Assembly (NCBI GenBank): GCA_963704165.1
Contig: CAVPHD010000011.1
Span: forward strand, 160,001-224,000
Direction of reading: 5' to 3'
Length of the DNA: 64,000 nucleotides
DNA from: an uncultured delta proteobacterium
Lineage (GTDB): Bacteria; Myxococcota_A; UBA9160; SZUA-336
In this document: in pieces, positions 1-64,000 of the stretch
How positions within the stretch are numbered: position 1 is the stretch's first letter
Layout of the letters: the number at the start of each line of letters is the position of its first letter
Made by a program: the position numbers and the translations under genes
Notes under the pieces: model-generated
What the model saw: only the letters and a program-made list of their open reading frames with translations
Database searches by the model: none
What the model was told of the DNA's origin: nothing

Positions 1-1067
1 TCCGGATGCTCCGCGGCGTTGACCCAGCGCCAGCACATGGTGCCCTGCTCGTGGCCGCAGGTGTCGAGCCAGTTCTCGACGCCCGGGTCCTCGTGCGGCG
101 ACGACGACGCGAACGGATCCATCCGTCCGGAGCCGGGCGCTGTGGGAGTTCAGGTGAATTCGGAAGTACCGGTAGTCCAGTGACTCGAGCCAGTGATTGG
201 CGAGCTGGAAGTTCCAGTAGTCGCACTTCGGCGGAGTGACCTCGATGACCAGCGCCTGGTCCGGCTCGAGCTTCCAGTAGCTGTGGTAGTAGGCGATGTT
301 CGGGTCGCCGCCGGCGATGCGCGCTGCGTCGGGATCGAATCGCGGCAGCCGATTCACGTGCTTCTGGAAGCCTGCCGCCCAGCCCGCGAAGAGCTTCGAG
401 CAACCGCGCACGAACGCCGCGGAGCCGGCGAGTGCGCGGTCGATCTGCGCCGGGTCGAAGGCCCGGGGCCGGTGCGGACCGTCGATGCGTTCGATCTCGA
501 TCGAGGCGGGGATCTCGCGCGCGTGGTCGAGGCGGGTCTGGCGGACGATCAGCATCCGGCTCTCGGGCTCCATGCGAAGCCAGTTCCCGGGCTGCTGGAT
601 CTGCACTGACGACGAATCTCGAAGCGGCCGTCGGCGCCGATCTCGAGATCGCGACCTTCGAGGTAACCCGTCGTCTGCAGCGTGCCGGTCGAGCCGTAGC
701 CGCCCTTCTGCGTGCCGAAGCCGAGGTAGTGCACGGTGCCGCGGCTGCCGTGGATGCGATAGCGGAAGCGGCCGTGGATCGGCGCGCTCTGGTAGATGTT
801 GTCCGGGTTGTCGAGACCCATCTTGATGGTCTCGTGGGCGGTGCGGCGAAGCTCGGGCGCCTGCGGATCGGAGGCCTCGATCAGCGTCTCGAACGCCGCG
901 CGCGTGAGCCGCGTCAGGTACCGCCAGCCCTCGGCGCGCGTCAGCGGGTCGGCGGGGGTGGCCTCGTCGAGGACGACCGAGCCGGCGGCCTTCAGCGCGT
1001 CGCAGAACTCACTCCACGCTCCGGCCGTCGACGATCCGCTGGCTTGCAGCATCCAGGCTTCACTCAT
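1..1067 (-). CDS. DUF1214-like protein; frameshifted near 610, runs off the left edge
   Basis: ORF 549..1067 (AEGWRYLTRL, KMGLDNPDNIY) continues in other frames toward YYHSYWKL and YWNFQLANHWLESLDY, typical of this family. Confidence 0.65.
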
Positions 1068-1191
1068 GTGCGGTCACGCTCCCTCGATCGACAGCCTACC
1101 GCAGCTTCGCCGGCTTCTGCTCCGGTTTTGCGGAGCTTCGCGATTCGCGCGAAGCTCGCGAGTGTTTCATCGCGAGAGCGAATCCGACGCC

Positions 1192-3566
1192 GTGAAGCCC
1201 TTCGACGACTGCGCATCCTGGAAATCGCGGGTTCCGCGGCCGGCGCCTTCGCGGCAAAGCTCTTCTCCGACTATGGCGCGAACGTGACCCGTCTCGAGCC
1301 GCCCGCGCCCGAAACCGCGAGGGCGGAAGACGGCGGCGATCCGGAGATCGGTTCGCTCTTTGCGTATCTCGACACGGGAAAGCGTTCGCGCGTGCTCGAC
1401 GTCTCGTCGCCGGACGGACGCGCCGAGCTCGGCGACGCGCTCGACCACGCCGACGTCGTGATCGAGAGCTCGGCGCCCGGTCCGCTGCAGCCGGTGTCGG
1501 ACGCGGTCGCACGCGCCCGCGTCTGATCCGCGTGCGCATCTCGCCGTTCGGATCGAGCGGTCCCTACACGCGGTACCGATCCAACGAGTTCACCGACGAC
1601 GCGATCGCGGGTCACATGCTCCTGAACGGAGAGCGCGAGCGCGAACCGCTCGCCCGCCCCGGGCGCATCCCCCTCTATCAGGCCGGCGCACACGCGTTCG
1701 TCGGCGCGATGGCCGCGATCCGCGCGCGCGACGCGCACCTCGCGCGGACAGATCGTCTGGGTGAGTCACTTCGAAGCTCTGGCCAGCATGCACTCGCACG
1801 CCGTCGCGATGTGGACGCACGCGCGGCACGTGCTCGAGCGCGCGGGAACTCGGCAGCCCGGCCACGCTCATCCGGTCGGCATTTATCCGTGCAAGGACGG
1901 GCTACGTGCAGCTGAGCCTCCCCGATTCGCAGATGCGCGATCGCCTTCTCGCGGTCGCGGATCTTCCGGAGCTCCTCGCTCGACCCGCGCTTCGAGAGCG
2001 ATCTCGCGATCGCGCTGAACAAGGACGCCTTCGACGACGCGCTGCGTCCCTGGCTGATGTCGCACGGCGAAGACGAGATCGTCCGGCTCGTGCAAGCGGC
2101 GGGAGGCGCGTGCGGACCGGTGGCCTCGGCGCTGCACGTGCTCGCCGATCCCCACCTGCACGCGCGCGATTTCTGGCGCAGCTCGGAAACCGCGCCGACG
2201 CTCCGGCAGCCGCGCGGACCGTTCGTGCTGAGCGGACGCGAGAGCGAAACGCGTGCCGCGCCCGCGCACGGCGCAGCTCCGGGCCGCTGCATGCGACCGG
2301 TCCGCTCCACGGACTCCGCGTGCTGGACCTCTCGCGAGTCTGGGCGGGACCCCTCGCCGCCCGCATCCTGGGTGACCTCGGGCGCCGACGTCATCGGCGT
2401 CGAGTCTCCCGTCCAACCGCGGCACGGAGCCGGTCTCCGCGAAACTGGCCGAGATCGCGCACCTCTTCCCCGACGACGAACCCGGAGAGCGACCGTGGAA
2501 TCGCTACGGCGCGTTCAACGATCTCGCGCGCAATCGGCGCGGGGTCACGCTGGATCTGCGGCTTCCCGCGGCGAAGCGCGTCTTCGAGGCGCTGGTGAGA
2601 CAGGCCGACGTCGTGATCGAGAACTTCACGCCGCGCGTGATGCCGAAGCTCGGTCTCGGCTTCGATCGACTGTCGCGAGCTCAATCCGGCGGATCGTCCT
2701 CGTTTCGATCTCGGGCTACGGCGCGACCGGACCCCATCGCGACCGGGCGGCGTTCGGCCCGACCATCGAGGCGGGCACGGGCTCTCGCACGCGATGGGAT
2801 ACGACGGACTCGGGACCGTACGGATCCGGCGTCGCGTGGCCCGATCCGGTGTCGGCGCTGTTCGCGGTCGCGGGCGCACTGATCGCGCTTCACGACCGCG
2901 ACACGATCCCGGAACGGCACGGCCAGCACGTCGATCTCTCGATGCAAGAGGCCAGCCTGTGCGTGATCGGCGAACTGCTGCTCGAGGCCCAGCTTCGCGA
3001 AACGAGCCCCCCGCGCGTGGGAAACCGCAGCTCGCGACGCGCGCCGCAAGGCGTGCTACCCGTGCGCGGGGCGGGATCGCTGGATCGCCATCAGCGTGGA
3101 CTCCGACGAGGCGTGGCGAGCGCTCTGCAGCATCGCCGGACTCGGCGGCGGACTCGCCGGTCTCGACGTGGTCGAGCGCCGCGACCGCCACGACGAGATC
3201 GACGCGGCGATCTCCGCGTGGACCCGCGGCTCCGATCCGCTCGATCTCATGCACCGGCCTCCAGCGCGCGGGCGTGATCGCCGCTGCACTGAGTGACGCG
3301 CGCATGCTCTGCTCGGATCCGCATCTCGAAGTCGCGCGGGTTCTTCGTCGAGCTCGATCATCCCGAGACGGGGCGCCGGCGCTCACCCGGCTGCGCGATT
3401 CACCTGAGCGAGACGCCGGCCAGCGTACCGACGACCGGCGCCGTGCCTGGGGCAACACAACACCGAGGTGCTTCGCGACGTCGCGGGGCTGACGCCCACC
3501 GAGATCCGCGAGCTCGAGAGCCAGGGCATTCTGGTCGACAAGCCGCCGCGGATCAGAAGCCCTTGA
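1192..3566 (+). CDS. Two-domain family III (CaiB/BaiF) CoA-transferase, several frameshifts
   Basis: Domain 1 has LRILEI...FSDYGANV and DTGKRS; domain 2 has LRVLDLSRVWAGP, ADVVIENF and WPDPVSA; fragments are spread over frames; TGA at 3564-3566. Confidence 0.75.
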
Positions 3567-4380
3567 ACTCCGGCTTGCGCTTCTCGACGAACGACGACGT
3601 CCCCTCGCGCGCATCGCGCGTCGCAGCGGTCAGCGTCGCGACGACCGCCTCGTAGTCGAGGATCTCCTCGAGGGTCGACGTGAGTGACTTGTGGATGACG
3701 CGGCGCGCGAGATCGATCGCGACGCTCGGACCGCGCGCGAGCCGCCGCGCGTACTCCATGCGGCCGGGAGCGCCTGACCTTCGGGAACCAGCTCGTCGAT
3801 GAGTCCCATCTCGAGCGACGCGCTCGGCGTCGTAGACGTCGCCCGTCGCGACCATCATCAGCGCGGTCGACACGCCGACGATGCGCGGCAGGAAGTACGT
3901 GAGGCCGCAGTCGGGACTGAAACCGAGTCGCACGAAGATGGCCGACGTGCGCGCCGTCGGGTCGGCGAACCGTCGATCGCAGGCCAGCGCATACGCCAGT
4001 CCCGCACCGACGGCGGGTCCGGCGATCGCCGCGATCACCGGCTTCTCGACGTCGACGATCATTCGCGTCACGTCGGCGAACGTGCCGGCCGGCGTCTTGC
4101 GCTGGTAGCGGGGCATGGGTTTGTCGGGACTCGAAAGCCCGGGCAGCGGTCGATCCCCCGATCCGCTCAGGAACTCCGCATCTCCGCCGGAGCAGAACGC
4201 GCGCCCCGCGCCGGTCAGCACCACCGCGCGAACTTCGTCGCGCTGACGGATCTCGCGGAAGAGCTGCGCGACGTCGCCGGCCATGTCCCAGGTGACGGCA
4301 TTCAACCGCTCGGGACGATTCAGCGTGACGATGCCGACTCCGTCGTCCAGCTCGAAGAGAACGTGATCGCTCGCTGCCAT
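3553..4380 (-). CDS. Enoyl-CoA hydratase/isomerase family protein
   Basis: LNRPERLNA, FCSGGD, GPAVGAG, EKRKPEF motifs. Confidence 0.9.
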   Translation of the reverse strand: MAASDHVLFELDDGVGIVTLNRPERLNAVTWDMAGDVAQLFREIRQRDEVRAVVLTGAGRAFCSGGDAEFLSGSGDRPLPGLSSPDKPMPRYQRKTPAGTFADVTRMIVDVEKPVIAAIAGPAVGAGLAYALACDRRFADPTARTSAIFVRLGFSPDCGLTYFLPRIVGVSTALMMVATGDVYDAERVARDGTHRRAGSRRSGAPGRMEYARRLARGPSVAIDLARRVIHKSLTSTLEEILDYEAVVATLTAATRDAREGTSSFVEKRKPEFKGF

Positions 4381-4407
4381 CTTGGCCCCTGTCCGGAAGG
4401 TTTCGAA

Positions 4408-6130
4408 CTACTCGGACACGCCGGTCGCGTGCCGTGCCGCGACGTACGCAAACGTGCATGCGGGTCCCAGCGTCGCGCCCGCGCCCGGGATAGGTGCGGC
4501 CCATGACCGACGCCGAGCAATTGCCGATCGGCGTACAGACCCCGGATCGGTGCGCCCGCGCCGTCGAGCACGCGCGCGTGCGCATCGGTCACGAGTCCGC
4601 CCTTCGTCCCGAGCTCACCGGGATGCGCGACCATCGCGTAGATACGGCGGGGTCTCGATCGCACCGAGACAGGGGTTGGGGCCGACCTTGGCATCGCCGT
4701 AGTAGCGATCGTAGTCCGTCTCGCCGCGGTGGAAGTCGAGATCCTTTCCCGTCCGCGCGTACCCGTTCACCTTCTCCACCGTCGCGCGCAGGCGCCCGGG
4801 ATCGAGGCCGAGCTGGGTCGCGAGTCCCTCGATCGTGTCGGCCTTCGCGAGGTAGCCCTGCCGGAGGCGCTTCGGCAGAACCCAGTCGGGCTGCTGCGCG
4901 CCGGGAAGCAGGGGGCCGACGGGGTACTTCTTGCGGAACGTGGCGTCGAAGATCAGGTACGCGGGAACGCACGACGCGTCGGCGCTGTGCTTCTCGTACA
5001 TCGCATTCACGACGTCGGTGTAGGGAGCGGCCTCGTTCACGAAGCGTTCGCCGCTCCCGTTCACGAGTATGCTTCCCGGCAGCGACTTCTCGATCACCAG
5101 CAGGCGCGCGCGCCCCTCGCCGGGGACCCGCGTCGTCGGCGTCCACCAGGCCTCGTCCATGAGCGCGGTCGCAGCGCCGACGCCCTCCCCCATGCGCAGC
5201 GCGTCGCCCGTGTTCTCGGGATTGGCGCACGTCCAGTCGGCGGACGTCGGCTTCGGCAGGTAGCGCTCGCGCAGCCCGGGATCGTTCTCGAATCCGCCCG
5301 CGGCCATCACGACGCCCCGGCGCGCGCGAATCCGGATCGCGCGACCGTCGCGCTCCGCCACGACACCGACGACGCCTCCCGTCCTCGACGACGAGCTCGC
5401 GCGCCGGGGTCTCGAGCCAGAGGCGAATGCCGCGATCGGCCAGCGACGCCCGCAACATTCCGACCAGCGCGTTTCCCATCGCGAGATTCCGGTCGCGCTT
5501 CGATCGGAAGCGCCAGCGAAGATCGAAGGCGTAGCGGAACATCAGCTTCAGCGTCAGCCCGACCCAGCCGGGAGCGCGCGTGAGCAAGTCGCGCGCCTCG
5601 GGAATCGTCATGAAGATCCGCCCCATGATCAGCATCTGCGGGCTCTGCTCGCGCATGCGCAGGAGCTCATCGCCGAGAACCTTCGCGTTGAAGCTGGCGG
5701 GCTCGATCGATCGACCTCCTGGCTTGCTCCCGGCGACGCGCGGGTAGTAGTCCGCGTACTCGGGCAGCGCGACCATGCGAAGTCGCGTCCGCTCGCACAG
5801 GTACCGGACCATCTCCGGTCCACTGTCGAGGTACGCCCGGATGCGATCGTCCGAGACACTTCCGCGTGTCAGCTCGCGCAGATACGTCCACGCCTCGGCC
5901 GGTGTGTCGGGTACGCCGGCGGGACCCATCAGGTGGTTGTTCGGGATCCAGAATCCGCCCCCCGACATCGCGGACGAGCCGCCGTAGCGGTCGCCCTTCT
6001 CGATCAGGAGCGTCGTGCCTCCGTGATCGTGCGCGGCGAGCGCCGCGGTCATGGCGCCCGCGCCGGAGCCGACCACCAGCACATCGACCGTCTCGTCCCA
6101 GACCGGCCCGCTCGCTTCGCTCATGTCCAC
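4408..6130 (-). CDS. kstD: 3-ketosteroid delta-1-dehydrogenase-like FAD protein, frameshifted (about 5380, 4640, 4530)
   Basis: GSGAG FAD motif, GGSSAMSGGGFWIP, YADY, NEAAPY, GTKGG and YPG motifs across frames; steroid gene context. Confidence 0.75.
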
Positions 6131-6160
6131 ACTCCCGTCGTCGCTGCGGCGACGCCCGAC

Positions 6161-6809
6161 TCAGCTCCGCCGGCCGCGAAGCAGGTAGCGCGTGACGCCG
6201 AGCAGCTCTTCCCGGAACGCGGCGATCCGCGCGGCGCTCGGCGGCTTGCCGCGGTTCCGGCGATCCAGAAGCGGATCGCCGGTCACGAACCAGACCGTGG
6301 CCCCGGCCAGGATGCTGACGAGATGCGCCGGCGACACCTGCCGCACGACGCCGTCCCTTTGACCTTGCTCGATGCCCGCGAGCACCATCGCGTACATCGG
6401 ATCGACGAGCCGGCGGACGTCGGGGCGCAGCTCCCCCGCGGAGTCGGCCAGCTCGCGCATGAACAGGCGGGCCAGCGTCGGGCGCTCGCCCGCGTACGCG
6501 ACCCAGGCGTCGATCATCGCCTCGATGCGCGACGCATGCGAGTCGTCGCTCTCGGAGCGCCGCCTGAATCCGCTGCGAGAGCGGCTCGAACGCGGACTCG
6601 AGCACGGCCTCGTAGAGCGTCTGCTTGTCGCGGAAGTGGTAGATGACCGCGGCGCGCGTGATCCCGATGCGCTCGGCGATGTCCTCGAGCCGTGCCGTCG
6701 CGAAGCCGCGCGCGGCGAACTCCTGCTCGGCCGCCGCGAGGATCAGCTCCGGCATCCGCTCGGCGGCCGGTGCAGCTCGCCGGGAGCTCGCTCGTTGGCT
6801 GACCGCCAT
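6161..6809 (-). CDS. TetR/AcrR family regulator, frameshift near 6560
   Basis: N-terminal HTH ILAAAEQEFAARGF...IYHFRDKQTLY; C-terminal part in ORF 6161..6517. Confidence 0.85.
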
Positions 6810-6816
6810 CTGCGGT

Positions 6817-6844
6817 ATCTTACTCAGGAGTCAGGCCGTGTCAA
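6817..6844 (-). promoter_or_regulatory. sigma70-type promoter TTGACA-16-TAAGAT containing operator CTGACTCCTGAGTAAG; likely leaderless tetR transcript
   Basis: Minus strand reads TTGACA cggc CTGACTCCTGAG TAAGAT accgcag ATG. Confidence 0.75.
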
Positions 6845-7260
6845 CGCGGTCGTTCGACGCTGGCGAGCATCCGATCGAACTCCCAGAACGCGCGCAGCGA
6901 GGCGATCTTCCCCAGCGCATCGACGCGATACAGGAAGACGCCCCGGGTGATGAACGTCGAGCCGTCCGCCGTCGTCGTCGTGATGCTCGCGACGTTGGCC
7001 ACCTCGTCGCCGCAGGCGAACGAATCCACCAAATCGAACTTCACGCGCACCGAGGCGATGGTCCGATCCCAGAACGCGCCGATCTCCGCCTTGCCGCGGT
7101 GGCCCCTTCCGTTCGGATCGAGCGGCGAGCGACCGACCGGGTCTTCGACGATCGCATCGTCCGCGAAGAGCGCGAGCCATTCCTGCTTCGCGTTCGGCGG
7201 ACGCGTCTCGACGATGTGTACCGACCGCTTCGACGCGGCTCTTGCGGGATGCTCGGCCAC
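6841..7260 (-). CDS. NTF2/SnoaL-like (ketosteroid isomerase-like) protein
   Basis: WLALFADDAIVEDPVG...GKIASLRAFWE. Confidence 0.75.
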   Translation of the reverse strand: MAEHPARAASKRSVHIVETRPPNAKQEWLALFADDAIVEDPVGRSPLDPNGRGHRGKAEIGAFWDRTIASVRVKFDLVDSFACGDEVANVASITTTTADGSTFITRGVFLYRVDALGKIASLRAFWEFDRMLASVERPR

Positions 7261-7339
7261 TTCCTTCCCTCTTCGTCCGCTCGCAGCCTATACTACCGCG
7301 CGCGCTACAGCGCCCCCCGCCGAAGAGCAGAGAGATCCG

Positions 7340-8197
7340 ATGGCCAGGCAGGACAAGCGCATGAGCGAAGCCGACGTCGTCGCGAGGCTTCGCGACGGAA
7401 TGACCATCGGCATCGGGGGCTGGGGCTCGCGGCGCAAACCGATGTCGCTGGTTCGCGCGATCCTCTCCTCGTCCCTGCGCGACCTGACCGTCGTCTCGTA
7501 CGGCGGACCCGACGTCGGACTGCTCTGCGCTGCGGGCAAGATCAAGCGCTTGATCTACGGCTTCGTCTCGCTCGACTCGATCCCGCTCGAGCCGCACTTC
7601 CGGCGCGCGCGCGAAGAGGGGCGAATCGAGGCCGTCGAATACGACGAGGGCATGCTCCAGTGGGGCCTCTACGCGGCCGCGCTTCGCCTGCCGTTCCTGC
7701 CGACGCGCGCCGGACTCGGATCGGACGTCTTGAAGATCAACCCGGAGCTCGAGCTCGTGCGCTCACCGTATGCCGACGGTGAGCAGCTCGTGGCCATGCC
7801 GGCGATCGAGCTCGATGCGGCGCTGATCCACATGAACCGGGCCGACGCGCGCGGGAACGGTCAGTTCCTCGGTCCCGATCTCTTCTTCGACGACTTGTTC
7901 TGCATGGCGGCGAAGCAGCGCTTCATGTCGTGCGAGAAGGTCGTCCCGACCGAGGAGCTGCTTCGCGAGGGCACGTTCCACACGCTCCGCATCAACCGAA
8001 CGATGGTCGACGGCGTGATCGAGGCGCCGGGCGGCGCGCACTTCACCGAGTGTCCGCCGGACTACGAACGCGACGAGGCGTTCCAACGCGAGTACGCCGC
8101 CACGGCGCGGGATCCCGAGGCGTGGCGGAAATTCAGAGAGACCTACCTCGACCTTCCCGACGAGGCTTCGTATCAACGCGCGGTGCGGGCGCGATGA
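7340..8197 (+). CDS. ipdA: IpdA, CoA-transferase-fold COCHEA-CoA hydrolase alpha subunit
   Basis: GMTIGIGGWGSRRKPM, GFVSLDS, RAGLGSD; first gene of an ipdAB-ipdC-echA20-fadA6 run. Confidence 0.9.
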   Translation: MARQDKRMSEADVVARLRDGMTIGIGGWGSRRKPMSLVRAILSSSLRDLTVVSYGGPDVGLLCAAGKIKRLIYGFVSLDSIPLEPHFRRAREEGRIEAVEYDEGMLQWGLYAAALRLPFLPTRAGLGSDVLKINPELELVRSPYADGEQLVAMPAIELDAALIHMNRADARGNGQFLGPDLFFDDLFCMAAKQRFMSCEKVVPTEELLREGTFHTLRINRTMVDGVIEAPGGAHFTECPPDYERDEAFQREYAATARDPEAWRKFRETYLDLPDEASYQRAVRAR

Positions 8198-8958
8198 AGG
8201 GCTTCACCCGAGCCGAGGTCTGCGCCGTCGCCATCGCCGAGACGTTCCGCGGCGACGGCGAGATCCTCGTGAGTCCGATCGGCACGCTCCCGAGCATCGG
8301 CGCGCGCCTCGCGCGGCTCTCGTTCGAGCCCGACCTGCTGCTCACCGACGGCGTCGCGATGCTGATCGCCGACACGCCGCCCGTCAGCGGCGAACGGCGC
8401 GACCCACCCGTCGTCGAGGGCTGGATGCCGTATCGCAGCGTCTTCGACACGCTCTGGGCCGGCCGCCGCCACGTGATGATGGGCGCGACGCAGGTCGATC
8501 GCTTCGGCAACCAGAACATCGCGTGCATCGGTCCCTACGAGCGACCGAAGGCGCAGCTTCTCGGCATGCGAGGCGCGCCGGGCAACACGCTCAGCCACGC
8601 GACGAGCTACTGGGTGCCCAATCACGGAACGCGGGTCTTCGTCGAGAAGGTCGATGTCGTGTCCGGCGTCGGCTACGACCGCGCGGCGACGCTCGGCGGA
8701 CACGCCAGCCGCTTTCACGAGATCCGCCGGGTCGTCTCCAATCTCGGCGTCTTCGACTTCGACACGCCGAGCCGCACGATGCGGCTCGCGTCGGTCCATC
8801 CCGGCGTTCGCGTGGCGGAGGTCGTCGAGAACACGGGCTTTCCGCTCGAGCTCGCGCGTGACGTGCCCGAGACGCGCGCGCCGACCGAAGAGGAGCTCGA
8901 GCTGATCCGCACGCGTCTCGATCCGCTCGGCGCGGGCCAGAAAGAAGTGAGCGGCTGA
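8194..8958 (+). CDS. ipdB: IpdB, beta subunit
   Basis: TRAEVC, VEGWMPY, GRRHVMMG, GMRGAPGNT; ATGA overlap with ipdA. Confidence 0.9.
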   Translation: MKGFTRAEVCAVAIAETFRGDGEILVSPIGTLPSIGARLARLSFEPDLLLTDGVAMLIADTPPVSGERRDPPVVEGWMPYRSVFDTLWAGRRHVMMGATQVDRFGNQNIACIGPYERPKAQLLGMRGAPGNTLSHATSYWVPNHGTRVFVEKVDVVSGVGYDRAATLGGHASRFHEIRRVVSNLGVFDFDTPSRTMRLASVHPGVRVAEVVENTGFPLELARDVPETRAPTEEELELIRTRLDPLGAGQKEVSG

Positions 8959-8965
8959 GGCGGAG

Positions 8966-10024
8966 ATGGCGTCGGCACTCGACACGCGGCTGTGTACGAT
9001 CCTCGGCATCCGCCACCCGATCCTGCAGACGGCGATGGGCTGGATCGCGACGCCGGAGCTCGTGGCCGCGAGCTCGAATGCCGGGGCGATGGGTTTTCTC
9101 GCGACCGCGAACCTCCGGCCGGACGAGGTCGATCTCGCGATCACGCGCGTGAAGCAGCTCACCGAGAAACCCTTCGGCGTGAACCTGCTGATGGACGCCC
9201 CCGGCGCCGAAGCGATCGCCGACGCGATGATCCGCCAGCGCGTTCGCGCGGCGAGCTACAGTCGCGCGCCGAATCCCGACTTCATCCGGCGCTTCAAGCA
9301 GGCCGGGATTCTCTGCGTTCCGACGTGCGGTGCGGCCCGCCACGCGCAGAAAGCGGCGAAGCTCGGCGCGGACGTGATCGTGATCCAGGGCGGCGAGGGC
9401 GGAGGCCATACCGGGAGCGTGCCGACGTCGATCCTGATCTCGCAGGTCGTCGACGCCGTGGATCGCCCGGTCGTCGCCGCCGGCGGCTTTCACGACGGCC
9501 GGGGGCTCGTCGCCGCGCTCGCGTTCGGCGCGGTCGGGATCGCGATGGGCACGCGCTTCCTGCTCAGCGCGGAGAGCCCCGTGCCAGCGTCGACGGCCGA
9601 GCGCTACTTTGCCGCGGGCGTCGACGACCTGATCGTCACGACGCGGATCGACGGCATGCCCCACCGCGTGATCTCGAACGAGCTGGTGCGGCGGCTCGAA
9701 GAAAGCAACCGCGTGGGCCTGCTGCTCCGCGCGCTGCGAAGTGCCCTCGCCTACCGCAAGCTCTCCGGCGCGTCGCTGCCTTCCCTGCTGCGCTCGGCCT
9801 TCGCGCTGCGCCGCAGCGAGAAGCTCACGCGCACGGAGATGCTGATGGCCGCGAACTCGCCGATCCTGATCCAGAAGGCGATGGTCGAGGGCCGGCCGGC
9901 CGAGGGGGTCCTGCCGAGTGGTACGGTGGCGGGCGTGATCGACGACCGGCCGACCTGCGCGGAGCTGATCGAGCGGATCGTCCGCGAGGCGGAAGCGACG
10001 CTCGAATCGCTCGCACCAAGATGA
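8966..10024 (+). CDS. ipdC: IpdC-like flavin reductase (nitronate monooxygenase fold)
   Basis: QTAMGW, QGGEGGGHTG, MGTRFLL; directly downstream of ipdB. Confidence 0.8.
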   Translation: MASALDTRLCTILGIRHPILQTAMGWIATPELVAASSNAGAMGFLATANLRPDEVDLAITRVKQLTEKPFGVNLLMDAPGAEAIADAMIRQRVRAASYSRAPNPDFIRRFKQAGILCVPTCGAARHAQKAAKLGADVIVIQGGEGGGHTGSVPTSILISQVVDAVDRPVVAAGGFHDGRGLVAALAFGAVGIAMGTRFLLSAESPVPASTAERYFAAGVDDLIVTTRIDGMPHRVISNELVRRLEESNRVGLLLRALRSALAYRKLSGASLPSLLRSAFALRRSEKLTRTEMLMAANSPILIQKAMVEGRPAEGVLPSGTVAGVIDDRPTCAELIERIVREAEATLESLAPR

Positions 10025-10034
10025 GGACGAGAAG

Positions 10035-10793
10035 ATGTCGTTGAAGGTCGAGATCCGAAACGGCGTGGCCGAGGTCATGCTCGACCATCCCCCCGTCAAC
10101 GCGCTCGACAGCGCGGGCTGGTCGAAGCTGGCCGAGACGCTGCACGCGATCGGGCGTGACGGCGAAGCGCGGGCCGTCGTGCTCGGCGCGAACGGGCGCG
10201 GCTTCTGCGCCGGGGTCGACATCAAGGAGCTCGCCGCCGACTCGAGCCGGATCACGAAGGTGAATCGCGCCTGCTTCGACGCGTTTGCGGCGGTGCACGA
10301 TTGCCCGGTTCCCGTGATCGCCGCCTGCCACGGGTTCGTGCTCGGCGGCGGAATCGGCCTCGTCGGCTCGTGCGACATCATCGTGGCCTCGCACGACGCG
10401 AGCTTCGGCCTGCCCGAGATCGATCGCGGCGCGCTCGGCGCCGCCTCGCACCTGATGCGGATGTTCCCGATCCAGAAGGTCCGCAAGATGCTCTTCACCG
10501 GCGAGCCGATTCCCGCAGCCGAGGCGCACCGACTCGGTGCGATCGAGGCGCTCGTGGCGAAGGAAGAGGTCCTGCCGACCGCGCGCCGGATCGCCGAATC
10601 GATCGCGTCGAAGAGTCCGAAGGCGATCCGTCTCGCCAAGGAGTGCATGAACGGGATCGAGCTGCTCGACGTGAAGACGAGCTATCGCTTCGAGCAGGGC
10701 TTCACGCTGGAGCTGTACACGTCCCCCGATTCACAGGAAGCACGCGACGCCTTCGTCGAGAAACGCGACGCGAAGTTCAAGGACACCGTCTAG
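10035..10793 (+). CDS. echA20: EchA20-like HIEC-CoA hydrolase (crotonase)
   Basis: PPVNAL, GFCAGVDIKE, FGLPEIDRGALG, SYRFEQGFT. Confidence 0.85.
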   Translation: MSLKVEIRNGVAEVMLDHPPVNALDSAGWSKLAETLHAIGRDGEARAVVLGANGRGFCAGVDIKELAADSSRITKVNRACFDAFAAVHDCPVPVIAACHGFVLGGGIGLVGSCDIIVASHDASFGLPEIDRGALGAASHLMRMFPIQKVRKMLFTGEPIPAAEAHRLGAIEALVAKEEVLPTARRIAESIASKSPKAIRLAKECMNGIELLDVKTSYRFEQGFTLELYTSPDSQEARDAFVEKRDAKFKDTV

Positions 10794-10810
10794 TCAGAGA
10801 GAGGTTCACG

Positions 10811-11965
<1,155 letters not shown>

Positions 11966-11985
11966 GCTGGCCGCGGGGCGATCGC

Positions 11986-12894
11986 ATGCCGGGAATCTGC
12001 GAGGGGCGGGTCGTCATCGTCACGGGCGCGGGCCGCGGGATCGGCCGAGGCCACGCGCTCGAGTTCGCACGGCAAGGCGCACGCGTGGTGGTGAACGACA
12101 TCGGCGCGGAGCTCGACGGCAGCGGCGGTTCGAGCGGACCCGCGGGCGAGGTCGTCGCCGAGATTCGGGCTTCGGGCGGTCACGCGATCGCGAGCGGACA
12201 CGACGTCGCGGACTGGGCGAGCTCCCGGCAATTGGTCGATGCGGCGCTCGAAGCCTTCGGACGGCTCGACGTCGTGGTCAACAACGCGGGAATCCTGCGC
12301 GATCGCATGTTCGCGAGCGGCTCACCTGAGGAATGGGATGCGGTCATGCGCGTGCACCTGCGCGGGCACTTCTGCACGTCACGCCACGCGGCCGCGCACT
12401 GGCGCGAGCAGAGCAAGGCGGGCCAGCGCGTAGACGCGCGCATCATCAACACGAGCTCCGGGGCCGGACTGCTCGGCAGCGTCGGGCAGAGCGCGTACTC
12501 GGCGGCCAAGGCCGGGATCGCCGCGCTGACGCTGGTGCAGGCCGCCGAGCTCGGGCGGTACGGCGTGACGGCCAACGCGATCGCACCGGCCGCGCGCACG
12601 CGGATGACCGAAGCGGTCTTCGCCGAGACGATGGCGAAGCCGGAACCGGATCGCTTCGACGTCATGGCCGCGGAGAACGTCGCGCCGCTCGTCGTCTGGC
12701 TCGGCAGCGCGGAGTCGAGCGCCGTCAGCGGACGGATCTTCGAGGTCGAAGGCGGCCGGGTCTCCGTCGCCGACGGCTGGCGGCGCGGCCCGGCCGTCGA
12801 CAAGGGCGCGCGCTGGGAGCCCGACGAGATCGGCGCCGCCGTCGCGGAGATCCTCGCGAAGGCGACGCCCCCGGAGCCGGTCTACGGCGCCTGA
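11986..12894 (+). CDS. Short-chain dehydrogenase/reductase (Rv3548c-like)
   Basis: TGAGRGIG, NNAGILRD, YSAAK. Confidence 0.85.
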   Translation: MPGICEGRVVIVTGAGRGIGRGHALEFARQGARVVVNDIGAELDGSGGSSGPAGEVVAEIRASGGHAIASGHDVADWASSRQLVDAALEAFGRLDVVVNNAGILRDRMFASGSPEEWDAVMRVHLRGHFCTSRHAAAHWREQSKAGQRVDARIINTSSGAGLLGSVGQSAYSAAKAGIAALTLVQAAELGRYGVTANAIAPAARTRMTEAVFAETMAKPEPDRFDVMAAENVAPLVVWLGSAESSAVSGRIFEVEGGRVSVADGWRRGPAVDKGARWEPDEIGAAVAEILAKATPPEPVYGA

Positions 12895-12903
12895 CCGACG
12901 CGC

Positions 12904-13686
12904 TCAGGCGCGCTGCGAGCTCACGGCGACGACCTCGCCGGTCATGTACGACGCGTAGTCGCTCGCGAGGAAGACCATCACGTTCGCGACCTCCCACGGT
13001 GCGGCCGCGCGCTGGAACGCCTCGCGTCCCGCCAGCTCCGCGAGCTCGGCCTCGGGCATCGTCTTCGACAGGAAGCGGTGCATCGCGAGACTCGGCGACA
13101 CCGCGTTCACGCGCACCCCCGCCTCGGCCGCCTCGATCGCGGCACAACGGGTGAGAGCCATGACGCCCGCCTTCGCGGCCGCGTAGTGCGCCTGTCCCGC
13201 TTGCGCGCGCCAACCGAGCACCGATGCGTTGTTGACGATCGCGCCGCTGCGCCGCTCGAGCATGTGGGGCAGAACCGCGCGCATCATGCGGAACGTGCCG
13301 TTCAACGTGACGTCGAGGACGCGGCTCCACTCTTCGTCCTTCATCTCGACGATCGTCGCGACGCCGCCGAGGCCCGCGTTGTTGATCAGCACGTCGACGT
13401 GACCGAGCTGCCCGATCGCCGCGTCCACGAGCGCCCGAACGTCCGGCTCGCGCGTCACGTCGCAGATCTGTGTAGGCGGACGCGCCCCGGTGGTCCCTTC
13501 GAGCTCGTCCGCAGCCTCGCCGAGGCGCCGCGCGTGGACGTCGCTGATCATCACGCGCGCACCCTCCTCCGCGCAGCGACGCGCGACGGCGAAGCCGATT
13601 CCGGTGCCCGCGGCCGCCGTCACCAGCACCGTCTTCCCGGCGAGGAGGTTTCGGCTCGTAGGATAGGGAGGCAGGTCCCGGCTCAT
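12904..13686 (-). CDS. ipdF: IpdF-like SDR
   Basis: Distinctive VTAAAGTGIG, NNASVLGWRAQ, YAAAK, VSSQRA. Confidence 0.8.
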   Translation of the reverse strand: MSRDLPPYPTSRNLLAGKTVLVTAAAGTGIGFAVARRCAEEGARVMISDVHARRLGEAADELEGTTGARPPTQICDVTREPDVRALVDAAIGQLGHVDVLINNAGLGGVATIVEMKDEEWSRVLDVTLNGTFRMMRAVLPHMLERRSGAIVNNASVLGWRAQAGQAHYAAAKAGVMALTRCAAIEAAEAGVRVNAVSPSLAMHRFLSKTMPEAELAELAGREAFQRAAAPWEVANVMVFLASDYASYMTGEVVAVSSQRA

Positions 13687-13749
13687 CGTCGGAGCCGAGG
13701 ATATCGGATCCGGCGGCCTCGGTGCGACGCCGGCTCGGCTCCGAAGTGC

Positions 13750-13796
13750 TTGACTTCAGAGGCGTTCAGGGAAAAACTAGCGGCCGCTAGTATTTC
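13750..13796 (+). promoter_or_regulatory. TTGACT -35 box and palindromic operator ACTAGCGGCCGCTAGT upstream of tetR
   Basis: Perfect 16-bp palindrome at 13776-13791, extendable to 13771-13796 with one mismatched pair. Confidence 0.65.
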
Positions 13797-13807
13797 TCGG
13801 AGGCGAT

Positions 13808-14500
13808 GTGCAGCTGTCCGCCCGCTCGAGTCCGGCCGCCTCTCCGCGCGCGTCGCGAAAAGGGGATCTCACGGCCGGCCGCATCCTCGACGCGGCCGAG
13901 GAGCTCTTCGCGGAGCGCGGCTACGCGGGCACCACCCTGCGCCAGATCGCGACGCGCGTCGGCCTTCGCAACCCGAGCCTGTACAACCACTTCCCGAGCA
14001 AGGAATCGCTCTACGCGGCCGTGCTCGAGCGCGGACTGCGGCCGGTGCTCGAGGCCTTGTCCGAGCACACCGCGGGTGGCGGCGCGTCGAGCGGCGATCC
14101 GCACCAGCTCGTCGGGCGGATGATGCGACTGCTCAGCGCGCGACCGAGCCTGCCGCGATTGATTCAGCACGAGACGCTCTCCGGAGGCGATCACCTCGGG
14201 CCCGCGTTGCGCGAGTGGATCGAACCGATCCTGCGCCGCGCCCGCGAGGCGGTCGAGGCGAACCCGGCGGCCGGCCGCTGGGAGGCGGACCAGATCCCGC
14301 TGCTCGTCCTCGCCATGTACCACGCCGTGGTCGGCTACTTCACGATCGCGCCGTTCTACCGGCGGATCGACGGCGAGGATCTTCTCGGCGAAGCGGCGCT
14401 CGAGCGGCAAACGCGTTTCCTCGGCGAGCTTTCGCGCGCCCTGCTTCCGAATCCACCCGAGAGCACGAAGCGCCGCGCTCCGGCGACTACCAGGGAGTGA
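13808..14500 (+). CDS. TetR/AcrR family regulator
   Basis: ILDAAEELFAERGY...SLYNHFPSKESLY. Confidence 0.9.
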   Translation: MQLSARSSPAASPRASRKGDLTAGRILDAAEELFAERGYAGTTLRQIATRVGLRNPSLYNHFPSKESLYAAVLERGLRPVLEALSEHTAGGGASSGDPHQLVGRMMRLLSARPSLPRLIQHETLSGGDHLGPALREWIEPILRRAREAVEANPAAGRWEADQIPLLVLAMYHAVVGYFTIAPFYRRIDGEDLLGEAALERQTRFLGELSRALLPNPPESTKRRAPATTRE

Positions 14501-14504
14501 TCCG

Positions 14505-15731
14505 ATGGACGTGAACGTGAACTACCTCGCCGCCGAGAGCTGGGACGAGAAGATGCCCGAGCGCACGCGCTGGCTTCGCGAGAACGATCCCGTGCACTGG
14601 TCCGAGAAGAGCGGTGTCTGGGTCGTCACGAAGTTCGACGACGTCCGCTACGTGTCGAAGCATCAGGAGCTTTTCACCTCCGGGAAGGGCGTGCGCCCAG
14701 GAATCGCCGCGAGGATCGGACTGATCGACGAAGCGGAGCCGCGCCACGGCATGCTGCGCGGCTTGATCAATCGCGGCTTCACGCCGCGGATGGTGAAGAA
14801 GCTCGAGGTCGTGTTTCGCGAGCTCACGCGCCAGGCGATCGACGCGATCGCGCCGCGAGGTGAATGCGACTTCGTCGACGCCATCTCCGTGCCCCTGCCG
14901 CTGCTTCTGATCGCCGAGATGATCGGTATCCGCCCGGAGGACCGGAAGCAGTTCCACCACTGGTCGGACAACATGATCGGCGCCGACGGAAATGCCGGGA
15001 ATCCCGAGATCATGCAGCGCGCCGTCGGGGCGTTCATGGCGTACTCGGCCTACGTCTCCGAGATCATCGAGGCCCGCCGCAAGGAGCCGCGCGACGATCT
15101 GGTCAGCATCCTGGTCGGCGCGAAGGACCAGGGCGTGCTCGGCCGCTTCGACGTCCGCGAGCTTCCCGGAGAAGCGGCCGAGGGCCAGCTCGAGCTCGCC
15201 AACGACGAGCTGATCATGCTGCTCGTCATCCTGATGGTGGCCGGGAACGAGACCACGCGGAACGGGCTCTCCGGCGGCCTGCAGCTCTTGATCGAGAACC
15301 CGCGCGAGCGCGCGAAGCTGCTCGCCGACCCGTCGTTGCTTCCGTCGGCGATCGAGGAGATGATCCGGCTGGTGTCACCGGTCCGCAGCTTCGGGCGCAC
15401 GGTCACCGAGGACACGGAGCTGCGCGGCCGCAAGCTTCGCAACGGAGACACGGTGCTGATGCTCTACCCGTCTGCGAATCGCGACGCCGACGCGTTCGAC
15501 GCGCCCGACGAGTTCCGCGTCGAGCGCAACCCGACGCACCTCGGCTTCGGGGTGGGGAACCATTTCTGCCTCGGCGCCAACCTCGCGCGGATGGAGATGC
15601 GGGTCGTCTTCGAGGAGCTGCTCCGGCGCCTTCCCGACATGGAATACGCGGACGGTGGGCCGGTGCTGCGTCCGAACGCGCTGGTGCGCTCCTGCGTCGA
15701 GATGCGCGTGCGCTACACGCCCGAGACGTGA
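14505..15731 (+). CDS. Cytochrome P450 (CYP142/CYP125-like by context)
   Basis: AGNETT I-helix, EMIR ExxR, FGVGNHFCLG heme motif. Confidence 0.9.
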   Translation: MDVNVNYLAAESWDEKMPERTRWLRENDPVHWSEKSGVWVVTKFDDVRYVSKHQELFTSGKGVRPGIAARIGLIDEAEPRHGMLRGLINRGFTPRMVKKLEVVFRELTRQAIDAIAPRGECDFVDAISVPLPLLLIAEMIGIRPEDRKQFHHWSDNMIGADGNAGNPEIMQRAVGAFMAYSAYVSEIIEARRKEPRDDLVSILVGAKDQGVLGRFDVRELPGEAAEGQLELANDELIMLLVILMVAGNETTRNGLSGGLQLLIENPRERAKLLADPSLLPSAIEEMIRLVSPVRSFGRTVTEDTELRGRKLRNGDTVLMLYPSANRDADAFDAPDEFRVERNPTHLGFGVGNHFCLGANLARMEMRVVFEELLRRLPDMEYADGGPVLRPNALVRSCVEMRVRYTPET

Positions 15732-15768
15732 GCGGCTCGCGGCAGATCCGAGGCGAAGGAGAACGGAC

Positions 15769-16741
15769 GTGACGGGGTCGGGAAGCGCCGCGCTGATGGA
15801 GCGCATTCGCGAGTTCGTGGGTCGGGAGACCCCGAGCGCGGGATCTCGCGATCCCGTCAACCTGCCGATGATCCGGCACTGGTGCGACGCACTCGGCGAC
15901 GCGAACCCGAACTACACCGATCCGGATCGCGCCGCCCGCTCCCCTCACCGCGGCATCGTCGCTCCGCCGACGATGCTTCAGGCCTGGACGCTGCAGGGAC
16001 TCGGTCCCCGACCCGAGACGACCGGCCCGGACGTGCAGGCGTCGGTGCTCGGACTGCTCGACGAGGCCGGCTTCACGTCGGTCGTCGCGACGAACTGCGA
16101 GCAGGAATACCACCGCTACCTCGCGCTCGGCGACTCGCTGACGGCCTCGATCGTGATCGACTCCGTCTCCGACGAGAAGAAGACGGCGCTCGGGACGGGA
16201 CACTTCGTGAACGAGACGCTGATCTACCGCGACCAGCGCGGCGAACCGGTCGCGACGATGCGCTTCCGCCTGCTCAAGTTCCGCCCGCCCGAGGCGCGCG
16301 CGGGAGCCGGCGCGACGGATTCCGCGGTCCGGAAGATCTCGCGCCCGCGGCCCGCGATCACGCACGACAACGCCTTCTTCTGGGAGGGAGTCGCGGCCGG
16401 CGAGCTGCGCATCCAGCGCTGCCAGCCGTGCGGCCGACTTCGCCACCCACCGGGGCCGATGTGCCCGAGCGTGCCGGAGTCTCGACTGGGACACGGTGCG
16501 GTCGAAGGGGCACGGTCGCGTCTACAGCTTCGTGATCGCGCATCATCCGCCGGTGCCGCCGTTCGACTACCCCAATCCGATCGCGCTTGTCGAGCTCGAA
16601 GAGGGAACGCGCCTCGTGTCGAACCTGATCGGCGTCCGGCCCGCCGACGTCCGGATCGGCATGCCGGTGCAGGTGGAGTTCACGCGCGTGGACGGTGACT
16701 TCACCGTGCCCGAGTTCCGCCCGCGAGAAGGCGTTCGCTGA
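15769..16741 (+). CDS. chsH2: ChsH2-like MaoC + DUF35 Zn-ribbon/OB-fold protein, frameshift near 16470
   Basis: [25 protein letters not shown]...[18 protein letters not shown]. Confidence 0.8.
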
Positions 16742-17178
16742 TGTCGACGGAGCAAGGCAACCGCTCCTGGCACGACGTCGAAGTGGGCCACGAGCTCCCC
16801 GACCTGCGCGTCCCCATCACGCCCACGCTGATCATCGGCGGCGCGATCGCGTCGCGCGACTACCAGGACGTGCACCACGACCGCGACTGGCGAAGAAGCA
16901 CGGCTCGCCGGACATCTTCATGAACATCCTGACCGACCAACGGACTGGTCGGCCGATTCGTCACCGACTGGGCCGGACCGGATGCCCGGCTCAAGAAGGT
17001 CGCGATCCGGCTCGGCGTCCCGAACTACCCCGGCGACGAGATGAAGCTCACCGGCGTCGTGACGGCGAAGACCCGCGATCCGTCCGGCGACTGGGTCGAG
17101 ATCGAGATCCGCGGACGCAACGGTCTGGGCGATCACGTGACGGGCAGCGTGCAGATCGCGCTCGCGGGGGAAGGCTGA
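16741..17178 (+). CDS. chsH1: ChsH1-like MaoC hydratase subunit, frameshifted
   Basis: [30 protein letters not shown]. Confidence 0.8.
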
Positions 17179-17179
17179 G

Positions 17180-18361
17180 ATGGCCGGCGAGCTCAGCGAC
17201 CGCGCCGCGATCGTCGGCATCGGCGCGACCGAGTTCTCGAAGGACGTCCGGTCGCAGCGAGCTCCGCCTCGCCGTCGAGGCGGTGAAGGCCGCGCTCGAC
17301 GACGCGGGACTCGCGCCGCGAAGACGTCGACGGGATGTCGACGTTCACGATGGACAACAATCCCGAGATCGAGGTCCAGCGCAGCCTCGGAGGCGGCGAG
17401 CTGACGTTCTTCAGCCGCGTCCACTACGGCGGCGGCGCCGCCTGCGCACCGATCGCAGCAGGCCGCGATGGCGGTCGCGACCGGCGTCGCCGACGGTCGT
17501 CGTCGTGCTACCGCGCGATGAACGAGCGGTCCGACTTCCGCTTCGGCACGGGCATGCAGGGTGCGCCGACGATTCCGACGACGGAGAACGCCCACTACGG
17601 CTGGTACATCCCGTTCGGACTTCTGACCCCGGCCTCCTGGGTCGCGATGCACGCGCGGCGCTACATGCACGAGTACGGCGCGACCAGCGAGGACTTCGGG
17701 CGTGTCGCCGTCGCCGCGCGAAGACACGCCGCGACGAATCCAGCCGCCTGGTTCTACGAGCAGCCGATCACGCTCGAGGATCATCAGCGTTCGCGCTGGA
17801 TCGTGCGAGCCGCTGCGCCTGCTCGACTGCTGCCAGGAGAGCGACGGCGCGGTGGCGCTCGTCGTGACCAGCCGCGAGCGCGCGCGCGACCTGCGCCAGA
17901 AGCCGGCGCTGATCGCGGCGCCGCGCAGGGAGCGGCGCACGAGCAGCACATGATGACGAGCTACTACGGCGAGCACATCAGCGGTCTGCCCGAGATGGGC
18001 GTGGTGGCGCGCCAGCTCTACGCCATGGCCGGGCTCGGCCCCGGCGACATCCAGACGGCGGTTCTCTACGACCACTTCACGCCGTTCGTGCTGACCCAGC
18101 TCGAGGAGTTCGGCTTCTGCGGACGGGGTGAAGCCAAGGACTTCGTGCGCGACGGGAACATCGAGCTCGGCGGCCGGCTTCCGATCAACACCAACGGCGG
18201 TCAGCTCGGCGAGGCCTACATCCACGGCATGAACGGCGTCGCCGAGGGCGTGCGCCAGATCCGCGGCACGCTCGGTCAACCAGGTCGAGGCCGTCTCTCA
18301 CGTTCTCGTGACCGCGGGAACGGGCGTGCCGACGAGCGCGCTGGTGCTCGGAAGGGATTGA
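17180..18361 (+). CDS. ltp2: Ltp2-like thiolase-fold aldolase, several frameshifts
   Basis: [39 protein letters not shown]. Confidence 0.8.
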
Positions 18362-18383
18362 TTCGCATGAAGGAGCTACGAAC

Positions 18384-21564
<3,181 letters not shown>

Positions 21565-21572
21565 GAGGAGAC

Positions 21573-22484
21573 ATGCTGGACGGAAAGGTGGCGATCGTGA
21601 CCGGGGCCGCGCGCGGCCTCGGTCGAGTCGAAGCCCTGGAGCTCGCGCGACTCGGGGCGCGCGTGGTCGTGAACGATCTCGGCACGCGCGCCGACGGGAC
21701 GGGCCGCGACGAGGAGCCGGCGCGAGCCGTCGTCGCGGAGATCGCCGCCTCGGGCGGCGAGGCGATCGCCCACTTCGGCGACGTCGCGGTCTGGGACGAC
21801 GCGCGATCGCTGGTTCAGGCCGCCATCGACCGCTTCGGCGATCTCAACATCCTGGTCAACAACGCCGGCTTCCTTCGCGACCGGATGATCTTCAGCATGA
21901 GCGAAGAGGAGTGGGACTCGGTGATTCGCGTTCACCTGAAGGGGCACTTCTGCACGATTCGGCACGCCGCGGAGTACTGGCGCGAGAAGTCGAAATCCAC
22001 CGGCGCGCCGATCTACGGCCGGCTGATCAGCACCTCGTCCGAGGCGTTCCTGATGGGCAACCCGGGTCAGCCGAACTACGCCGCCGCGAAGGCCGGGGTG
22101 GTCGCGCTGACGATGGCCGCCGCGCAGAGCCTGATCAAGTACGGGGTGACGGCCAACGTGATCCTGCCGCGGGCCCGCACGCGCATGAACGAGTCGGGCG
22201 TCTTCGCGGCGATCTTCAAGAAGCCCGAGCAGGGATTCGACGCCTTCGCTCCCGAGAACGTCTCCCCGCTCGTCGGCTATCTGGCTTCCGAGCGGGCGTC
22301 GCGGATCTCCGGCCAGCTCTTCATCGTCTGGGGTCGAAACGTCTCCGTCGTCTCGCGACCCGGAACCGCCGCCAGCTTCGAGAGCGGCGACGCCTGGACC
22401 GTGGACGGGCTCGATCGCGAGCTCAGCCCCCACTTCGCCAAGCTCGAGCCGATCAAAGACGGCTACGTCGTGCCGCAGGTCTAG
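21573..22484 (+). CDS. SDR oxidoreductase (steroid side-chain hydroxyacyl-CoA dehydrogenase-like)
   Basis: TGAARGLG, NNAG, YAAAK. Confidence 0.85.
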   Translation: MLDGKVAIVTGAARGLGRVEALELARLGARVVVNDLGTRADGTGRDEEPARAVVAEIAASGGEAIAHFGDVAVWDDARSLVQAAIDRFGDLNILVNNAGFLRDRMIFSMSEEEWDSVIRVHLKGHFCTIRHAAEYWREKSKSTGAPIYGRLISTSSEAFLMGNPGQPNYAAAKAGVVALTMAAAQSLIKYGVTANVILPRARTRMNESGVFAAIFKKPEQGFDAFAPENVSPLVGYLASERASRISGQLFIVWGRNVSVVSRPGTAASFESGDAWTVDGLDRELSPHFAKLEPIKDGYVVPQV

Positions 22485-22492
22485 GCACGGCC

Positions 22493-24316
22493 GTGCCGAC
22501 CGACACCGTCCCGCGCGAGGTCACGCAGGAGCGATTGGCCGTCCTCTCGGCCGGCACGATGCGCTACAAGCCGAGTCAGAAGTTCACGGTCGCCGACCGG
22601 ATCGAGGAGCGCGCCGCCGCGGATCCGGATCGGGTCTTCGCGTTCTTCGAAGACCGGCGCGTGACCTACGACGAGCTGAATCGCCGCGCGAATCGAGTCG
22701 CCGCGGTCGCGCACGAGCAGGGACTCCGCACCGGCGACGTGGTCGCGCTGATGATGGAGAACCGCCCGGAGTTCGTCTCGACCTGGGCCGGTCTCGCGAA
22801 GCTCGGCGTGACGACGGCGCTGATCAACACGCAGCTCCGCGGCGGGCCGCTCGAACACGCGCTCGAGACGGCGCGCGCGCGCCGTCTCATCGTCGGGAGC
22901 GAGTGTCTCGCGAAGCTCGAATCGGTTCCCGCGGGGGCACACCGCGAACGCCCGGCCATCGACGTCGATCTCGACCCGGATCATCCCGCGCCGATCCCGC
23001 ACTTCGCGACCGACTTCTCCGCGGCGCTCGAAAACGCCTCGGAACTGAACCCCGACCGGAGCGTGCGCGAGGCGCTCGTCGCCGGGGACGATCTCTTCCA
23101 CATCTTCACGTCCGGGACGACCGGCCTGCCGAAGGCCGCGCGTCTCAGCCACATGCGATTCCTCGGCGTCGGCGACGGAATGTCCGCCGTCGCCGGCTAC
23201 GGACGCGACGAAGTGATCGCGTGCGTGCTGCCCCTGTATCACGGAGCCGCGGGCATGGTGGTCGTGTCATGCGCCCTGCATCACGGCGCGGCGATCGCGC
23301 TTCACCGCAGGTTCAGCGCCCGTCACTTCTGGAGCGACGCGAAGCGCTACGGGACGACGGCCTTCCAGTACATCGGCGAGATCTGCCGGTATCTGCTGAA
23401 CCAGCCTGCGAGCGAGCTCGATCGCGCGCATCGGATCCGCGTCATGATGGGAGCCGGACTCGGGCGCGACATCTGGACCGAATTCCAGGAACGCTTCGGA
23501 ATCGAGCGGATCCTCGAGGGCTGGAGCTCGACCGAGGCGAACACATCCCTCTTGAACGTGGACGGACGCGTCGGCTCGTGCGGGCGGATCCCGTTTCCCG
23601 AGCTGCACAACGGCCGCCTGATCCGCTACGACGCGGACACGGGACTCCACCCACGCGGACCGGACGGTCTCTGCCAGCCGTGCGCGACGGGCGAGATCGG
23701 CGAGTTCGTCGGCGTCATCCCCGACCTGCCGGATTCGGGCGCGGGCCGCTTCGAAGGCTACACGTCGAGCGAAGCCACCGCCGCGAAGATCATCCACGAC
23801 GTGCTGCGAAAGGGCGACCGCTGCTACCGCTCCGGCGATCTGCTGCGCTGCGACGACGACGGGTACTACGACTTCGTCGATCGGATCGGCGACACGTTCC
23901 GCTGGAAGAGCGAGAACGTCTCGACGCAGGAGGTCGCCGAGGCGCTCGGCGCCTTCCCCGGTCTCGAGATCGCCAACGTCTTCGGCGTGCGCGTGCCCGA
24001 CACGGAGGGCCGCGCCGGCATGGCCGCGCTGGTCCTGCGCGACCCCTCCGCGTTCGACGGGCGTGCGTTCTACGCCTACACCGAGGAGCGTCTGGCGAGC
24101 TACGCCGCGCCCGTGTTCTTGCGTCTCGTCTCGGACGCCGACATGACCTCGACGTTCAAGCTGCGCAAGGTCGATCTGCAGCGTGAGGGCTACGACCCCG
24201 CGAGGATCGACGATCCGCTCTTCGTCCGGGACCCGGCGAATCGGAGCTACGCGCCGGTCACGACGGAGAACCTCGCGCGCGTCGGCCTGCGGCCGTTCGC
24301 GGGCGATCCCGGCTGA
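22493..24316 (+). CDS. Long-chain acyl-CoA synthetase (FATP-like)
   Basis: FTSGTTGLPK, DRIGDTFRWKSENVS. Confidence 0.88.
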   Translation: MPTDTVPREVTQERLAVLSAGTMRYKPSQKFTVADRIEERAAADPDRVFAFFEDRRVTYDELNRRANRVAAVAHEQGLRTGDVVALMMENRPEFVSTWAGLAKLGVTTALINTQLRGGPLEHALETARARRLIVGSECLAKLESVPAGAHRERPAIDVDLDPDHPAPIPHFATDFSAALENASELNPDRSVREALVAGDDLFHIFTSGTTGLPKAARLSHMRFLGVGDGMSAVAGYGRDEVIACVLPLYHGAAGMVVVSCALHHGAAIALHRRFSARHFWSDAKRYGTTAFQYIGEICRYLLNQPASELDRAHRIRVMMGAGLGRDIWTEFQERFGIERILEGWSSTEANTSLLNVDGRVGSCGRIPFPELHNGRLIRYDADTGLHPRGPDGLCQPCATGEIGEFVGVIPDLPDSGAGRFEGYTSSEATAAKIIHDVLRKGDRCYRSGDLLRCDDDGYYDFVDRIGDTFRWKSENVSTQEVAEALGAFPGLEIANVFGVRVPDTEGRAGMAALVLRDPSAFDGRAFYAYTEERLASYAAPVFLRLVSDADMTSTFKLRKVDLQREGYDPARIDDPLFVRDPANRSYAPVTTENLARVGLRPFAGDPG

Positions 24317-24322
24317 TCGGGC

Positions 24323-25612
24323 TCAGGCGCCGATCGCGTCTTCCGCTTCGCGCAGGTCCGCGCGCAGCGTCCGACTCGCCTGCAGGAAGCCGACGCTGCC
24401 GACGGCGGCGACGATGCCGACGATCACGAGCGAGTACCGGATCGCCTCGACTCCGAATCGCTCGCTGAGGAGATCGTTCGAGAGCCCGACGACGAACGGA
24501 CCCGCCCCGAGTCCCACCATGTTCAGGATGAAGAGCAGAACCGCGGACGACGTCGCGCGCATGTGCGGCTTCGCGATCCCCTGCGTCATCGCGAGCATCG
24601 GCCCGACGAACATCGCGGCGAGCGTGTACGCCGGGATGAAGCAGAGCAGCGCGGCCCGAGGTCCGTCGATCAGCAGGAATCCGACGAGGAACGGGAAGCC
24701 CGCGAGTGACACGGCCGCGCAGAGGAAGACGTTCCAACGCGGATCGCGCGCGCCGAGCCGGTCGGCGATCACGCCGCCGAGATAGGCGCCGAGCGACCCG
24801 CCGATCCCGATGATCAGGCCGAGCCAGGTGCCGATCTCGACCGCGGAGAGGCCATGCACCCGCCCGAGAAAGGCCGGCCCCCACGCCAGCACCGCATAGC
24901 CCGACAGCGACTGACACGAGCCGGCGATCACGATGAAGACGTACGAGCGGCGCGTCAGGAGATAGCGAATCACCTCTCGCGTCGTGGCGGTGCCGATGTC
25001 GCCCCCCGCTTGCTTCGAGAGACGGCGACGGGGCTCGCGGACGCTCCCGCGCACCAGCAGCGCGAGCGCGATTCCGGGCAGGCCGACGAGGAAGAAGACC
25101 GTGCGCCAGTCGAAGTGCGTCAGGATGTAGCTGCCGCCGAGATACGCGATCATCGCGCCGGCGTACACGCCCGACGAGTAGATCGAGAGCGCCGTCGCAC
25201 GGGTCGCCGCCGGGAAGTAGTCCGAGATCAGGGAGTGGGACGGCGGAGTTCCCGCGGCCTCGCCGATTCCGACGCCGACGCGTGCGAGCGCGAGCTCGAC
25301 GAAGCTCCGCGCCAGACCCGACGCCGCCGTCAAGAGGCTCCACACGGCCACGCCCATCGCGATGATCGACGTGCGCGAGCCGCGATCCGCCCAACGCGCG
25401 ATCGGGATACCCGCGAACGTGTAGAAGAACGCGAAGGCGAAGCCCGAGAGGAATCCCATCGCCGTGTCGGACACGCCGAGCTCTCGCTTGATCGGATCGA
25501 GCAGGATCGCGAGCACCTGGCGGTCGATGAAGTTGAACACGTACACCAGCCACAGGACCCCGAGGACGTAGTACGGGTATGCGGGTGAGTCGACCTCGCG
25601 CGTGCGCTGCAT
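24323..25612 (-). CDS. MFS transporter (spinster-like)
   Basis: FNFIDRQ, ARVGVGIGEA, many hydrophobic segments. Confidence 0.88.
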   Translation of the reverse strand: MQRTREVDSPAYPYYVLGVLWLVYVFNFIDRQVLAILLDPIKRELGVSDTAMGFLSGFAFAFFYTFAGIPIARWADRGSRTSIIAMGVAVWSLLTAASGLARSFVELALARVGVGIGEAAGTPPSHSLISDYFPAATRATALSIYSSGVYAGAMIAYLGGSYILTHFDWRTVFFLVGLPGIALALLVRGSVREPRRRLSKQAGGDIGTATTREVIRYLLTRRSYVFIVIAGSCQSLSGYAVLAWGPAFLGRVHGLSAVEIGTWLGLIIGIGGSLGAYLGGVIADRLGARDPRWNVFLCAAVSLAGFPFLVGFLLIDGPRAALLCFIPAYTLAAMFVGPMLAMTQGIAKPHMRATSSAVLLFILNMVGLGAGPFVVGLSNDLLSERFGVEAIRYSLVIVGIVAAVGSVGFLQASRTLRADLREAEDAIGA

Positions 25613-25676
25613 CCCGCCTCCGTTCCCGGTGCGAACGACGGCCGGGAGACCCGAGTGTATGCTACGCGCGCGCGCC

Positions 25677-27326
25677 ATGGATCCGAACTCGCAAACGATT
25701 CCCCAACTGATTCTCGACGCGGTCGATCGCTTCGGATCGAAGACCGCGATCGAGGACGACGCGGCGACGCTCAGCTACGCCGGGCTCGCGGACGCCGTGA
25801 TCGAGGCCACGAGCGCGTTTCTCGAGGCGGGGATCGAGACCGGTGACCGCGTCGCCGTCTGGGCCCCGAACATCTGGGAGTGGATCGTGGCGGCGCTCGG
25901 CCTGCAGGCGGCCGGGGGCGTGCTCGTCCCGTTGAACACGCGGCTCAAGGGAATCGAGAGCGGGTACATCCTGGAGAAGAGCGGCGCGCGGATCCTCTGC
26001 ACCGTGCGCGGATTCCTCGACGTGGACTACGTCGAGCTGCTTCGCGGCGCGCTCGGTGGAGAACGCGAAGGGCGTCCGATCGCGGGGCTCGACGCGCTCG
26101 AGTCGATCGTCGTCTTGCGTGGCCGCGCCGGAGACACGGCCAGCCCGGGCATCGTCTCGTGGACCGACTTCATCGCGCGCGGAAGGTCGGTCTCCCCTGC
26201 CGATGCACGCCGCCGCGCGCGTTCCGTCTCGCCCGACGACCTGTCCGACATCCTCTTCACCTCGGGCACGACGGGAAAGCCGAAGGGCGTGATGACGACG
26301 CACGCCCAGAACCTGCGCTGCTTCGCGAGCTGGAGCGAGATCGTCGGGCTGCGCGCGTCGGACCGCTATCTGATCGTGAACCCCTTCTTTCACTCCTTCG
26401 GCTACAAGGCCGGATGGCTCTCGGCCTTTCTCCGCGGCGCGACGGTTCTTCCGCACGCGGTCTTCGACGTGCCCGCGGTGCTCGCGCGAATCGGCCGCGA
26501 CCGGATCAGTGTCCTTCCCGGGCCCCCGACGCTGTACCAAACCATTCTCGCTTCGCCTGCGCTCGGGAAACACGACATCTCGTGTCTGCGCCTCGCGGTG
26601 ACGGGAGCGGCCGCGATCCCGGTCGATCTGATTCGCCGAATGCGCAGCGAGCTCGGCTTCGAGACCGTGATCACCGGGTATGGACTCACCGAGAGCTCCG
26701 GCGTGGTCAGCATGTGCCGCCCGGAGGACGATCCCGAAACGATCGCCACCACGTCCGGGCGCGCGATCCCGGGCGTCGAGCTTCGCTGCATCCGAGAGGA
26801 CGGCACCGAGGCTCCGCGCTTCGAGCCCGGCGAGGTGGTGCTTCGCGGCTACAACGTGATGCGCGGCTACTTCGACGACGCCGACGCGACCGACGAGGCG
26901 ATCGACCGCGAGGGATGGCTGCACACCGGAGACATCGGCGTGATGGACGAGCGCGGGTATCTGCGCATCACCGATCGGATCAAGGACATGTTCATCGTCG
27001 GGGGGTTCAACTGCTACCCGGCCGAGATCGAGAACATCATGCACGGGATCGAGGGGCTCTCGCAGGTCGCGGTGATCGGCGTCCCCGACGAGCGCCTCGG
27101 AGAGGTCGGCATGGCGTTCGTCGTGCCGCGCCCCGGCGTCGCGCTCGATTCCCGCGCCGTCACGAGCTGGTGTCGGGAGCAGATGGCCAACTTCAAGGTT
27201 CCGCGTCACGTCGAAATCGTCGACTCGCTGCCGACGAACGCCACGGGAAAGGTCACGAAGTTCGTGCTCCGCGAGCGAGCCGCGGAGAAGCTGCGCGCGT
27301 CAGAGAAAGCGCGCGTAGTCGTCTAG
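25677..27326 (+). CDS. fadD3: FadD3-like HIP-CoA ligase
   Basis: FTSGTTGKPKG, VNPFFHSFGYKAG, YGLTE, GGFNCYPAEIE. Confidence 0.8.
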   Translation: MDPNSQTIPQLILDAVDRFGSKTAIEDDAATLSYAGLADAVIEATSAFLEAGIETGDRVAVWAPNIWEWIVAALGLQAAGGVLVPLNTRLKGIESGYILEKSGARILCTVRGFLDVDYVELLRGALGGEREGRPIAGLDALESIVVLRGRAGDTASPGIVSWTDFIARGRSVSPADARRRARSVSPDDLSDILFTSGTTGKPKGVMTTHAQNLRCFASWSEIVGLRASDRYLIVNPFFHSFGYKAGWLSAFLRGATVLPHAVFDVPAVLARIGRDRISVLPGPPTLYQTILASPALGKHDISCLRLAVTGAAAIPVDLIRRMRSELGFETVITGYGLTESSGVVSMCRPEDDPETIATTSGRAIPGVELRCIREDGTEAPRFEPGEVVLRGYNVMRGYFDDADATDEAIDREGWLHTGDIGVMDERGYLRITDRIKDMFIVGGFNCYPAEIENIMHGIEGLSQVAVIGVPDERLGEVGMAFVVPRPGVALDSRAVTSWCREQMANFKVPRHVEIVDSLPTNATGKVTKFVLRERAAEKLRASEKARVVV

Positions 27327-28133
27327 CACCGGGAGGACGACGTCGGCCGGTCCCGACGGAAGTCTCGCCACGACTTCGCTGACCCCGATCGACTCGTAGT
27401 ACTCGAGCTTCTCCGGATCGGGGAAGCTGCCCATCAGGACGATGCGAAGCTCCGCCGGATCGCGGCCGACGTCCTCGAACGCGCGGCGCAGCGCGGGAAG
27501 CGCACGCGCGACACCCGCTCCGCCGATCGGCAGCCAGCCGTCACCGAACTCGGCGATCATCGCGAAGAGCGTCGGCCCCGCGGCCCCGCCGAGGAGGATG
27601 GGAAGACGCGGGCGTCGCACCGGCTTCGGCCAGGACCAGCTCGGCTCGATGCGCACGAACTCGCCCTCGAACGAAGCCGAGTCGAGCTCCCAGAGCGCGC
27701 GCATCGCGAGCGCCTTCTCACGCACGACGTCGCGGCGGCGGCGGAAATCGACGCCGTGGTTCTCGGCCTCTTCCCGGTTCCAGCCAAAGCCGATGCCGAG
27801 CACGACGCGTCCACCCGAGAGCAGATCGAGCGTCGCGACCTCTTTCGCGGTGACGATCGGATCGCGCTGTGCGAGCAGGGCCACGCCGGTGCCGAGCTCG
27901 ATGCGCTCCGTCACCGCGGCCGCGGTGGCCAGCGCGACGAAGGGATCGAGCGTGCGGCGGTACGCGTCGGAAAGCTCCGCCTCCCCGGTCGGGGCCGGAG
28001 TCGCCCGGCGCGTCGGGATGTGCGTGTGCTCCGGAACGTAGAGCGAGGCGAATCCGCGCGCCTCCGCCTCGCGCGCCAGCGCATCGGGGCGCATCGCGCG
28101 ATCGGTCGTGAACATGGTCACGCCCAATCGCAT
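27300..28133 (-). CDS. LLM-class, probably F420-dependent oxidoreductase
   Basis: YVPEHTHIP, LDPFVAL, GFGWNREE. Confidence 0.8.
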   Translation of the reverse strand: MRLGVTMFTTDRAMRPDALAREAEARGFASLYVPEHTHIPTRRATPAPTGEAELSDAYRRTLDPFVALATAAAVTERIELGTGVALLAQRDPIVTAKEVATLDLLSGGRVVLGIGFGWNREEAENHGVDFRRRRDVVREKALAMRALWELDSASFEGEFVRIEPSWSWPKPVRRPRLPILLGGAAGPTLFAMIAEFGDGWLPIGGAGVARALPALRRAFEDVGRDPAELRIVLMGSFPDPEKLEYYESIGVSEVVARLPSGPADVVLPVLDDYARFL

Positions 28134-28137
28134 CGAC

Positions 28138-29373
28138 TCACTCCGGGTCCGGCGCTTCGATCGCGCCGGCTCGAATGGCTTCGCGGATCTCGTCCGCCGA
28201 CATGCCGAGGAGATCGCCGAAGACGTAGTCGTTGTCCTGCCCGAGCGCGGCGCCGGCGGGACCGCTGCGCCCGGGCGTACCGCGCAGGCCCAGCGGAATG
28301 CCCGTCGCGACGACCTTCCCCTTCGCGTAGTGCGGGATCTCCTCGAAGAAGCCGCGGGCTTCGAGGTGCTCGTCGCGCTCCCGCTGGTCGCGCGTGTTCT
28401 GCACGACCCCGGCCGCGATTCCGGCCTGCTGAAGCGAGCGCATGACTTCGTCGTCGCTCCGTTCGGCCGTCCATGCGCCGAGTCCCGCATCGAGCTCGTC
28501 CGCGTGCTCGAGCCGCGACTCCGGCGTCGCAAAGCGCGGATCCGCGGCCCACTCGGGACGGTCGACGACGCGGCAGAGGCTCGACCACGCCTCGTCGGTC
28601 GAGACCGAGATCGCGCAGAAGCGGTCCTCGCCGCGGCACGGGTAGCAGCCGTGCGGGGCCGCCCACGTCGACCGATTGCCCCGCTTCGGCGGCTCGACGC
28701 CGTTGGCCAGGCGCTCGAGCAGCACGTGCCCGAGCGACGCGACCGTCACCTCGAGCTGGGACAGGTTGATGTACTGCCCGACGCCCGTGCGCCCGCGGTG
28801 ATCGAGCGCGCAGAGCACGGCGAACAGACCGTGCAGCGCGCTCAGCCCGTCCGGGTACGCGTACTGCGTCATCGTGCACGCGCGACCCGGGAAGCCCGAG
28901 AGCTCGCCAAATCCCGAGAGCGCCTCGATGTTCGGCCCCCAGGTCACGTAGCTGCGATTCGGCCCGGAGTCGCCGAAGCCCGAGCTGCTCAAGACGACGA
29001 GATCGGATCTCTCGCTCGCGAGGGTCTCGTAGCCGAGACCGAGCTTGTCCATCACGCCCGCGCTGTAGTTCTCGATCACCACGTCGCAGATGTGGACCAA
29101 CCGCTTCGCGAGTCCGACGGCCTCGGGATTCGTCAGGTCGAGCGCGATGAAGCGTTTTCCGGCGTTCCAGTCGGTGAACCACGGAGAGAGCTGCGGCTGG
29201 GTCCCCATCTCGGGAGCCCACGGCGGCACGTAGAGCCGCACGACGTCGGGTCGGTTCTTCGACTCGACGCGGATCACCTCGGCGCCGCAGTACGCCATCC
29301 AGCGGCCGATCCACGGTCCCGCCATCGCCGACGTGAACTCGAGAACGCGCAGACCTTCGAGGGCTCCCGCCAT
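28138..29373 (-). CDS. Family III CoA-transferase (catalytic Asp present)
   Basis: LRVLEF, NAGKR, YPDGLSALHG. Confidence 0.88.
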   Translation of the reverse strand: MAGALEGLRVLEFTSAMAGPWIGRWMAYCGAEVIRVESKNRPDVVRLYVPPWAPEMGTQPQLSPWFTDWNAGKRFIALDLTNPEAVGLAKRLVHICDVVIENYSAGVMDKLGLGYETLASERSDLVVLSSSGFGDSGPNRSYVTWGPNIEALSGFGELSGFPGRACTMTQYAYPDGLSALHGLFAVLCALDHRGRTGVGQYINLSQLEVTVASLGHVLLERLANGVEPPKRGNRSTWAAPHGCYPCRGEDRFCAISVSTDEAWSSLCRVVDRPEWAADPRFATPESRLEHADELDAGLGAWTAERSDDEVMRSLQQAGIAAGVVQNTRDQRERDEHLEARGFFEEIPHYAKGKVVATGIPLGLRGTPGRSGPAGAALGQDNDYVFGDLLGMSADEIREAIRAGAIEAPDPE

Positions 29374-29377
29374 GGCG

Positions 29378-30589
29378 TCAGATCGTCCGCTCTTCCGCGA
29401 GCCCGCGGAGCTCGTCCTCGGACACGCCGAGCTCGACGCCGAAGATCTCCGCGTTGTGCTCGCCGACGCGAGGTGCCGGCCGCGCGATCCGCCACGGCGT
29501 GCGCGCATGGCGAAACGGCGCGCCGGGAGTGCGCGTGCGTCCCGCACTCGGATGCTCGACGTCGACGAAGAACTCGCGCGCGGCGAGCTGCGGGTCGGCG
29601 ATCAGAGCGGAGGCGTCATGGACCGGCGTGAACGCGATGTGGCGACGCTGCCCCTCGTGATAGATCTCCGCCACGCTGAAGCGCTGCGTGAGTTCGGAGA
29701 TGAACAGGTCGAGAAGCTCGCGGTACTCGATCCGCTTCGACGACGGGCCCTCGAACATCGGGTCGAGAACCTCCTCGTTGCCCGTGACGTCGTGGATCCA
29801 GCGCGCCAGGGCCTGCCAGTGCGCGGGCCGGTTGATCATCAGGTAGACGAGACCGTCGCGACACGGATACGTGCCGGACGGCACCGAGGCGAAGAGACCG
29901 GCGCCGCGCCGGCGCGGGATGATCCCGTCGTCGAGCCACTTTCCGACCCCGGTGATGTGGGTCATCGCGAGCACGACCTCCTGAATCGAGATGTCGACAT
30001 GCTGACCCCGCCCGCTCCGCGTCCCGTGAAGCAACGCGATCATGCTGCTCGACGCCGCGCAGAGCGAGGCCGAGACGTGCGCTTGCTCCCCCGCGAGCCG
30101 CACCGGCGGGTCGTCGGCCTCCCCGATCACGCCCATCGATCCGCCGAGCGCGCTCGCGACCAGGTCGGACGACTTCCAGCTTCGCCGCGGTCCGGTCTGA
30201 CCGAATCCCGTGATCGAGGTCAGAACGACGCGCGGGTTCAGGCGCGCGAGCGCCGCGTAGCCGAGCCCGAGCTGATCGAGGTGCCCGGGAGCGAACGTCT
30301 CGATCACGACGTCGGCCGTTCGCACGAGGTCCCGGAAGAGCTCGCGTCCGCGCGGCCGGGCGAGATCGAGCGTGACGCCGCGCTTGCTCGTGTTCATGTA
30401 CAGGAAGAACAGGCTCGCATCGGGGTGCGCGGCGCCCGAACGGAACGGTGGAACGCGCCGCGTCGCATCGCCGCCGGGTGTCTCGATCTTGATGACGTCC
30501 GCGCCCATGTCGGCGAGCAGCTTGCCGCAGTAGGCGCCGCTCTCGTCGGCCAGATCGAGGACGCGCCGGCCGTGCAGCGCCCCGGTCAA
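29378..30589 (-). CDS. Family III CoA-transferase subunit (catalytic Asp apparently absent)
   Basis: VLDLADESGAYCGK, NTSKR, GEQAHVSA; TTG start overlaps the upstream stop. Confidence 0.85.
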   Translation of the reverse strand: MTGALHGRRVLDLADESGAYCGKLLADMGADVIKIETPGGDATRRVPPFRSGAAHPDASLFFLYMNTSKRGVTLDLARPRGRELFRDLVRTADVVIETFAPGHLDQLGLGYAALARLNPRVVLTSITGFGQTGPRRSWKSSDLVASALGGSMGVIGEADDPPVRLAGEQAHVSASLCAASSSMIALLHGTRSGRGQHVDISIQEVVLAMTHITGVGKWLDDGIIPRRRGAGLFASVPSGTYPCRDGLVYLMINRPAHWQALARWIHDVTGNEEVLDPMFEGPSSKRIEYRELLDLFISELTQRFSVAEIYHEGQRRHIAFTPVHDASALIADPQLAAREFFVDVEHPSAGRTRTPGAPFRHARTPWRIARPAPRVGEHNAEIFGVELGVSEDELRGLAEERTI

Positions 30590-31719
30590 CGCCCCCCGTC
30601 CAGTGCCGACGCGGCCACGAGCTCCTGCAGGTAGCGCGTGTCCCACCACGAGAGCTGAAGCTGCTTCGCGCGCCGGAAGTAGAGCTGGATGTCGTACTCG
30701 ACGACGAAGCCGACTCCGCCCCAGACTTGTTGCGCCATGGCCGTGACGTCGCGGAACGTCTGGCAGGCGAAGAGCTTCGCCATCGGCGCGAGCCGATCGG
30801 CGGGCCGATCGTTCGAGATCGCCCAGGCCGCTTCGTAGACCAGCGTCTTGCCGCCGTCGATCAGCGTCGCGGCATCGGCCAGGTAGTGCGAGATCGCCTG
30901 GAACGAGCCGATCTGCTTGTCGAACTGCTTGCGCTCCTTCGCGTACTCGACGGTGATCTCGAGCGCGCGCTCGGCTCCGCCCATCGCCTGCGCCGCGAGC
31001 AGGACGATTCCGCTCTGCATCGCCCGGCTCCACGTCGCCCAGCCCGTGCCCTTCGCGCCGATCCGGGCCGACGCCGGCACACGCACGTCGGAGAAGTCGA
31101 CGCGGTACTGTGTATCGGAGGCGAGGCTGCGCTGCTGCGTCGCCTCGACACCGGGAGACGCCGGGTCGACGAGCAGGAGATCGATCTCGTCGCGCGCGTC
31201 ACCGCTTCGCGCGAGCACGAGCCATCGCGTCGCGGAGCGCGCGAACGGCACGTGCAGCTTGGTTCCGCGCAGACGGTACCCGTCGGCGATCGGCTCCGCG
31301 ACGAGCTGGACGCCCTCGGGACCGAAGCCGCGCTTCGGCTCGAGCCAGGCGGGCGCGAGGATGCACTCGCCGGCCGCCAGCTTCGGCAGCAGGGCGCGCT
31401 TCTGTTCTTCGTCGCCCGAAAGCCGGAGGGCCGTCGCCCCGAGCACCGAGCTCGCGAAATACGGCGACGGCGCGAGCGCCCGGCCGAGTTCTTCGAAGAC
31501 CACGGCGCCGTCGAGCAGGGTCTGAGCGGATCCGCCGTAGGATTCCGGAATCAGGAGCCCGAGCAGACCGAGCGCGCCCATCTGCTTCCAGAGCTCCGCA
31601 GGGTACCCGATCGGATCGTCCTCCATCGCGCGCACGACACCGATCGGCGAGAAGTCGCGACAGACTCCCCGCACCATCTCTCGCAGCATCTCCTGCTCTT
31701 CGCTCCAGTCGAGATCCAT
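30586..31719 (-). CDS. Acyl-CoA dehydrogenase family subunit
   Basis: EEQEMLR, RKQFDKQIGSFQAI, QVWGGVGF. Confidence 0.9.
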   Translation of the reverse strand: MDLDWSEEQEMLREMVRGVCRDFSPIGVVRAMEDDPIGYPAELWKQMGALGLLGLLIPESYGGSAQTLLDGAVVFEELGRALAPSPYFASSVLGATALRLSGDEEQKRALLPKLAAGECILAPAWLEPKRGFGPEGVQLVAEPIADGYRLRGTKLHVPFARSATRWLVLARSGDARDEIDLLLVDPASPGVEATQQRSLASDTQYRVDFSDVRVPASARIGAKGTGWATWSRAMQSGIVLLAAQAMGGAERALEITVEYAKERKQFDKQIGSFQAISHYLADAATLIDGGKTLVYEAAWAISNDRPADRLAPMAKLFACQTFRDVTAMAQQVWGGVGFVVEYDIQLYFRRAKQLQLSWWDTRYLQELVAASALDGGR

Positions 31720-31737
31720 CGCTCGTTTCCTTCGACG

Positions 31738-32220
31738 TTACGGCTGCCACGCCTGGCCGCGGCGCTTCCAGGGGTTGTCCGATTCGCTCGCGGGAAGCGC
31801 GATGCGGGCGACGCAGCTCATCATGGTCTCCTCCTTCACCGCGAGATCGATCGAGACGCTCGCCCAACGACAGCCGGCGTCGTCGGTCGAGACACCATCG
31901 ACGCTGCCGCGAAACACCATGGTGTCGCCCGGGCAGACCGACTTGCGGATCTTGAACTTCATGCGCCCCAGACGCCCCAGAGGGCCGGTCCAGTCCGAGA
32001 GGAAGCGTTCGAACCACGCGACCATGTTCGGCGTGTTGAGGAAGATGTCCCGCACGCCCTGGTGGATTGCGAACGCCTTGTCGTGGTGCATCGGCCGCCA
32101 GTCCCGCGCGGCCAGCGCGCCGAGGACCACCGTCGTCGCCGACACGTCCACCGCGAGCTCGGGAAGCGAGTCCCCGGGCTTCACCTGATCCGCGAAGAGG
32201 ACGTGGAACGCCGCTCCCAC
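31738..32220 (-). CDS. MaoC-type hydratase subunit
   Basis: RDWRPMHHD, DIFLN. Confidence 0.8.
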   Translation of the reverse strand: MGAAFHVLFADQVKPGDSLPELAVDVSATTVVLGALAARDWRPMHHDKAFAIHQGVRDIFLNTPNMVAWFERFLSDWTGPLGRLGRMKFKIRKSVCPGDTMVFRGSVDGVSTDDAGCRWASVSIDLAVKEETMMSCVARIALPASESDNPWKRRGQAWQP

Positions 32221-32222
32221 GC

Positions 32223-32741
32223 TCAGTCCCTCCGGTAGCCGAAGCAGTTGTAGCTCTCGGTGCCCACCCACTCGTCGCGCTGGTTGCGGTACTCGACCTC
32301 GATGACCCAGAAGCGACCGGTGCCGAGCTTGTTGGTCCTCGGCTCGGAGATCGAGCGCAGCGTCTGCACGCTTCGCAGTCGGTCGCCGGGGCGCACCGGC
32401 TCGCCGAACGTCAGCTCGTTGTCGGCGATGATCGCCTCGGGGAGCGCGAGCTCCCGCTTCAAGCGGAAGTGCATTTCGAGGGGAAGGCGCTCCTCGCGCC
32501 GGCCCGGCGCCCAGTGGTGCGGACGAAGCCACACCGACAACATGCTCGGCGGCGCGATCGGCCCGTCGGTGATCGAGCGCGCGACGTCCTCGTCCCAGTA
32601 CAGCGGATTGCCGTTCTCGACGGAGGCGCAGCTCGTGGCGATGTAGCCGCGCTCGATCTCGAACTCGCCGACGTCCTCGACGAGCGGCTTTCCGATCCAG
32701 GACCGCACGTGTTCGGGGAGCTCGGGAAGCGGGCTCGTCAC
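32223..32741 (-). CDS. MaoC/FAS1-like hotdog dehydratase subunit
   Basis: NPLYWD, IAPPSML, GTGRFW, YRNQ. Confidence 0.75.
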   Translation of the reverse strand: MTSPLPELPEHVRSWIGKPLVEDVGEFEIERGYIATSCASVENGNPLYWDEDVARSITDGPIAPPSMLSVWLRPHHWAPGRREERLPLEMHFRLKRELALPEAIIADNELTFGEPVRPGDRLRSVQTLRSISEPRTNKLGTGRFWVIEVEYRNQRDEWVGTESYNCFGYRRD

Positions 32742-33903
32742 GCGACCACTCCTTCGGCGTGCAGACGCTCGATCTCCGCATCGCTCACGCCGGCGCCGCG
32801 CAAGAGCTCGCGCGTGTCGGTGCCGGACCCCGCGCGGATCTCGCTCGATCGTTCGCGGCTCGCCCCGGCCAGGATCGGGGCGAGCTGGCGCAGCGCACCG
32901 TGCTCCGCATGCGTCGCCGTCGTGAACGATCGGCGTTCGCCGAGGTGCGGATCCTGAATCAGCTCCGGAACCGAGTAGACCGGCGACACGCAGGTATCTC
33001 GCGGCGCCAGCTCGGCGATCCACTCGTCGCGATCGCGGCACGCGAAACGCCGCGCGGAAGGCCGCGCGGATCTCGTCCTGCCGCTCATCGTCGAGCTGGT
33101 GGGGAATCCAGACCTCGAGACCCAGCGCCCGACACAGATTCGCGTAGAACGCCGGCTCGATCGCGGCCACCGCGATCGAGCGGCCGTCGCGCGCCGCGTA
33201 CACGTCGTAGCAGGCGTAGCGGCCGGTCAGGATGTCGCTTCCCGGCCCCGGCTCGTCGCCCGGTCGCGAGAAAGCCGTCGATCGAGAGCGACATCAACGA
33301 GAGCACACCGTCGGTGACCGAGACGTCGAGGTGCATCCCGTCGGACGAGCGCCCGCGCCGCAACAGCGCAGCGAGGATCGCGATCGCCGCGTGCATGCCG
33401 CCGCCCGCGGCGTCGGCGACGCTGGCACCCGGAAGCGCCGGAGTCCCGTCGGCCCGCCGGCCCGTGCACGCGAGGTAGCCGCCGAGCGCCAGGTAGTTCA
33501 GATCGTGCCCCGCCCACTGCGCGTAGGGTCCGGTCTGGCCGTAGCCGCTCGTCGAACAGTAGACGATGCGCGGATTCAGACGCCGGACCTCGTCGTAGCC
33601 GATGCCGATCCGGTCGGCGACGCCGGGACGGAAGCTCTCGATCCAGACGTCGGCGGATTCCACCAGGCGCAGCAGCGCGCGCCGACCCTCGGGATGCTTC
33701 AGATCGACCTGCAATCGCCGCATGACCCCGACCCGCGCCGTAGCTGTGGAACGGCGGCTGGATCTGCACCGAGCCTTTGCGCGGCGGCGGTCCGACCTTG
33801 ATCACGTCGGCGCCGTAGTCCGCGAGGATGCGCGAGCAGCGCGAAGCCGGCCCGACGCTCGAGAAGTCGAGCACGCGGAAGCCCTCGAGGAGAGGTTGCG
33901 CAC
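32738..33903 (-). CDS. Alpha-methylacyl-CoA racemase-like family III CoA-transferase, frameshifted
   Basis: AGHDLNY, ADAAGGG, AIEPAFY motifs, typical of Mcr/AMACR. Confidence 0.7.
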
Positions 33904-33915
33904 GACACGGCCCGC

Positions 33916-35110
33916 TCAGAAGTTGCGCGGGAGCCCGAGCTTGCGCCGCGCGATGATGTTCTTCTGGATCTCCGACGCGCCGCCGCCGATGGTCTCGACC
34001 ACCGTGCAGCGATAGCTCGTGTCCGGCCGTCCCCTGCATCGGCGCGTCCGCCTCGCCGATGCGCAGCTGCGCCGTCGGCGCCGCCGATGTCGAGCGACGC
34101 GTTGGCGACGCGCTGCGAGAGCTGCGTCGCGTAGAGCTTGTACTCGACGCCTCGCCGGTCGGCGCGGCCCCACCCTTCATCGACTTCGCGACGAAGCGCA
34201 GGCCCGAGCACGCGCGCGACCTCGGTCTCGGTCAGCGAGCCGCGCGATCCGCTGCGCGGATGACCGGGTCTTCGCGCAGCGGCTGGCCGTCGCGCTCCTC
34301 GCTCGCGACGTACTCGCGCAGAGAGCTCGACCCGCTCCTCGATCGGCGAGAACGTGAACATCGTGAAGCGTTCGAGATCGAGCGCTTCGGAGATGTACTG
34401 AAAGCCCCGGTTCAGCTCGCCGACCCGGTAGTCGTCGCCGACGTAGACGTTGTCGAAGAACACCTGGTTGGTGATCTCCGCTCGCCGATCGTCGGCATCG
34501 CGCTGCACGGTCAGTCCCGGGGAATCCATCGGGAGCAGGAACAGGGTGATGCCGTCGTGCTTGGCCCGCGTCGGAGTCGGTGCGCGCCCCGACCCAGTAC
34601 CACTCGCGCGAAGTGCGCCGAGGTCGTGAAGATCTTCTGGCCGTTGAGCCGCCAGCCGTCGCCCTCGCGCGTCGCCTTGAGCTGCATCGCGGCGGCATCG
34701 GAGCCCGCCTGCGGCTCGCTGTAGCCGATCGCGAACTCGATCGTCGTTGCGTGAGGATCTTCGGCAGGAACTCGCGCTTGAGCTTCTCGCTGCCGTGGCG
34801 GATCAGCGTCTTGCCGATGATGCCGACGCCCTTGCCGATCTGCGGCGCGCCGCCGGCGCGCCAGGCACTCGTTCAGCAGGAACTCGTAGATCCCGTCGGC
34901 CTCGCTGCCGCCGTACTCCTTCGGCCAGGTCATGCCGAGCCAGCCGCGCTCGCCGATCTTCTTCATGAAGGCGCGACGCTTCGGCGTGTCGACGAGCTGC
35001 GCCATGTTCTCGCGGCTCGGGTCCATGACTTCGGGATCGTGGTTCTCGTCGAGGAAGCGCTCGACCTCCACCACGAACGCCTTCTGCTCGTCGGTGAAAT
35101 CGAAATCCAC
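33916..35110 (-). CDS. Acyl-CoA dehydrogenase, many frameshifts
   Basis: WPKEYGG, IGYSEPQAGSD, NGQKIFTT, TIGGGASEIQKNII. Confidence 0.8.
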
Positions 35111-35123
35111 CGCTGGGAATCTC

Positions 35124-35149
35124 CTCACTCGCGAGTCAGATGGAAACTA
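35124..35149 (-). promoter_or_regulatory. Operator CTGACTCGCGAGTGAG overlapping the RBS, with a possible -10 (TAGTTT) just upstream
   Basis: Matches the motifs at 6819-6834 and 44135-44150. Confidence 0.55.
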
Positions 35150-35178
35150 CCACAGATCGGAGGTCCGGGAGCGCCCGC

Positions 35179-35631
35179 CTAGACGAGCGTCCAGCTCGGT
35201 AGCACCACCCCGGCCTGATCGTGGAAGCGAACCGAGACGCGGCGTCCGATCGCGACCGCCTCGGCTTCGCCGTCGCTGCGCAGCAGCCGCCCGTCGCGAT
35301 CGACCAGGTATCCGACCAGTCGCACGCCTTCGTCGAGCTCCACGAGCAGGAGCACGTACGGAACCCGGTCGGCAAAGGCCGGCAGCGTCGGTGGCCGCAT
35401 CACCGTCCAGGAGGCCACGAAGCCGTCGCCCGAGACCTTCGTCCACACGGGGTCGGGGGATTGGCAGCTCGAGCAGATCGGTCGCGGCTGCCAGAGCCAC
35501 TTCGCGCACGAGGCGCAGCGCTGGATCCGCAGCTCCCCGCTTCGGCACCCGTCCCAGAACGGCTGCGTGTCCGCGTCGGGCACCGGCACGGGAAACATCC
35601 GGGATGGATCGGCTGCGAGATCGGTCACCAC
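35179..35631 (-). CDS. DUF35 Zn-ribbon/OB-fold protein
   Basis: PFWDG, CASC...CSSC, VELDEG. Confidence 0.85.
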   Translation of the reverse strand: MVTDLAADPSRMFPVPVPDADTQPFWDGCRSGELRIQRCASCAKWLWQPRPICSSCQSPDPVWTKVSGDGFVASWTVMRPPTLPAFADRVPYVLLLVELDEGVRLVGYLVDRDGRLLRSDGEAEAVAIGRRVSVRFHDQAGVVLPSWTLV

Positions 35632-36776
35632 GGCTCCTTCGAGAAGACGATCGCACCGGTCGGAACCACGTTGCCGCTCGTGACCAGGCTATGCCGCACG
35701 TCGTCGACCTGCGTGGTGGAGCTGCCGCGAACCTGACGCACGCCCTCGACGAGCAGATTGAAGCCGTGTACGTACGCTTCGGACAAGCCGCCGCCGCTGG
35801 TGTTGTACGGCGGGTTCTTGCCCTCGGCCATGTAGGCGGGCGACTCGCCCTCGCCGCAGAACCCATACTCCTCGAAGCCGAGCGGAATCTGCGGCGTGAA
35901 CGCGTCGTAGATCTGCACCACGTCGATGTCGCGCGGCGTGAGGCCCGTATTCCTCCAGAGCTCGGGAGCGACCCAGCGCGACGGCGTCACGCCGAGCTTC
36001 TCGCCGTAGTAGAACGTCATCGCGGTCATCTGCGGTCCCGATCCCATCGCGAACCCGGTGACGTACGCGGGCGTCGCGCGCAGGTCGGCCGCCCGCTCGG
36101 CGCTCGTCAGCACCATCGCCATCGCACCGTCGGTCTCGAGGCAGCAGTCGAAGAGGCGCAGCGGATCCGCGACCATGCGGGAACCGAGGTAGTCCTCCAT
36201 GGTCAGCGGCTTCTGCATCATCGCCGCCGGGTTGCGCCGCGCGTGCTGGCGCTGCGTCACCGCGACGCGGCCGGTGACCTCGGGGGTCCATCCGTACTTG
36301 TGGATCCAGTAGCGCGCGTGGAGCGCCATTCCGTCGACGGGCCGGACGAGGCCGTAGGGGCGCTCGAACTGATCTTGACCGGTCGCGTGAAGCTGGCTCA
36401 GCCAGGGACGACCGCCCGAGCTGCGGTTGCGCGAACGCCAGACGACCACGACGTCCGCCATGCCGCTCTCGATCGCAAGCGACGCGAGCCCGATCGTCGG
36501 CGCGCCCGCGCCGCCTCCGTAGTCGATCTCGCCGAACATCCGGATGTTCTGGACACCGAGGATGCGGGCCATCTCCATCTCGGTGGTGCCCTCCCACACG
36601 AAACGGAACATGCCGTCGACGTCGTTCACCGTGAGTCCCGCGTCCGCGAGCGCGCCGAGGATCGCGAGCGCGCCGTTGCGTCGCTCGGTCGTGCCGATGT
36701 TCTTCGAGAACGGCAGCGCCGCGATTCCGACCACGGCCGCCTGCCGGTGTCGGGGTAGGTGGCTCGGGCGACTCAA
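35625..36776 (-). CDS. Ltp-type thiolase-fold aldolase
   Basis: LFDCCLETDGA, IYDAF, SEAYVHG. Confidence 0.85.
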   Translation of the reverse strand: MSRPSHLPRHRQAAVVGIAALPFSKNIGTTERRNGALAILGALADAGLTVNDVDGMFRFVWEGTTEMEMARILGVQNIRMFGEIDYGGGAGAPTIGLASLAIESGMADVVVVWRSRNRSSGGRPWLSQLHATGQDQFERPYGLVRPVDGMALHARYWIHKYGWTPEVTGRVAVTQRQHARRNPAAMMQKPLTMEDYLGSRMVADPLRLFDCCLETDGAMAMVLTSAERAADLRATPAYVTGFAMGSGPQMTAMTFYYGEKLGVTPSRWVAPELWRNTGLTPRDIDVVQIYDAFTPQIPLGFEEYGFCGEGESPAYMAEGKNPPYNTSGGGLSEAYVHGFNLLVEGVRQVRGSSTTQVDDVRHSLVTSGNVVPTGAIVFSKEPW

Positions 36777-36866
36777 GCTGCGACGCCTCGAACGCGCGAA
36801 CTCCGAGCGGGTGGCTTCGTCATCGAGCGGGATTCTGCCAGCTCGAGGCCGACCGGGGAAAGGCGG

Positions 36867-37826
36867 TCACGGACGGATCTCGTCGATCAGACCCCAACGC
36901 TTCGCTTTCGGCGCGTCGAGACGCTCGCCCGAGAGCGCGAGCCACGCCGTGCGCTGACGTCCGATCCGACGCGGCAGGCTGACCGTCCCCCCCGCGCCGG
37001 GCACGAGTCCCATCGAGAGCTCGGGAAGCTGGAAGAACGCACCCTCGTTCGCAACCACGCGGCCCGCGAACGCGGGCAGCTCGACCCCCGCTCCGACGCA
37101 GGCGCCGTGCAGCTCCGCGCGAACCCGATCCGCGCAGAGCGCCAGACTCCGGGCGGCGCTGCGCGCGCAGCGAACGGAGTGCGCGATGACGGGGTCGGGT
37201 CGCGTTCCGAACTCGTCGAGATCCCCGCCGCTGCAGAACGAGGGACCGACACCCGAGAGGATCACCTCGCGAATCGACCCGTCGCAGACCGCGAGCTGCA
37301 GTCCCTCGACCAGCGCGTCGCGCATCGCCGCCGAGAATGCGTTGCGCCGCGCGGGCCGGTTGAGCACGAGGCGCAGGACGTCGGAATCCCGCTGCACGGT
37401 GACGGCCGGCTCGCCCGCGTTCGGCGGAAGCGGCCGAACCTCACGACTCGCGCGCCAGCGCGCGAACTCGGAGCCGCTCTGCAGCATCGAGTACACCAGC
37501 GACTCGGCGACCAACCCATCGTAGAGATCGAGCCCGACGCCGAGGCGCAGAAGCTGGACCAGGGCCTGCGAAGCGAGCGGCGTACGCCGCACGGTCTCGA
37601 CGATCGGTGCGAGCTCGGCGCTCGACCCGACGACCACGTCGAAGCGGTCGACCAGCGCCGCGAGGGCGAACGGTCTCGGCTCGCCCGCGATCGCGACGGT
37701 CGGGCACGGCAGTCGGGCGATCGCGACGGCGGCCGCCTCGATCGCGACGCGAGAGAGCGGCGCGCCGGGTCGGTCGAGATCGACGATCAGGATCGGCGCT
37801 CCGCTCTGCGGCGAGAACGCCTCCAT
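36867..37826 (-). CDS. Enoyl-CoA hydratase/isomerase family protein (start uncertain)
   Basis: LNRPARRNA, FCSGGDL, LPELSMGLVPGAGG. Confidence 0.75.
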   Translation of the reverse strand: MEAFSPQSGAPILIVDLDRPGAPLSRVAIEAAAVAIARLPCPTVAIAGEPRPFALAALVDRFDVVVGSSAELAPIVETVRRTPLASQALVQLLRLGVGLDLYDGLVAESLVYSMLQSGSEFARWRASREVRPLPPNAGEPAVTVQRDSDVLRLVLNRPARRNAFSAAMRDALVEGLQLAVCDGSIREVILSGVGPSFCSGGDLDEFGTRPDPVIAHSVRCARSAARSLALCADRVRAELHGACVGAGVELPAFAGRVVANEGAFFQLPELSMGLVPGAGGTVSLPRRIGRQRTAWLALSGERLDAPKAKRWGLIDEIRP

Positions 37827-37894
37827 CGCATCGGGCGAGGCCAGTCGCTCGAGCGCCTCGCCGAGCGGCAGGATCGCGACTTCGCCCGCGGAAG

Positions 37895-39409
37895 CTACGA
37901 CGTCTCCTTCGCCGCGCGCGAAAGCTCGGATCGGATCTGACGACGCAGAAGCTTGCCCGTTTCGTTGTACGGGAGTTCGGGACGAAACTCGATTCGCTCC
38001 GGCGTCCGTGACGAACGCAGCCGCTCGCGCGCCCAGTCCTGCAGCTCGCTCTCGAGCACGGCGTGCCCCGGCTCGAGCACCACCGCAGCCGCGACCGCCT
38101 CGCCCCACTGCTCGCTCGGAATTCCGACGACGGCACAGTCGGCGACCGCGGGATGAGCCCGAAGGACGTCCTCGATCTCGCCCGGTGAGAGGTTCTCGCC
38201 GCCGCGCACGATCACGTCGTCGATGCGCCCCTCGACGAAGAGGTAGCCGTCTTCGTCGAGCCACCCGGCGTCGCGCGTCGGGAACCAGCCCTCGTCGTCG
38301 AGCCGCGAGCCGTGACCCAGGTATTCGCCGGAGACCTGTTCCCCGCGCACGAAGATCTCGCCGCGCGATGTCGGACCGACGGGCGTACCGGTCTCGTCGC
38401 GCACCATGAGCTCGACGCTCGGAAGCGCGCGTCCGACCGAGGTCAATCGCCGGCGGATCCGGGGATCGGCGCTCGACGCGGCTGCGCGGTGGTCGTCGGG
38501 ACCGAGCACGGTGATCGTCGAGCTCGTCTCCGTCAGCCCGTAGGCGTTGGTGAAGTCGCAGCCGGGCAGGAACTGCATCGCGCGCTCGATCACTTCGAGC
38601 GGCATCCGGCCACCGCCGTACGAGATCGCGCGCAGATCGGGAAGGGGCGAGCCTCCCTCGACCGAAAGCTGCTCGACGATTCGCGCGAGCATGGTCGGGA
38701 CCACGAACGCGCTCGTGATCCGCTCCTTCCGCGCCAGCTCGACCCAGCCCGCCGCGCTGAAGTTCGGCAGCTGTACGATCCGCCGGCCGGCATAGACCGA
38801 GCTCGCGATCGCCGCGATGCCGGCCACGTGGTACGGGGGCACGCTGACGAGGGTGGCGTCCTCGTCGCCGGCGGCACCGAACTCCACCGAGCCCAGGATG
38901 TAGGAGACCAGGTGCTTGTGTCGGAGCACGGCCGCCTTCGGCGCGCCGGTGGTTCCGCTCGTGAACAGAAGCACCGCGATCGCATCGGGATCGACGTCCC
39001 AGTCGCTCTCCCCCGGATCGCCCGCTCGCGCGACGCCGAGGAACGCGTCGCGCGCGAGCACGCGGCATTCGGCGAGCTCTGCAAAGGCCTTCGCGCGGTC
39101 CGGCTCGATCACGAGCTGACACGGCGAGACCTCGGCGAGAAGTCGATCGAGCTCGGCGCCGGTCAGCCGGTAGTTCAGCGGCACGAAGGGAACGCCGGCC
39201 CACGCGCTCGCGAACAGGCCGATCGGGAACGCGAGGCTGCTGGTGTCGAGCATCGCCAGCCGCGGGTGCCCCGATCGCGAGAGGTCGCGAGCCGCCGCGC
39301 CCGCGGCCCGAAACAGCTCGGCGTAGGTCAGCGAGACGCCCTCGCTCTGGATTGCGATCCGGTCGCCGAATCCCGAGGCGGCCATCTCGAGAAGCATCAT
39401 CAGATTCAT
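37895..39409 (-). CDS. AMP-binding acyl-CoA synthetase
   Basis: FTSGTTGAPK, YGLTE, RGGEN, GKL. Confidence 0.9.
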   Translation of the reverse strand: MNLMMLLEMAASGFGDRIAIQSEGVSLTYAELFRAAGAAARDLSRSGHPRLAMLDTSSLAFPIGLFASAWAGVPFVPLNYRLTGAELDRLLAEVSPCQLVIEPDRAKAFAELAECRVLARDAFLGVARAGDPGESDWDVDPDAIAVLLFTSGTTGAPKAAVLRHKHLVSYILGSVEFGAAGDEDATLVSVPPYHVAGIAAIASSVYAGRRIVQLPNFSAAGWVELARKERITSAFVVPTMLARIVEQLSVEGGSPLPDLRAISYGGGRMPLEVIERAMQFLPGCDFTNAYGLTETSSTITVLGPDDHRAAASSADPRIRRRLTSVGRALPSVELMVRDETGTPVGPTSRGEIFVRGEQVSGEYLGHGSRLDDEGWFPTRDAGWLDEDGYLFVEGRIDDVIVRGGENLSPGEIEDVLRAHPAVADCAVVGIPSEQWGEAVAAAVVLEPGHAVLESELQDWARERLRSSRTPERIEFRPELPYNETGKLLRRQIRSELSRAAKETS

Positions 39410-39412
39410 GGC

Positions 39413-39724
39413 TCAGTCCGACGAGGGGAGCGCCTTCGCTTCCTTCATCGCCAGCGGCGTTCCCCCGACGGCGAGCGAACCCTCGCCGGGCTTGGTGCAG
39501 AGCAGCTCGAGGTCGCCCGCGCCGTTCACGTAGCGCTTCCCGAGCAGCGTGCCGTTTCGCGCGTCCGGCGCGATCTCGAGTCCCGCGGGGCGCGGGGCCG
39601 CGGGGTCGAGCATCGGCGTACCGCCGCAGCGGATCTCGACCGGCGCCGCCGGCGCCTTCACGAGCATGACCTCGGTCGTGCAGACGGCGCTGCGCAATCG
39701 GCTTCCGGTCTTCAATGCTGCCAT
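39413..39724 (-). CDS. Small hypothetical protein with an internal repeat
   Basis: MAALKTGSRLRSAVC...LPSSD; ends 3 bp before the ligase start. Confidence 0.7.
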   Translation of the reverse strand: MAALKTGSRLRSAVCTTEVMLVKAPAAPVEIRCGGTPMLDPAAPRPAGLEIAPDARNGTLLGKRYVNGAGDLELLCTKPGEGSLAVGGTPLAMKEAKALPSSD

Positions 39725-39800
39725 CGGAACTTCCGCCTCACTCCAACCACCACGACCGACGCGTCTCGGCCGGCGCGGTACACGATACCATCTCCGCCCG

Positions 39801-41214
39801 ATGCTGATCACGCGCGTCGAGATCGAAGGCCGGACACCACTCGACGTCCGGCTCGCGAATTCCCGCGTCGCCGAGATCGGTCGCGATCTCGGACGCGAAC
39901 CCGGTGAGACATCGCTCGATGCAGCGGGTGGCGCGCTGCTCCCGGGTCTGCACGACCACCATCTGCATCTCTTCTCGCTCGCCGCGTCCGACGCCTCGGT
40001 TCGCTGCGGTCCACCCGAGGTGACCGACCTCGACGCGCTGGGGCGCGCGCTGCGCCGCGCGTCCGTCACCGGGGACGACGCGTGGATTCGCGGCATCGGC
40101 TACCACGAGTCGGTCGGTGGGGATCTCGATCGCGATCGGCTCGATCGGTGGGTGGCGGATCGCCCGCTGCGGATTCAGCAGCGCACGGGCGCGCTCTGGA
40201 TCGTCAACTCGCTCGGCGTCGAGCGGCTCGGACTCGAACGCGACGCGGGTCCACCCGGGATCGAACGCGATCCGTCGGGGCGGCCGACGGGAAGGCTCTT
40301 CCGGCTCGACGACTGGCTTCGCGAGAAGCTCGGGGATTCGCGTTGGCCGAGCCTTGCGCGAGTCAGTCGGCGCCTCGCGGCACGCGGCGTCACCGGGCTG
40401 ACCGACGCGACCGCGACGAACTCCGCCGAGGCGCTTCGAGCCTTCACGCGCGCCGTCGAGGCCGGCGAGCTCCGGCAACGGCTCGTCGTGATGGGCGACG
40501 CGGATCTCCCTTCCTCGTCGCACCCGGCCATCGAACGCGGCGCGCTGAAGCTCGTTCTCGACGAGCGCGAGCTCCCCGCTCTCGATCGACTGGTGATCGC
40601 GATCGGGGCCGCGCGCGACGCCGGACGATCGGTCGCGTTCCACTGCGTGACGCGAAGCGAGCTGGTCCTGGCGATCGGCGCGCTCACGTCCGCGGGTGCG
40701 CGCGCGGGCGATCGCATCGAGCACGCATCCGTCTGCCCGCCCGATGTGCTCGCGCTGCTCGCCGAGCCACCCGGTCACGGTCGTGACCCAACCCGGACTC
40801 GTCTTCGAGCGAGGCGACGTCTACCGCGTCGAGGTCGAGCCCGCCGATCGGCCGTGGCTGTACCGGCTGCGTGGATTCCTTTCGAATGGGGTGGCGCTCG
40901 GCGGCGGCACGGACGCGCCCTTCGGTGAACCGGACCCGTGGCGGGCGATGCAGGCCGCGGTGGACCGCCGCACCCGGGACGGCGCGTCGCTCGGACCCGA
41001 GGAGCGACTCAGCCCCGAGCAGGCCGTCGCGATGTTCACCTCACCCGCGTCGGCACCGGGCGCGCCGCCGCGCCGGATCGAGGTCGGCGCACGGGCCGAT
41101 CTCTGCCTGCTCGATCGTCCGTGGTCGGAGACGCGAGTGGACCTCGCCGGGGCTCGCGTCCTCGCGACGTTTCTCGACGGCGTTCCGATCTACGGCGCCG
41201 GAGCGCGAGGCTGA
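39801..41214 (+). CDS. Amidohydrolase family protein (YtcJ-like), frameshift near 40765
   Basis: PGLHDHHLH, RIEHAS, GTDAP, ADL. Confidence 0.8.
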
Positions 41215-41243
41215 TCCCCGGGACCCGGTGTCCCGAGCGGATG

Positions 41244-42021
41244 TCACGCGCGCGTCTTCGCCGCCGCGAGAAATGCCGGGCGCTCGCCGCCGCCGTGCAG
41301 CTCGAGCGTCGAGCCGGTCACGTAGCTCGCGAGCGGCGACGAGAGATAGAGGCAGGCGTCACCGACGTCCTCGGGCCGGCCGAGCCGGCCGAGCGGGACG
41401 GTCGCCGCGACCGCTTCGATGCCGCGGGCGTCGCCGTAGTGGAGATGCGCCTGCTCCGTCTCGATCATGCCGACGGTGATCGCGTTGACCCGCACCTTCG
41501 GCGCCCATTCCACCGCGAGCGTTCGGGTCAGGTTCAAGAGCCCCGCCTTGGCGGCGCCGTAGGCGGCCGTCCCGGGAGAGGGTCGCGTACCGCTGACGCT
41601 CGCGATGTTGATGATGCTGCCGCCCTCCTCCTGCTGCTGCATGACGGCGTTCACCTTCTGCGCGAAGTGGAGCGGCGCGATCAGGTTCAGCCGGATGATC
41701 GCCTCGGAGAACCGCGGCGATGCGGTGTCGGCCGCGGCGCTCGGCGATCCGCCGGCGTTGTTCACCAGCACGTCGATCCGGGCGAATCGCTCGAGCGAAG
41801 CGGCGATGACGCGATCGATCTCGTCGAGCTCGCGCACGTCGGCGCGCACGAAGAGCGCGCTCCGACCCTCGAACGACGGCAGCGCGTCGACCTCCTTGCG
41901 ACCGCAGACGACGACGTCTCGCGTTGGCTTCGAGGAAGCGCCGCGCGATGCCGCGACCGATTCCGCGCGTCCCGCCGGTCACGATCACGACCCGGCCCTT
42001 CATGTCGAGTGAATCCGCCAC
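41244..42021 (-). CDS. SDR oxidoreductase (Rv3549c-like), frameshift near 41920
   Basis: TGGTRGIG, NNAGGSP, PSPGTAAYGAAK. Confidence 0.8.
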
Positions 42022-42057
42022 GCTTCGCTCCCCGTCTGACTGTAGGCGTCGCCGCGA

Positions 42058-44082
42058 TCAGTCCGCCAGCGCTTCGGCCACCAGCTCCGCGATGTCCGCG
42101 GCCCGGATCGTTCCGGCGGGGTCGCGCGCACGCAGGCCATCCTCGAACATCTGCAGGCAGAACGGGCACGAGACGGCGGCGGTCGAGGCTCCGCTGGCCT
42201 TCACGTCCTCGATTCGCGTGTAGTTGATGCGCGTCTCCGGCGCGTCGTCCATCCACGCGTATCCGCCCCCGGCCCCGCAGCAGCGCGAGCGCGACCGGCC
42301 CGGCTCGATCTCCCGCAGGGCTCCGGGCCGGGACACGCCGGCGACGACGTCGCGCGGCGGTTCGTACACATCATTGTGGCGGCCGAGGTAGCACGGGTCG
42401 TGGTACGTGACCGACTCGAGCTCCCTGCGGAGCCGGAGCCGGCCCTGCTTCATCAGCTCGTCGATCAGGACGCTGTGGTGCACGACCTCGTAGCGGCCGT
42501 CGAAGTCGGGGTACTCGTTGCGCAGGGTGTTGAAGCAGTGGGGACACGTCGTGATGATCTTGCGCACGCCGTAGCGTTCGAAGGTCTCGATGTTGGCGCG
42601 GGCGCAGGTCTGGAAGCTCAGCTCGCCGCCGACCCGCCGCGCGGGATCCCCGCTGCACGATTCCTCCGCTCCGAGCACCGCGAAGTCGACCCCGCCCGCC
42701 TTCAACACGCGCGCCGTCGCGCGGGTGACGGCGATGTTGCGATCGATCATGGCGCCGGTGCAGCCCACCCAGAACAGGTACTCCGCGCGGTCGCCGCGTC
42801 CGAAGACCTTCAGGTCGAGATCGGCGAACCAGTGCTCCCGGTCCCGTCCGGATCCCGCCCACGGGTGCATGCGTTCGTCCATGCCCCGCAGCATCTGCTG
42901 GACCGGATCGGGCATCTTCGCTTCGCTCATGACCAGGTAGCGGCGCAGGTCGACGAGCTTCGGAACGTGCTCGATGAACACCGGGCACTCCGTCTGACAC
43001 GCGCCGCAGGTCCGGCAACCCCAGACCTCGACCTCGAGGACCGCCGGTGGCTCCGCGCCCGAGGCGCCATCCCCGAGAAGCGGAATCCCGTCGCCCGACC
43101 CGTCTCCGATCCGCTCGAGATGATTCTTGAGGTCGCGGATCAGCTTGCGCGGACTCAGCGGCACGCCGCTCGCGTGCGCCGGGCAGACCGATTCGCAGCG
43201 GCCGCAGTTGGTGCAGGAGTCGAGGTCGAGCAGATCCTTCCAGCTGAAGCCCTCGATGCGTCCGACGCCGAGCGAGACCTCGCTCTCCGGATCCGCATCG
43301 AGCGCGGCCTCGATGTCGAAGTGCTCGAGCTTTCCCGACGGTGCGAGATTGCGCGTGAAGACGTTGGCGAGTCCGAAGGCGATGTGGTCGAGCTTTCCGT
43401 AGGCGACCCAGCCGATGAAGCCGAACGCGGTCAGCGCGTGAAACCACCACATCCAGCGATGCAGCACGAGCAGGGTCGCGTCACCGAGCGGCTGCAGCGC
43501 CAGGGCGATCGCATGCCCGCCCGGCGACCAGAGCGCGAGCTCCGGCTGCTCGCGCAGCTCGCTGGCCGCGATTCGCAGCCCCTCGACGGCGAAGCCCTGC
43601 ACGAAGACGAGCGCGAGCAAGGCCAGCGCGATCCAGTCGTCGAGCACGGTGTGCAGGTGCGCGGGTCGGCTGAAGGCGCGCCGCCACGCGGCCATCGCGA
43701 TTCCAACGAGCCCCGCGATTCCGAACAGGTCGGCGAAGAGCGAGTAGCCGAGGTAGAACGAGCCGCGCAGGAAGTGCACGCCGCTCCAGTCCTGAATCGA
43801 GATCAGCGACGTCGCGACGAGCTCTCCGCAGAACCCGTAGAAGATCAGCATGTGCGCCGTGCCCGCGACCGGATCGCGGAGCTGTCGGCGGCCGCTCAGC
43901 ACCTGCACGACCAATCCACGCAGGCGCTCGATCGGCCGGTCGTGGCGGTGCAGCGGCCGGCCGATCCGCCACAACCGCTGGCGACGGACGAGCCCGCGCA
44001 CGAAGAGCGCGAGCGCCAGAAGCGCGAACGGATAGATCAGCGCCTCGCCGACGACGTTCCAGTAGATCTCACGCGTGGGCAA
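42058..44082 (-). CDS. Membrane Fe-S oxidoreductase, FadF/EtfD/EMO type
   Basis: Transmembrane N-terminus with His residues, CTNCGRCESVCP, CRTCGACQTECP, CPHC, YHDPC, CCG, CPFC. Confidence 0.85.
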   Translation of the reverse strand: MPTREIYWNVVGEALIYPFALLALALFVRGLVRRQRLWRIGRPLHRHDRPIERLRGLVVQVLSGRRQLRDPVAGTAHMLIFYGFCGELVATSLISIQDWSGVHFLRGSFYLGYSLFADLFGIAGLVGIAMAAWRRAFSRPAHLHTVLDDWIALALLALVFVQGFAVEGLRIAASELREQPELALWSPGGHAIALALQPLGDATLLVLHRWMWWFHALTAFGFIGWVAYGKLDHIAFGLANVFTRNLAPSGKLEHFDIEAALDADPESEVSLGVGRIEGFSWKDLLDLDSCTNCGRCESVCPAHASGVPLSPRKLIRDLKNHLERIGDGSGDGIPLLGDGASGAEPPAVLEVEVWGCRTCGACQTECPVFIEHVPKLVDLRRYLVMSEAKMPDPVQQMLRGMDERMHPWAGSGRDREHWFADLDLKVFGRGDRAEYLFWVGCTGAMIDRNIAVTRATARVLKAGGVDFAVLGAEESCSGDPARRVGGELSFQTCARANIETFERYGVRKIITTCPHCFNTLRNEYPDFDGRYEVVHHSVLIDELMKQGRLRLRRELESVTYHDPCYLGRHNDVYEPPRDVVAGVSRPGALREIEPGRSRSRCCGAGGGYAWMDDAPETRINYTRIEDVKASGASTAAVSCPFCLQMFEDGLRARDPAGTIRAADIAELVAEALAD

Positions 44083-44124
44083 CGCGACTCCGTTCCTTCG
44101 CCCGAGCGGGCGGACGAGCTTCGG

Positions 44125-44152
44125 TTGACTTCGACTGACTCATGAGTAAGCT
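44125..44152 (+). promoter_or_regulatory. Promoter TTGACT-16-TAAGCT containing operator CTGACTCATGAGTAAG
   Basis: Same layout as the tetR promoter at 6817-6844. Confidence 0.75.
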
Positions 44153-44211
44153 AGGCCCGTGAGGGTACGGGATCCGGCCGACATCGACGAGCCCACCCGC
44201 GGCGGACCCTG

Positions 44212-44799
44212 ATGGCGATCACCCTGAAGGAGTCCTTCGAGGTCGGCGCCGCGATCGACGACGTCTGGCGCTTCATGCTCGATCCGCGCTCGGTCGCCGG
44301 CTGTCTCCCGGGCGCGACCCTCGAGGAGACCGGCGACGAGCGCACGTTCGACGGGACCGTGAAGATCCGCGTCGGGGCGATCACGGCGAGCTACCGCGGA
44401 CAGGTGCGGCTGACGCGCGTCGATCCGCAGACGCACGAGGTCGAGATGCTCGCGGAGGGACGCGAGACCGGCGGCGGCACCGCGCGCGGCACCATCTCGA
44501 GTCGGCTTCGCGTCCGACCGGAGGGCGGTACGGAAGTCCTGACCGAAGCGAACGTCGATCTCTCGGGCCGCATCGTGCAGGTCGGACGCGGAATGATCGA
44601 AGGCGTCGCGCGACAGCTCTTCGTCGAATTCTCGTCGCGCGTCCGCGAGCGCCTCGAGTCGAACCTTGCCGACGCACCCCCGTCGGAAGTCGCCGCCCCG
44701 CGCGACGATTCGGTTCGGATCCTCCCGCTGATCCTGCGCGCGATCTGGGAGCGGATCGTCCGCCTGTTTCGGGGCGGTCCGCGGAGCGCAAAGAAATGA
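44212..44799 (+). CDS. CoxG-like SRPBCC protein
   Basis: VAGCLPGA, VKIRVGAI, LSGRIVQVGRGMI. Confidence 0.85.
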   Translation: MAITLKESFEVGAAIDDVWRFMLDPRSVAGCLPGATLEETGDERTFDGTVKIRVGAITASYRGQVRLTRVDPQTHEVEMLAEGRETGGGTARGTISSRLRVRPEGGTEVLTEANVDLSGRIVQVGRGMIEGVARQLFVEFSSRVRERLESNLADAPPSEVAAPRDDSVRILPLILRAIWERIVRLFRGGPRSAKK

Positions 44800-46007
44800 A
44801 CGCCGCGCTCGGAGGTCTGGTCGTGATCGACCTGACGACCGAGTTCTGGTCGTCGCTCGGCGCCGCGATGCTCGGCGACTTCGGCGCCGACGTGATCCGC
44901 ATCGAGAGCGGACGCGAGCCGCTGGCCCCGCCACCCGATCCCGACGAACGAGCCTCGTGGAGCTATCGCCTCGAACTCGCCAACCGAAACAAGCGCAGCG
45001 TCGCGCTCGACCTCGCGCGCCCCGAGGGCCGCACGCTTCTGCGCGAGCTCATCGCGAAGGCGGACGTCTTCGTCTGCGATTGGCCGCGCGTGGACGTCGA
45101 CGAAGGCGGCTGGGACTACGAGAACCTCGCGCGGACGAAGCCCGGCCTGATCTACGTTCGCGCGACCGGCTTCGGACCGGAGGGTCCCGACCGCGACCTT
45201 CCCGCGCTCGACGAGCTCGCCGCCGCGCGCACCGGAATGATGCCGATCCTGCCGCAGCCCGGTCAGCCTCCCGTCCATTCGGGAAGCGGGCAGATGTACA
45301 CGACGGTGATGCTCGCGTTCGGCGTTCTGACGGCGCTGCACCACCGCGAGGAATCCGGCGAGGGTCAGCTCGTGGACGTCTCGCTCTACGCCGGAAACAT
45401 GTACGGCGCCGCACTCGACATCCAGGCGTTCCTGGCCATGGGCGCGGCCGCGGGCGAGCGCTTGCTGCATCCGGTTTCGCGCCACGACTCCGGCAATCCG
45501 ATGAGCGGAAGCAGCATGCTCTATCCGACGCGCGACGGGCGCTGGCTCACGCTGACCATGCCCGACACCGATCGCTGGTGGCCGGGACTCGCCGCCGCGG
45601 TCGGCCTCGATCCGAAGGATCCGCGCTTCGACAGTCACGAGAAGCGCTGCGAGCAGAACCGTCTCGAACTGATCCACGTGCTCGAGCAGGCGTTCCTGCA
45701 GCACGACGGCGATCACTGGCGCGCGGCCTTCGCCGAGCACCAGCTATCGGCCGACGTGATCGAGGACTACGCGTTCCCCGCCGACGATCCCCAGGCCGAG
45801 CGCAATCGCTACATCCTGAACCTCTGCGACCCGAGCCTCGGCGCCGTTCAGACGCTGGGGTTTCCGATCTTCATGAGCGAGACGCCGGCGCGCCTTGCCC
45901 GGAGCGCGCCCTGCGCCGGACAACACGGCGCCGAGATCCTCCACGACCTGCTCGGCTACACCGAAGAGCGTATCGTCGAGCTGGCGTCCAGCGGAATTCT
46001 CGGCTGA
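44796..46007 (+). CDS. Family III CoA-transferase subunit (catalytic Asp apparently absent)
   Basis: NRNKRS; GSGQMYTT at the Asp position. Confidence 0.85.
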   Translation: MNAALGGLVVIDLTTEFWSSLGAAMLGDFGADVIRIESGREPLAPPPDPDERASWSYRLELANRNKRSVALDLARPEGRTLLRELIAKADVFVCDWPRVDVDEGGWDYENLARTKPGLIYVRATGFGPEGPDRDLPALDELAAARTGMMPILPQPGQPPVHSGSGQMYTTVMLAFGVLTALHHREESGEGQLVDVSLYAGNMYGAALDIQAFLAMGAAAGERLLHPVSRHDSGNPMSGSSMLYPTRDGRWLTLTMPDTDRWWPGLAAAVGLDPKDPRFDSHEKRCEQNRLELIHVLEQAFLQHDGDHWRAAFAEHQLSADVIEDYAFPADDPQAERNRYILNLCDPSLGAVQTLGFPIFMSETPARLARSAPCAGQHGAEILHDLLGYTEERIVELASSGILG

Positions 46008-46028
46008 GAGGACAAGGACGGGACCCCG

Positions 46029-47240
46029 ATGGCCACAGCGCTCGACGGAATTCGCGTCATCGACCTCACGGTCTGGTTCCAGGGGCCGGTCGCCGCGCAG
46101 CACCTCGCGGACTTCGGCGCGGAAGTGATCAAGGTCGAGCGCCCGCAGGGCGGCGATCAGGGGCGCGGGGTCCGCAGCATCAAGGCCGTGCCCGTCGGCG
46201 ACTGGAACCAGTACTTCCTCGTGATCAACCGCAACAAGAAGAGCCTCGCGCTCGATCTGAAGAAGCCCGCGGGACGCGAGATCCTGTACCGCCTGGTCGA
46301 GGAGTCCGACGTCTTCCTGACCAATCTGGGCGCGGAGAACCTCGCGAGCTGGGATTTGTCGTACGAGAAGCTCCACTCGATCAACCCGCGCCTCGTCTAC
46401 GCGACGAATAGCGGCTACGGACCGTTCGGCGGCATCGACAAGCCCTCCTTCGACATGACGGTGCAGGCGTTGACCGGTCTGATGGCCCGACTCGGCGAGC
46501 CGGGCGAGCCGCCGATCTACCTCGGCATGGGATCGGGCGACTCGATCGGCGGACTGATGGCGGCGCTCGGGATCCTGCTCGCGCTTCACCATCGCCGACG
46601 CACGGGGCGGGGACAGCGCCTGGACGCCTCTTTGTACGGCGCTCAGCTCTTCCTCGCCGCACCGAGCCTGCAGGCGTATCTGGCGACGCGAAGCGCTCGC
46701 CATTCACGACAGCGCTCGCGAATGGACGCGACCCATCCGCTCTGGAATCGCTACCCGACGCGCGACGGCTGGATCTTCCTGTGCATGCGGGAGAGCGACG
46801 AGAACTGGCGACGTGTCTGCGAGGGGCTCGAGGATCCGGAGCTCGAACGCGAGCCGCGCTTCGAGAACTCGGAGCTTCGAAGCCGGAACGCACGCGCGTT
46901 GGTCGAGCGCCTCGACGAATCGCTTCGCCGACGCACGTCGGCCCAGTGGATGGAGCGCTTCCGCCGGCTCGACATCGTCGCGAGCCCGATCGGGAACCTG
47001 GCCGACGTCACGTCGGACCCGCAAGCGTGGGCCAACGACTATTTCATGGAGAGTTACTGCGAAGAGGTGAAGCGGGACGTGAAGATCCGCGGCCTGCCAG
47101 TGGGGCTCGGACGAACGCCCGGAACGGTGCGCGCGCTGGGACCGGAGCTCGGTCAGGACACCGAGCTGATCCTGACCGAAACACTCGGCTACACCTGGGA
47201 CCAGGTCGACGAGTTCAAGGCGAAGGGAGCGATCCCGTGA
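46029..47240 (+). CDS. Family III CoA-transferase
   Basis: NRNKKS, SGDSIGG. Confidence 0.9.
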   Translation: MATALDGIRVIDLTVWFQGPVAAQHLADFGAEVIKVERPQGGDQGRGVRSIKAVPVGDWNQYFLVINRNKKSLALDLKKPAGREILYRLVEESDVFLTNLGAENLASWDLSYEKLHSINPRLVYATNSGYGPFGGIDKPSFDMTVQALTGLMARLGEPGEPPIYLGMGSGDSIGGLMAALGILLALHHRRRTGRGQRLDASLYGAQLFLAAPSLQAYLATRSARHSRQRSRMDATHPLWNRYPTRDGWIFLCMRESDENWRRVCEGLEDPELEREPRFENSELRSRNARALVERLDESLRRRTSAQWMERFRRLDIVASPIGNLADVTSDPQAWANDYFMESYCEEVKRDVKIRGLPVGLGRTPGTVRALGPELGQDTELILTETLGYTWDQVDEFKAKGAIP

Positions 47241-48478
47241 GTCCCAGCGCCCGCGGACCTCTCGATGGAATTCGCGTGCTGGATCTCGCGACGATGCTCG
47301 CCGGTCCGTACGGCGCGACCCTGCTCGGCGATCTCGGCGCCGACGTGATCAAGGTCGAGTCGCACTTCGGAGACGACAGCCGGCATCTCGGTCCCGAGCG
47401 CGACGGGGAGCGCACCGCGTTCCTCAGCCTGAACCGGAACAAGCGCGGCGTCGTGCTCGACCTGCGTCGCGAGAGCGCGCGGCGCGCGTTCGAACGTCTG
47501 CTGCGGACCACCGACATCCTGATCACCAACGTCCGCGAGCCCGCGCTCTCGCGCCTGGGACTCGACTACGCACAGGTGTGTCAGCACCGGCCGGACGTCA
47601 TCTGGATCGGCGTCACCGCATTCGGAGCGGACGGCCCCTATGCCGGACGGCCGGGAATCGACTTCCTCGCGCAGGGCTTCGCCGGGCTGCTCGCGCTGAA
47701 TGGCGATCCCGACGGCGACCCCGTGCGCGTGACCGTTCCGCTGGTCGACGTGATGACGTCGCTCCTGGTCTCGTCGTCCGCGCTCGCCGCCCTGCACTCG
47801 CGCTCGGCGACGGGCCGAGGTCAGCGCATCGACCTGTCGCTCCTCGACGCGCTGGTGCACGCGCAGACGAGCGCGATCGGCGCGTATCTGGTGGCCGGCG
47901 AAGTCGCGCCGCGAACCGGGAATCGCAGCCAGTACTTCGCGCCCTCCGGCATCTACACCTGCGCCGACGGCGAGCGCGTGGTGATCACCTGCCCCTCGGA
48001 GAAGTTCTTCCGAAAGCTCTGCGATTCGCTCGACGTCGACTGGGTCGCCGACCCGCGCTTCGCGAACATCGAGCGCAGGCTCGAGAACGTCGAGGCTCTC
48101 GACGCGCTGCTGCAGGAGCGCTGCGGGAGCCTGCCGCGCGCCGCGCTGATCGAGCGGCTGGTCGCCGGCGACGTGCTGACGGCTCCGGTGAACGAGCTTC
48201 CCGACGTCGTGCAGGATCCGCAGATCCGCCACAACGGCATGATCGCCCGCGTCGAGCACGCGCGCCTCGGGCCGATCGAGATCGTGGGCACGCCGCTGCA
48301 CCTGCAGGGAACGCCCGCCTCGGTCCGCCGCGCGCCTCCGCTGCACGGCCAGCACACCGTGGAGCTGCTCCTCGAGCTCGGCTATTCGGTGACGGAGATC
48401 GAGGATCTCGTCCGCGACGGCGCGGCGGCGACCGATCTCGACACCGCAAAGGCCGCGCGAGGCGAACGGAACGAGTAG
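47237..48478 (+). CDS. Family III CoA-transferase
   Basis: NRNKR, LVDVMTS. Confidence 0.9.
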   Translation: MSPSARGPLDGIRVLDLATMLAGPYGATLLGDLGADVIKVESHFGDDSRHLGPERDGERTAFLSLNRNKRGVVLDLRRESARRAFERLLRTTDILITNVREPALSRLGLDYAQVCQHRPDVIWIGVTAFGADGPYAGRPGIDFLAQGFAGLLALNGDPDGDPVRVTVPLVDVMTSLLVSSSALAALHSRSATGRGQRIDLSLLDALVHAQTSAIGAYLVAGEVAPRTGNRSQYFAPSGIYTCADGERVVITCPSEKFFRKLCDSLDVDWVADPRFANIERRLENVEALDALLQERCGSLPRAALIERLVAGDVLTAPVNELPDVVQDPQIRHNGMIARVEHARLGPIEIVGTPLHLQGTPASVRRAPPLHGQHTVELLLELGYSVTEIEDLVRDGAAATDLDTAKAARGERNE

Positions 48479-48492
48479 CGCCGGGGCGCGCG

Positions 48493-49380
48493 TCAGTCCT
48501 CGGAGCTGCCCTCGTCGTATTCCTTCGCGAGCTTGCGTCGCAGCTCGCTCTCGCGCTCGCGCAGGCTCCAGAAGCGCGGCGGGCGACGCTGCGAGAAGGC
48601 CGCCCCCCCTTCCCTTCCCTCGGGCTGGTCGAACCAATCGGGATAGAGCTGGCTCGAGATCACGCCCATCTCGGCGTACCCGTCCATCTGCTGGTCGAAC
48701 GCCGCCTTCAGGACTTCGAGGCAGCCGGGGCTGGCCAGAAGCAGATCCTCGCACCACGCATCGACGGCCTCGTCGAGCCGCGCGCGCGGAACGACACGGT
48801 TCACGAGTCCCATCTGCAGGGCCTCGTGCGCGGTGTAGCGCCGGCACAGCATCCACATCTCCCGCGCGCGCTTGGCCCCGACGACGTTCACCAGATAGGG
48901 AACGAAGAAGCCGTCCGCGGGGCTCGAGACGCGCGGACCCGCCTGACCGAAGATCGCGTCCTCGGCGGCGATCGTGAAGTCGCAGCAGTACGCCATGTGA
49001 TTGTGCCCGCCGAGGCAATAGCCCTGCACGACGGCGATCACGGGCTTTCGCGACAGCCGGATCAGACGGTTGTGCGGATAGCGGTTGTAGAACGCCTCGC
49101 GCAGCCCCCACTTCTCCCACTCGACGTCGCCGCCCGTGCCGAAGTGATCACCGCTGCCCGCGACGATCAGCACGCCGATCGCGGCATCGTGGTTCGCGTC
49201 GTAGAACGCGCGGAACATCTCGTCGACGGTTCGGAGCGTCATCACGTTGAGCTTGTCGGGCTTGTCGATGGTGATGCGCGCCATGCCACCCTGAAGCGTG
49301 GCGTGAATCCGCTTCTCGTACCGGATCTCCTCGAAATCGAGACCCGCGCCTTCGACCCGCCGCCACTCGCCAAAGCTCAT
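48493..49380 (-). CDS. MenB/BadI-like crotonase (possible ring-opening hydrolase)
   Basis: EEIRYEK, GGD, FGQAGPRV, AREMWMLCRRYTA, EGREG. Confidence 0.75.
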   Translation of the reverse strand: MSFGEWRRVEGAGLDFEEIRYEKRIHATLQGGMARITIDKPDKLNVMTLRTVDEMFRAFYDANHDAAIGVLIVAGSGDHFGTGGDVEWEKWGLREAFYNRYPHNRLIRLSRKPVIAVVQGYCLGGHNHMAYCCDFTIAAEDAIFGQAGPRVSSPADGFFVPYLVNVVGAKRAREMWMLCRRYTAHEALQMGLVNRVVPRARLDEAVDAWCEDLLLASPGCLEVLKAAFDQQMDGYAEMGVISSQLYPDWFDQPEGREGGAAFSQRRPPRFWSLRERESELRRKLAKEYDEGSSED

Positions 49381-49409
49381 GCTCGTGCGCCTCCGTTCGT
49401 CGCTGATCT

Positions 49410-49838
49410 CTAGAGTGAACCGACGACCCGGCCGGCGTCGCGAATCAGGTCGGTGAGCGCCGTCCCGCCCAGCCTGCGAAACGCGTCCGGAAGCTCGCCC
49501 TCCAGCCCCAAGAACTCGGTCCAGACGGGGCACGCGTAGATCACGACGCCCGCGCGTTCGGCGAGCGCGAACAGTCCCTTCGCATCGAGCTGACGTCCGA
49601 CACCGCGCCCGAGCAGCGGCAGGCCCGCGCGCGAAGCGCGCTCGGCGATGCCGAGACGCACGGCCTGACCCGAGAGCTCGCGGGGCCAGTCGAACGTCCC
49701 CCGCACGGCCGCGGCGAGCGCTTCCTGCGTCAGGAGCACGCCGACCTCCTGCCCCGCCTCCCGCGCGCGGATCGCCGTGAGCAGGTTTCCGGCGAGCGAG
49801 CTCGCGAGCGCATCGCGGATGATCAGCAGCAGATCCAT
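49410..49838 (-). CDS. DsrE-like protein
   Basis: AGQEVGVLLTQEA, GVVIYACP. Confidence 0.55.
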   Translation of the reverse strand: MDLLLIIRDALASSLAGNLLTAIRAREAGQEVGVLLTQEALAAAVRGTFDWPRELSGQAVRLGIAERASRAGLPLLGRGVGRQLDAKGLFALAERAGVVIYACPVWTEFLGLEGELPDAFRRLGGTALTDLIRDAGRVVGSL

Positions 49839-49997
49839 CGTCCCTCTCGATTCGCGCAGACCGACTCCGCACGAGAAGACGCGAACCGATGCTCTTCGTC
49901 AAGCGACCCCGCCGCGCGGTGCCATGCGGTAGAATCGGCACGTCGGGATGCTCCCGCACTCTGACGCAACGTTCCGGAAGTCCCGACGAGGCTGCGC

Positions 49998-50894
49998 ATG
50001 AAACCGGCCCCCTTCGACTACTTCGCCGCATCGAGCGCGGACGAAGCCGTCGGCCTGCTCGCGAAGCACGGCGACGACGCGATGGTCCTCGCCGGGGGAC
50101 AGAGCCTGCTTCCGCTTCTCAACCTCCGACTCGCGCGTCCCGCGGTCCTGGTCGATGTGTCGAAGGTCGGCGAGCTCGACTACATCCGGGAGTCGGATCG
50201 CGGACTCGAGATCGGCGCGGTGACCTCCAAGCGAAACGTCGAGCACTCGGCGCTCGTGCGCGAGCGCCACCCGCTCCTGCACGCCACCACCTGCTTGATC
50301 GCCCACCCTCCGATTCGCAGCCGCGGAACCGTCGGAGGATCCCTCGTGCAGGCGGATCCCGCCGCCGAGTATCCCGCGCTCGCGGTGGCGCTCGACGCGG
50401 AGCTTCACGTCGCGAGCTCCGAGGGCGAACGGACGATCGCCGCGGACGATTTCTTTCACGGCTTCCTGGCGACGGACCTCGCACCCGGCGAGCTGCTCAA
50501 GTCCGTGCTCTGGCCGAAGCTCGAGCCGGGCAGCGGCTGGTCGTGCCTGGAGTTCGCACGACGCCCGGGCGACTTCGCGCTGGCCGGAGTCGTGGTGACG
50601 GTGTCGCTCGACGACGGCGGCCGCTTCGCGGAGACACGCCTGGTTCCGTTCGGCGTCGGTGCTCGGCCCGTGCGCCTGCGAGATGCGGAGCAGACGCTGC
50701 TCGGCGAGGCGCCGGGCGACGCCGTCTACGAACGAGCGGCGGAACGGGCGGTCGCGTCGCTCGAGCCGCCGCATTCCGACGTCCACGCGTCCTCGGAGTA
50801 CCGCCTGCACCTGATGCGCGTGCTCCTCGGTCGCGCGCTCACCGAGGCGAGCGCGCGTGCGCATCGTCAACGGGAGAACCCGCCGCGTGCCTGA
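49998..50894 (+). CDS. Mo-hydroxylase FAD (medium) subunit, CoxM-like
   Basis: MKPAPFDY, AGGQSL, RSRGTVGGS. Confidence 0.92.
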   Translation: MKPAPFDYFAASSADEAVGLLAKHGDDAMVLAGGQSLLPLLNLRLARPAVLVDVSKVGELDYIRESDRGLEIGAVTSKRNVEHSALVRERHPLLHATTCLIAHPPIRSRGTVGGSLVQADPAAEYPALAVALDAELHVASSEGERTIAADDFFHGFLATDLAPGELLKSVLWPKLEPGSGWSCLEFARRPGDFALAGVVVTVSLDDGGRFAETRLVPFGVGARPVRLRDAEQTLLGEAPGDAVYERAAERAVASLEPPHSDVHASSEYRLHLMRVLLGRALTEASARAHRQRENPPRA

Positions 50895-51375
50895 TCGACA
50901 CCCCATCCGCCTGAACGTGAACGGCCGCGCGCACGAAGGCAGCGCCGAAGCGCGAACCTCGCTCGCGGACTTCCTGCGGCACGAACTCGGACTGACGGGC
51001 ACGCACGTCGGCTGCGAGCACGGCGTCTGCGGCGCGTGCACCGTCCTGCTCGACGGCATCCCGGTCCGCTCCTGTCTCACGCTCGCCGTGCAGGCCAGCG
51101 GGTCGAACGTCGCGACGGTCGAAGGACTCGCACCCGACGGAGAGCTTCACCCGATCCAGCGCGCGTTCATGCAGGAGCGGGGCCTGCAGTGCGGCTTCTG
51201 CACGCCCGGCTTCCTGATCGGCGTGCAAGACCTGCTGCAGCGCAACTCCGATCCGAGCGACGACGAGATCAAGGAAGCGCTCGGCGGTCAGATCTGTCGC
51301 TGTACGGGGTACCAGTCGATCCTCGCGTCGGTGCGGAGAGCCGCGGCCATGCTGCGCCAGGCGAACGGGGCCTGA
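50887..51375 (+). CDS. Mo-hydroxylase 2x[2Fe-2S] (small) subunit, CoxS-like
   Basis: GCEHGVCGACT, QCGFCTPG, CRC. Confidence 0.92.
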   Translation: MPDRHPIRLNVNGRAHEGSAEARTSLADFLRHELGLTGTHVGCEHGVCGACTVLLDGIPVRSCLTLAVQASGSNVATVEGLAPDGELHPIQRAFMQERGLQCGFCTPGFLIGVQDLLQRNSDPSDDEIKEALGGQICRCTGYQSILASVRRAAAMLRQANGA

Positions 51376-51378
51376 GCT

Positions 51379-53799
51379 TTGGCTGGCGAATTCCCCAAGG
51401 ACCCGTCCGGTCTGCCGACCCGCAAGCTCCGCTTCGTCGGCCATCCGGTCGAGCGCGTCGAGGATCCGAAGCTGCTGACGGGGCGCACGCCGTTCATCGA
51501 CGATCTCTCGCTGCCCGGAATGCTGCACTGCGCGATCCTGCGCAGCCCCTACGCGCACGCGCGCATCGCATCGGTCGATCTCGGCGAAGCCGAAAAACTT
51601 CCCGGCGTGGCCGCGGCCGTCTGCGGCGCGGATGCGCTGCGCTGGACGGAGCGCGCGCTGACCGTGCCCGCCGGATGGGGCACGCACTGCCTCGCCACCG
51701 ATCGCGCGCGCTTTGCCGGTGAGCCCGTCGCCGCGGTGGCCGCCACGAGCCGGGCGCTGGCCGAGGACGCGATCGAGCGGATCCGTGTCGACTACGAGCC
51801 GCTTCCCGCCGTCGTGGACGCGCGCGAGGCGGCGAAGCCGGAAAGCACGCCGCTCTTCGAGGAACACGGACACAACGTCATGTTCCAGCGGGTCTTCCGC
51901 TGGGGAGACGTCGATCGCGTCTTCCAGGAGGCGGATCGCGTCGTCGAGGAATCGTTTCGTTGGCACCGCCTGGGCGCGAACCCGATGGAGACGTTCGGCG
52001 TCATCAGCCAGTGGGATCCGGTCGACGGAAGCCTGACCTGTCACGGCAGCTTCCAGTCCCAGTCCCAGATGGCGCTCGGCCGCGCGGCGTCGCTGCGCCT
52101 CCCGTCGCACAAGGTTCGCCTGATCAGCCAACCGCACGGCGGCAGCTTCGGCGGCAAGGGGGGATTCCGCGGCACCGACATCAGCGCGCTCCTCTCGCGC
52201 AAGGCCGGCGGTCGGCCGGTGAAGTGGATCGAGGATCGCATCGAGTACATGTCCGGCGGCGCGAGCCAGTCCTGGGACCGACACTATACGGCGTCACTCG
52301 CGGTACGAAACGACGGCACCGTGACGGGATTCCGCGTGAAGTTGCTCGACGACCTCGGCGCGACCGCCGAGGGGTTCGGGGCCGTCAGCGCCGCCAAACC
52401 CCTGAGCTCGTTCACGGGCTGCTACGCGATTCCGGTGGCCGAGTACGACTTGACGATCGTCGCGACGAACAAGCTGCCCGGCAGTCCGTATCGCGGCATG
52501 GGACCGCCGCCGCACAACCTGGTGCTCGAGCAGCTGATGGACATCGCCGCGCGCGAGCTCGCGCTCGACCCCGCGGAGCTGCGCCGTCGCAACTTCATCG
52601 CGCCCGATCAATTTCCCTACACGATCGCGAGCGGAAACGAGTACGACAGCGGCAACTACGAGGCCGCCCTGAACGAGGTGCTCGAGCTTTCGGACTACCC
52701 CGCGTTGCGCGCGCGACAGGCGTCGGCACGCGCCGAGGGGCGGCTCGTCGGCATCGGAATCGTCAGCACGATCGAGCCCGGCGTCTTCGACTGGAACGCG
52801 TACTCGATCCTCGGGATGCCGAGCACGGGCGTACCCGAGGGCTGCACGGTCGCGATCGACATCCTCGGCAAGGTGCTCGTGCGCGTCGGCTTCGCGCTCG
52901 AAGGTCAGGGGCAGTACACGGTCGCGACCCAGCTCCTCGCGGACTACTTCGGCGTCGAGCTCGACGACGTCAAGGTGATTCCGCAGGACTCCCTTTCGGC
53001 GCCGCCCCACTTCGGTCCCGGCGGCAGCCGGCTCGGCGTGGCGCTGACGGGCGCGGTGCTCGGCGCCGCCAAACGACTCGAGCAGAAGCTCGCGATCGTC
53101 GCGGCGGCGTTGCTGCAGACCGAGCCCGACGCGCTCGAGCTGATGGACGGATCGTTCCGGATCAAGGGCGCACCGGAGGCCGCGATTCCGCTCGCGCAGG
53201 TGGCCGGGACGATGCTCGCGCGAAGCGACCTGCTGCCTCCCGGCGTCGAGCCGAGTCCCGAGGCCACCTACGTATGGACCGCGCCCGGACGCACGCAAGC
53301 CGACGAGCTCGGGCGCGCCAAGAGCTATCTGACCGCGGCGAATGCGTGTCACGTCGTCGGGGTCGAGATCGATCGCGAGACCGGCCGCGTCGAGATCCTC
53401 GACTACTGCATCGCAGACGACTGCGGAACACGACTGAATCCGGCGATCGTCGAGGGCATGATCCAAGGCGGTGTTGCCCAGGGCATCGGCGCGGCGCTGC
53501 TCGAGGAGTACCACTACGACGGGTCGGGCCAACCGCTGACCTCGACGCTGATGGACTATCTGCTGCCGACGATTCACGATGTGCCCGCGATGCGCATGCG
53601 CGCGATCGTGACGCCGTCCCCGTTCACGCCGCTCGGCGCGAAGGGCGTCGGCGAGGGAGCGATGCACACGACGCCCGCCGCGATTCTGTGCGCAATCAAC
53701 GACGCGCTCGCACCGCTCGGGGTGCGCGCGACCGAGATCCCGGCTTCCCCGGAGCGCCTCTGGCGACTCATGCACGGAGCCGGGCCGCGAACTCGCTAG
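51379..53799 (+). CDS. Xanthine dehydrogenase-family molybdopterin (large) subunit
   Basis: GGSFGGK, PYRGMG, GQG, QGIG, KGVGE. Confidence 0.92.
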   Translation: MAGEFPKDPSGLPTRKLRFVGHPVERVEDPKLLTGRTPFIDDLSLPGMLHCAILRSPYAHARIASVDLGEAEKLPGVAAAVCGADALRWTERALTVPAGWGTHCLATDRARFAGEPVAAVAATSRALAEDAIERIRVDYEPLPAVVDAREAAKPESTPLFEEHGHNVMFQRVFRWGDVDRVFQEADRVVEESFRWHRLGANPMETFGVISQWDPVDGSLTCHGSFQSQSQMALGRAASLRLPSHKVRLISQPHGGSFGGKGGFRGTDISALLSRKAGGRPVKWIEDRIEYMSGGASQSWDRHYTASLAVRNDGTVTGFRVKLLDDLGATAEGFGAVSAAKPLSSFTGCYAIPVAEYDLTIVATNKLPGSPYRGMGPPPHNLVLEQLMDIAARELALDPAELRRRNFIAPDQFPYTIASGNEYDSGNYEAALNEVLELSDYPALRARQASARAEGRLVGIGIVSTIEPGVFDWNAYSILGMPSTGVPEGCTVAIDILGKVLVRVGFALEGQGQYTVATQLLADYFGVELDDVKVIPQDSLSAPPHFGPGGSRLGVALTGAVLGAAKRLEQKLAIVAAALLQTEPDALELMDGSFRIKGAPEAAIPLAQVAGTMLARSDLLPPGVEPSPEATYVWTAPGRTQADELGRAKSYLTAANACHVVGVEIDRETGRVEILDYCIADDCGTRLNPAIVEGMIQGGVAQGIGAALLEEYHYDGSGQPLTSTLMDYLLPTIHDVPAMRMRAIVTPSPFTPLGAKGVGEGAMHTTPAAILCAINDALAPLGVRATEIPASPERLWRLMHGAGPRTR

Positions 53800-53817
53800 C
53801 AGAGAAGGAGCCACCCC

Positions 53818-54795
53818 ATGAAAGAAGCCGATCACTTCGTCGCGCTCAGCGAATGCCACATGATGAATCCGCAGTCGATGGAGGAGATGGGGTACTACCC
53901 CGGCTTCACGCGCTGGTGGCAGAGCATCGACGGTGTCATCCGCGCCTGGGCCGGGCGCGATCTGGCGGGCGGTGGCCACATGCCCGCGCCGATCGCGTCG
54001 GAGCTGGTCAAGTACATGGACGAAGCGCGCGTCGACGTGGCGTTCGCGCTTCGCGAGTCGATGATGGACATCAACGGCAACGTGATGCCGATGTCGACCA
54101 ACGCGTTCATCCTGCAACAGATCGAGCCCTACCGGGATCGGCTCTACCTGGAGTGCAACGTCGGACCGGTCATCCGGCGCGGCGTCGAGCACGCGATCTG
54201 GGAGCTCGAGTACCTCGTCAAGGAGCGAAACGCCCGGCTCTGCAAGTTGTACGTCCCCGAAGACGAAGGGCCGCTCGACGACCGCCGCCTCTGGCCCTTC
54301 TACGAGAAGTGCTGCGAGCTCGACATCGCGGTGACGATCCACACCGGCATGTCCTACGTGGTTCCGCAGCCGAGCAAGCACACCCATCCGGGTCTGCTCG
54401 ACGACGTGCTGCTCGCCTTCCCCGATCTCAAGGTGATCGCCTACCACATGGGCTGGCCCCATTCGGAGGAGCTGATCGGCCTGGCCGGCAAACACCGAAA
54501 TCTGTACCTCAGCCTGTCGGGGATCATCGGCTGGTTCCAGCGCGCGCCGTATCGCGGGTATCACATGATCGGCGAAGCGATCCAGTGGGCGGGACCCGAC
54601 CGCATCGTGATGGGCCTCGACCTGCCCTTCGACGACATCGGGCGCGTCGTCGACTGGGTGAGAACCCTCCAGATCCCCGAAGAGCTGCAGCAGAAGTGGG
54701 GATACGCGCCGATCACCGAGGACGACCGCGCGGGAATTCTCGGACGCACGCTCGCGAAGCTCGCCAAGATCGAGCCGACCAAGCGGGTCAAATGA
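53818..54795 (+). CDS. Amidohydrolase_2 family protein
   Basis: PFYEKC, IHTG, HMGWP, GLDLP. Confidence 0.8.
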   Translation: MKEADHFVALSECHMMNPQSMEEMGYYPGFTRWWQSIDGVIRAWAGRDLAGGGHMPAPIASELVKYMDEARVDVAFALRESMMDINGNVMPMSTNAFILQQIEPYRDRLYLECNVGPVIRRGVEHAIWELEYLVKERNARLCKLYVPEDEGPLDDRRLWPFYEKCCELDIAVTIHTGMSYVVPQPSKHTHPGLLDDVLLAFPDLKVIAYHMGWPHSEELIGLAGKHRNLYLSLSGIIGWFQRAPYRGYHMIGEAIQWAGPDRIVMGLDLPFDDIGRVVDWVRTLQIPEELQQKWGYAPITEDDRAGILGRTLAKLAKIEPTKRVK

Positions 54796-55583
54796 GTCGC
54801 ACGGTGAGCGCGGAGCTGCCCGAGACGATCTCACTCGAGCGACGGGGACGAATCGCCGTCATCACGATGAACCGTCCCGAGGCGATGAACGCCTACACCG
54901 TCGAGATGCTCGCGGGTCTCGAAGAGGCGTTCCGGATCTTCGATCGCGACGCCGACCTCTGGGTCGCCGTCCTGACCGGGGCCGGGTCGAAGAGCTTCTG
55001 TGCCGGAATGGACTTGAAGGACGCCGCGCCGCTCTTGACCTCGGGCGATTCGCTCGGGTACGACGACCCGACCAAGCGCCAGTTCTCGGACGTCTTCAAG
55101 CCGATCATCGCGGCGGTGAACGGGCTCTGCATCGCGGGCGGGCTCGAGATGCTGCAGGGCACCGACCTGCGGATCGCGGCCGAGCACGCGAAGTTCGGAC
55201 TCGGAGAGGTGCGCTGGGGCCTGGTTCCCGCCGGAGGCTCGCACATCCGACTGCCGCGGCAGATCCCCTGGGCCGTCGCGATGGAGCTCTTGCTCACCGG
55301 CGAGTCCCTCGACGCCCGGCGGGCGCTCGAGATCGGGCTCGTGAATCGCGTCGTTCCCGCGGATCAGGTCATGCCCGAGGCGCTCGCGCTCGCGGAGAAG
55401 ATCTGCCGCAACGGTCCCCTCGCCGTACGCACCGCCAAGGAGATCGCGGTGCGCGCGCTCGGCCAGGAGTCGGGATTCGTGCTCGAGAAGACGCTCGCCG
55501 CGCGCGTCTTCGCATCGGAGGACGCGCGCGAGGGACCCCGCGCCTTCGCCGAGAAACGCCCTCCCCGCTTCACCGGTCGCTAG
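54792..55583 (+). CDS. Enoyl-CoA hydratase family protein
   Basis: NRPEAMNA, FCAGMDL, GGLE, GEVRWG. Confidence 0.88.
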   Translation: MSRTVSAELPETISLERRGRIAVITMNRPEAMNAYTVEMLAGLEEAFRIFDRDADLWVAVLTGAGSKSFCAGMDLKDAAPLLTSGDSLGYDDPTKRQFSDVFKPIIAAVNGLCIAGGLEMLQGTDLRIAAEHAKFGLGEVRWGLVPAGGSHIRLPRQIPWAVAMELLLTGESLDARRALEIGLVNRVVPADQVMPEALALAEKICRNGPLAVRTAKEIAVRALGQESGFVLEKTLAARVFASEDAREGPRAFAEKRPPRFTGR

Positions 55584-55601
55584 AACCGTCGAGCGAACGG
55601 A

Positions 55602-56824
55602 TCAGTAGATCACCTGATTGTCGATCTGCTCCCGGTAGCTCTCGTCGGAGAGGCCGAGCAGCTCGCGGAACACGTGATCGTTGTCGTGGCCGATCGCCGG
55701 GCCCGGCTCGATGCGCGCCTCCGTGCGGCTGGTCTTCACGTACGCACCGTAGATCGTCTCGGAGAAACCGAGCGGGTGGCGTACCTCGATGAAGGTGCCT
55801 CGCGCACGGTAGTGCGGATCGGAGAGCAGGTCGGCGACGTTGAGAACGGGAGCGGCGGCGACGCCGTGGCGCTGCAGCCGGGCGGCCAGCTCGCGGTCGT
55901 CGTGCCGGTCGTCCAGGCGGCCAGCCGCTCGTGCAGGTCGTCGAGATTCCGGACGCGCGCGGCCGTGGTCGCGAACTCCGGCGTGCCCGCCCAGGCCGGA
56001 CCGCCCATCGCGTCGACGAGGCCCCGCCACTCCGCATCGTCGAGGACCGCGATGCTGATCCAGCGATCCTCGCCCGCGCACGGGAATACACCGTGCGGCG
56101 CCGCCGCGCCGAGCGGATGGCGGTTCCCCATCGGCCCGGCGACGCGCCCGTTCATCGCGTAGTCCATGAAGGCGGGACCGACCATCTGCATGACCGCCTC
56201 TTGCTGCGAGTAGTCGATGTGCTGGCCGTCGCCGGTGCGGCGCCGGTGGTGAAGCGCGGTGAGGATCGCGAACGCGCCGAGGATTCCGTTGTACGGATCG
56301 GAGAACGCGTTCTCGACCGGAATCGGCGGACCGCCGAGATAGCCGGTCAGGCTGTCGAGCCCGGTCGTGCTCGTGAGGCTGAGACCGTAGGTGCGGATGT
56401 CCCTCAGCGGTCCGTCGAGACCCGCCGCCGGCATCGAGAACAGGACGATGTCCGGCCGCACCGCGCGCAGTCGCTCGTAGCCGAGTCCGAGCTCCTCCAT
56501 GACGCCCGGGCCGAAGTTCTCGATCACGACGTCGCACTTCGCGACCAGCTCGAGCGCGAGTCGGATCGCTTCGGGCTTCTTCAGGTTGAGCGTGACGCTG
56601 CCGTTGCCCGCCCAGCAGGCGTGATTCGACAGGCTGCGGTTCGGGTCGCGGACGCCGTCGGCGAACGGCGGCAGCGTGCGGGTCATGTCGATGCGCGCGC
56701 GCGACTCGATCTTGTAGACCTCGGCGCCGAGGAAGGCGAGCGTCTGGCCGACGACCGGACCCGCCCAGACCCAGCCGAAGTTCGCGACGCGGATGCCGTC
56801 GAGCGGGAGCGCCTGCGCCCGCCA

Positions 56825-56825
<1 letters not shown>
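55602..56825 (-). CDS. Family III CoA-transferase, frameshifted
   Basis: FGWVWAGP, IENFGPG, FSDPYNG. Confidence 0.8.
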
Positions 56826-58043
<1,218 letters not shown>

Positions 58044-58069
58044 GCGCGCTCCTCTCCGATCGATCGACG

Positions 58070-58098
58070 TTGAACGGCGACCGTGTTGATCTTATGAT
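58070..58098 (+). promoter_or_regulatory. Putative sigma70 promoter TTGAAC-17-TATGAT
   Basis: Near-consensus boxes in a divergent intergenic region. Confidence 0.5.
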
Positions 58099-58157
58099 GG
58101 GCCGCCCGCGCCGAACAAGCGGCGCTCCCAACGACGCGCTCGCCAGGGGGATGTGAC

Positions 58158-59268
58158 GTGGCCCAGAGATCCCTTGCGGACGAAGCTCTGCGACATGCTC
58201 GGGATCGAGTACCCGATCATCGCGTTCACCCACTGCAAGGACGTCGCCGTCGCGGTGATCAACGCCGGCGGCTTCGCCGTGCTCGGCGAGGCGATGCACA
58301 CGCCGGACGAGATCGCGGCCGACATCAAGTGGATCCGCGAGCGCGTCGGCGGCAAGCCGTTCGGCATCGACCTGGTGCTGCCGGCCTCGGTCGCCGCTCG
58401 AGGGCGGCCTCGAGGAGCTGCGAGAGCAAGATCCCCGAGAGCCACCGCGCCTTCGCGCGAGAGATCAAGAAGCGCCACGACGTGCCCGACGCCGAAGGGG
58501 CCGGTGGCGCTGCACCGGTGGGGCGGACTCAACCAGGCAGATGGCGCGCGCGCAGCTCGACGTGCTGCTCGACGAGCGCGTGCCGGTGTTCGCCTCGGGC
58601 CTCGGCAACCCGGCCTTCATCCTCGAGGCCGCGCACGCGCGCGGCATGAAGGTCTTCGGGCTGATCGGCAAGACGCGCCAGGCCGAGCGCGAGATCGAGG
58701 CCGGCGTCGACGCGATCATCGCCCAGGGCTACGACGCCGCCGGCCACACCGGCACGATCGGCACGTTCTCGATCGTGCCCGAGGTCGCGGCGATCGCCGG
58801 CGACACGCCGGTGATCGCCGGCGGCGGCGTCACGACCGGCCGTCACCTCGCGGCGGCGCTCTGCCTCGGGCGCCTCGGGCGTCTGGACCGGCACGCTCTG
58901 GCTCGCGTCGCGCGAGTCCGACGCGGACATGATCATCAAGGAGAAGCTGCTCGCGGCCACGGCCGAGGACACCATGTACTCGCGAAGCGTCTCGGGCATG
59001 ACGATGCGCGTGCTGAAGTGCCCGTGGACCGAGGAGTGGGCGAAGCCCGAGGCGCCGCGCGCCGCTCTGCCGCGCCGTACCAGATGCTGCTGAGCGCCGA
59101 CTACATCCAGGGCGCCAACGACCACCGCCGCGCAGGACCTGATGTACCGAGGCCGCGGGCCAGGGCGTCGGCTTCGTCACCACGATGAAGCCGGCGCGTC
59201 AGATCGTCTTCGACATGGTCGAGGAGGCGCTCGCCGCGTTCGAGGAGCGCCTCGGAGACGACGCGTGA
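58158..59268 (+). CDS. Nitronate monooxygenase-family flavoprotein, many frameshifts
   Basis: LRTKLCDMLGIEYPI, QGYDAAGHTG, WTGTLWL. Confidence 0.75.
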
Positions 59269-59550
59269 GCGATTCGGACGCCGACGCCGAGCGGACGAAG
59301 CGCACGCGCTCCGGCACGGCTTCGACCGGAGCCGCGCGGGACGCGCGCCGAGTGCGACGGCGGAGGCGGCGTGCCGGGGACGCACTTCGCCGGGCGCGAG
59401 GAGTTCGCGGGCACGCTCACCGGCGATTACGTCGATCACGGCGATCCCCCCTGGCGCTGGTATCTGCTGGCGGATCTCCGAGCGCAAGCCCGAGGGCTAC
59501 CCGCACGACGCCGTCTGGTGTGAGTCCGGGAGCCTGTTCCTGAGCGATGA
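59265..59550 (+). CDS. Small hypothetical protein, frameshifted; boundaries approximate
   Basis: Coding-like GC3-rich frame GTHFAGREEF...PPWRWYLL, then YPHDAVWCE. Confidence 0.45.
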
Positions 59551-59553
59551 GCG

Positions 59554-60380
59554 ATGCGTCGTCTGCGCGCAAGGAGGTGCTCGATCCCGACGCGGTGAAC
59601 AACTACGCGCTCGCCGGGCGGCTCGACGATCGGCGACGACGGCAAGACGCTGACGCAGACCGCGATCCCGCGTCTGATCAACGGCTTACGACGAGCAGGC
59701 GATCGAGGCCGCGCTGCGCATGCGCGACGCGGGGACGCCGTGCGCGATCCACGTCGTCTCGGTCGGTCGCGACGCCGTCGAACCTGCTGCAGCACGCCGC
59801 CGCGCTCGGCGCCGACGAGGTCGCCGCGATCGCGCTCGATACGGCCGACGCCCGACTACCACGTGGTCGCGCGCGATCCTGGCCGCCTACGTGCGCGACG
59901 CAGCGGCGGCGCCGATCTGGTGCTCTGCGGCCGCCAGGCCTCGGACGACGACCAGGGCGTCGTGCCGGCGCTGATCGGCGAGGCGCTCGGCCTGCCCGGT
60001 CGTGACGATCGCGCGCCCGGTCGAGCTCGATCGCGGCTCCGAGCCGCGCGGTGGCTCGCGTCATGCGCGTGACGCCCGACGGCGACGAGATCGTCGAGGT
60101 CGCGCTGCCCGGCGGTCGTCACGATCAGCAACGAGCTCGGCACGCCGCGCTACCCGACGGCCGGCACGCAAGCTCGCCGCGCGCCGCGTGAAGCCGCGCG
60201 TGCGTGACGCTCGGCGGAGCTGTCGCTCTCGGAAGCCGACCTCGCTCCGGCCGTGACGCTGGTCCGGCAGTTCGTGCCCGAGGTGCAGGGACACTGCGAG
60301 TTCATCGAGGGCGGCAGCGCCGCGCCGAGCTCGCCGACCGGCTGATCGGGCGCCTGCGCGCCGACGGCGTGCTCCCGTGA
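59554..60380 (+). CDS. etfB: Electron transfer flavoprotein beta subunit, many frameshifts
   Basis: KEVLDPD, YDEQAIEAALR, CGRQASDDDQG, TISNE..PRYP. Confidence 0.75.
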
Positions 60381-61382
60381 GCGTCGTCGTGTGCAGCTGG
60401 GGCGGATCGAGCGCGGACGGGCTGCCCGCCGGCACGCGAGGAGCTGCTCGGACTCGCGGCGCGAGCTCGCCGCGGAGCTCGAGGCCGAGCTGCGTCTGGC
60501 TGGTGCTCGGCAGCCGCTCTCCGCTGCGCGCGCTCGACGTCGCCGCGAGCCGCGGCGTCGCGGCGTCGAGCGCGATCGATCGACGCCGGCGCTCGGCGCA
60601 GCTCGGGTGCGGACGTGTACGTCGAGGCGCTCGCGCAGTACTGGGCGCTGCGCACTCCGCGCGTCGGTGCTCTTCAGCCAGAGATTCGACGCGCGGCTCG
60701 ATCGCACCGCGCCTGGCGGGGCGCTCGGACGCTGCGGTCGTGATGAACGCGCTGTCGGTCGAGCCGTGCGGCGACGGAGGTCTCGACGTCACCGCCGCCG
60801 CCTACGGCGGCGACACGCGCGCCGTCTACCGCGTCGCCGCCGACGCGTCCCTGCCTGATCGCGCTGCCGGCGAGCGCGTTCGCGCGTCGATCGCCGCCCG
60901 AGCGGGGGCCCCGTCGCCGAAATCGCGCGACGTACCCGTCGCGCTCGCGAACGTCGAGGAGCGGATTCGCGTGGTCGAGCGGCCGCGCGCCGAAGGGCCG
61001 CGCCTCGAGGACGCGGAGATCATCGTCGCGGGCGGACGCGGGCTCGGCTCGGTCGAGAACTACAAGTGGATCGAGGAGCTCGCGCGAGGCGCTCGGCGGC
61101 GTGCCCGCGGCGTCGCGACCGCTCGTCGACGATGGCTGGGTCGACGCGTCGCGCCAGGTCGGGCTCACGGGGAAGATCACCCGGCCCTCGCTCTACGTCG
61201 CCGCCGGGATTTCGGGCGCCAGCCAGCACATGGCCGGCTGCTCCGCGGCGAAGACGATCGTGGCGATCAACCGCGACCCCGACGCCGCGATCTTCCGCTA
61301 CGCCCGCTACGGAATCGTCGGGGACTGTCTCGAGATCCTGCCCGGAGCTGATTCGCGCCGTCGAAGGAGCGAGCGACCGTGA
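60377..61382 (+). CDS. etfA: Electron transfer flavoprotein alpha subunit, many frameshifts
   Basis: [35 protein letters not shown]. Confidence 0.82.
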
Positions 61383-61800
61383 GCGAGCTCCGTCCCGGTC
61401 GCCGAGGGCCTTTTCGTGCAGACCGACGACGGCGCGCGCCTGCTCGGCTCGTGCTGCCGCTCGTGCAAGGCGCCCTACTTCCCGCGTGCCACGATCTGCC
61501 GCAATCCCGACTGCGCCGGCAGCGACCTCGAAGACGCCCGCTTCGGCCCGCGCGGCACGCTCTGGAGCTGCGCCGTTCAGAACTACGCGCCGCCTCCGCC
61601 GGCGCAGGTACGACGAGCCGTACGTCCCCTACGCGCTCGGCGTGGTCGATCTGCCCGACGGTCTGCGCGTGCTCGGACGGATGAGCACGGACGACCCGGG
61701 CTCACTGCGCGTCGGAAGCGACGTCGAGCTGGTGCTCGAGCCCCTCTGCACGAACGCGGACGGGAACCCGGTGATCAGCTGGAAGTTCCGGCCGCTGTGA
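61379..61800 (+). CDS. DUF35 Zn-ribbon/OB-fold protein, frameshifted
   Basis: CRSC...[15 protein letters not shown]. Confidence 0.78.
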
Positions 61801-61804
61801 GGAG

Positions 61805-62996
61805 ATGGCGATGAGAGAGGTCGCGGTGCTCGGGGTGGGCATGCACCCGTGGGGCAAGTTCCCGAACCGATCCGTCACCGATCTGTGTCGCCAGGCGATC
61901 GACGCGGCGCTGGCCGACGCGGGCATGCACTGGCGCGACGTGCAGGCGGTCGCCGCCGCCAGCTCGCGCTTCTCCGGCGGCAAGGGCTGGGGCCTGAACG
62001 GCAACGACGTCGTCGAAGACATGGGACCGACCGGCATCCCCGTCTACAACCTGTCGGCGGGCTGCGCCGCCGGCGGCAACGCCTTCAACATCGGCTACGC
62101 GCTGGTCGCGGGCGGCATCTACGACATCGTGCTGGTCGTCGGCGGCGAGAAGATGCCGAAGGGGTTCATCCAGACCTCGGGCGTGGACGAGGAGACCGAC
62201 CCCGAGTACCTGCGCCAGAACTGCGTCGGCATGCCCGGCCCGGCGTTCTGGGCCGTGCTCTGCCGCCGGCGCATGGCGGAGCACGGCACCACCGAGGAGC
62301 ACTTGCGCGATGATCGCCGTCAAGGCGCACCGGGTCGGAACGCACAACCCGAACGCTCGCTTCCGTCAGGAGTTCACGATCGAGGACGTGCTCCGCTCCG
62401 CGATGGTCAGCGACCCGCTGCGGCTGTACGAGATCTGTCCGGTCAGCGACGGTGCGGCGGCGCGTGGTTCTCTGCTCGGCCGAGATCGCGCGCAGGCGCG
62501 CGCGCCGGCCGGTCTGGGTCGCGGCGAGCGCGGTCGCCACCGCTCGCTTCGACGACGGACTGCCGCGGGCTCTCGGCAGCGTCGATCCCCGCGGACGGGC
62601 ACACGCACCACAGCGAGGCCGCGCTCGCGGTGCGCAAGGCGTTCGAGGCGTCGGGCGTCGGGCCCGACGGATCTCGATCTCGTCGAGCTGCAGGACAACA
62701 CCGTCTACTACGAGCTCGCGTTCCCCGAGGACTGGGGCCTGTGTCAGGTCGGAGAGGCCGAGCGGCTGGTCGAGAAGGGCGAGACGCTGCCGACCGGCCG
62801 GCTGCCGATCAATCCGAGCGGCGGCTTCCTCTGCTTCGGCGAGGCGACGACCGCGATGGGCGTCTTCCAGGTCTGCGAGCTCACCTGGCAGCTTCGCGGC
62901 GAGGCCGGCGCACGCCAGGTCCCGAACGCCCGCATCGGTCTGGCCCAGACGCTCGGTCTCGGCGGCAACGGAACCGCGCTGATCTTGAAGCAGTAG
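61805..62996 (+). CDS. Thiolase-family (SCP-x/BbsB-like) protein, frameshifted
   Basis: GMHPWGK, CAAG, GGEKM, NPSGG, QLRGEAG. Confidence 0.8.
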
Positions 62997-63075
62997 GCGC
63001 TCCCGAAAGAGCCGCTCTTCGATCCCCTGGGGACGGCCGGGGCGGGTAGGATGAGCGCGGAATGGAGGAGAACCC

Positions 63076-64000
63076 ATGCGCGCCACCGCTCTGATCGCGA
63101 TCCTCGCAGTCTCGCTCGCGGGCCCAGCCCTTGCCGACGAGACCTGCCAGTCACCCTACCTGCCGAAGGTGACCGGGCAGGAGGACTTCATCTACGTCTG
63201 GACGGTCGGGATCGAGGGCCTCGGGGACGGTTCCGACAAGCTCGTGACCGTCGGCGCGAATCCGGCCCGGCCCGGCTACGGCCAGGTGACTCTCGAGCGC
63301 GTCGGTGGGCGGCCGCCACGAGGCACATCACGGCGGATTCACGGACGACCGACGGCAGCTCTGGCTCGGCGGAATCGACTCGAGTCACATCTTCATCTTC
63401 GACGTCGCGAGTGACCCAGCGAAGCCGAAGCTCGTCCGCACCATCACCGACTTCGAGCAGAAGACCGGGGGCGTGGTCGGTCCGCACACCTTCTATCCGA
63501 TCCCGGGACGAATGCTGATCACGGCGCTGTCGAACTCCGACGGCTCGGGCAAGACCGGCGATCGTCGAGTACAACAACACAGGCCGAGTACGTCCGCACG
63601 ATCTGGATGCCGGAGGGCGCGGAGTACGGCTACGACGGACGCGTCAACGCGAACCTGAATCGCATGCTGACCACGTCGTTCGCCGGCAAGAACGAACTAC
63701 ATGCGCAATCTCGGCGAGCTGATCGGCGATGCCGAAGCGATGAAGAACTTCGGAAACACGGCGGTGATCTGGGACTTCCACGCCCGCAAGCCGCTCCAGA
63801 CGTTCGAGATGCCGGGCGCACCGCTCGAGGTGCGCTGGGCGCTGCAGCCGCGACACCACTATGCGTTCACCTCGACGGCGCTGACGTCGAAGCTCTGGCT
63901 CGTCGATCGCAAGAGCGACGGGTCCTTCGAGGCGCTCGCGATCGCCGACGTCGGCGATCCGTCGAAGACGCCGCTGCTCGTCGACATCAGCCTCTCCGCC
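63076..64000 (+). CDS. SBP56-family, methanethiol oxidase-like secreted protein; frameshifted, truncated at the window edge
   Basis: Signal peptide followed by DETCQSPY...GQEDFIYVW, HEAHHGGFTDD, GPHTF. Confidence 0.75.

Follow-up and report, generated by a model that had tools for sequence, protein, structure and literature searches.

The 64,000-nucleotide stretch of DNA analysed here (the window) lies in contig C11 of a 3.87-Mb genome (G000; 68% GC, 84% complete) and carries two groups of genes that are 37 kb apart and have a palindrome in common. On the minus strand, a gene for a TetR-type regulator is followed by genes for a 3-ketosteroid delta1-dehydrogenase (KstD) and an enoyl-CoA hydratase-family protein, and on the plus strand, a coxG-like gene is followed by CoA-transferase genes and, farther downstream, by genes for a molybdenum enzyme and an amidohydrolase (Table 1). 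The assembly is rich in errors: in addition to tetR, broken frames are seen in kstD, the acyl-CoA dehydrogenase gene, a nosZ-like gene and several of the CoA-transferase genes. The genome G007, which belongs to the same genus, is 97% complete.

Table 1. Genes, promoters and operator copies of the window
Feature	Position	Strand	Basis
Enoyl-CoA hydratase-family gene, 3' of kstD	3553..4380	-	homology
kstD/acmB-like gene for 3-ketosteroid delta1-dehydrogenase; frameshift here, G007 copy intact	4410..6124	-	homology
tetR; PF00440 HTH and TetR_C_24/29-like domain; frameshift near 6530-6555 here, G007 copy intact (215 aa)	6161..6809	-	family profiles, G007 comparison
Predicted tetR promoter; -35 TTGACA, -10 TAAGAT; operator CTGACTCCTGAGTAAG at 6834-6819	6817..6844	-	promoter scan; operator in 16/16 orthologue promoters
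Second TetR gene; own perfect 16-bp palindrome ACTAGCGGCCGCTAGT at 13776-13791	13808..14500		
Acyl-CoA dehydrogenase gene (frameshifted); heads run of CoA-transferase III, MaoC and second acyl-CoA dehydrogenase genes	33900..35110	-	homology
Third operator copy CTGACTCGCGAGTGAG, between putative -10 and ribosome site of acyl-CoA dehydrogenase gene	35124..35139	-	sequence; this genus only
Divergent Fe-S/CCG-domain oxidoreductase gene	42058..44082	-	homology
Predicted sigma70-type coxG promoter; -35 TTGACT 44125-44130, -10 TAAGCT 44147-44152	44125..44152	+	sequence; same layout in 12 other genomes
Operator CTGACTCATGAGTAAG over spacer and -10 of coxG promoter	44135..44150	+	sequence, weight matrix, relatives
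coxG-like gene (PF06240), first of predicted regulated operon	44212..44799	+	family profile
Three family III CoA-transferase genes (44796-46007, 46029-47240, about 47261-48478)	44796..48478	+	homology
MenB/BadI-like crotonase gene, no operator	48493..49380	-	homology
Genes for xanthine-oxidase-family FAD, Fe-S and Mo subunits; no operator in promoter here	49998..53799	+	homology
Amidohydro_2 protein gene (325 aa, 37.2 kDa) directly after Mo subunit; candidate SRAH	53818..54795	+	family, size, adjacency

The site before coxG (44125-44152, plus strand) reads TTGACT tcga CTGACTCATGAG TAAGCT, and the site before tetR (6844-6817, minus strand) reads TTGACA cggc CTGACTCCTGAG TAAGAT. The operator 16-mers are identical at 15 of 16 positions (the 28-mers at 22 of 28), each has six complementary pairs out of seven in its arms, and both begin 4 nt past a TTGAC(A/T) hexamer and extend into a TAAG(C/A)T -10 element. 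The consensus is a 16-bp palindrome, CTGACTC-NN-GAGTAAG, which spans the spacer and the -10 region of both promoters. The letters, the core identity and the 4-nt offset that the initial annotation had given for these two sites were all reproduced. The 16-bp spacer, which it had also listed, is indeed shared, but does not set the two sites apart, as TTGAC-N17-TAnnnT occurs 17 times in the genome and has the palindrome in only these two cases; in addition, the third site at 35124-35139 had been overlooked.

A consensus promoter scan listed the tetR promoter (10/12) and did not list the coxG promoter, the -10 of which matches at 3/6 and falls below the scan threshold. The start codon of tetR is located 7 nt past the -10 in the window and 6-8 nt past it across the 16 genomes with an orthologue (see below), and because of this close spacing the tetR mRNA is likely to be leaderless. 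About 25 bases downstream of the coxG -10 (44159-44183) are identical in G000 and G007 while the flanks diverge. A leaderless open reading frame of 17 codons in this region (44159-44212), the stop of which overlaps the coxG start, was rejected, as the stop is not kept in G007. A role of the palindrome as an RNA hairpin was likewise rejected, as transcription is predicted to start downstream of the site and its centre comprises only 2 nt.

The motif is rare in the genome. The exact sequence TGACTCNNGAGTNA occurs four times, three of them inside the window (6820, 35125, 44136), versus an order-4 Markov expectation of 0.13 for the genome and 0.002 for 64 kb. When a weight matrix was derived from relatives alone, the three sites of the window came out on top genome-wide (26.0, 26.0 and 18.5; next score, 12.2); the genome-wide scan that had been proposed to check the motif returned its three best sites from this window. 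The fourth exact match (C1:256117) was discarded as a regulon site, since it has no promoter layout and its surroundings do not match the reference proteins of the window. It should be noted that a window search at two mismatches was uninformative (seven matches versus 13.2 in shuffles) and that the short TGACTCNNGAGTNA by itself is present in 19 of 41 relatives, mostly at unrelated positions. Part of the conservation of the right arm is due to its overlap with the -10; in the promoters of relatives, the left arm is conserved and complementary and the two central bases are variable.

The tetR product has an N-terminal TetR helix-turn-helix domain (PF00440, E 4e-13). The structure model of the intact G007 protein (pLDDT 82, nine helices) has the all-helical TetR fold with a C-terminal ligand domain, and a fold search with this model retrieved TetR structures at Z 16-19. 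With a profile built from three sequences, 49 of 225 genomes of the class matched at E<=1e-45 and 16 at E<=1e-60; the latter value, placed in a score gap, was taken as the cut-off for orthologues, and as the best 13 candidates were scored per genome, some may have been missed. The 14 intact orthologues form one clade of the tree (99/99), from which the broken G000 and G056 proteins were left off; the 16 genomes are kin and not independent samples. Every one of the 16 has the motif over a -10 immediately ahead of the tetR start, and the next gene downstream is kstD-like. Named records labelled Myxococcota, Deltaproteobacteria or Proteobacteria MAGs contain orthologues with 50-54% identity, which probably overlap the 16 genomes and were not added to the count; it is on the strength of these labels that the class is presumed to belong to the Myxococcota. 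No orthologue was detected in a 401-genome sample of the phylum outside the class (best seven candidates scored per genome), or in five gammaproteobacterial genomes with an SRAH-like gene (best E 2e-48).

Paralogous TetR genes have different palindromes at the same promoter position, e.g. CTACCTGCGCGCAGGTAG before P450-linked members, and the motif co-occurs with the TetR upstream of kstD and not with the paralogues, in accordance with the proposal of the initial annotation that it belongs to that regulator. Sister clades L005, L006, L008-L013 and L162-L175 share CTACCTGCGCGCAGGTAG as a clade palindrome and are accompanied by P450 genes, and the clades L014-L019 and L070-L076 have CCGACCGGTCGG and CTACT-N4-AGTAG (tandem in L072), respectively. 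In the sister clades, too, start codons are mostly close to the -10.

The link between tetR and the remote coxG promoter had been proposed from two sites in one genome, together with the expectation that the sites would be conserved upstream of orthologues. This holds for both operons. The pattern TTGAC-N8-ACTCNNGAGT is present in 15 of the 16 orthologue genomes (four of which had helped to define it) versus four of the 209 others, i.e. in 19 of 225, and its reversed control in one of 225. For coxG, which was found in 61 of the 225 genomes, a matrix derived from tetR promoters only was applied to the best 30 of the 61 loci: 14 of 15 orthologue genomes had upstream scores of 19.9-26.5, and none of the 15 others exceeded -5.0. 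The coxG promoter of the sixteenth orthologue genome (G122), checked separately, has no site, and thus the motif precedes coxG in 14 of 16 orthologue genomes versus none of the 15 coxG loci from genomes without the orthologue (best 30 of 61). G025 has no site before coxG, one just after it (18.9) and a weak one before the molybdenum enzyme operon (13.4). The sites, their conservation and their co-occurrence with tetR thus support a shared TetR regulon that would include the coxG-CoA-transferase operon, as the initial annotation had suggested.

In four relatives (G033, G187, G183 and G181), the two operators point inward and bracket one cluster of 31-46 kb; the distance of 37 kb in the window is therefore the span of the cluster. 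A scan of 15 orthologue genomes with TDACTCNNGAGTHA returned only the tetR and coxG sites, plus a thiolase-linked TTGACTCNNGAGTCAA site in five of them, and G025 has no exact match to TDACTCNNGAGTHA. Another half-site, GAGT(C/T/A)A, follows 19 bp downstream in 21 of 29 promoters, which suggests that two dimers may bind side by side in many relatives; it is absent in G000 and G007. The start of the divergent Fe-S gene, which might or might not be co-repressed, is 52-68 bp from the site in the window and about 150-170 bp in G033 and G187, and no site was found within 250 bp of this gene in G053. The composition of the coxG operon varies: coxG adjoins the first CoA-transferase gene in the window, a flavin oxidoreductase gene lies in between in G181, and an acetone-carboxylase/hydantoinase-like set of three genes separates coxG from the CoA-transferase genes in G007 (L049:6819-11713) and G053 (L242:11816-16657).

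A metagenome scan (21 of 64 parts) yielded 118 loci, 11 of them with a -35 at the right spacing. Six of these 11 precede tetR (two) or coxG (four), so that every locus before tetR or coxG has a -35, and the remaining five have 27-46% GC and no reference match; 105 of the 118 loci have neither a -35 nor a reference match. At one metagenome locus (L302, 65% GC), a full operator with a -10, and no TTGAC -35, is found a few bases before a thiolase-like gene, which is a possible further member of the regulon.

The third operator copy is specific to this genus: among 16 acyl-CoA dehydrogenase loci from relatives, it is present at one (G007). Palindromes of the ATACG-N3-CGT(A/C)T type were seen at the coxG spot in eight of the 15 genomes without an orthologue (by eye; pattern-confirmed for three), the loci with ATACG-N3-CGTAT in the Fe-S/coxG intergenic region being L370, L376, L378, L380, L381, L382, L387 and L396. 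The same type also precedes the acyl-CoA dehydrogenase gene at six of these 16 loci, from genomes that have the TetR (L402, L403, L404, L406, L407, L408). Judged from these sequences, the occurrence of either this box or the TetR operator is an apparent regulator swap. Sites related to the operator, TTGACTCNNGAGTCAA, are also found in genomes without an orthologue (G036, G198). Perfect TTGACTC-NN-GAGTCAA palindromes are located before acyl-CoA dehydrogenase or thiolase genes (L036, L190, L212, L214, L217, L222, L227), also in genomes without a TetR orthologue, and are possibly the RutR-like box of a sister regulator.

The second TetR gene of the window (13808-14500) heads a P450/ChsH2/Ltp2-like block that is missing from the syntenic region of G007. 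A ring C/D (HIP) gene set with ipdAB, ipdC, echA20, fadA6, ipdF and a fadD3-like gene occupies 7349-13686 and 25674-27326, where neither the TetR operator nor a convincing KstR2 box was found; a search of the intergenic regions of the whole window gave no convincing KstR or KstR2 box.

The enzymes encoded by the cluster indicate its probable function. The best PDB match of the G007 KstD is 7P18 (E 8e-187; 625 bits versus 305 for the next), which is AcmB of Sterolibacterium, and equivalents of Tyr118, Tyr363 and Tyr536, the tyrosines to which catalysis is ascribed (PMC9736390), are present. With 626 bits, KstD is below the NCBIfam KstD cut-off of 789. The large Mo subunit (806 aa) has 72-75% identity to two proteins named 3-oxo-delta1-steroid hydratase/dehydrogenase by IMG; such an AtcA-type name is attached to two of the 120 matches listed, the others having generic names or none. 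Its length is within the range of 802-807 aa given for large subunits of 1-TDHs (1-testosterone hydratase/dehydrogenase, AtcA; Table S4 of PMC11780191). The same study describes SRAH (WP_154715975.1), a 38.6-kDa ring-A hydrolase of the amidohydrolase-2 type that is clustered with 1-TDH, and proposes the pair of molybdenum enzyme and amidohydrolase as a marker set of the pathway. The 1-TDH clusters also hold candidates for later steps that have yet to be assigned, namely a CoA ligase or transferase, an acyl-CoA dehydrogenase, a hydrolase, a hydratase and an aldolase (PMC11780191). The assignment of AtcA and SRAH in the window is likely, and is based on family, size, neighbourhood and the two names. 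The crotonase encoded at 48493-49380 is a candidate for an acetate-releasing hydrolase. Homology and gene neighbourhood thus indicate that the cluster probably encodes the oxygen-independent 2,3-seco route of ring-A degradation; the initial annotation had recognized a steroid regulon, which is supported, and had overlooked this pathway.

Within the class, 58 of 225 genomes carry an SRAH-like gene, 55 carry an AtcA-like gene and 53 carry both; the values for the orthologue genomes are 16 of 16 (SRAH-like) and 15 of 16 (AtcA-like). The SRAH-like gene is also found in 42 of the 209 genomes without the TetR, which is therefore not the general regulator of the pathway. In a gammaproteobacterial order, six of 251 genomes have an SRAH-like gene at 60-68%, and in one of the six, genes for the molybdenum enzyme, CoxG, the Fe-S protein and CoA-transferases lie within the 40 kb examined. 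A plasmid search for the SRAH-like protein returned matches of only about 31%. KshA_C, a marker of the oxygenase route, was not found in G000, G007 (97% complete) and G183 and is present in G033 and G187.

Several regulators of steroid degradation are known, and the TetR described here resembles each of them in part. KstR (Rv3574) is a TetR repressor of ring A/B genes that is released by steroid-CoA and controls 74 genes of the oxygenase route (PMC6678751). The TetR would likewise repress ring-A genes, but KstR serves the oxygenase route, its model NF033703 is not among the 18 NCBIfam matches of the TetR, and its box (TnnAACnnGTTnnA) is absent from the window, in line with the distinction made by the initial annotation. 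KstR2 (Rv3557c) of Mycobacterium and Rhodococcus, the orthologues of which are more than 50% identical, recognizes AnCAAGnnCTTGnT (PMC3068626), and its ligand is HIP-CoA (PMC6678751). The similarities comprise the fold (4W97; Z 17.3, rmsd 2.9, 189 aligned), and, as predicted for the TetR, autoregulation, about three palindromic sites and a small regulon in a steroid cluster. In contrast, the identity in the structural alignment is 18-19%, the targets of KstR2 are ring C/D genes whereas no site precedes ipdAB in the window, and the box given in PMC3068626 is unrelated to the operator, which bears out the difference from KstR2 that the initial annotation had noted.

Outside the actinobacteria, EdcR of Caenibius tardaugens binds TnnCnnTACnAnTnGTAnnGnnA, a palindrome overlapping the -10, and belongs to the aerobic 4,5-seco route of estrogen degradation (PMC8700777). 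The predicted TetR repressor shares with it the control of a steroid ring-A cluster and the palindrome over the -10, but the operator letters differ and the C-terminal PF16859 of EdcR is not listed for the TetR, the two being set apart by motif and family. RutR of Escherichia coli, which has the 16-bp box TTGACCAnnTGGTCAA and acts in pyrimidine catabolism (PMC2475637), ranks high in the profile search and in the fold search (Z 18.6, rmsd 2.8, 197 aligned), and the TGAC..NN..GTCA layout is common to both boxes; the inner bases differ, the identity is 22-26%, TIGR03613 scores 55 bits versus a cut-off of 368, and the process controlled by RutR is a different one. Clusters of the 2,3-seco route with AcmB, AtcABC/1-TDH and SRAH have been described for Sterolibacterium, Steroidobacter and Thauera (PMC11780191, PMC7264893, PMC13707411). 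The window resembles them in its KstD, which is closest to AcmB, in a three-subunit molybdenum enzyme of matching size with an adjacent amidohydrolase-2, and in genes for CoA-transferase, acyl-CoA dehydrogenase, crotonase and aldolase-like proteins. Unlike these hosts, the organism belongs to an uncultured Myxococcota-type class and is known from its genes alone, whereas the published pair is from beta- and gammaproteobacteria only. The word "regulator" does not occur in the main text of PMC11780191.

Taken together, CT(G/A)ACTC-NN-GAGTAAG is very likely the operator for the product of 6161-6809, a TetR that would repress the tetR-kstD operon and the coxG-CoA-transferase operon until a steroid intermediate releases it. 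What can be read directly from the genomes is that the sites are there, where they lie on the two promoters, that they are conserved and that they co-occur with the TetR; dimer binding, repression and release by a ligand are modelled on the behaviour of the TetR family. A TetR dimer that occupies the spacer and the -10 would block RNA polymerase, and a TetR autorepressor with a palindrome over the -10 is a textbook case. Here, the dimer would cover the -10 of the tetR-kstD and coxG promoters, and in this genus the acyl-CoA dehydrogenase run would also be repressed, via a site near the transcription start. KstD would introduce the delta1 double bond, the Atc-like molybdoenzyme and the SRAH-like hydrolase, both outside operator control, would open ring A, and activation and oxidation of the resulting acid would fall to the CoA-transferases and, in this genus, also to the acyl-CoA dehydrogenase. 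The promoter of the atc-like operon has no site in seven of the eight orthologue genomes checked (the exception being the weak site of G025), and it would follow that basal ring opening produces some seco acid. The transferases would convert it to a CoA ester, and repression might be lifted either by that ester or by an upstream 3-oxo-steroid. As the inducer, the CoA ester of the 2,3-seco acid would be our first guess and a 3-oxo-steroid such as AD or ADD a close second, each of them, taken singly, being less likely than not. The fold search singled out no ligand class: KstR2, FadR, AibR, RutR and DarR lie within about 3 Z units, and therefore nothing about the ligand can be concluded from the fold.

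A real TetR regulon could serve the degradation of another alicyclic or terpenoid compound by related enzymes, instead of steroid ring A. The identity of AtcA and SRAH, deduced from family, size, neighbourhood and two database names, the KstD score under the curated cut-off, and the acetone-carboxylase-like trio in the coxG operon of G007 and G053 are in favour of such a substrate. Nevertheless we regard it as unlikely, because AcmB is by far the best structural-database match of KstD (625 versus 305 bits), ring C/D genes of the ipdAB, echA20, ipdC, ipdF and fadD3 type share the window, and the pair of molybdenum enzyme and amidohydrolase equals the marker set of PMC11780191. It is more unlikely still that tetR is a true pseudogene in this genome and that its operators are unused relics, which would be compatible with the preferred explanation for the relatives. 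The frameshift near 6530-6555 and the stops inside the match of the orthologous frame in G056 would fit a pseudogene, but the operators are undecayed, and the many other broken genes, together with the intact tetR, kstD and acyl-CoA dehydrogenase genes of G007, make assembly errors the likelier cause.

That the palindrome is bound by a different regulator, i.e. the second TetR (13808-14500) or an unlinked factor, is very unlikely. The similar TTGACTCNNGAGTCAA sites before acyl-CoA dehydrogenase genes of G036 and G198, both without an orthologue, and before thiolase genes in five orthologue genomes would be accounted for in this way. However, a palindrome of its own accompanies the second TetR gene, and its best match in G007, where all three sites are nevertheless kept, is not a close one (29%). 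The motif is present in 16 of 16 tetR promoters, and none of the 15 genomes without the orthologue has it before coxG (best 30 of 61). We give the least credit to the notion that the element is merely a shared promoter type, e.g. of one sigma factor, and involves no repressor. The fixed position between -35 and -10, and the right arm that forms part of the -10, would be expected of a promoter type, but conservation and complementarity extend to the left arm while the two central bases differ between promoters, the second half-site at +19 is present in 21 of 29 promoters, 15 other promoters of the same spacing have no palindrome, and the paralogues have different ones.

The genomic data thus argue for a small conserved TetR regulon that is real, and its interest is increased by the fact that parts of an oxygen-independent steroid ring cleavage are probably under its control in a group that has not been reported to have this route. 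Neither a regulator of the 2,3-seco route nor the letters of the motif were found in the literature searched, which consisted mostly of papers available without subscription. It is quite possible, although somewhat short of probable, that the TetR and its site constitute the first regulator and operator of the oxygen-independent 2,3-seco pathway, that the TetR senses a ring-A intermediate, that it marks a pathway which roughly one in four genomes of an uncultured Myxococcota-type class possess (53 of 225 with both genes), beyond the beta- and gammaproteobacteria, and that elsewhere in the class a regulator with an ATACG-N3-CGTAT box took over the coxG promoter. The mechanism is old and the assignment would be new, and it would name the protein, the 16-bp site and a handful of possible ligands for the control of oxygen-independent ring cleavage. 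The CoxG-like protein and the three CoA-transferases would be candidates for the unassigned activation step after the opening of ring A. A repressor released by a 2,3-seco metabolite, if confirmed, could serve as a biosensor for anoxic steroid degradation. The 2,3-seco route was described in 2025 as apparently restricted to beta- and gammaproteobacteria, with SRAH and 1-TDH only in denitrifiers there (PMC11780191). The present data suggest a wider distribution that takes in a large uncultured group of the Myxococcota type. This has a bearing on a puzzle posed in PMC11780191, namely that SRAH and 1-TDH had been found only in denitrifying beta- and gammaproteobacteria.

A few additional genes may be mentioned. 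A search of G000 gave no narG above the cut-off. A nosZ-like gene is distributed over several frames in G000 (C4:190693-192543), and the G007 copy is in a single open frame. The window also contains a methanethiol oxidase (MtoX/SBP56)-like gene in two frames (63055-63658). Many alpha subunits of type II DMSO reductases, which we take to be of the steroid C25 dehydrogenase/ethylbenzene dehydrogenase kind, are encoded in G033 (C135), G187 (C133) and G183, several of them in or beside the cluster, and G000 has one broken copy on C9.

What the first reader, a model, noticed from the sequence alone, without database searches (positions are those of the whole stretch)
44212..55583. Candidate oxygen-independent steroid A/B-ring module built around a Mo hydroxylase
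Seen: CoxG-like protein, three CoA-transferases, a MenB/BadI-like crotonase, a DsrE-like protein, an M-S-L Mo enzyme, an amidohydrolase and a hydratase all sit inside a steroid island that has kstD and the HIP genes but no kshAB/hsa oxygenases in the window. Known: the 2,3-seco pathway uses a xanthine-oxidase-family enzyme (AtcABC) to make a 1,3-dione that is cleaved hydrolytically and later converges on HIP; to my knowledge the enzymes between those steps are not fully assigned. Inferred: this block could supply hydration/oxidation, ring hydrolysis and CoA activation. An N-heterocycle or aromatic substrate remains a real alternative.
Basis: inference. Interest (0 to 1): 0.75.

Follow-up and report, generated by a model that had tools for sequence, protein, structure and literature searches.

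The report
Oxygen-free steroid ring-opening gene cluster
These genes encode close relatives of the two known enzymes that open the first ring of steroids without oxygen, here in an uncultured bacterial group where that route was not reported, and their conserved neighbours likely encode later steps whose enzymes are still unassigned.

Summary
All eleven genes are real and intact. The molybdenum enzyme is an AtcABC (1-testosterone hydratase/dehydrogenase) orthologue. Its large subunit is 61% identical, without gaps, to purified Steroidobacter AtcA, and nests in the AtcA clade. The block is therefore the known 2,3-seco module, not a heterocycle pathway.

Two points are new to print, as far as my searches show:
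(1) Range. Jacoby 2025 confined the pathway to beta/gamma-proteobacteria, yet 38 of 151 genomes of this Myxococcota-type class carry AtcA; 37 of these have SRAH and all 38 have IpdA.
(2) Partners. A BadI-like crotonase (36 of 38) and an acetone-carboxylase-type enzyme (26 of 38) travel with AtcA; they are candidates for unassigned ring-A and ring-B steps.

This genome lacks the usual aldolase pair, and its carboxylase lies about 50 kb away. No activity was tested. The scan noted this cluster type before on other DNA. Verdict: new member of a known kind, with testable candidates.

The parts
44212..44799 (+). CoxG-like (SRPBCC fold) accessory protein; role unassigned
   Evidence: Pfam COXG 1e-16; orthologue cluster in 8 of 80 related loci
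44796..46007 (+). Family III CoA-transferase 1; lacks the catalytic Asp (GQM in place of GD), likely the inactive partner of the next gene
   Evidence: Pfam; GQM conserved across 13 aligned sequences; in 16 of 80 loci
46029..47240 (+). Family III CoA-transferase 2; keeps the catalytic Asp
   Evidence: Pfam 3.7e-109; conserved GD; in 21 of 80 loci
47237..48478 (+). Family III CoA-transferase 3; keeps the catalytic Asp; GTG start overlaps the previous stop
   Evidence: Pfam 1.2e-114; 62-63% orthologue beside atcA in Thauera-type loci L085 and L089; start read from sequence
48493..49380 (-). BadI/MenB-like crotonase; candidate C-C hydrolase (likely the acetate-releasing step)
   Evidence: MenB 220/380 and BadI 207/468 bits; alignment to MenB structures; orthologue in 36 of 38 AtcA-positive and 2 of 113 AtcA-negative class genomes
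49410..49838 (-). DsrE-like protein with one conserved Cys (ACP motif); role unassigned
   Evidence: No Pfam hit; Atlas lead 0.87; Cys conserved in 11 aligned sequences; in 10 of 80 loci
49998..50894 (+). AtcABC medium (FAD) subunit
   Evidence: Pfam; 47-49% identical to medium subunits beside primer-defined atcA genes
50887..51375 (+). AtcABC small (2x[2Fe-2S]) subunit; likely GTG start at 50887
   Evidence: Pfam; 59-70% identical to small subunits beside primer-defined atcA genes; start read from sequence
51379..53799 (+). AtcA orthologue: molybdopterin large subunit of 1-testosterone hydratase/dehydrogenase
   Evidence: 61% over 790 aa, no gaps, to Steroidobacter denitrificans AtcA AMN46163.1; 63% to Thauera GDN1 WP_281048927.1; inside the AtcA clade, SH-aLRT 100; published atcA reverse-primer site at 52627-52653 with 2 mismatches
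53818..54795 (+). SRAH orthologue: steroid ring-A beta-diketone hydrolase (amidohydrolase 2 family)
   Evidence: 67% over 319 aa to P0411, whose ends and mass (38.58 kDa) match published SRAH; 69% to Aromatoleum CIB WP_050415325.1; likely metal ligands H14, H175, H210, D268 invariant
54792..55583 (+). EchA19-like enoyl-CoA hydratase with both catalytic glutamates; candidate SDA-CoA hydratase
   Evidence: NCBIfam EchA19 308/400 bits; PDB alignment; 68% orthologue beside SRAH in Thauera-type locus L085; in 54 of 80 loci
55602..58043 (-). Second pair of family III CoA-transferases (frameshifted in this assembly); part of the conserved unit
   Evidence: Pfam; about 70% orthologues in L085; in 29 of 80 loci
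58156..62990 (+). Downstream arm: FabK/NMO-like flavoprotein, EtfB, EtfA, OB-fold protein, Cys-retaining thiolase (all frameshifted)
   Evidence: each in 10-12 of 86 loci; thiolase Cys invariant in 11 sequences
42058..44082 (-). Membrane Fe-S/CCG-domain oxidoreductase; possible electron sink for ETF (inferred)
   Evidence: Pfam CCG, Fer4, Nitrate_red_gam; same position in G007
4423..13686 (.). KstD (split by a frameshift) and HIP C/D-ring genes ipdA, ipdB, ipdC, echA20, fadA6, two SDRs
   Evidence: NCBIfam and Pfam; kstD extent; ipdB assigned by position only
14505..15731 (+). CYP125/CYP142-like cytochrome P450 (likely oxygen-dependent side-chain entry)
   Evidence: Best PDB hits CYP125 2e-86 and CYP142 2e-81
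35179..36776 (-). Ltp2-like thiolase-fold protein plus DUF35/OB-fold partner; closest paralogue (about 38-41%) of the missing ring-A aldolase pair

Best explanation
The block encodes orthologues of AtcABC and SRAH and so likely carries out the oxygen-independent (2,3-seco) opening of steroid ring A, with its neighbours predicted to process the opened ring. Shown by orthology to purified enzymes: the Mo enzyme would add water to the C1=C2 bond of androst-1-ene-3,17-dione and oxidise it to the 1,3-dione, and the amidohydrolase would hydrolyse C2-C3 to give DSAO. Inferred: the family III transferases would make DSA-CoA; an acyl-CoA dehydrogenase with ETF would make the 4-enoyl-CoA; the BadI-like crotonase would release acetate (C1-C2) by a vinylogous retro-Claisen reaction like that of EchA20; the EchA19-like enzyme would hydrate the product; and a paralogous Ltp/DUF35 aldolase would release acetyl-CoA. 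The product would reach HIP by steps still unknown and be finished by the FadD3/Ipd/EchA20 genes of the same island. The host has an aa3-type oxidase and a CYP125/142-like P450, so the route may run with oxygen present.
For: AtcA identity of 61-63% with no gaps falls in the 59.8-78.2% range of accepted 1-TDH orthologues and far above the 22-33% of rejected ones (PMC11780191 Table S4). Steroidobacter AtcA branches outside the clade that holds both the window protein and Thauera AtcA. Among 1.84 billion 50%-identity representatives, one full-length hit is at 76% and the next at 46%. SRAH stand-in 67%; SRAH orthologue inside 64 of 80 related loci and in 50 of 50 AtcA-bearing genomes tested. Class sample of 151 genomes: AtcA orthologue (58% or more) in 38, SRAH in 37, all within those 38; IpdA in 38 of 38; AtcA in 0 of 25 IpdA-negative genomes. 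BadI-like orthologue in 36 of 38 against 2 of 113. EchA20/BadI precedent for reverse-Dieckmann hydrolysis (PMC5380842). The pathway runs under oxic conditions in Sterolibacterium (PMC3691188 abstract).
Against: No activity or expression data. SRAH itself was not retrieved by accession; P0411 is a stand-in from an unnamed source. Sterolibacterium AtcA was not retrieved either. The atcA forward primer has no site within 3 mismatches. The Cys-less aldolase + DUF35 pair that sits between SRAH and the hydratase in most relatives (64-80% identity among about 55 loci) was not found here (best 38-41%), nor in G007 or G084 (best 47-48%). DSA-CoA was made with ATP + CoA in the published assay, which points to a ligase rather than a transferase. 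IpdA is common in this class (126 of 151), and kin are not independent, so 38 of 38 is weaker than it looks. Eight of 50 named AtcA genomes gave no IpdA hit (completeness unknown). Thirty of those 50 carry some KshA_C-domain protein (3 below E 1e-60), so AtcA does not imply absence of oxygenases. The natural substrate could be another 3-keto-1-ene polycycle.
Confidence: 0.88

Rival explanations
1. Same chemistry, different substrate: the module opens the 3-keto-1-ene ring of a non-androgen polycycle (a side-chain-bearing sterol intermediate, a bile-acid derivative or a di/triterpenoid) or a simple cyclohexenone, as MhyADH does.
For: About 35-40% of residues differ from the characterised enzymes. 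The aldolase pair is missing and the carboxylase is displaced in this lineage. The island holds a full side-chain toolkit.
Against: The MhyADH-motif representative P0544 is only 40% identical and lies outside the clade. SRAH shows under 0.1% activity on cyclohexane-1,3-diones. Every AtcA-positive class genome has IpdA.
Confidence: 0.08
2. The Mo enzyme is an N-heterocycle or aromatic hydroxylase (quinoline, nicotine or furoyl-CoA type), and the amidohydrolase acts on the hydroxylated ring.
For: The best solved-structure hits are CoxL, quinoline 2-oxidoreductase and ketone dehydrogenase, and many database labels read 'CO/xanthine dehydrogenase'.
Against: Those hits score 350-470 bits with gapped alignments. 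The pAL1 large subunit beside meqE falls outside the AtcA clade. No plasmid homologue reaches 60% identity; the best-ranked is 39.5%. AtcA has no solved structure among the hits, so PDB rank is uninformative.
Confidence: 0.02
3. Alternative role for the BadI-like crotonase within the same pathway: it opens ring B. An acetone-carboxylase-type enzyme would add CO2 to the ketone left after ring-A removal, the CoA-transferase pair would activate the beta-keto acid, and the crotonase would hydrolyse the 2-ketocyclohexanecarboxyl-CoA-like product, after which an aldolase would release propionyl-CoA and leave HIP.
For: Carboxylase genes lie directly before cai1-cai2 in G007 and G037, and in G037 the run continues badI-aldolase-DUF35 on one strand; they are also linked in L035 and L057. 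Carboxylase orthologue in 26 of 38 AtcA-positive and 2 of 113 AtcA-negative genomes. Best PDB hit is the acetone carboxylase alpha subunit, 3.5e-112. BadI hydrolyses 2-ketocyclohexanecarboxyl-CoA.
Against: Eleven of the 12 AtcA-positive genomes without the carboxylase still have the crotonase. Acetate release was seen in extracts with no ATP added and needs a hydrolase. In this genome the carboxylase is displaced and frameshifted. It was not found in three AtcA-bearing proteobacterial records (G062, G078, G079).
Confidence: 0.3
4. The block is a decaying relic in this genome and no longer supports complete steroid degradation.
For: Aldolase pair not found; carboxylase, kstD, the second CoA-transferase pair, etfAB and the thiolase are frameshifted. 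Only 1 of 11 same-genus genomes has the AtcA orthologue.
Against: All eleven block genes are intact. Frameshifts also affect unrelated genes (split triose-phosphate isomerase), as expected from long-read errors. G007 (97% complete) has the same SRAH-ECH junction, collinear at 85% over 6.7 kb, and an intact carboxylase alpha gene.
Confidence: 0.07

Closest known systems
AtcABC / 1-testosterone hydratase-dehydrogenase (1-TDH) of Steroidobacter denitrificans (AMN46163.1) and Thauera sp. GDN1 (WP_281048927.1)
   Same: Three-subunit xanthine-oxidase-family enzyme; large subunit 61-63% identical without gaps; same clade; reverse-primer motif shared; linked to SRAH and HIP genes.
   Different: The host is outside beta/gamma-proteobacteria. 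The forward-primer site is not matched. No activity shown.
SRAH, steroid ring-A hydrolase of Sterolibacterium denitrificans (WP_154715975.1; Jacoby et al. 2025, PMC11780191)
   Same: Amidohydrolase 2 family; 67% identical to the stand-in P0411; likely metal ligands conserved; adjacent to atcA.
   Different: 16 residues shorter than the stand-in, mainly at the C-terminus; compared with a stand-in, not the accession itself; the aldolase pair that usually follows it is missing.
BadI (2-ketocyclohexanecarboxyl-CoA hydrolase), MenB and EchA20
   Same: Crotonase fold with oxyanion-hole glycines and the conserved Ser of the MenB/BadI branch; C-C hydrolysis of activated thioesters is the likely reaction type.
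   Different: Below both family cut-offs. The Asp is shifted by one position and two tyrosines of MenB are replaced (their catalytic role is recalled). The genome has a closer MenB-like gene elsewhere. It forms its own family of 69-88% identity.
MhyADH of Alicycliphilus denitrificans (cyclohexenone hydratase/dehydrogenase)
   Same: Same reaction type and the same M-S-L gene order (PMC3044224).
   Different: Its published motifs are absent from the window protein; the nearest motif-bearing representative is 40% identical and outside the clade. The true sequence was not retrieved.
Acetone carboxylase AcxABC (PDB 5m45, 5svb), for the displaced partner operon outside the window
   Same: Three subunits; the alpha subunit aligns over its whole length (E 3.5e-112).
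   Different: A divergent branch (34% to the next class of homologue) tied to steroid ring genes; substrate unknown.

Membership tests
AtcABC / 1-TDH | Clustered large, medium and small subunit genes of the xanthine oxidase family | tested here: met
AtcABC / 1-TDH | Large subunit within the identity range of accepted orthologues (59.8-78.2% to Sterolibacterium; rejected ones 22-33%) | tested here: met
   61% to Steroidobacter AtcA and 63% to Thauera GDN1; range. Not compared with the Sterolibacterium protein itself.
AtcABC / 1-TDH | Falls in the AtcA clade, apart from MhyADH-like and heterocycle hydroxylases | tested here: met
   SH-aLRT 100, quick LG+G4 tree of 62 rows, no bootstrap
AtcABC / 1-TDH | Published degenerate atcA primer sites | tested here: inconclusive
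   Reverse site matched with 2 mismatches, 0 expected by chance; forward site not matched within 3 mismatches
AtcABC / 1-TDH | Hydrates and oxidises 1-testosterone or androst-1-ene-3,17-dione | not testable with these tools
   Needs an enzyme assay
SRAH | Amidohydrolase 2 family, about 38 kDa, metal-binding residues | tested here: met
   37.2 kDa; H14, H175, H210 and D268 conserved in at least 95% of 120 aligned homologues; ligand role inferred
SRAH | High identity to Sterolibacterium SRAH and co-occurrence with 1-TDH | tested here: met
   67% to stand-in P0411 against 37-40% to the Steroidobacter paralogue; adjacent to atcA; 37 of 38 co-occurrence
SRAH | Hydrolyses androsta-1,3,17-trione to DSAO | not testable with these tools
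   Needs an enzyme assay
Complete 2,3-seco pathway | KstD, a delta-4 reductase and HIP genes in the genome | tested here: inconclusive
   KstD (split) and HIP genes present. A PRK07121 flavoprotein on C4 is a candidate delta-4 enzyme (family role recalled).
Complete 2,3-seco pathway | Cluster-type Ltp/DUF35 aldolase | tested here: not met
   Only 38-41% paralogues in an 84%-complete genome; same in G007 and G084. This pair's aldolase role is itself inferred.
Complete 2,3-seco pathway | Denitrifying beta/gamma-proteobacterial host (as stated by Jacoby 2025) | tested here: not met
   Nearest relatives are titled Deltaproteobacteria, Myxococcota or Binatia. No NarG or NapA was identified; one type II DMSO-reductase-family enzyme is ambiguous.
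BadI or MenB | Curated model cut-off | tested here: not met
   207/468 and 220/380 bits
Aerobic CO dehydrogenase CoxL | Curated model cut-off | tested here: not met
   TIGR02416 506/991 bits
9,10-seco pathway | KshA and HsaC present | tested here: not met
   0 matches for PF19298 and TIGR03213 in an 84%-complete genome; the control genomes held no true positive

The most novel reading that the evidence does not exclude
The conserved run acetone-carboxylase-type enzyme, CoA-transferase pair, BadI-like hydrolase and aldolase is the missing oxygen-free route from the ring-A product to HIP: ring B is opened by ATP-driven carboxylation followed by hydrolysis. An old-yellow-enzyme/BaiCD-like flavoenzyme marks an alternative version in genomes without the carboxylase. 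The pathway is widespread in uncultured Myxococcota-type, Binatia and Dehalococcoidia bacteria, which would then be major overlooked steroid degraders.
Probability: 0.3. Interest if true: 0.8.

Novelty: new member of a known kind. Interest (0 to 1): 0.55.

Why it matters
The two key enzymes are known, so the block itself is not a new system. It matters for two reasons. [quoted passage not shown] Here the AtcA + SRAH pair is in about a quarter of sampled genomes of an uncultured class, and AtcA orthologues also lie in records titled Binatia and Chloroflexota. Surveys built on kshA/hsaC or on the published atcA forward primer would miss this one. Second, five later ring-A enzymes and all of ring-B breakdown are unassigned, and co-occurrence narrows the candidates to a few genes that can be expressed and assayed on published substrates.

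Tried and rejected
1. MhyADH sequence: I expected it on plasmid pALIDE201 from memory, but it is not among the listed genes. Only published motifs and a motif-bearing representative were used.
2. Yang et al. 2016 (ISME J) is not held; AtcABC biochemistry is taken from later papers.
3. Plasmid searches found no close relative of the large subunit or of the amidohydrolase.
4. Sequencing runs: none was listed, so frameshifts and the carboxylase displacement stay unchecked against reads.
5. The BadI-like crotonase as the ring-A hydrolase: rejected, since SRAH is an amidohydrolase.
6. The missing aldolase pair as an assembly deletion: rejected, since G007 and G084 share the junction.
7. The type II DMSO-reductase-family enzyme on C9 as steroid C25 dehydrogenase: not supported. 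The PDB hit 4ydd scores slightly above ethylbenzene dehydrogenase; left open.
8. Carboxylase/flavoenzyme exclusion: raw Fisher p 8e-6, but the tree-aware test is not significant (7 independent pairs; on average 4.2 same direction, 0 opposite; median p 0.125). wrongly counted the GDN1 row as a genome; one search corrects it.
9. Ten of 16 metagenome primer matches were unrelated sequence and were dropped.
10. No structure or complex prediction was run.
11. Literature searches for this pathway in Binatia, Myxococcota or MAGs, for acetone carboxylase with steroids, and for later ring-B work found nothing relevant. The library lacks most subscription papers.


Full report
OBSERVATION. The window lies on contig C11 of a 3.87-Mb, 12-contig, 68% GC genome that is 84% complete. 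The exception is the DsrE-like protein, which has no Pfam match and only a sub-0.9 Atlas lead. The left part of the window is a steroid island: a frameshift-split KstD, HIP C/D-ring genes, FadD3, steroid thiolases, Ltp/DUF35 genes and a CYP125/142-like P450. No KshA_C or HsaC-type match was found in the genome. The control genomes held no true positive, so these blanks are moderate evidence. One sub-threshold HsaA-like gene lies on C4.

THE MO ENZYME IS AN AtcA ORTHOLOGUE. Solved structures gave only distant hits. I took the published atcA primers (PMC5554518, passages). The reverse site matches at 52627-52653 with two mismatches, none expected by chance; the forward site does not match. A metagenome scan with the forward primer gave 16 loci, 6 of which also held the reverse site and encoded proteins 61-63% identical to the window's. 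Their clusters contained the named AtcA of Steroidobacter denitrificans (AMN46163.1) and of Thauera sp. GDN1. The window protein is 61% (482/790, no gaps) and 63% identical to these. Accepted orthologues span 59.8-78.2% and rejected ones 22-33%. In a quick ML tree of 62 rows, the Steroidobacter enzyme branches outside a clade holding both Thauera AtcA and the window protein; the whole group has SH-aLRT 100. The MhyADH-motif representative and the pAL1 large subunit lie outside it. A search of all 50%-identity representatives shows a gap from 76% to 46% among full-length hits.

THE AMIDOHYDROLASE IS AN SRAH ORTHOLOGUE. Jacoby et al. 2025 (PMC11780191; I read parts 1-4 of 6 and the supplement text, not the figures) identified the ring-A hydrolase as an amidohydrolase-2 protein of 38.6 kDa. 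I could not fetch it by accession. Two collection proteins, P0407 and P0411, lie in a cluster with Sterolibacterium-labelled members, begin and end as the cloning primers imply, and weigh 38.56 and 38.58 kDa. The window protein is 67% identical to them over 319 residues, 69% to the Aromatoleum CIB protein, and only 37-40% to the paralogue beside Steroidobacter atcA.

DISTRIBUTION. A genome scan returned 492 matching stretches, of which the best 80 were kept (63-75% identity). Their titles are mostly Myxococcota, Deltaproteobacteria and Binatia, with some Chloroflexota and Gammaproteobacteria. SRAH lies inside 64 of the 80 loci. Of 50 of these genomes chosen for whole-genome search (mostly those with long loci), 50 have SRAH, 42 have IpdA and 30 have some KshA_C protein, 3 of them below E 1e-60.

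An even sample of 151 genomes of the window's own class, including this one, gave 41 hits to AtcA. I dropped 3 at 38-40% identity, leaving 38. SRAH was found in 37, all among those 38; the one miss has atcA at a contig edge. IpdA was found in 126, including all 38, and none of the 25 IpdA-negative genomes has AtcA. A strong KshA_C match occurs in 2 of 151, both AtcA-positive. In that sample, 7 of 8 same-genus genomes lack AtcA, SRAH and IpdA together and one (G007) has all three. Kin are not independent, so these are patterns, not tests. Jacoby 2025 states that the pathway appears restricted to beta- and gamma-proteobacteria; these data contradict that at the gene level.

CONSERVED PARTNERS. 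Within the 80 loci (flanks of 10 kb at most, many truncated) orthologue clusters occur as follows: Cys-less Ltp-type protein 60 (a few are distant members), hydratase 54, BadI-like crotonase 43, DUF35/OB 33 (short ORFs under-called), second CoA-transferase pair 29, transferases 3, 2 and 1 in 22, 21 and 16, DsrE-like 10, CoxG 8. The crotonase orthologue is in 36 of 38 AtcA-positive and 2 of 113 AtcA-negative class genomes, and in 4 of 4 proteobacteria-titled genomes tested. It keeps the MenB/BadI oxyanion hole but misses both cut-offs. The hydratase keeps both glutamates. Transferase 1 lacks the catalytic Asp in all aligned orthologues, while 2 and 3 keep it; the likeness to BbsE/BbsF heterodimers is recalled.

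MECHANISM. Orthology supports steps 1-2 (1-ene-3-one to 1,3-dione to DSAO). The published route then needs CoA activation, dehydrogenation, an acetate-releasing hydrolase, a hydratase and an aldolase, none assigned. DSA-4-en-CoA carries its acetyl group on the gamma carbon of an enoyl thioester. By my reading of the structures this is the geometry that EchA20 cleaves in HIEC-CoA (for the reaction), so the near-universal crotonase is my best candidate for acetate release (about 50%). The authors say their clusters hold putative genes for these steps; their synteny figure, which I could not see, may already show some of them.

TWO DEPARTURES IN THIS GENOME. (1) The aldolase/DUF35 pair that lies between SRAH and the hydratase in most relatives, including a Thauera-type locus, was not found. 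The best hits are 38-41% here and 47-48% in G007 and G084, which share the direct junction. (2) In G007 a three-gene acetone-carboxylase-type operon sits between coxG and transferase 1. In this genome the matching 5.0 kb (76% nucleotide identity) lies inverted at C11:151082-156041, 4-9 kb before the window, and is frameshifted.

THE CARBOXYLASE. Its orthologue is in 26 of 38 AtcA-positive and 2 of 113 AtcA-negative class genomes, after dropping one 34% hit. In the Gammaproteobacteria-titled genome G037 it runs on one strand with transferases 1 and 2, the crotonase, the aldolase and DUF35. A BaiCD/OYE-like flavoenzyme (78% or more) is in 10 of the 12 AtcA-positive genomes without the carboxylase and 2 of the 26 with it; six further genomes with only 56-58% paralogues were not counted. 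The states change 9 and 7 times on the tree, but the independent-pairs test is not significant. This suggests, without showing, a carboxylation route for ring B, which reviews call unclear (PMC7264893, passages).

HOST PHYSIOLOGY. The genome has an aa3-type oxidase, two further heme-copper-family proteins, XdhC, a MocA-like protein and one ambiguous type II DMSO-reductase-family enzyme; no NarG or NapA was identified among the 7 molybdopterin-domain hits. With the P450 in the island, an oxygen-dependent side-chain entry joined to oxygen-independent ring opening is plausible. Oxic operation of the pathway is known (PMC3691188, abstract).

PRIOR NOTES AND VERDICT. Earlier scan notes describe an AtcABC operon outside the known groups, the aldolase triad, and the carboxylase-transferase-BadI cluster in other genomes. 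The last gave me the carboxylase lead; none counts as support. Other papers seen as passages: PMC13707411, PMC3692508, PMC3044224, PMC5790920, PMC6208644 and bioRxiv 2022.03.11.484050 (not relevant). The block is a new member of a known pathway (confidence 0.88) with a wider range than published and concrete candidates for open steps. Interest 0.55.

Noticed in passing
G000:C11:151082-156041 (L109:11082-16041), 4-9 kb before the window: Frameshifted three-gene acetone-carboxylase-type operon. It matches the 5 kb that lies between coxG and CoA-transferase 1 in G007, so it is translocated and inverted, or misassembled.
   Followed up: yes
Class-wide sample: 88 of 151 genomes have IpdA but neither an AtcA orthologue nor a KshA_C match below E 1e-50. 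How they open rings A and B, if at all, is unexplained; weaker KshA_C-domain proteins are common in related genomes.
   Followed up: no
L020:1775-3736 and L118, L119: BaiCD/OYE-like flavoenzyme, 78-90% conserved from Myxococcota-type to proteobacterial clusters, nearly mutually exclusive with the carboxylase; not found in this genome. Could also be the delta-4 reductase.
   Followed up: partly
window 14505-15731: CYP125/CYP142-like P450 inside an island whose ring cleavage is oxygen-independent.
   Followed up: partly
L094:3748-4728, L095:8623-9603: Steroidobacter-type clusters place a second amidohydrolase (37-41% to SRAH-type proteins) directly after atcA; similar 38-41% paralogues occur in some other genomes. 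Function unknown.
   Followed up: no
G000:C9 about 57.9-62.4 kb (L102): Frameshifted type II DMSO-reductase-family alpha/beta/gamma operon; could be a periplasmic nitrate/perchlorate-type reductase or a hydroxylase.
   Followed up: partly
G000:C4:231256-234045 (L162): HsaA-like flavin monooxygenase below cut-off, next to two glyoxalase-domain genes; probably a separate aromatic pathway.
   Followed up: partly
window 63076-64000: Frameshifted methanethiol oxidase (MtoX/SBP56-like) gene at the right edge of the island.
   Followed up: no
L108 (G000:C11:224001-239730): Two flavin-dependent halogenase-like genes, a desaturase and a closer MenB/BadI-like crotonase (347/380 bits) just right of the window.
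   Followed up: no
G108:C7: Carboxylase and BadI-like orthologues on one contig in a genome with no AtcA or SRAH hit; either an assembly gap or independent use of that sub-module.
   Followed up: no
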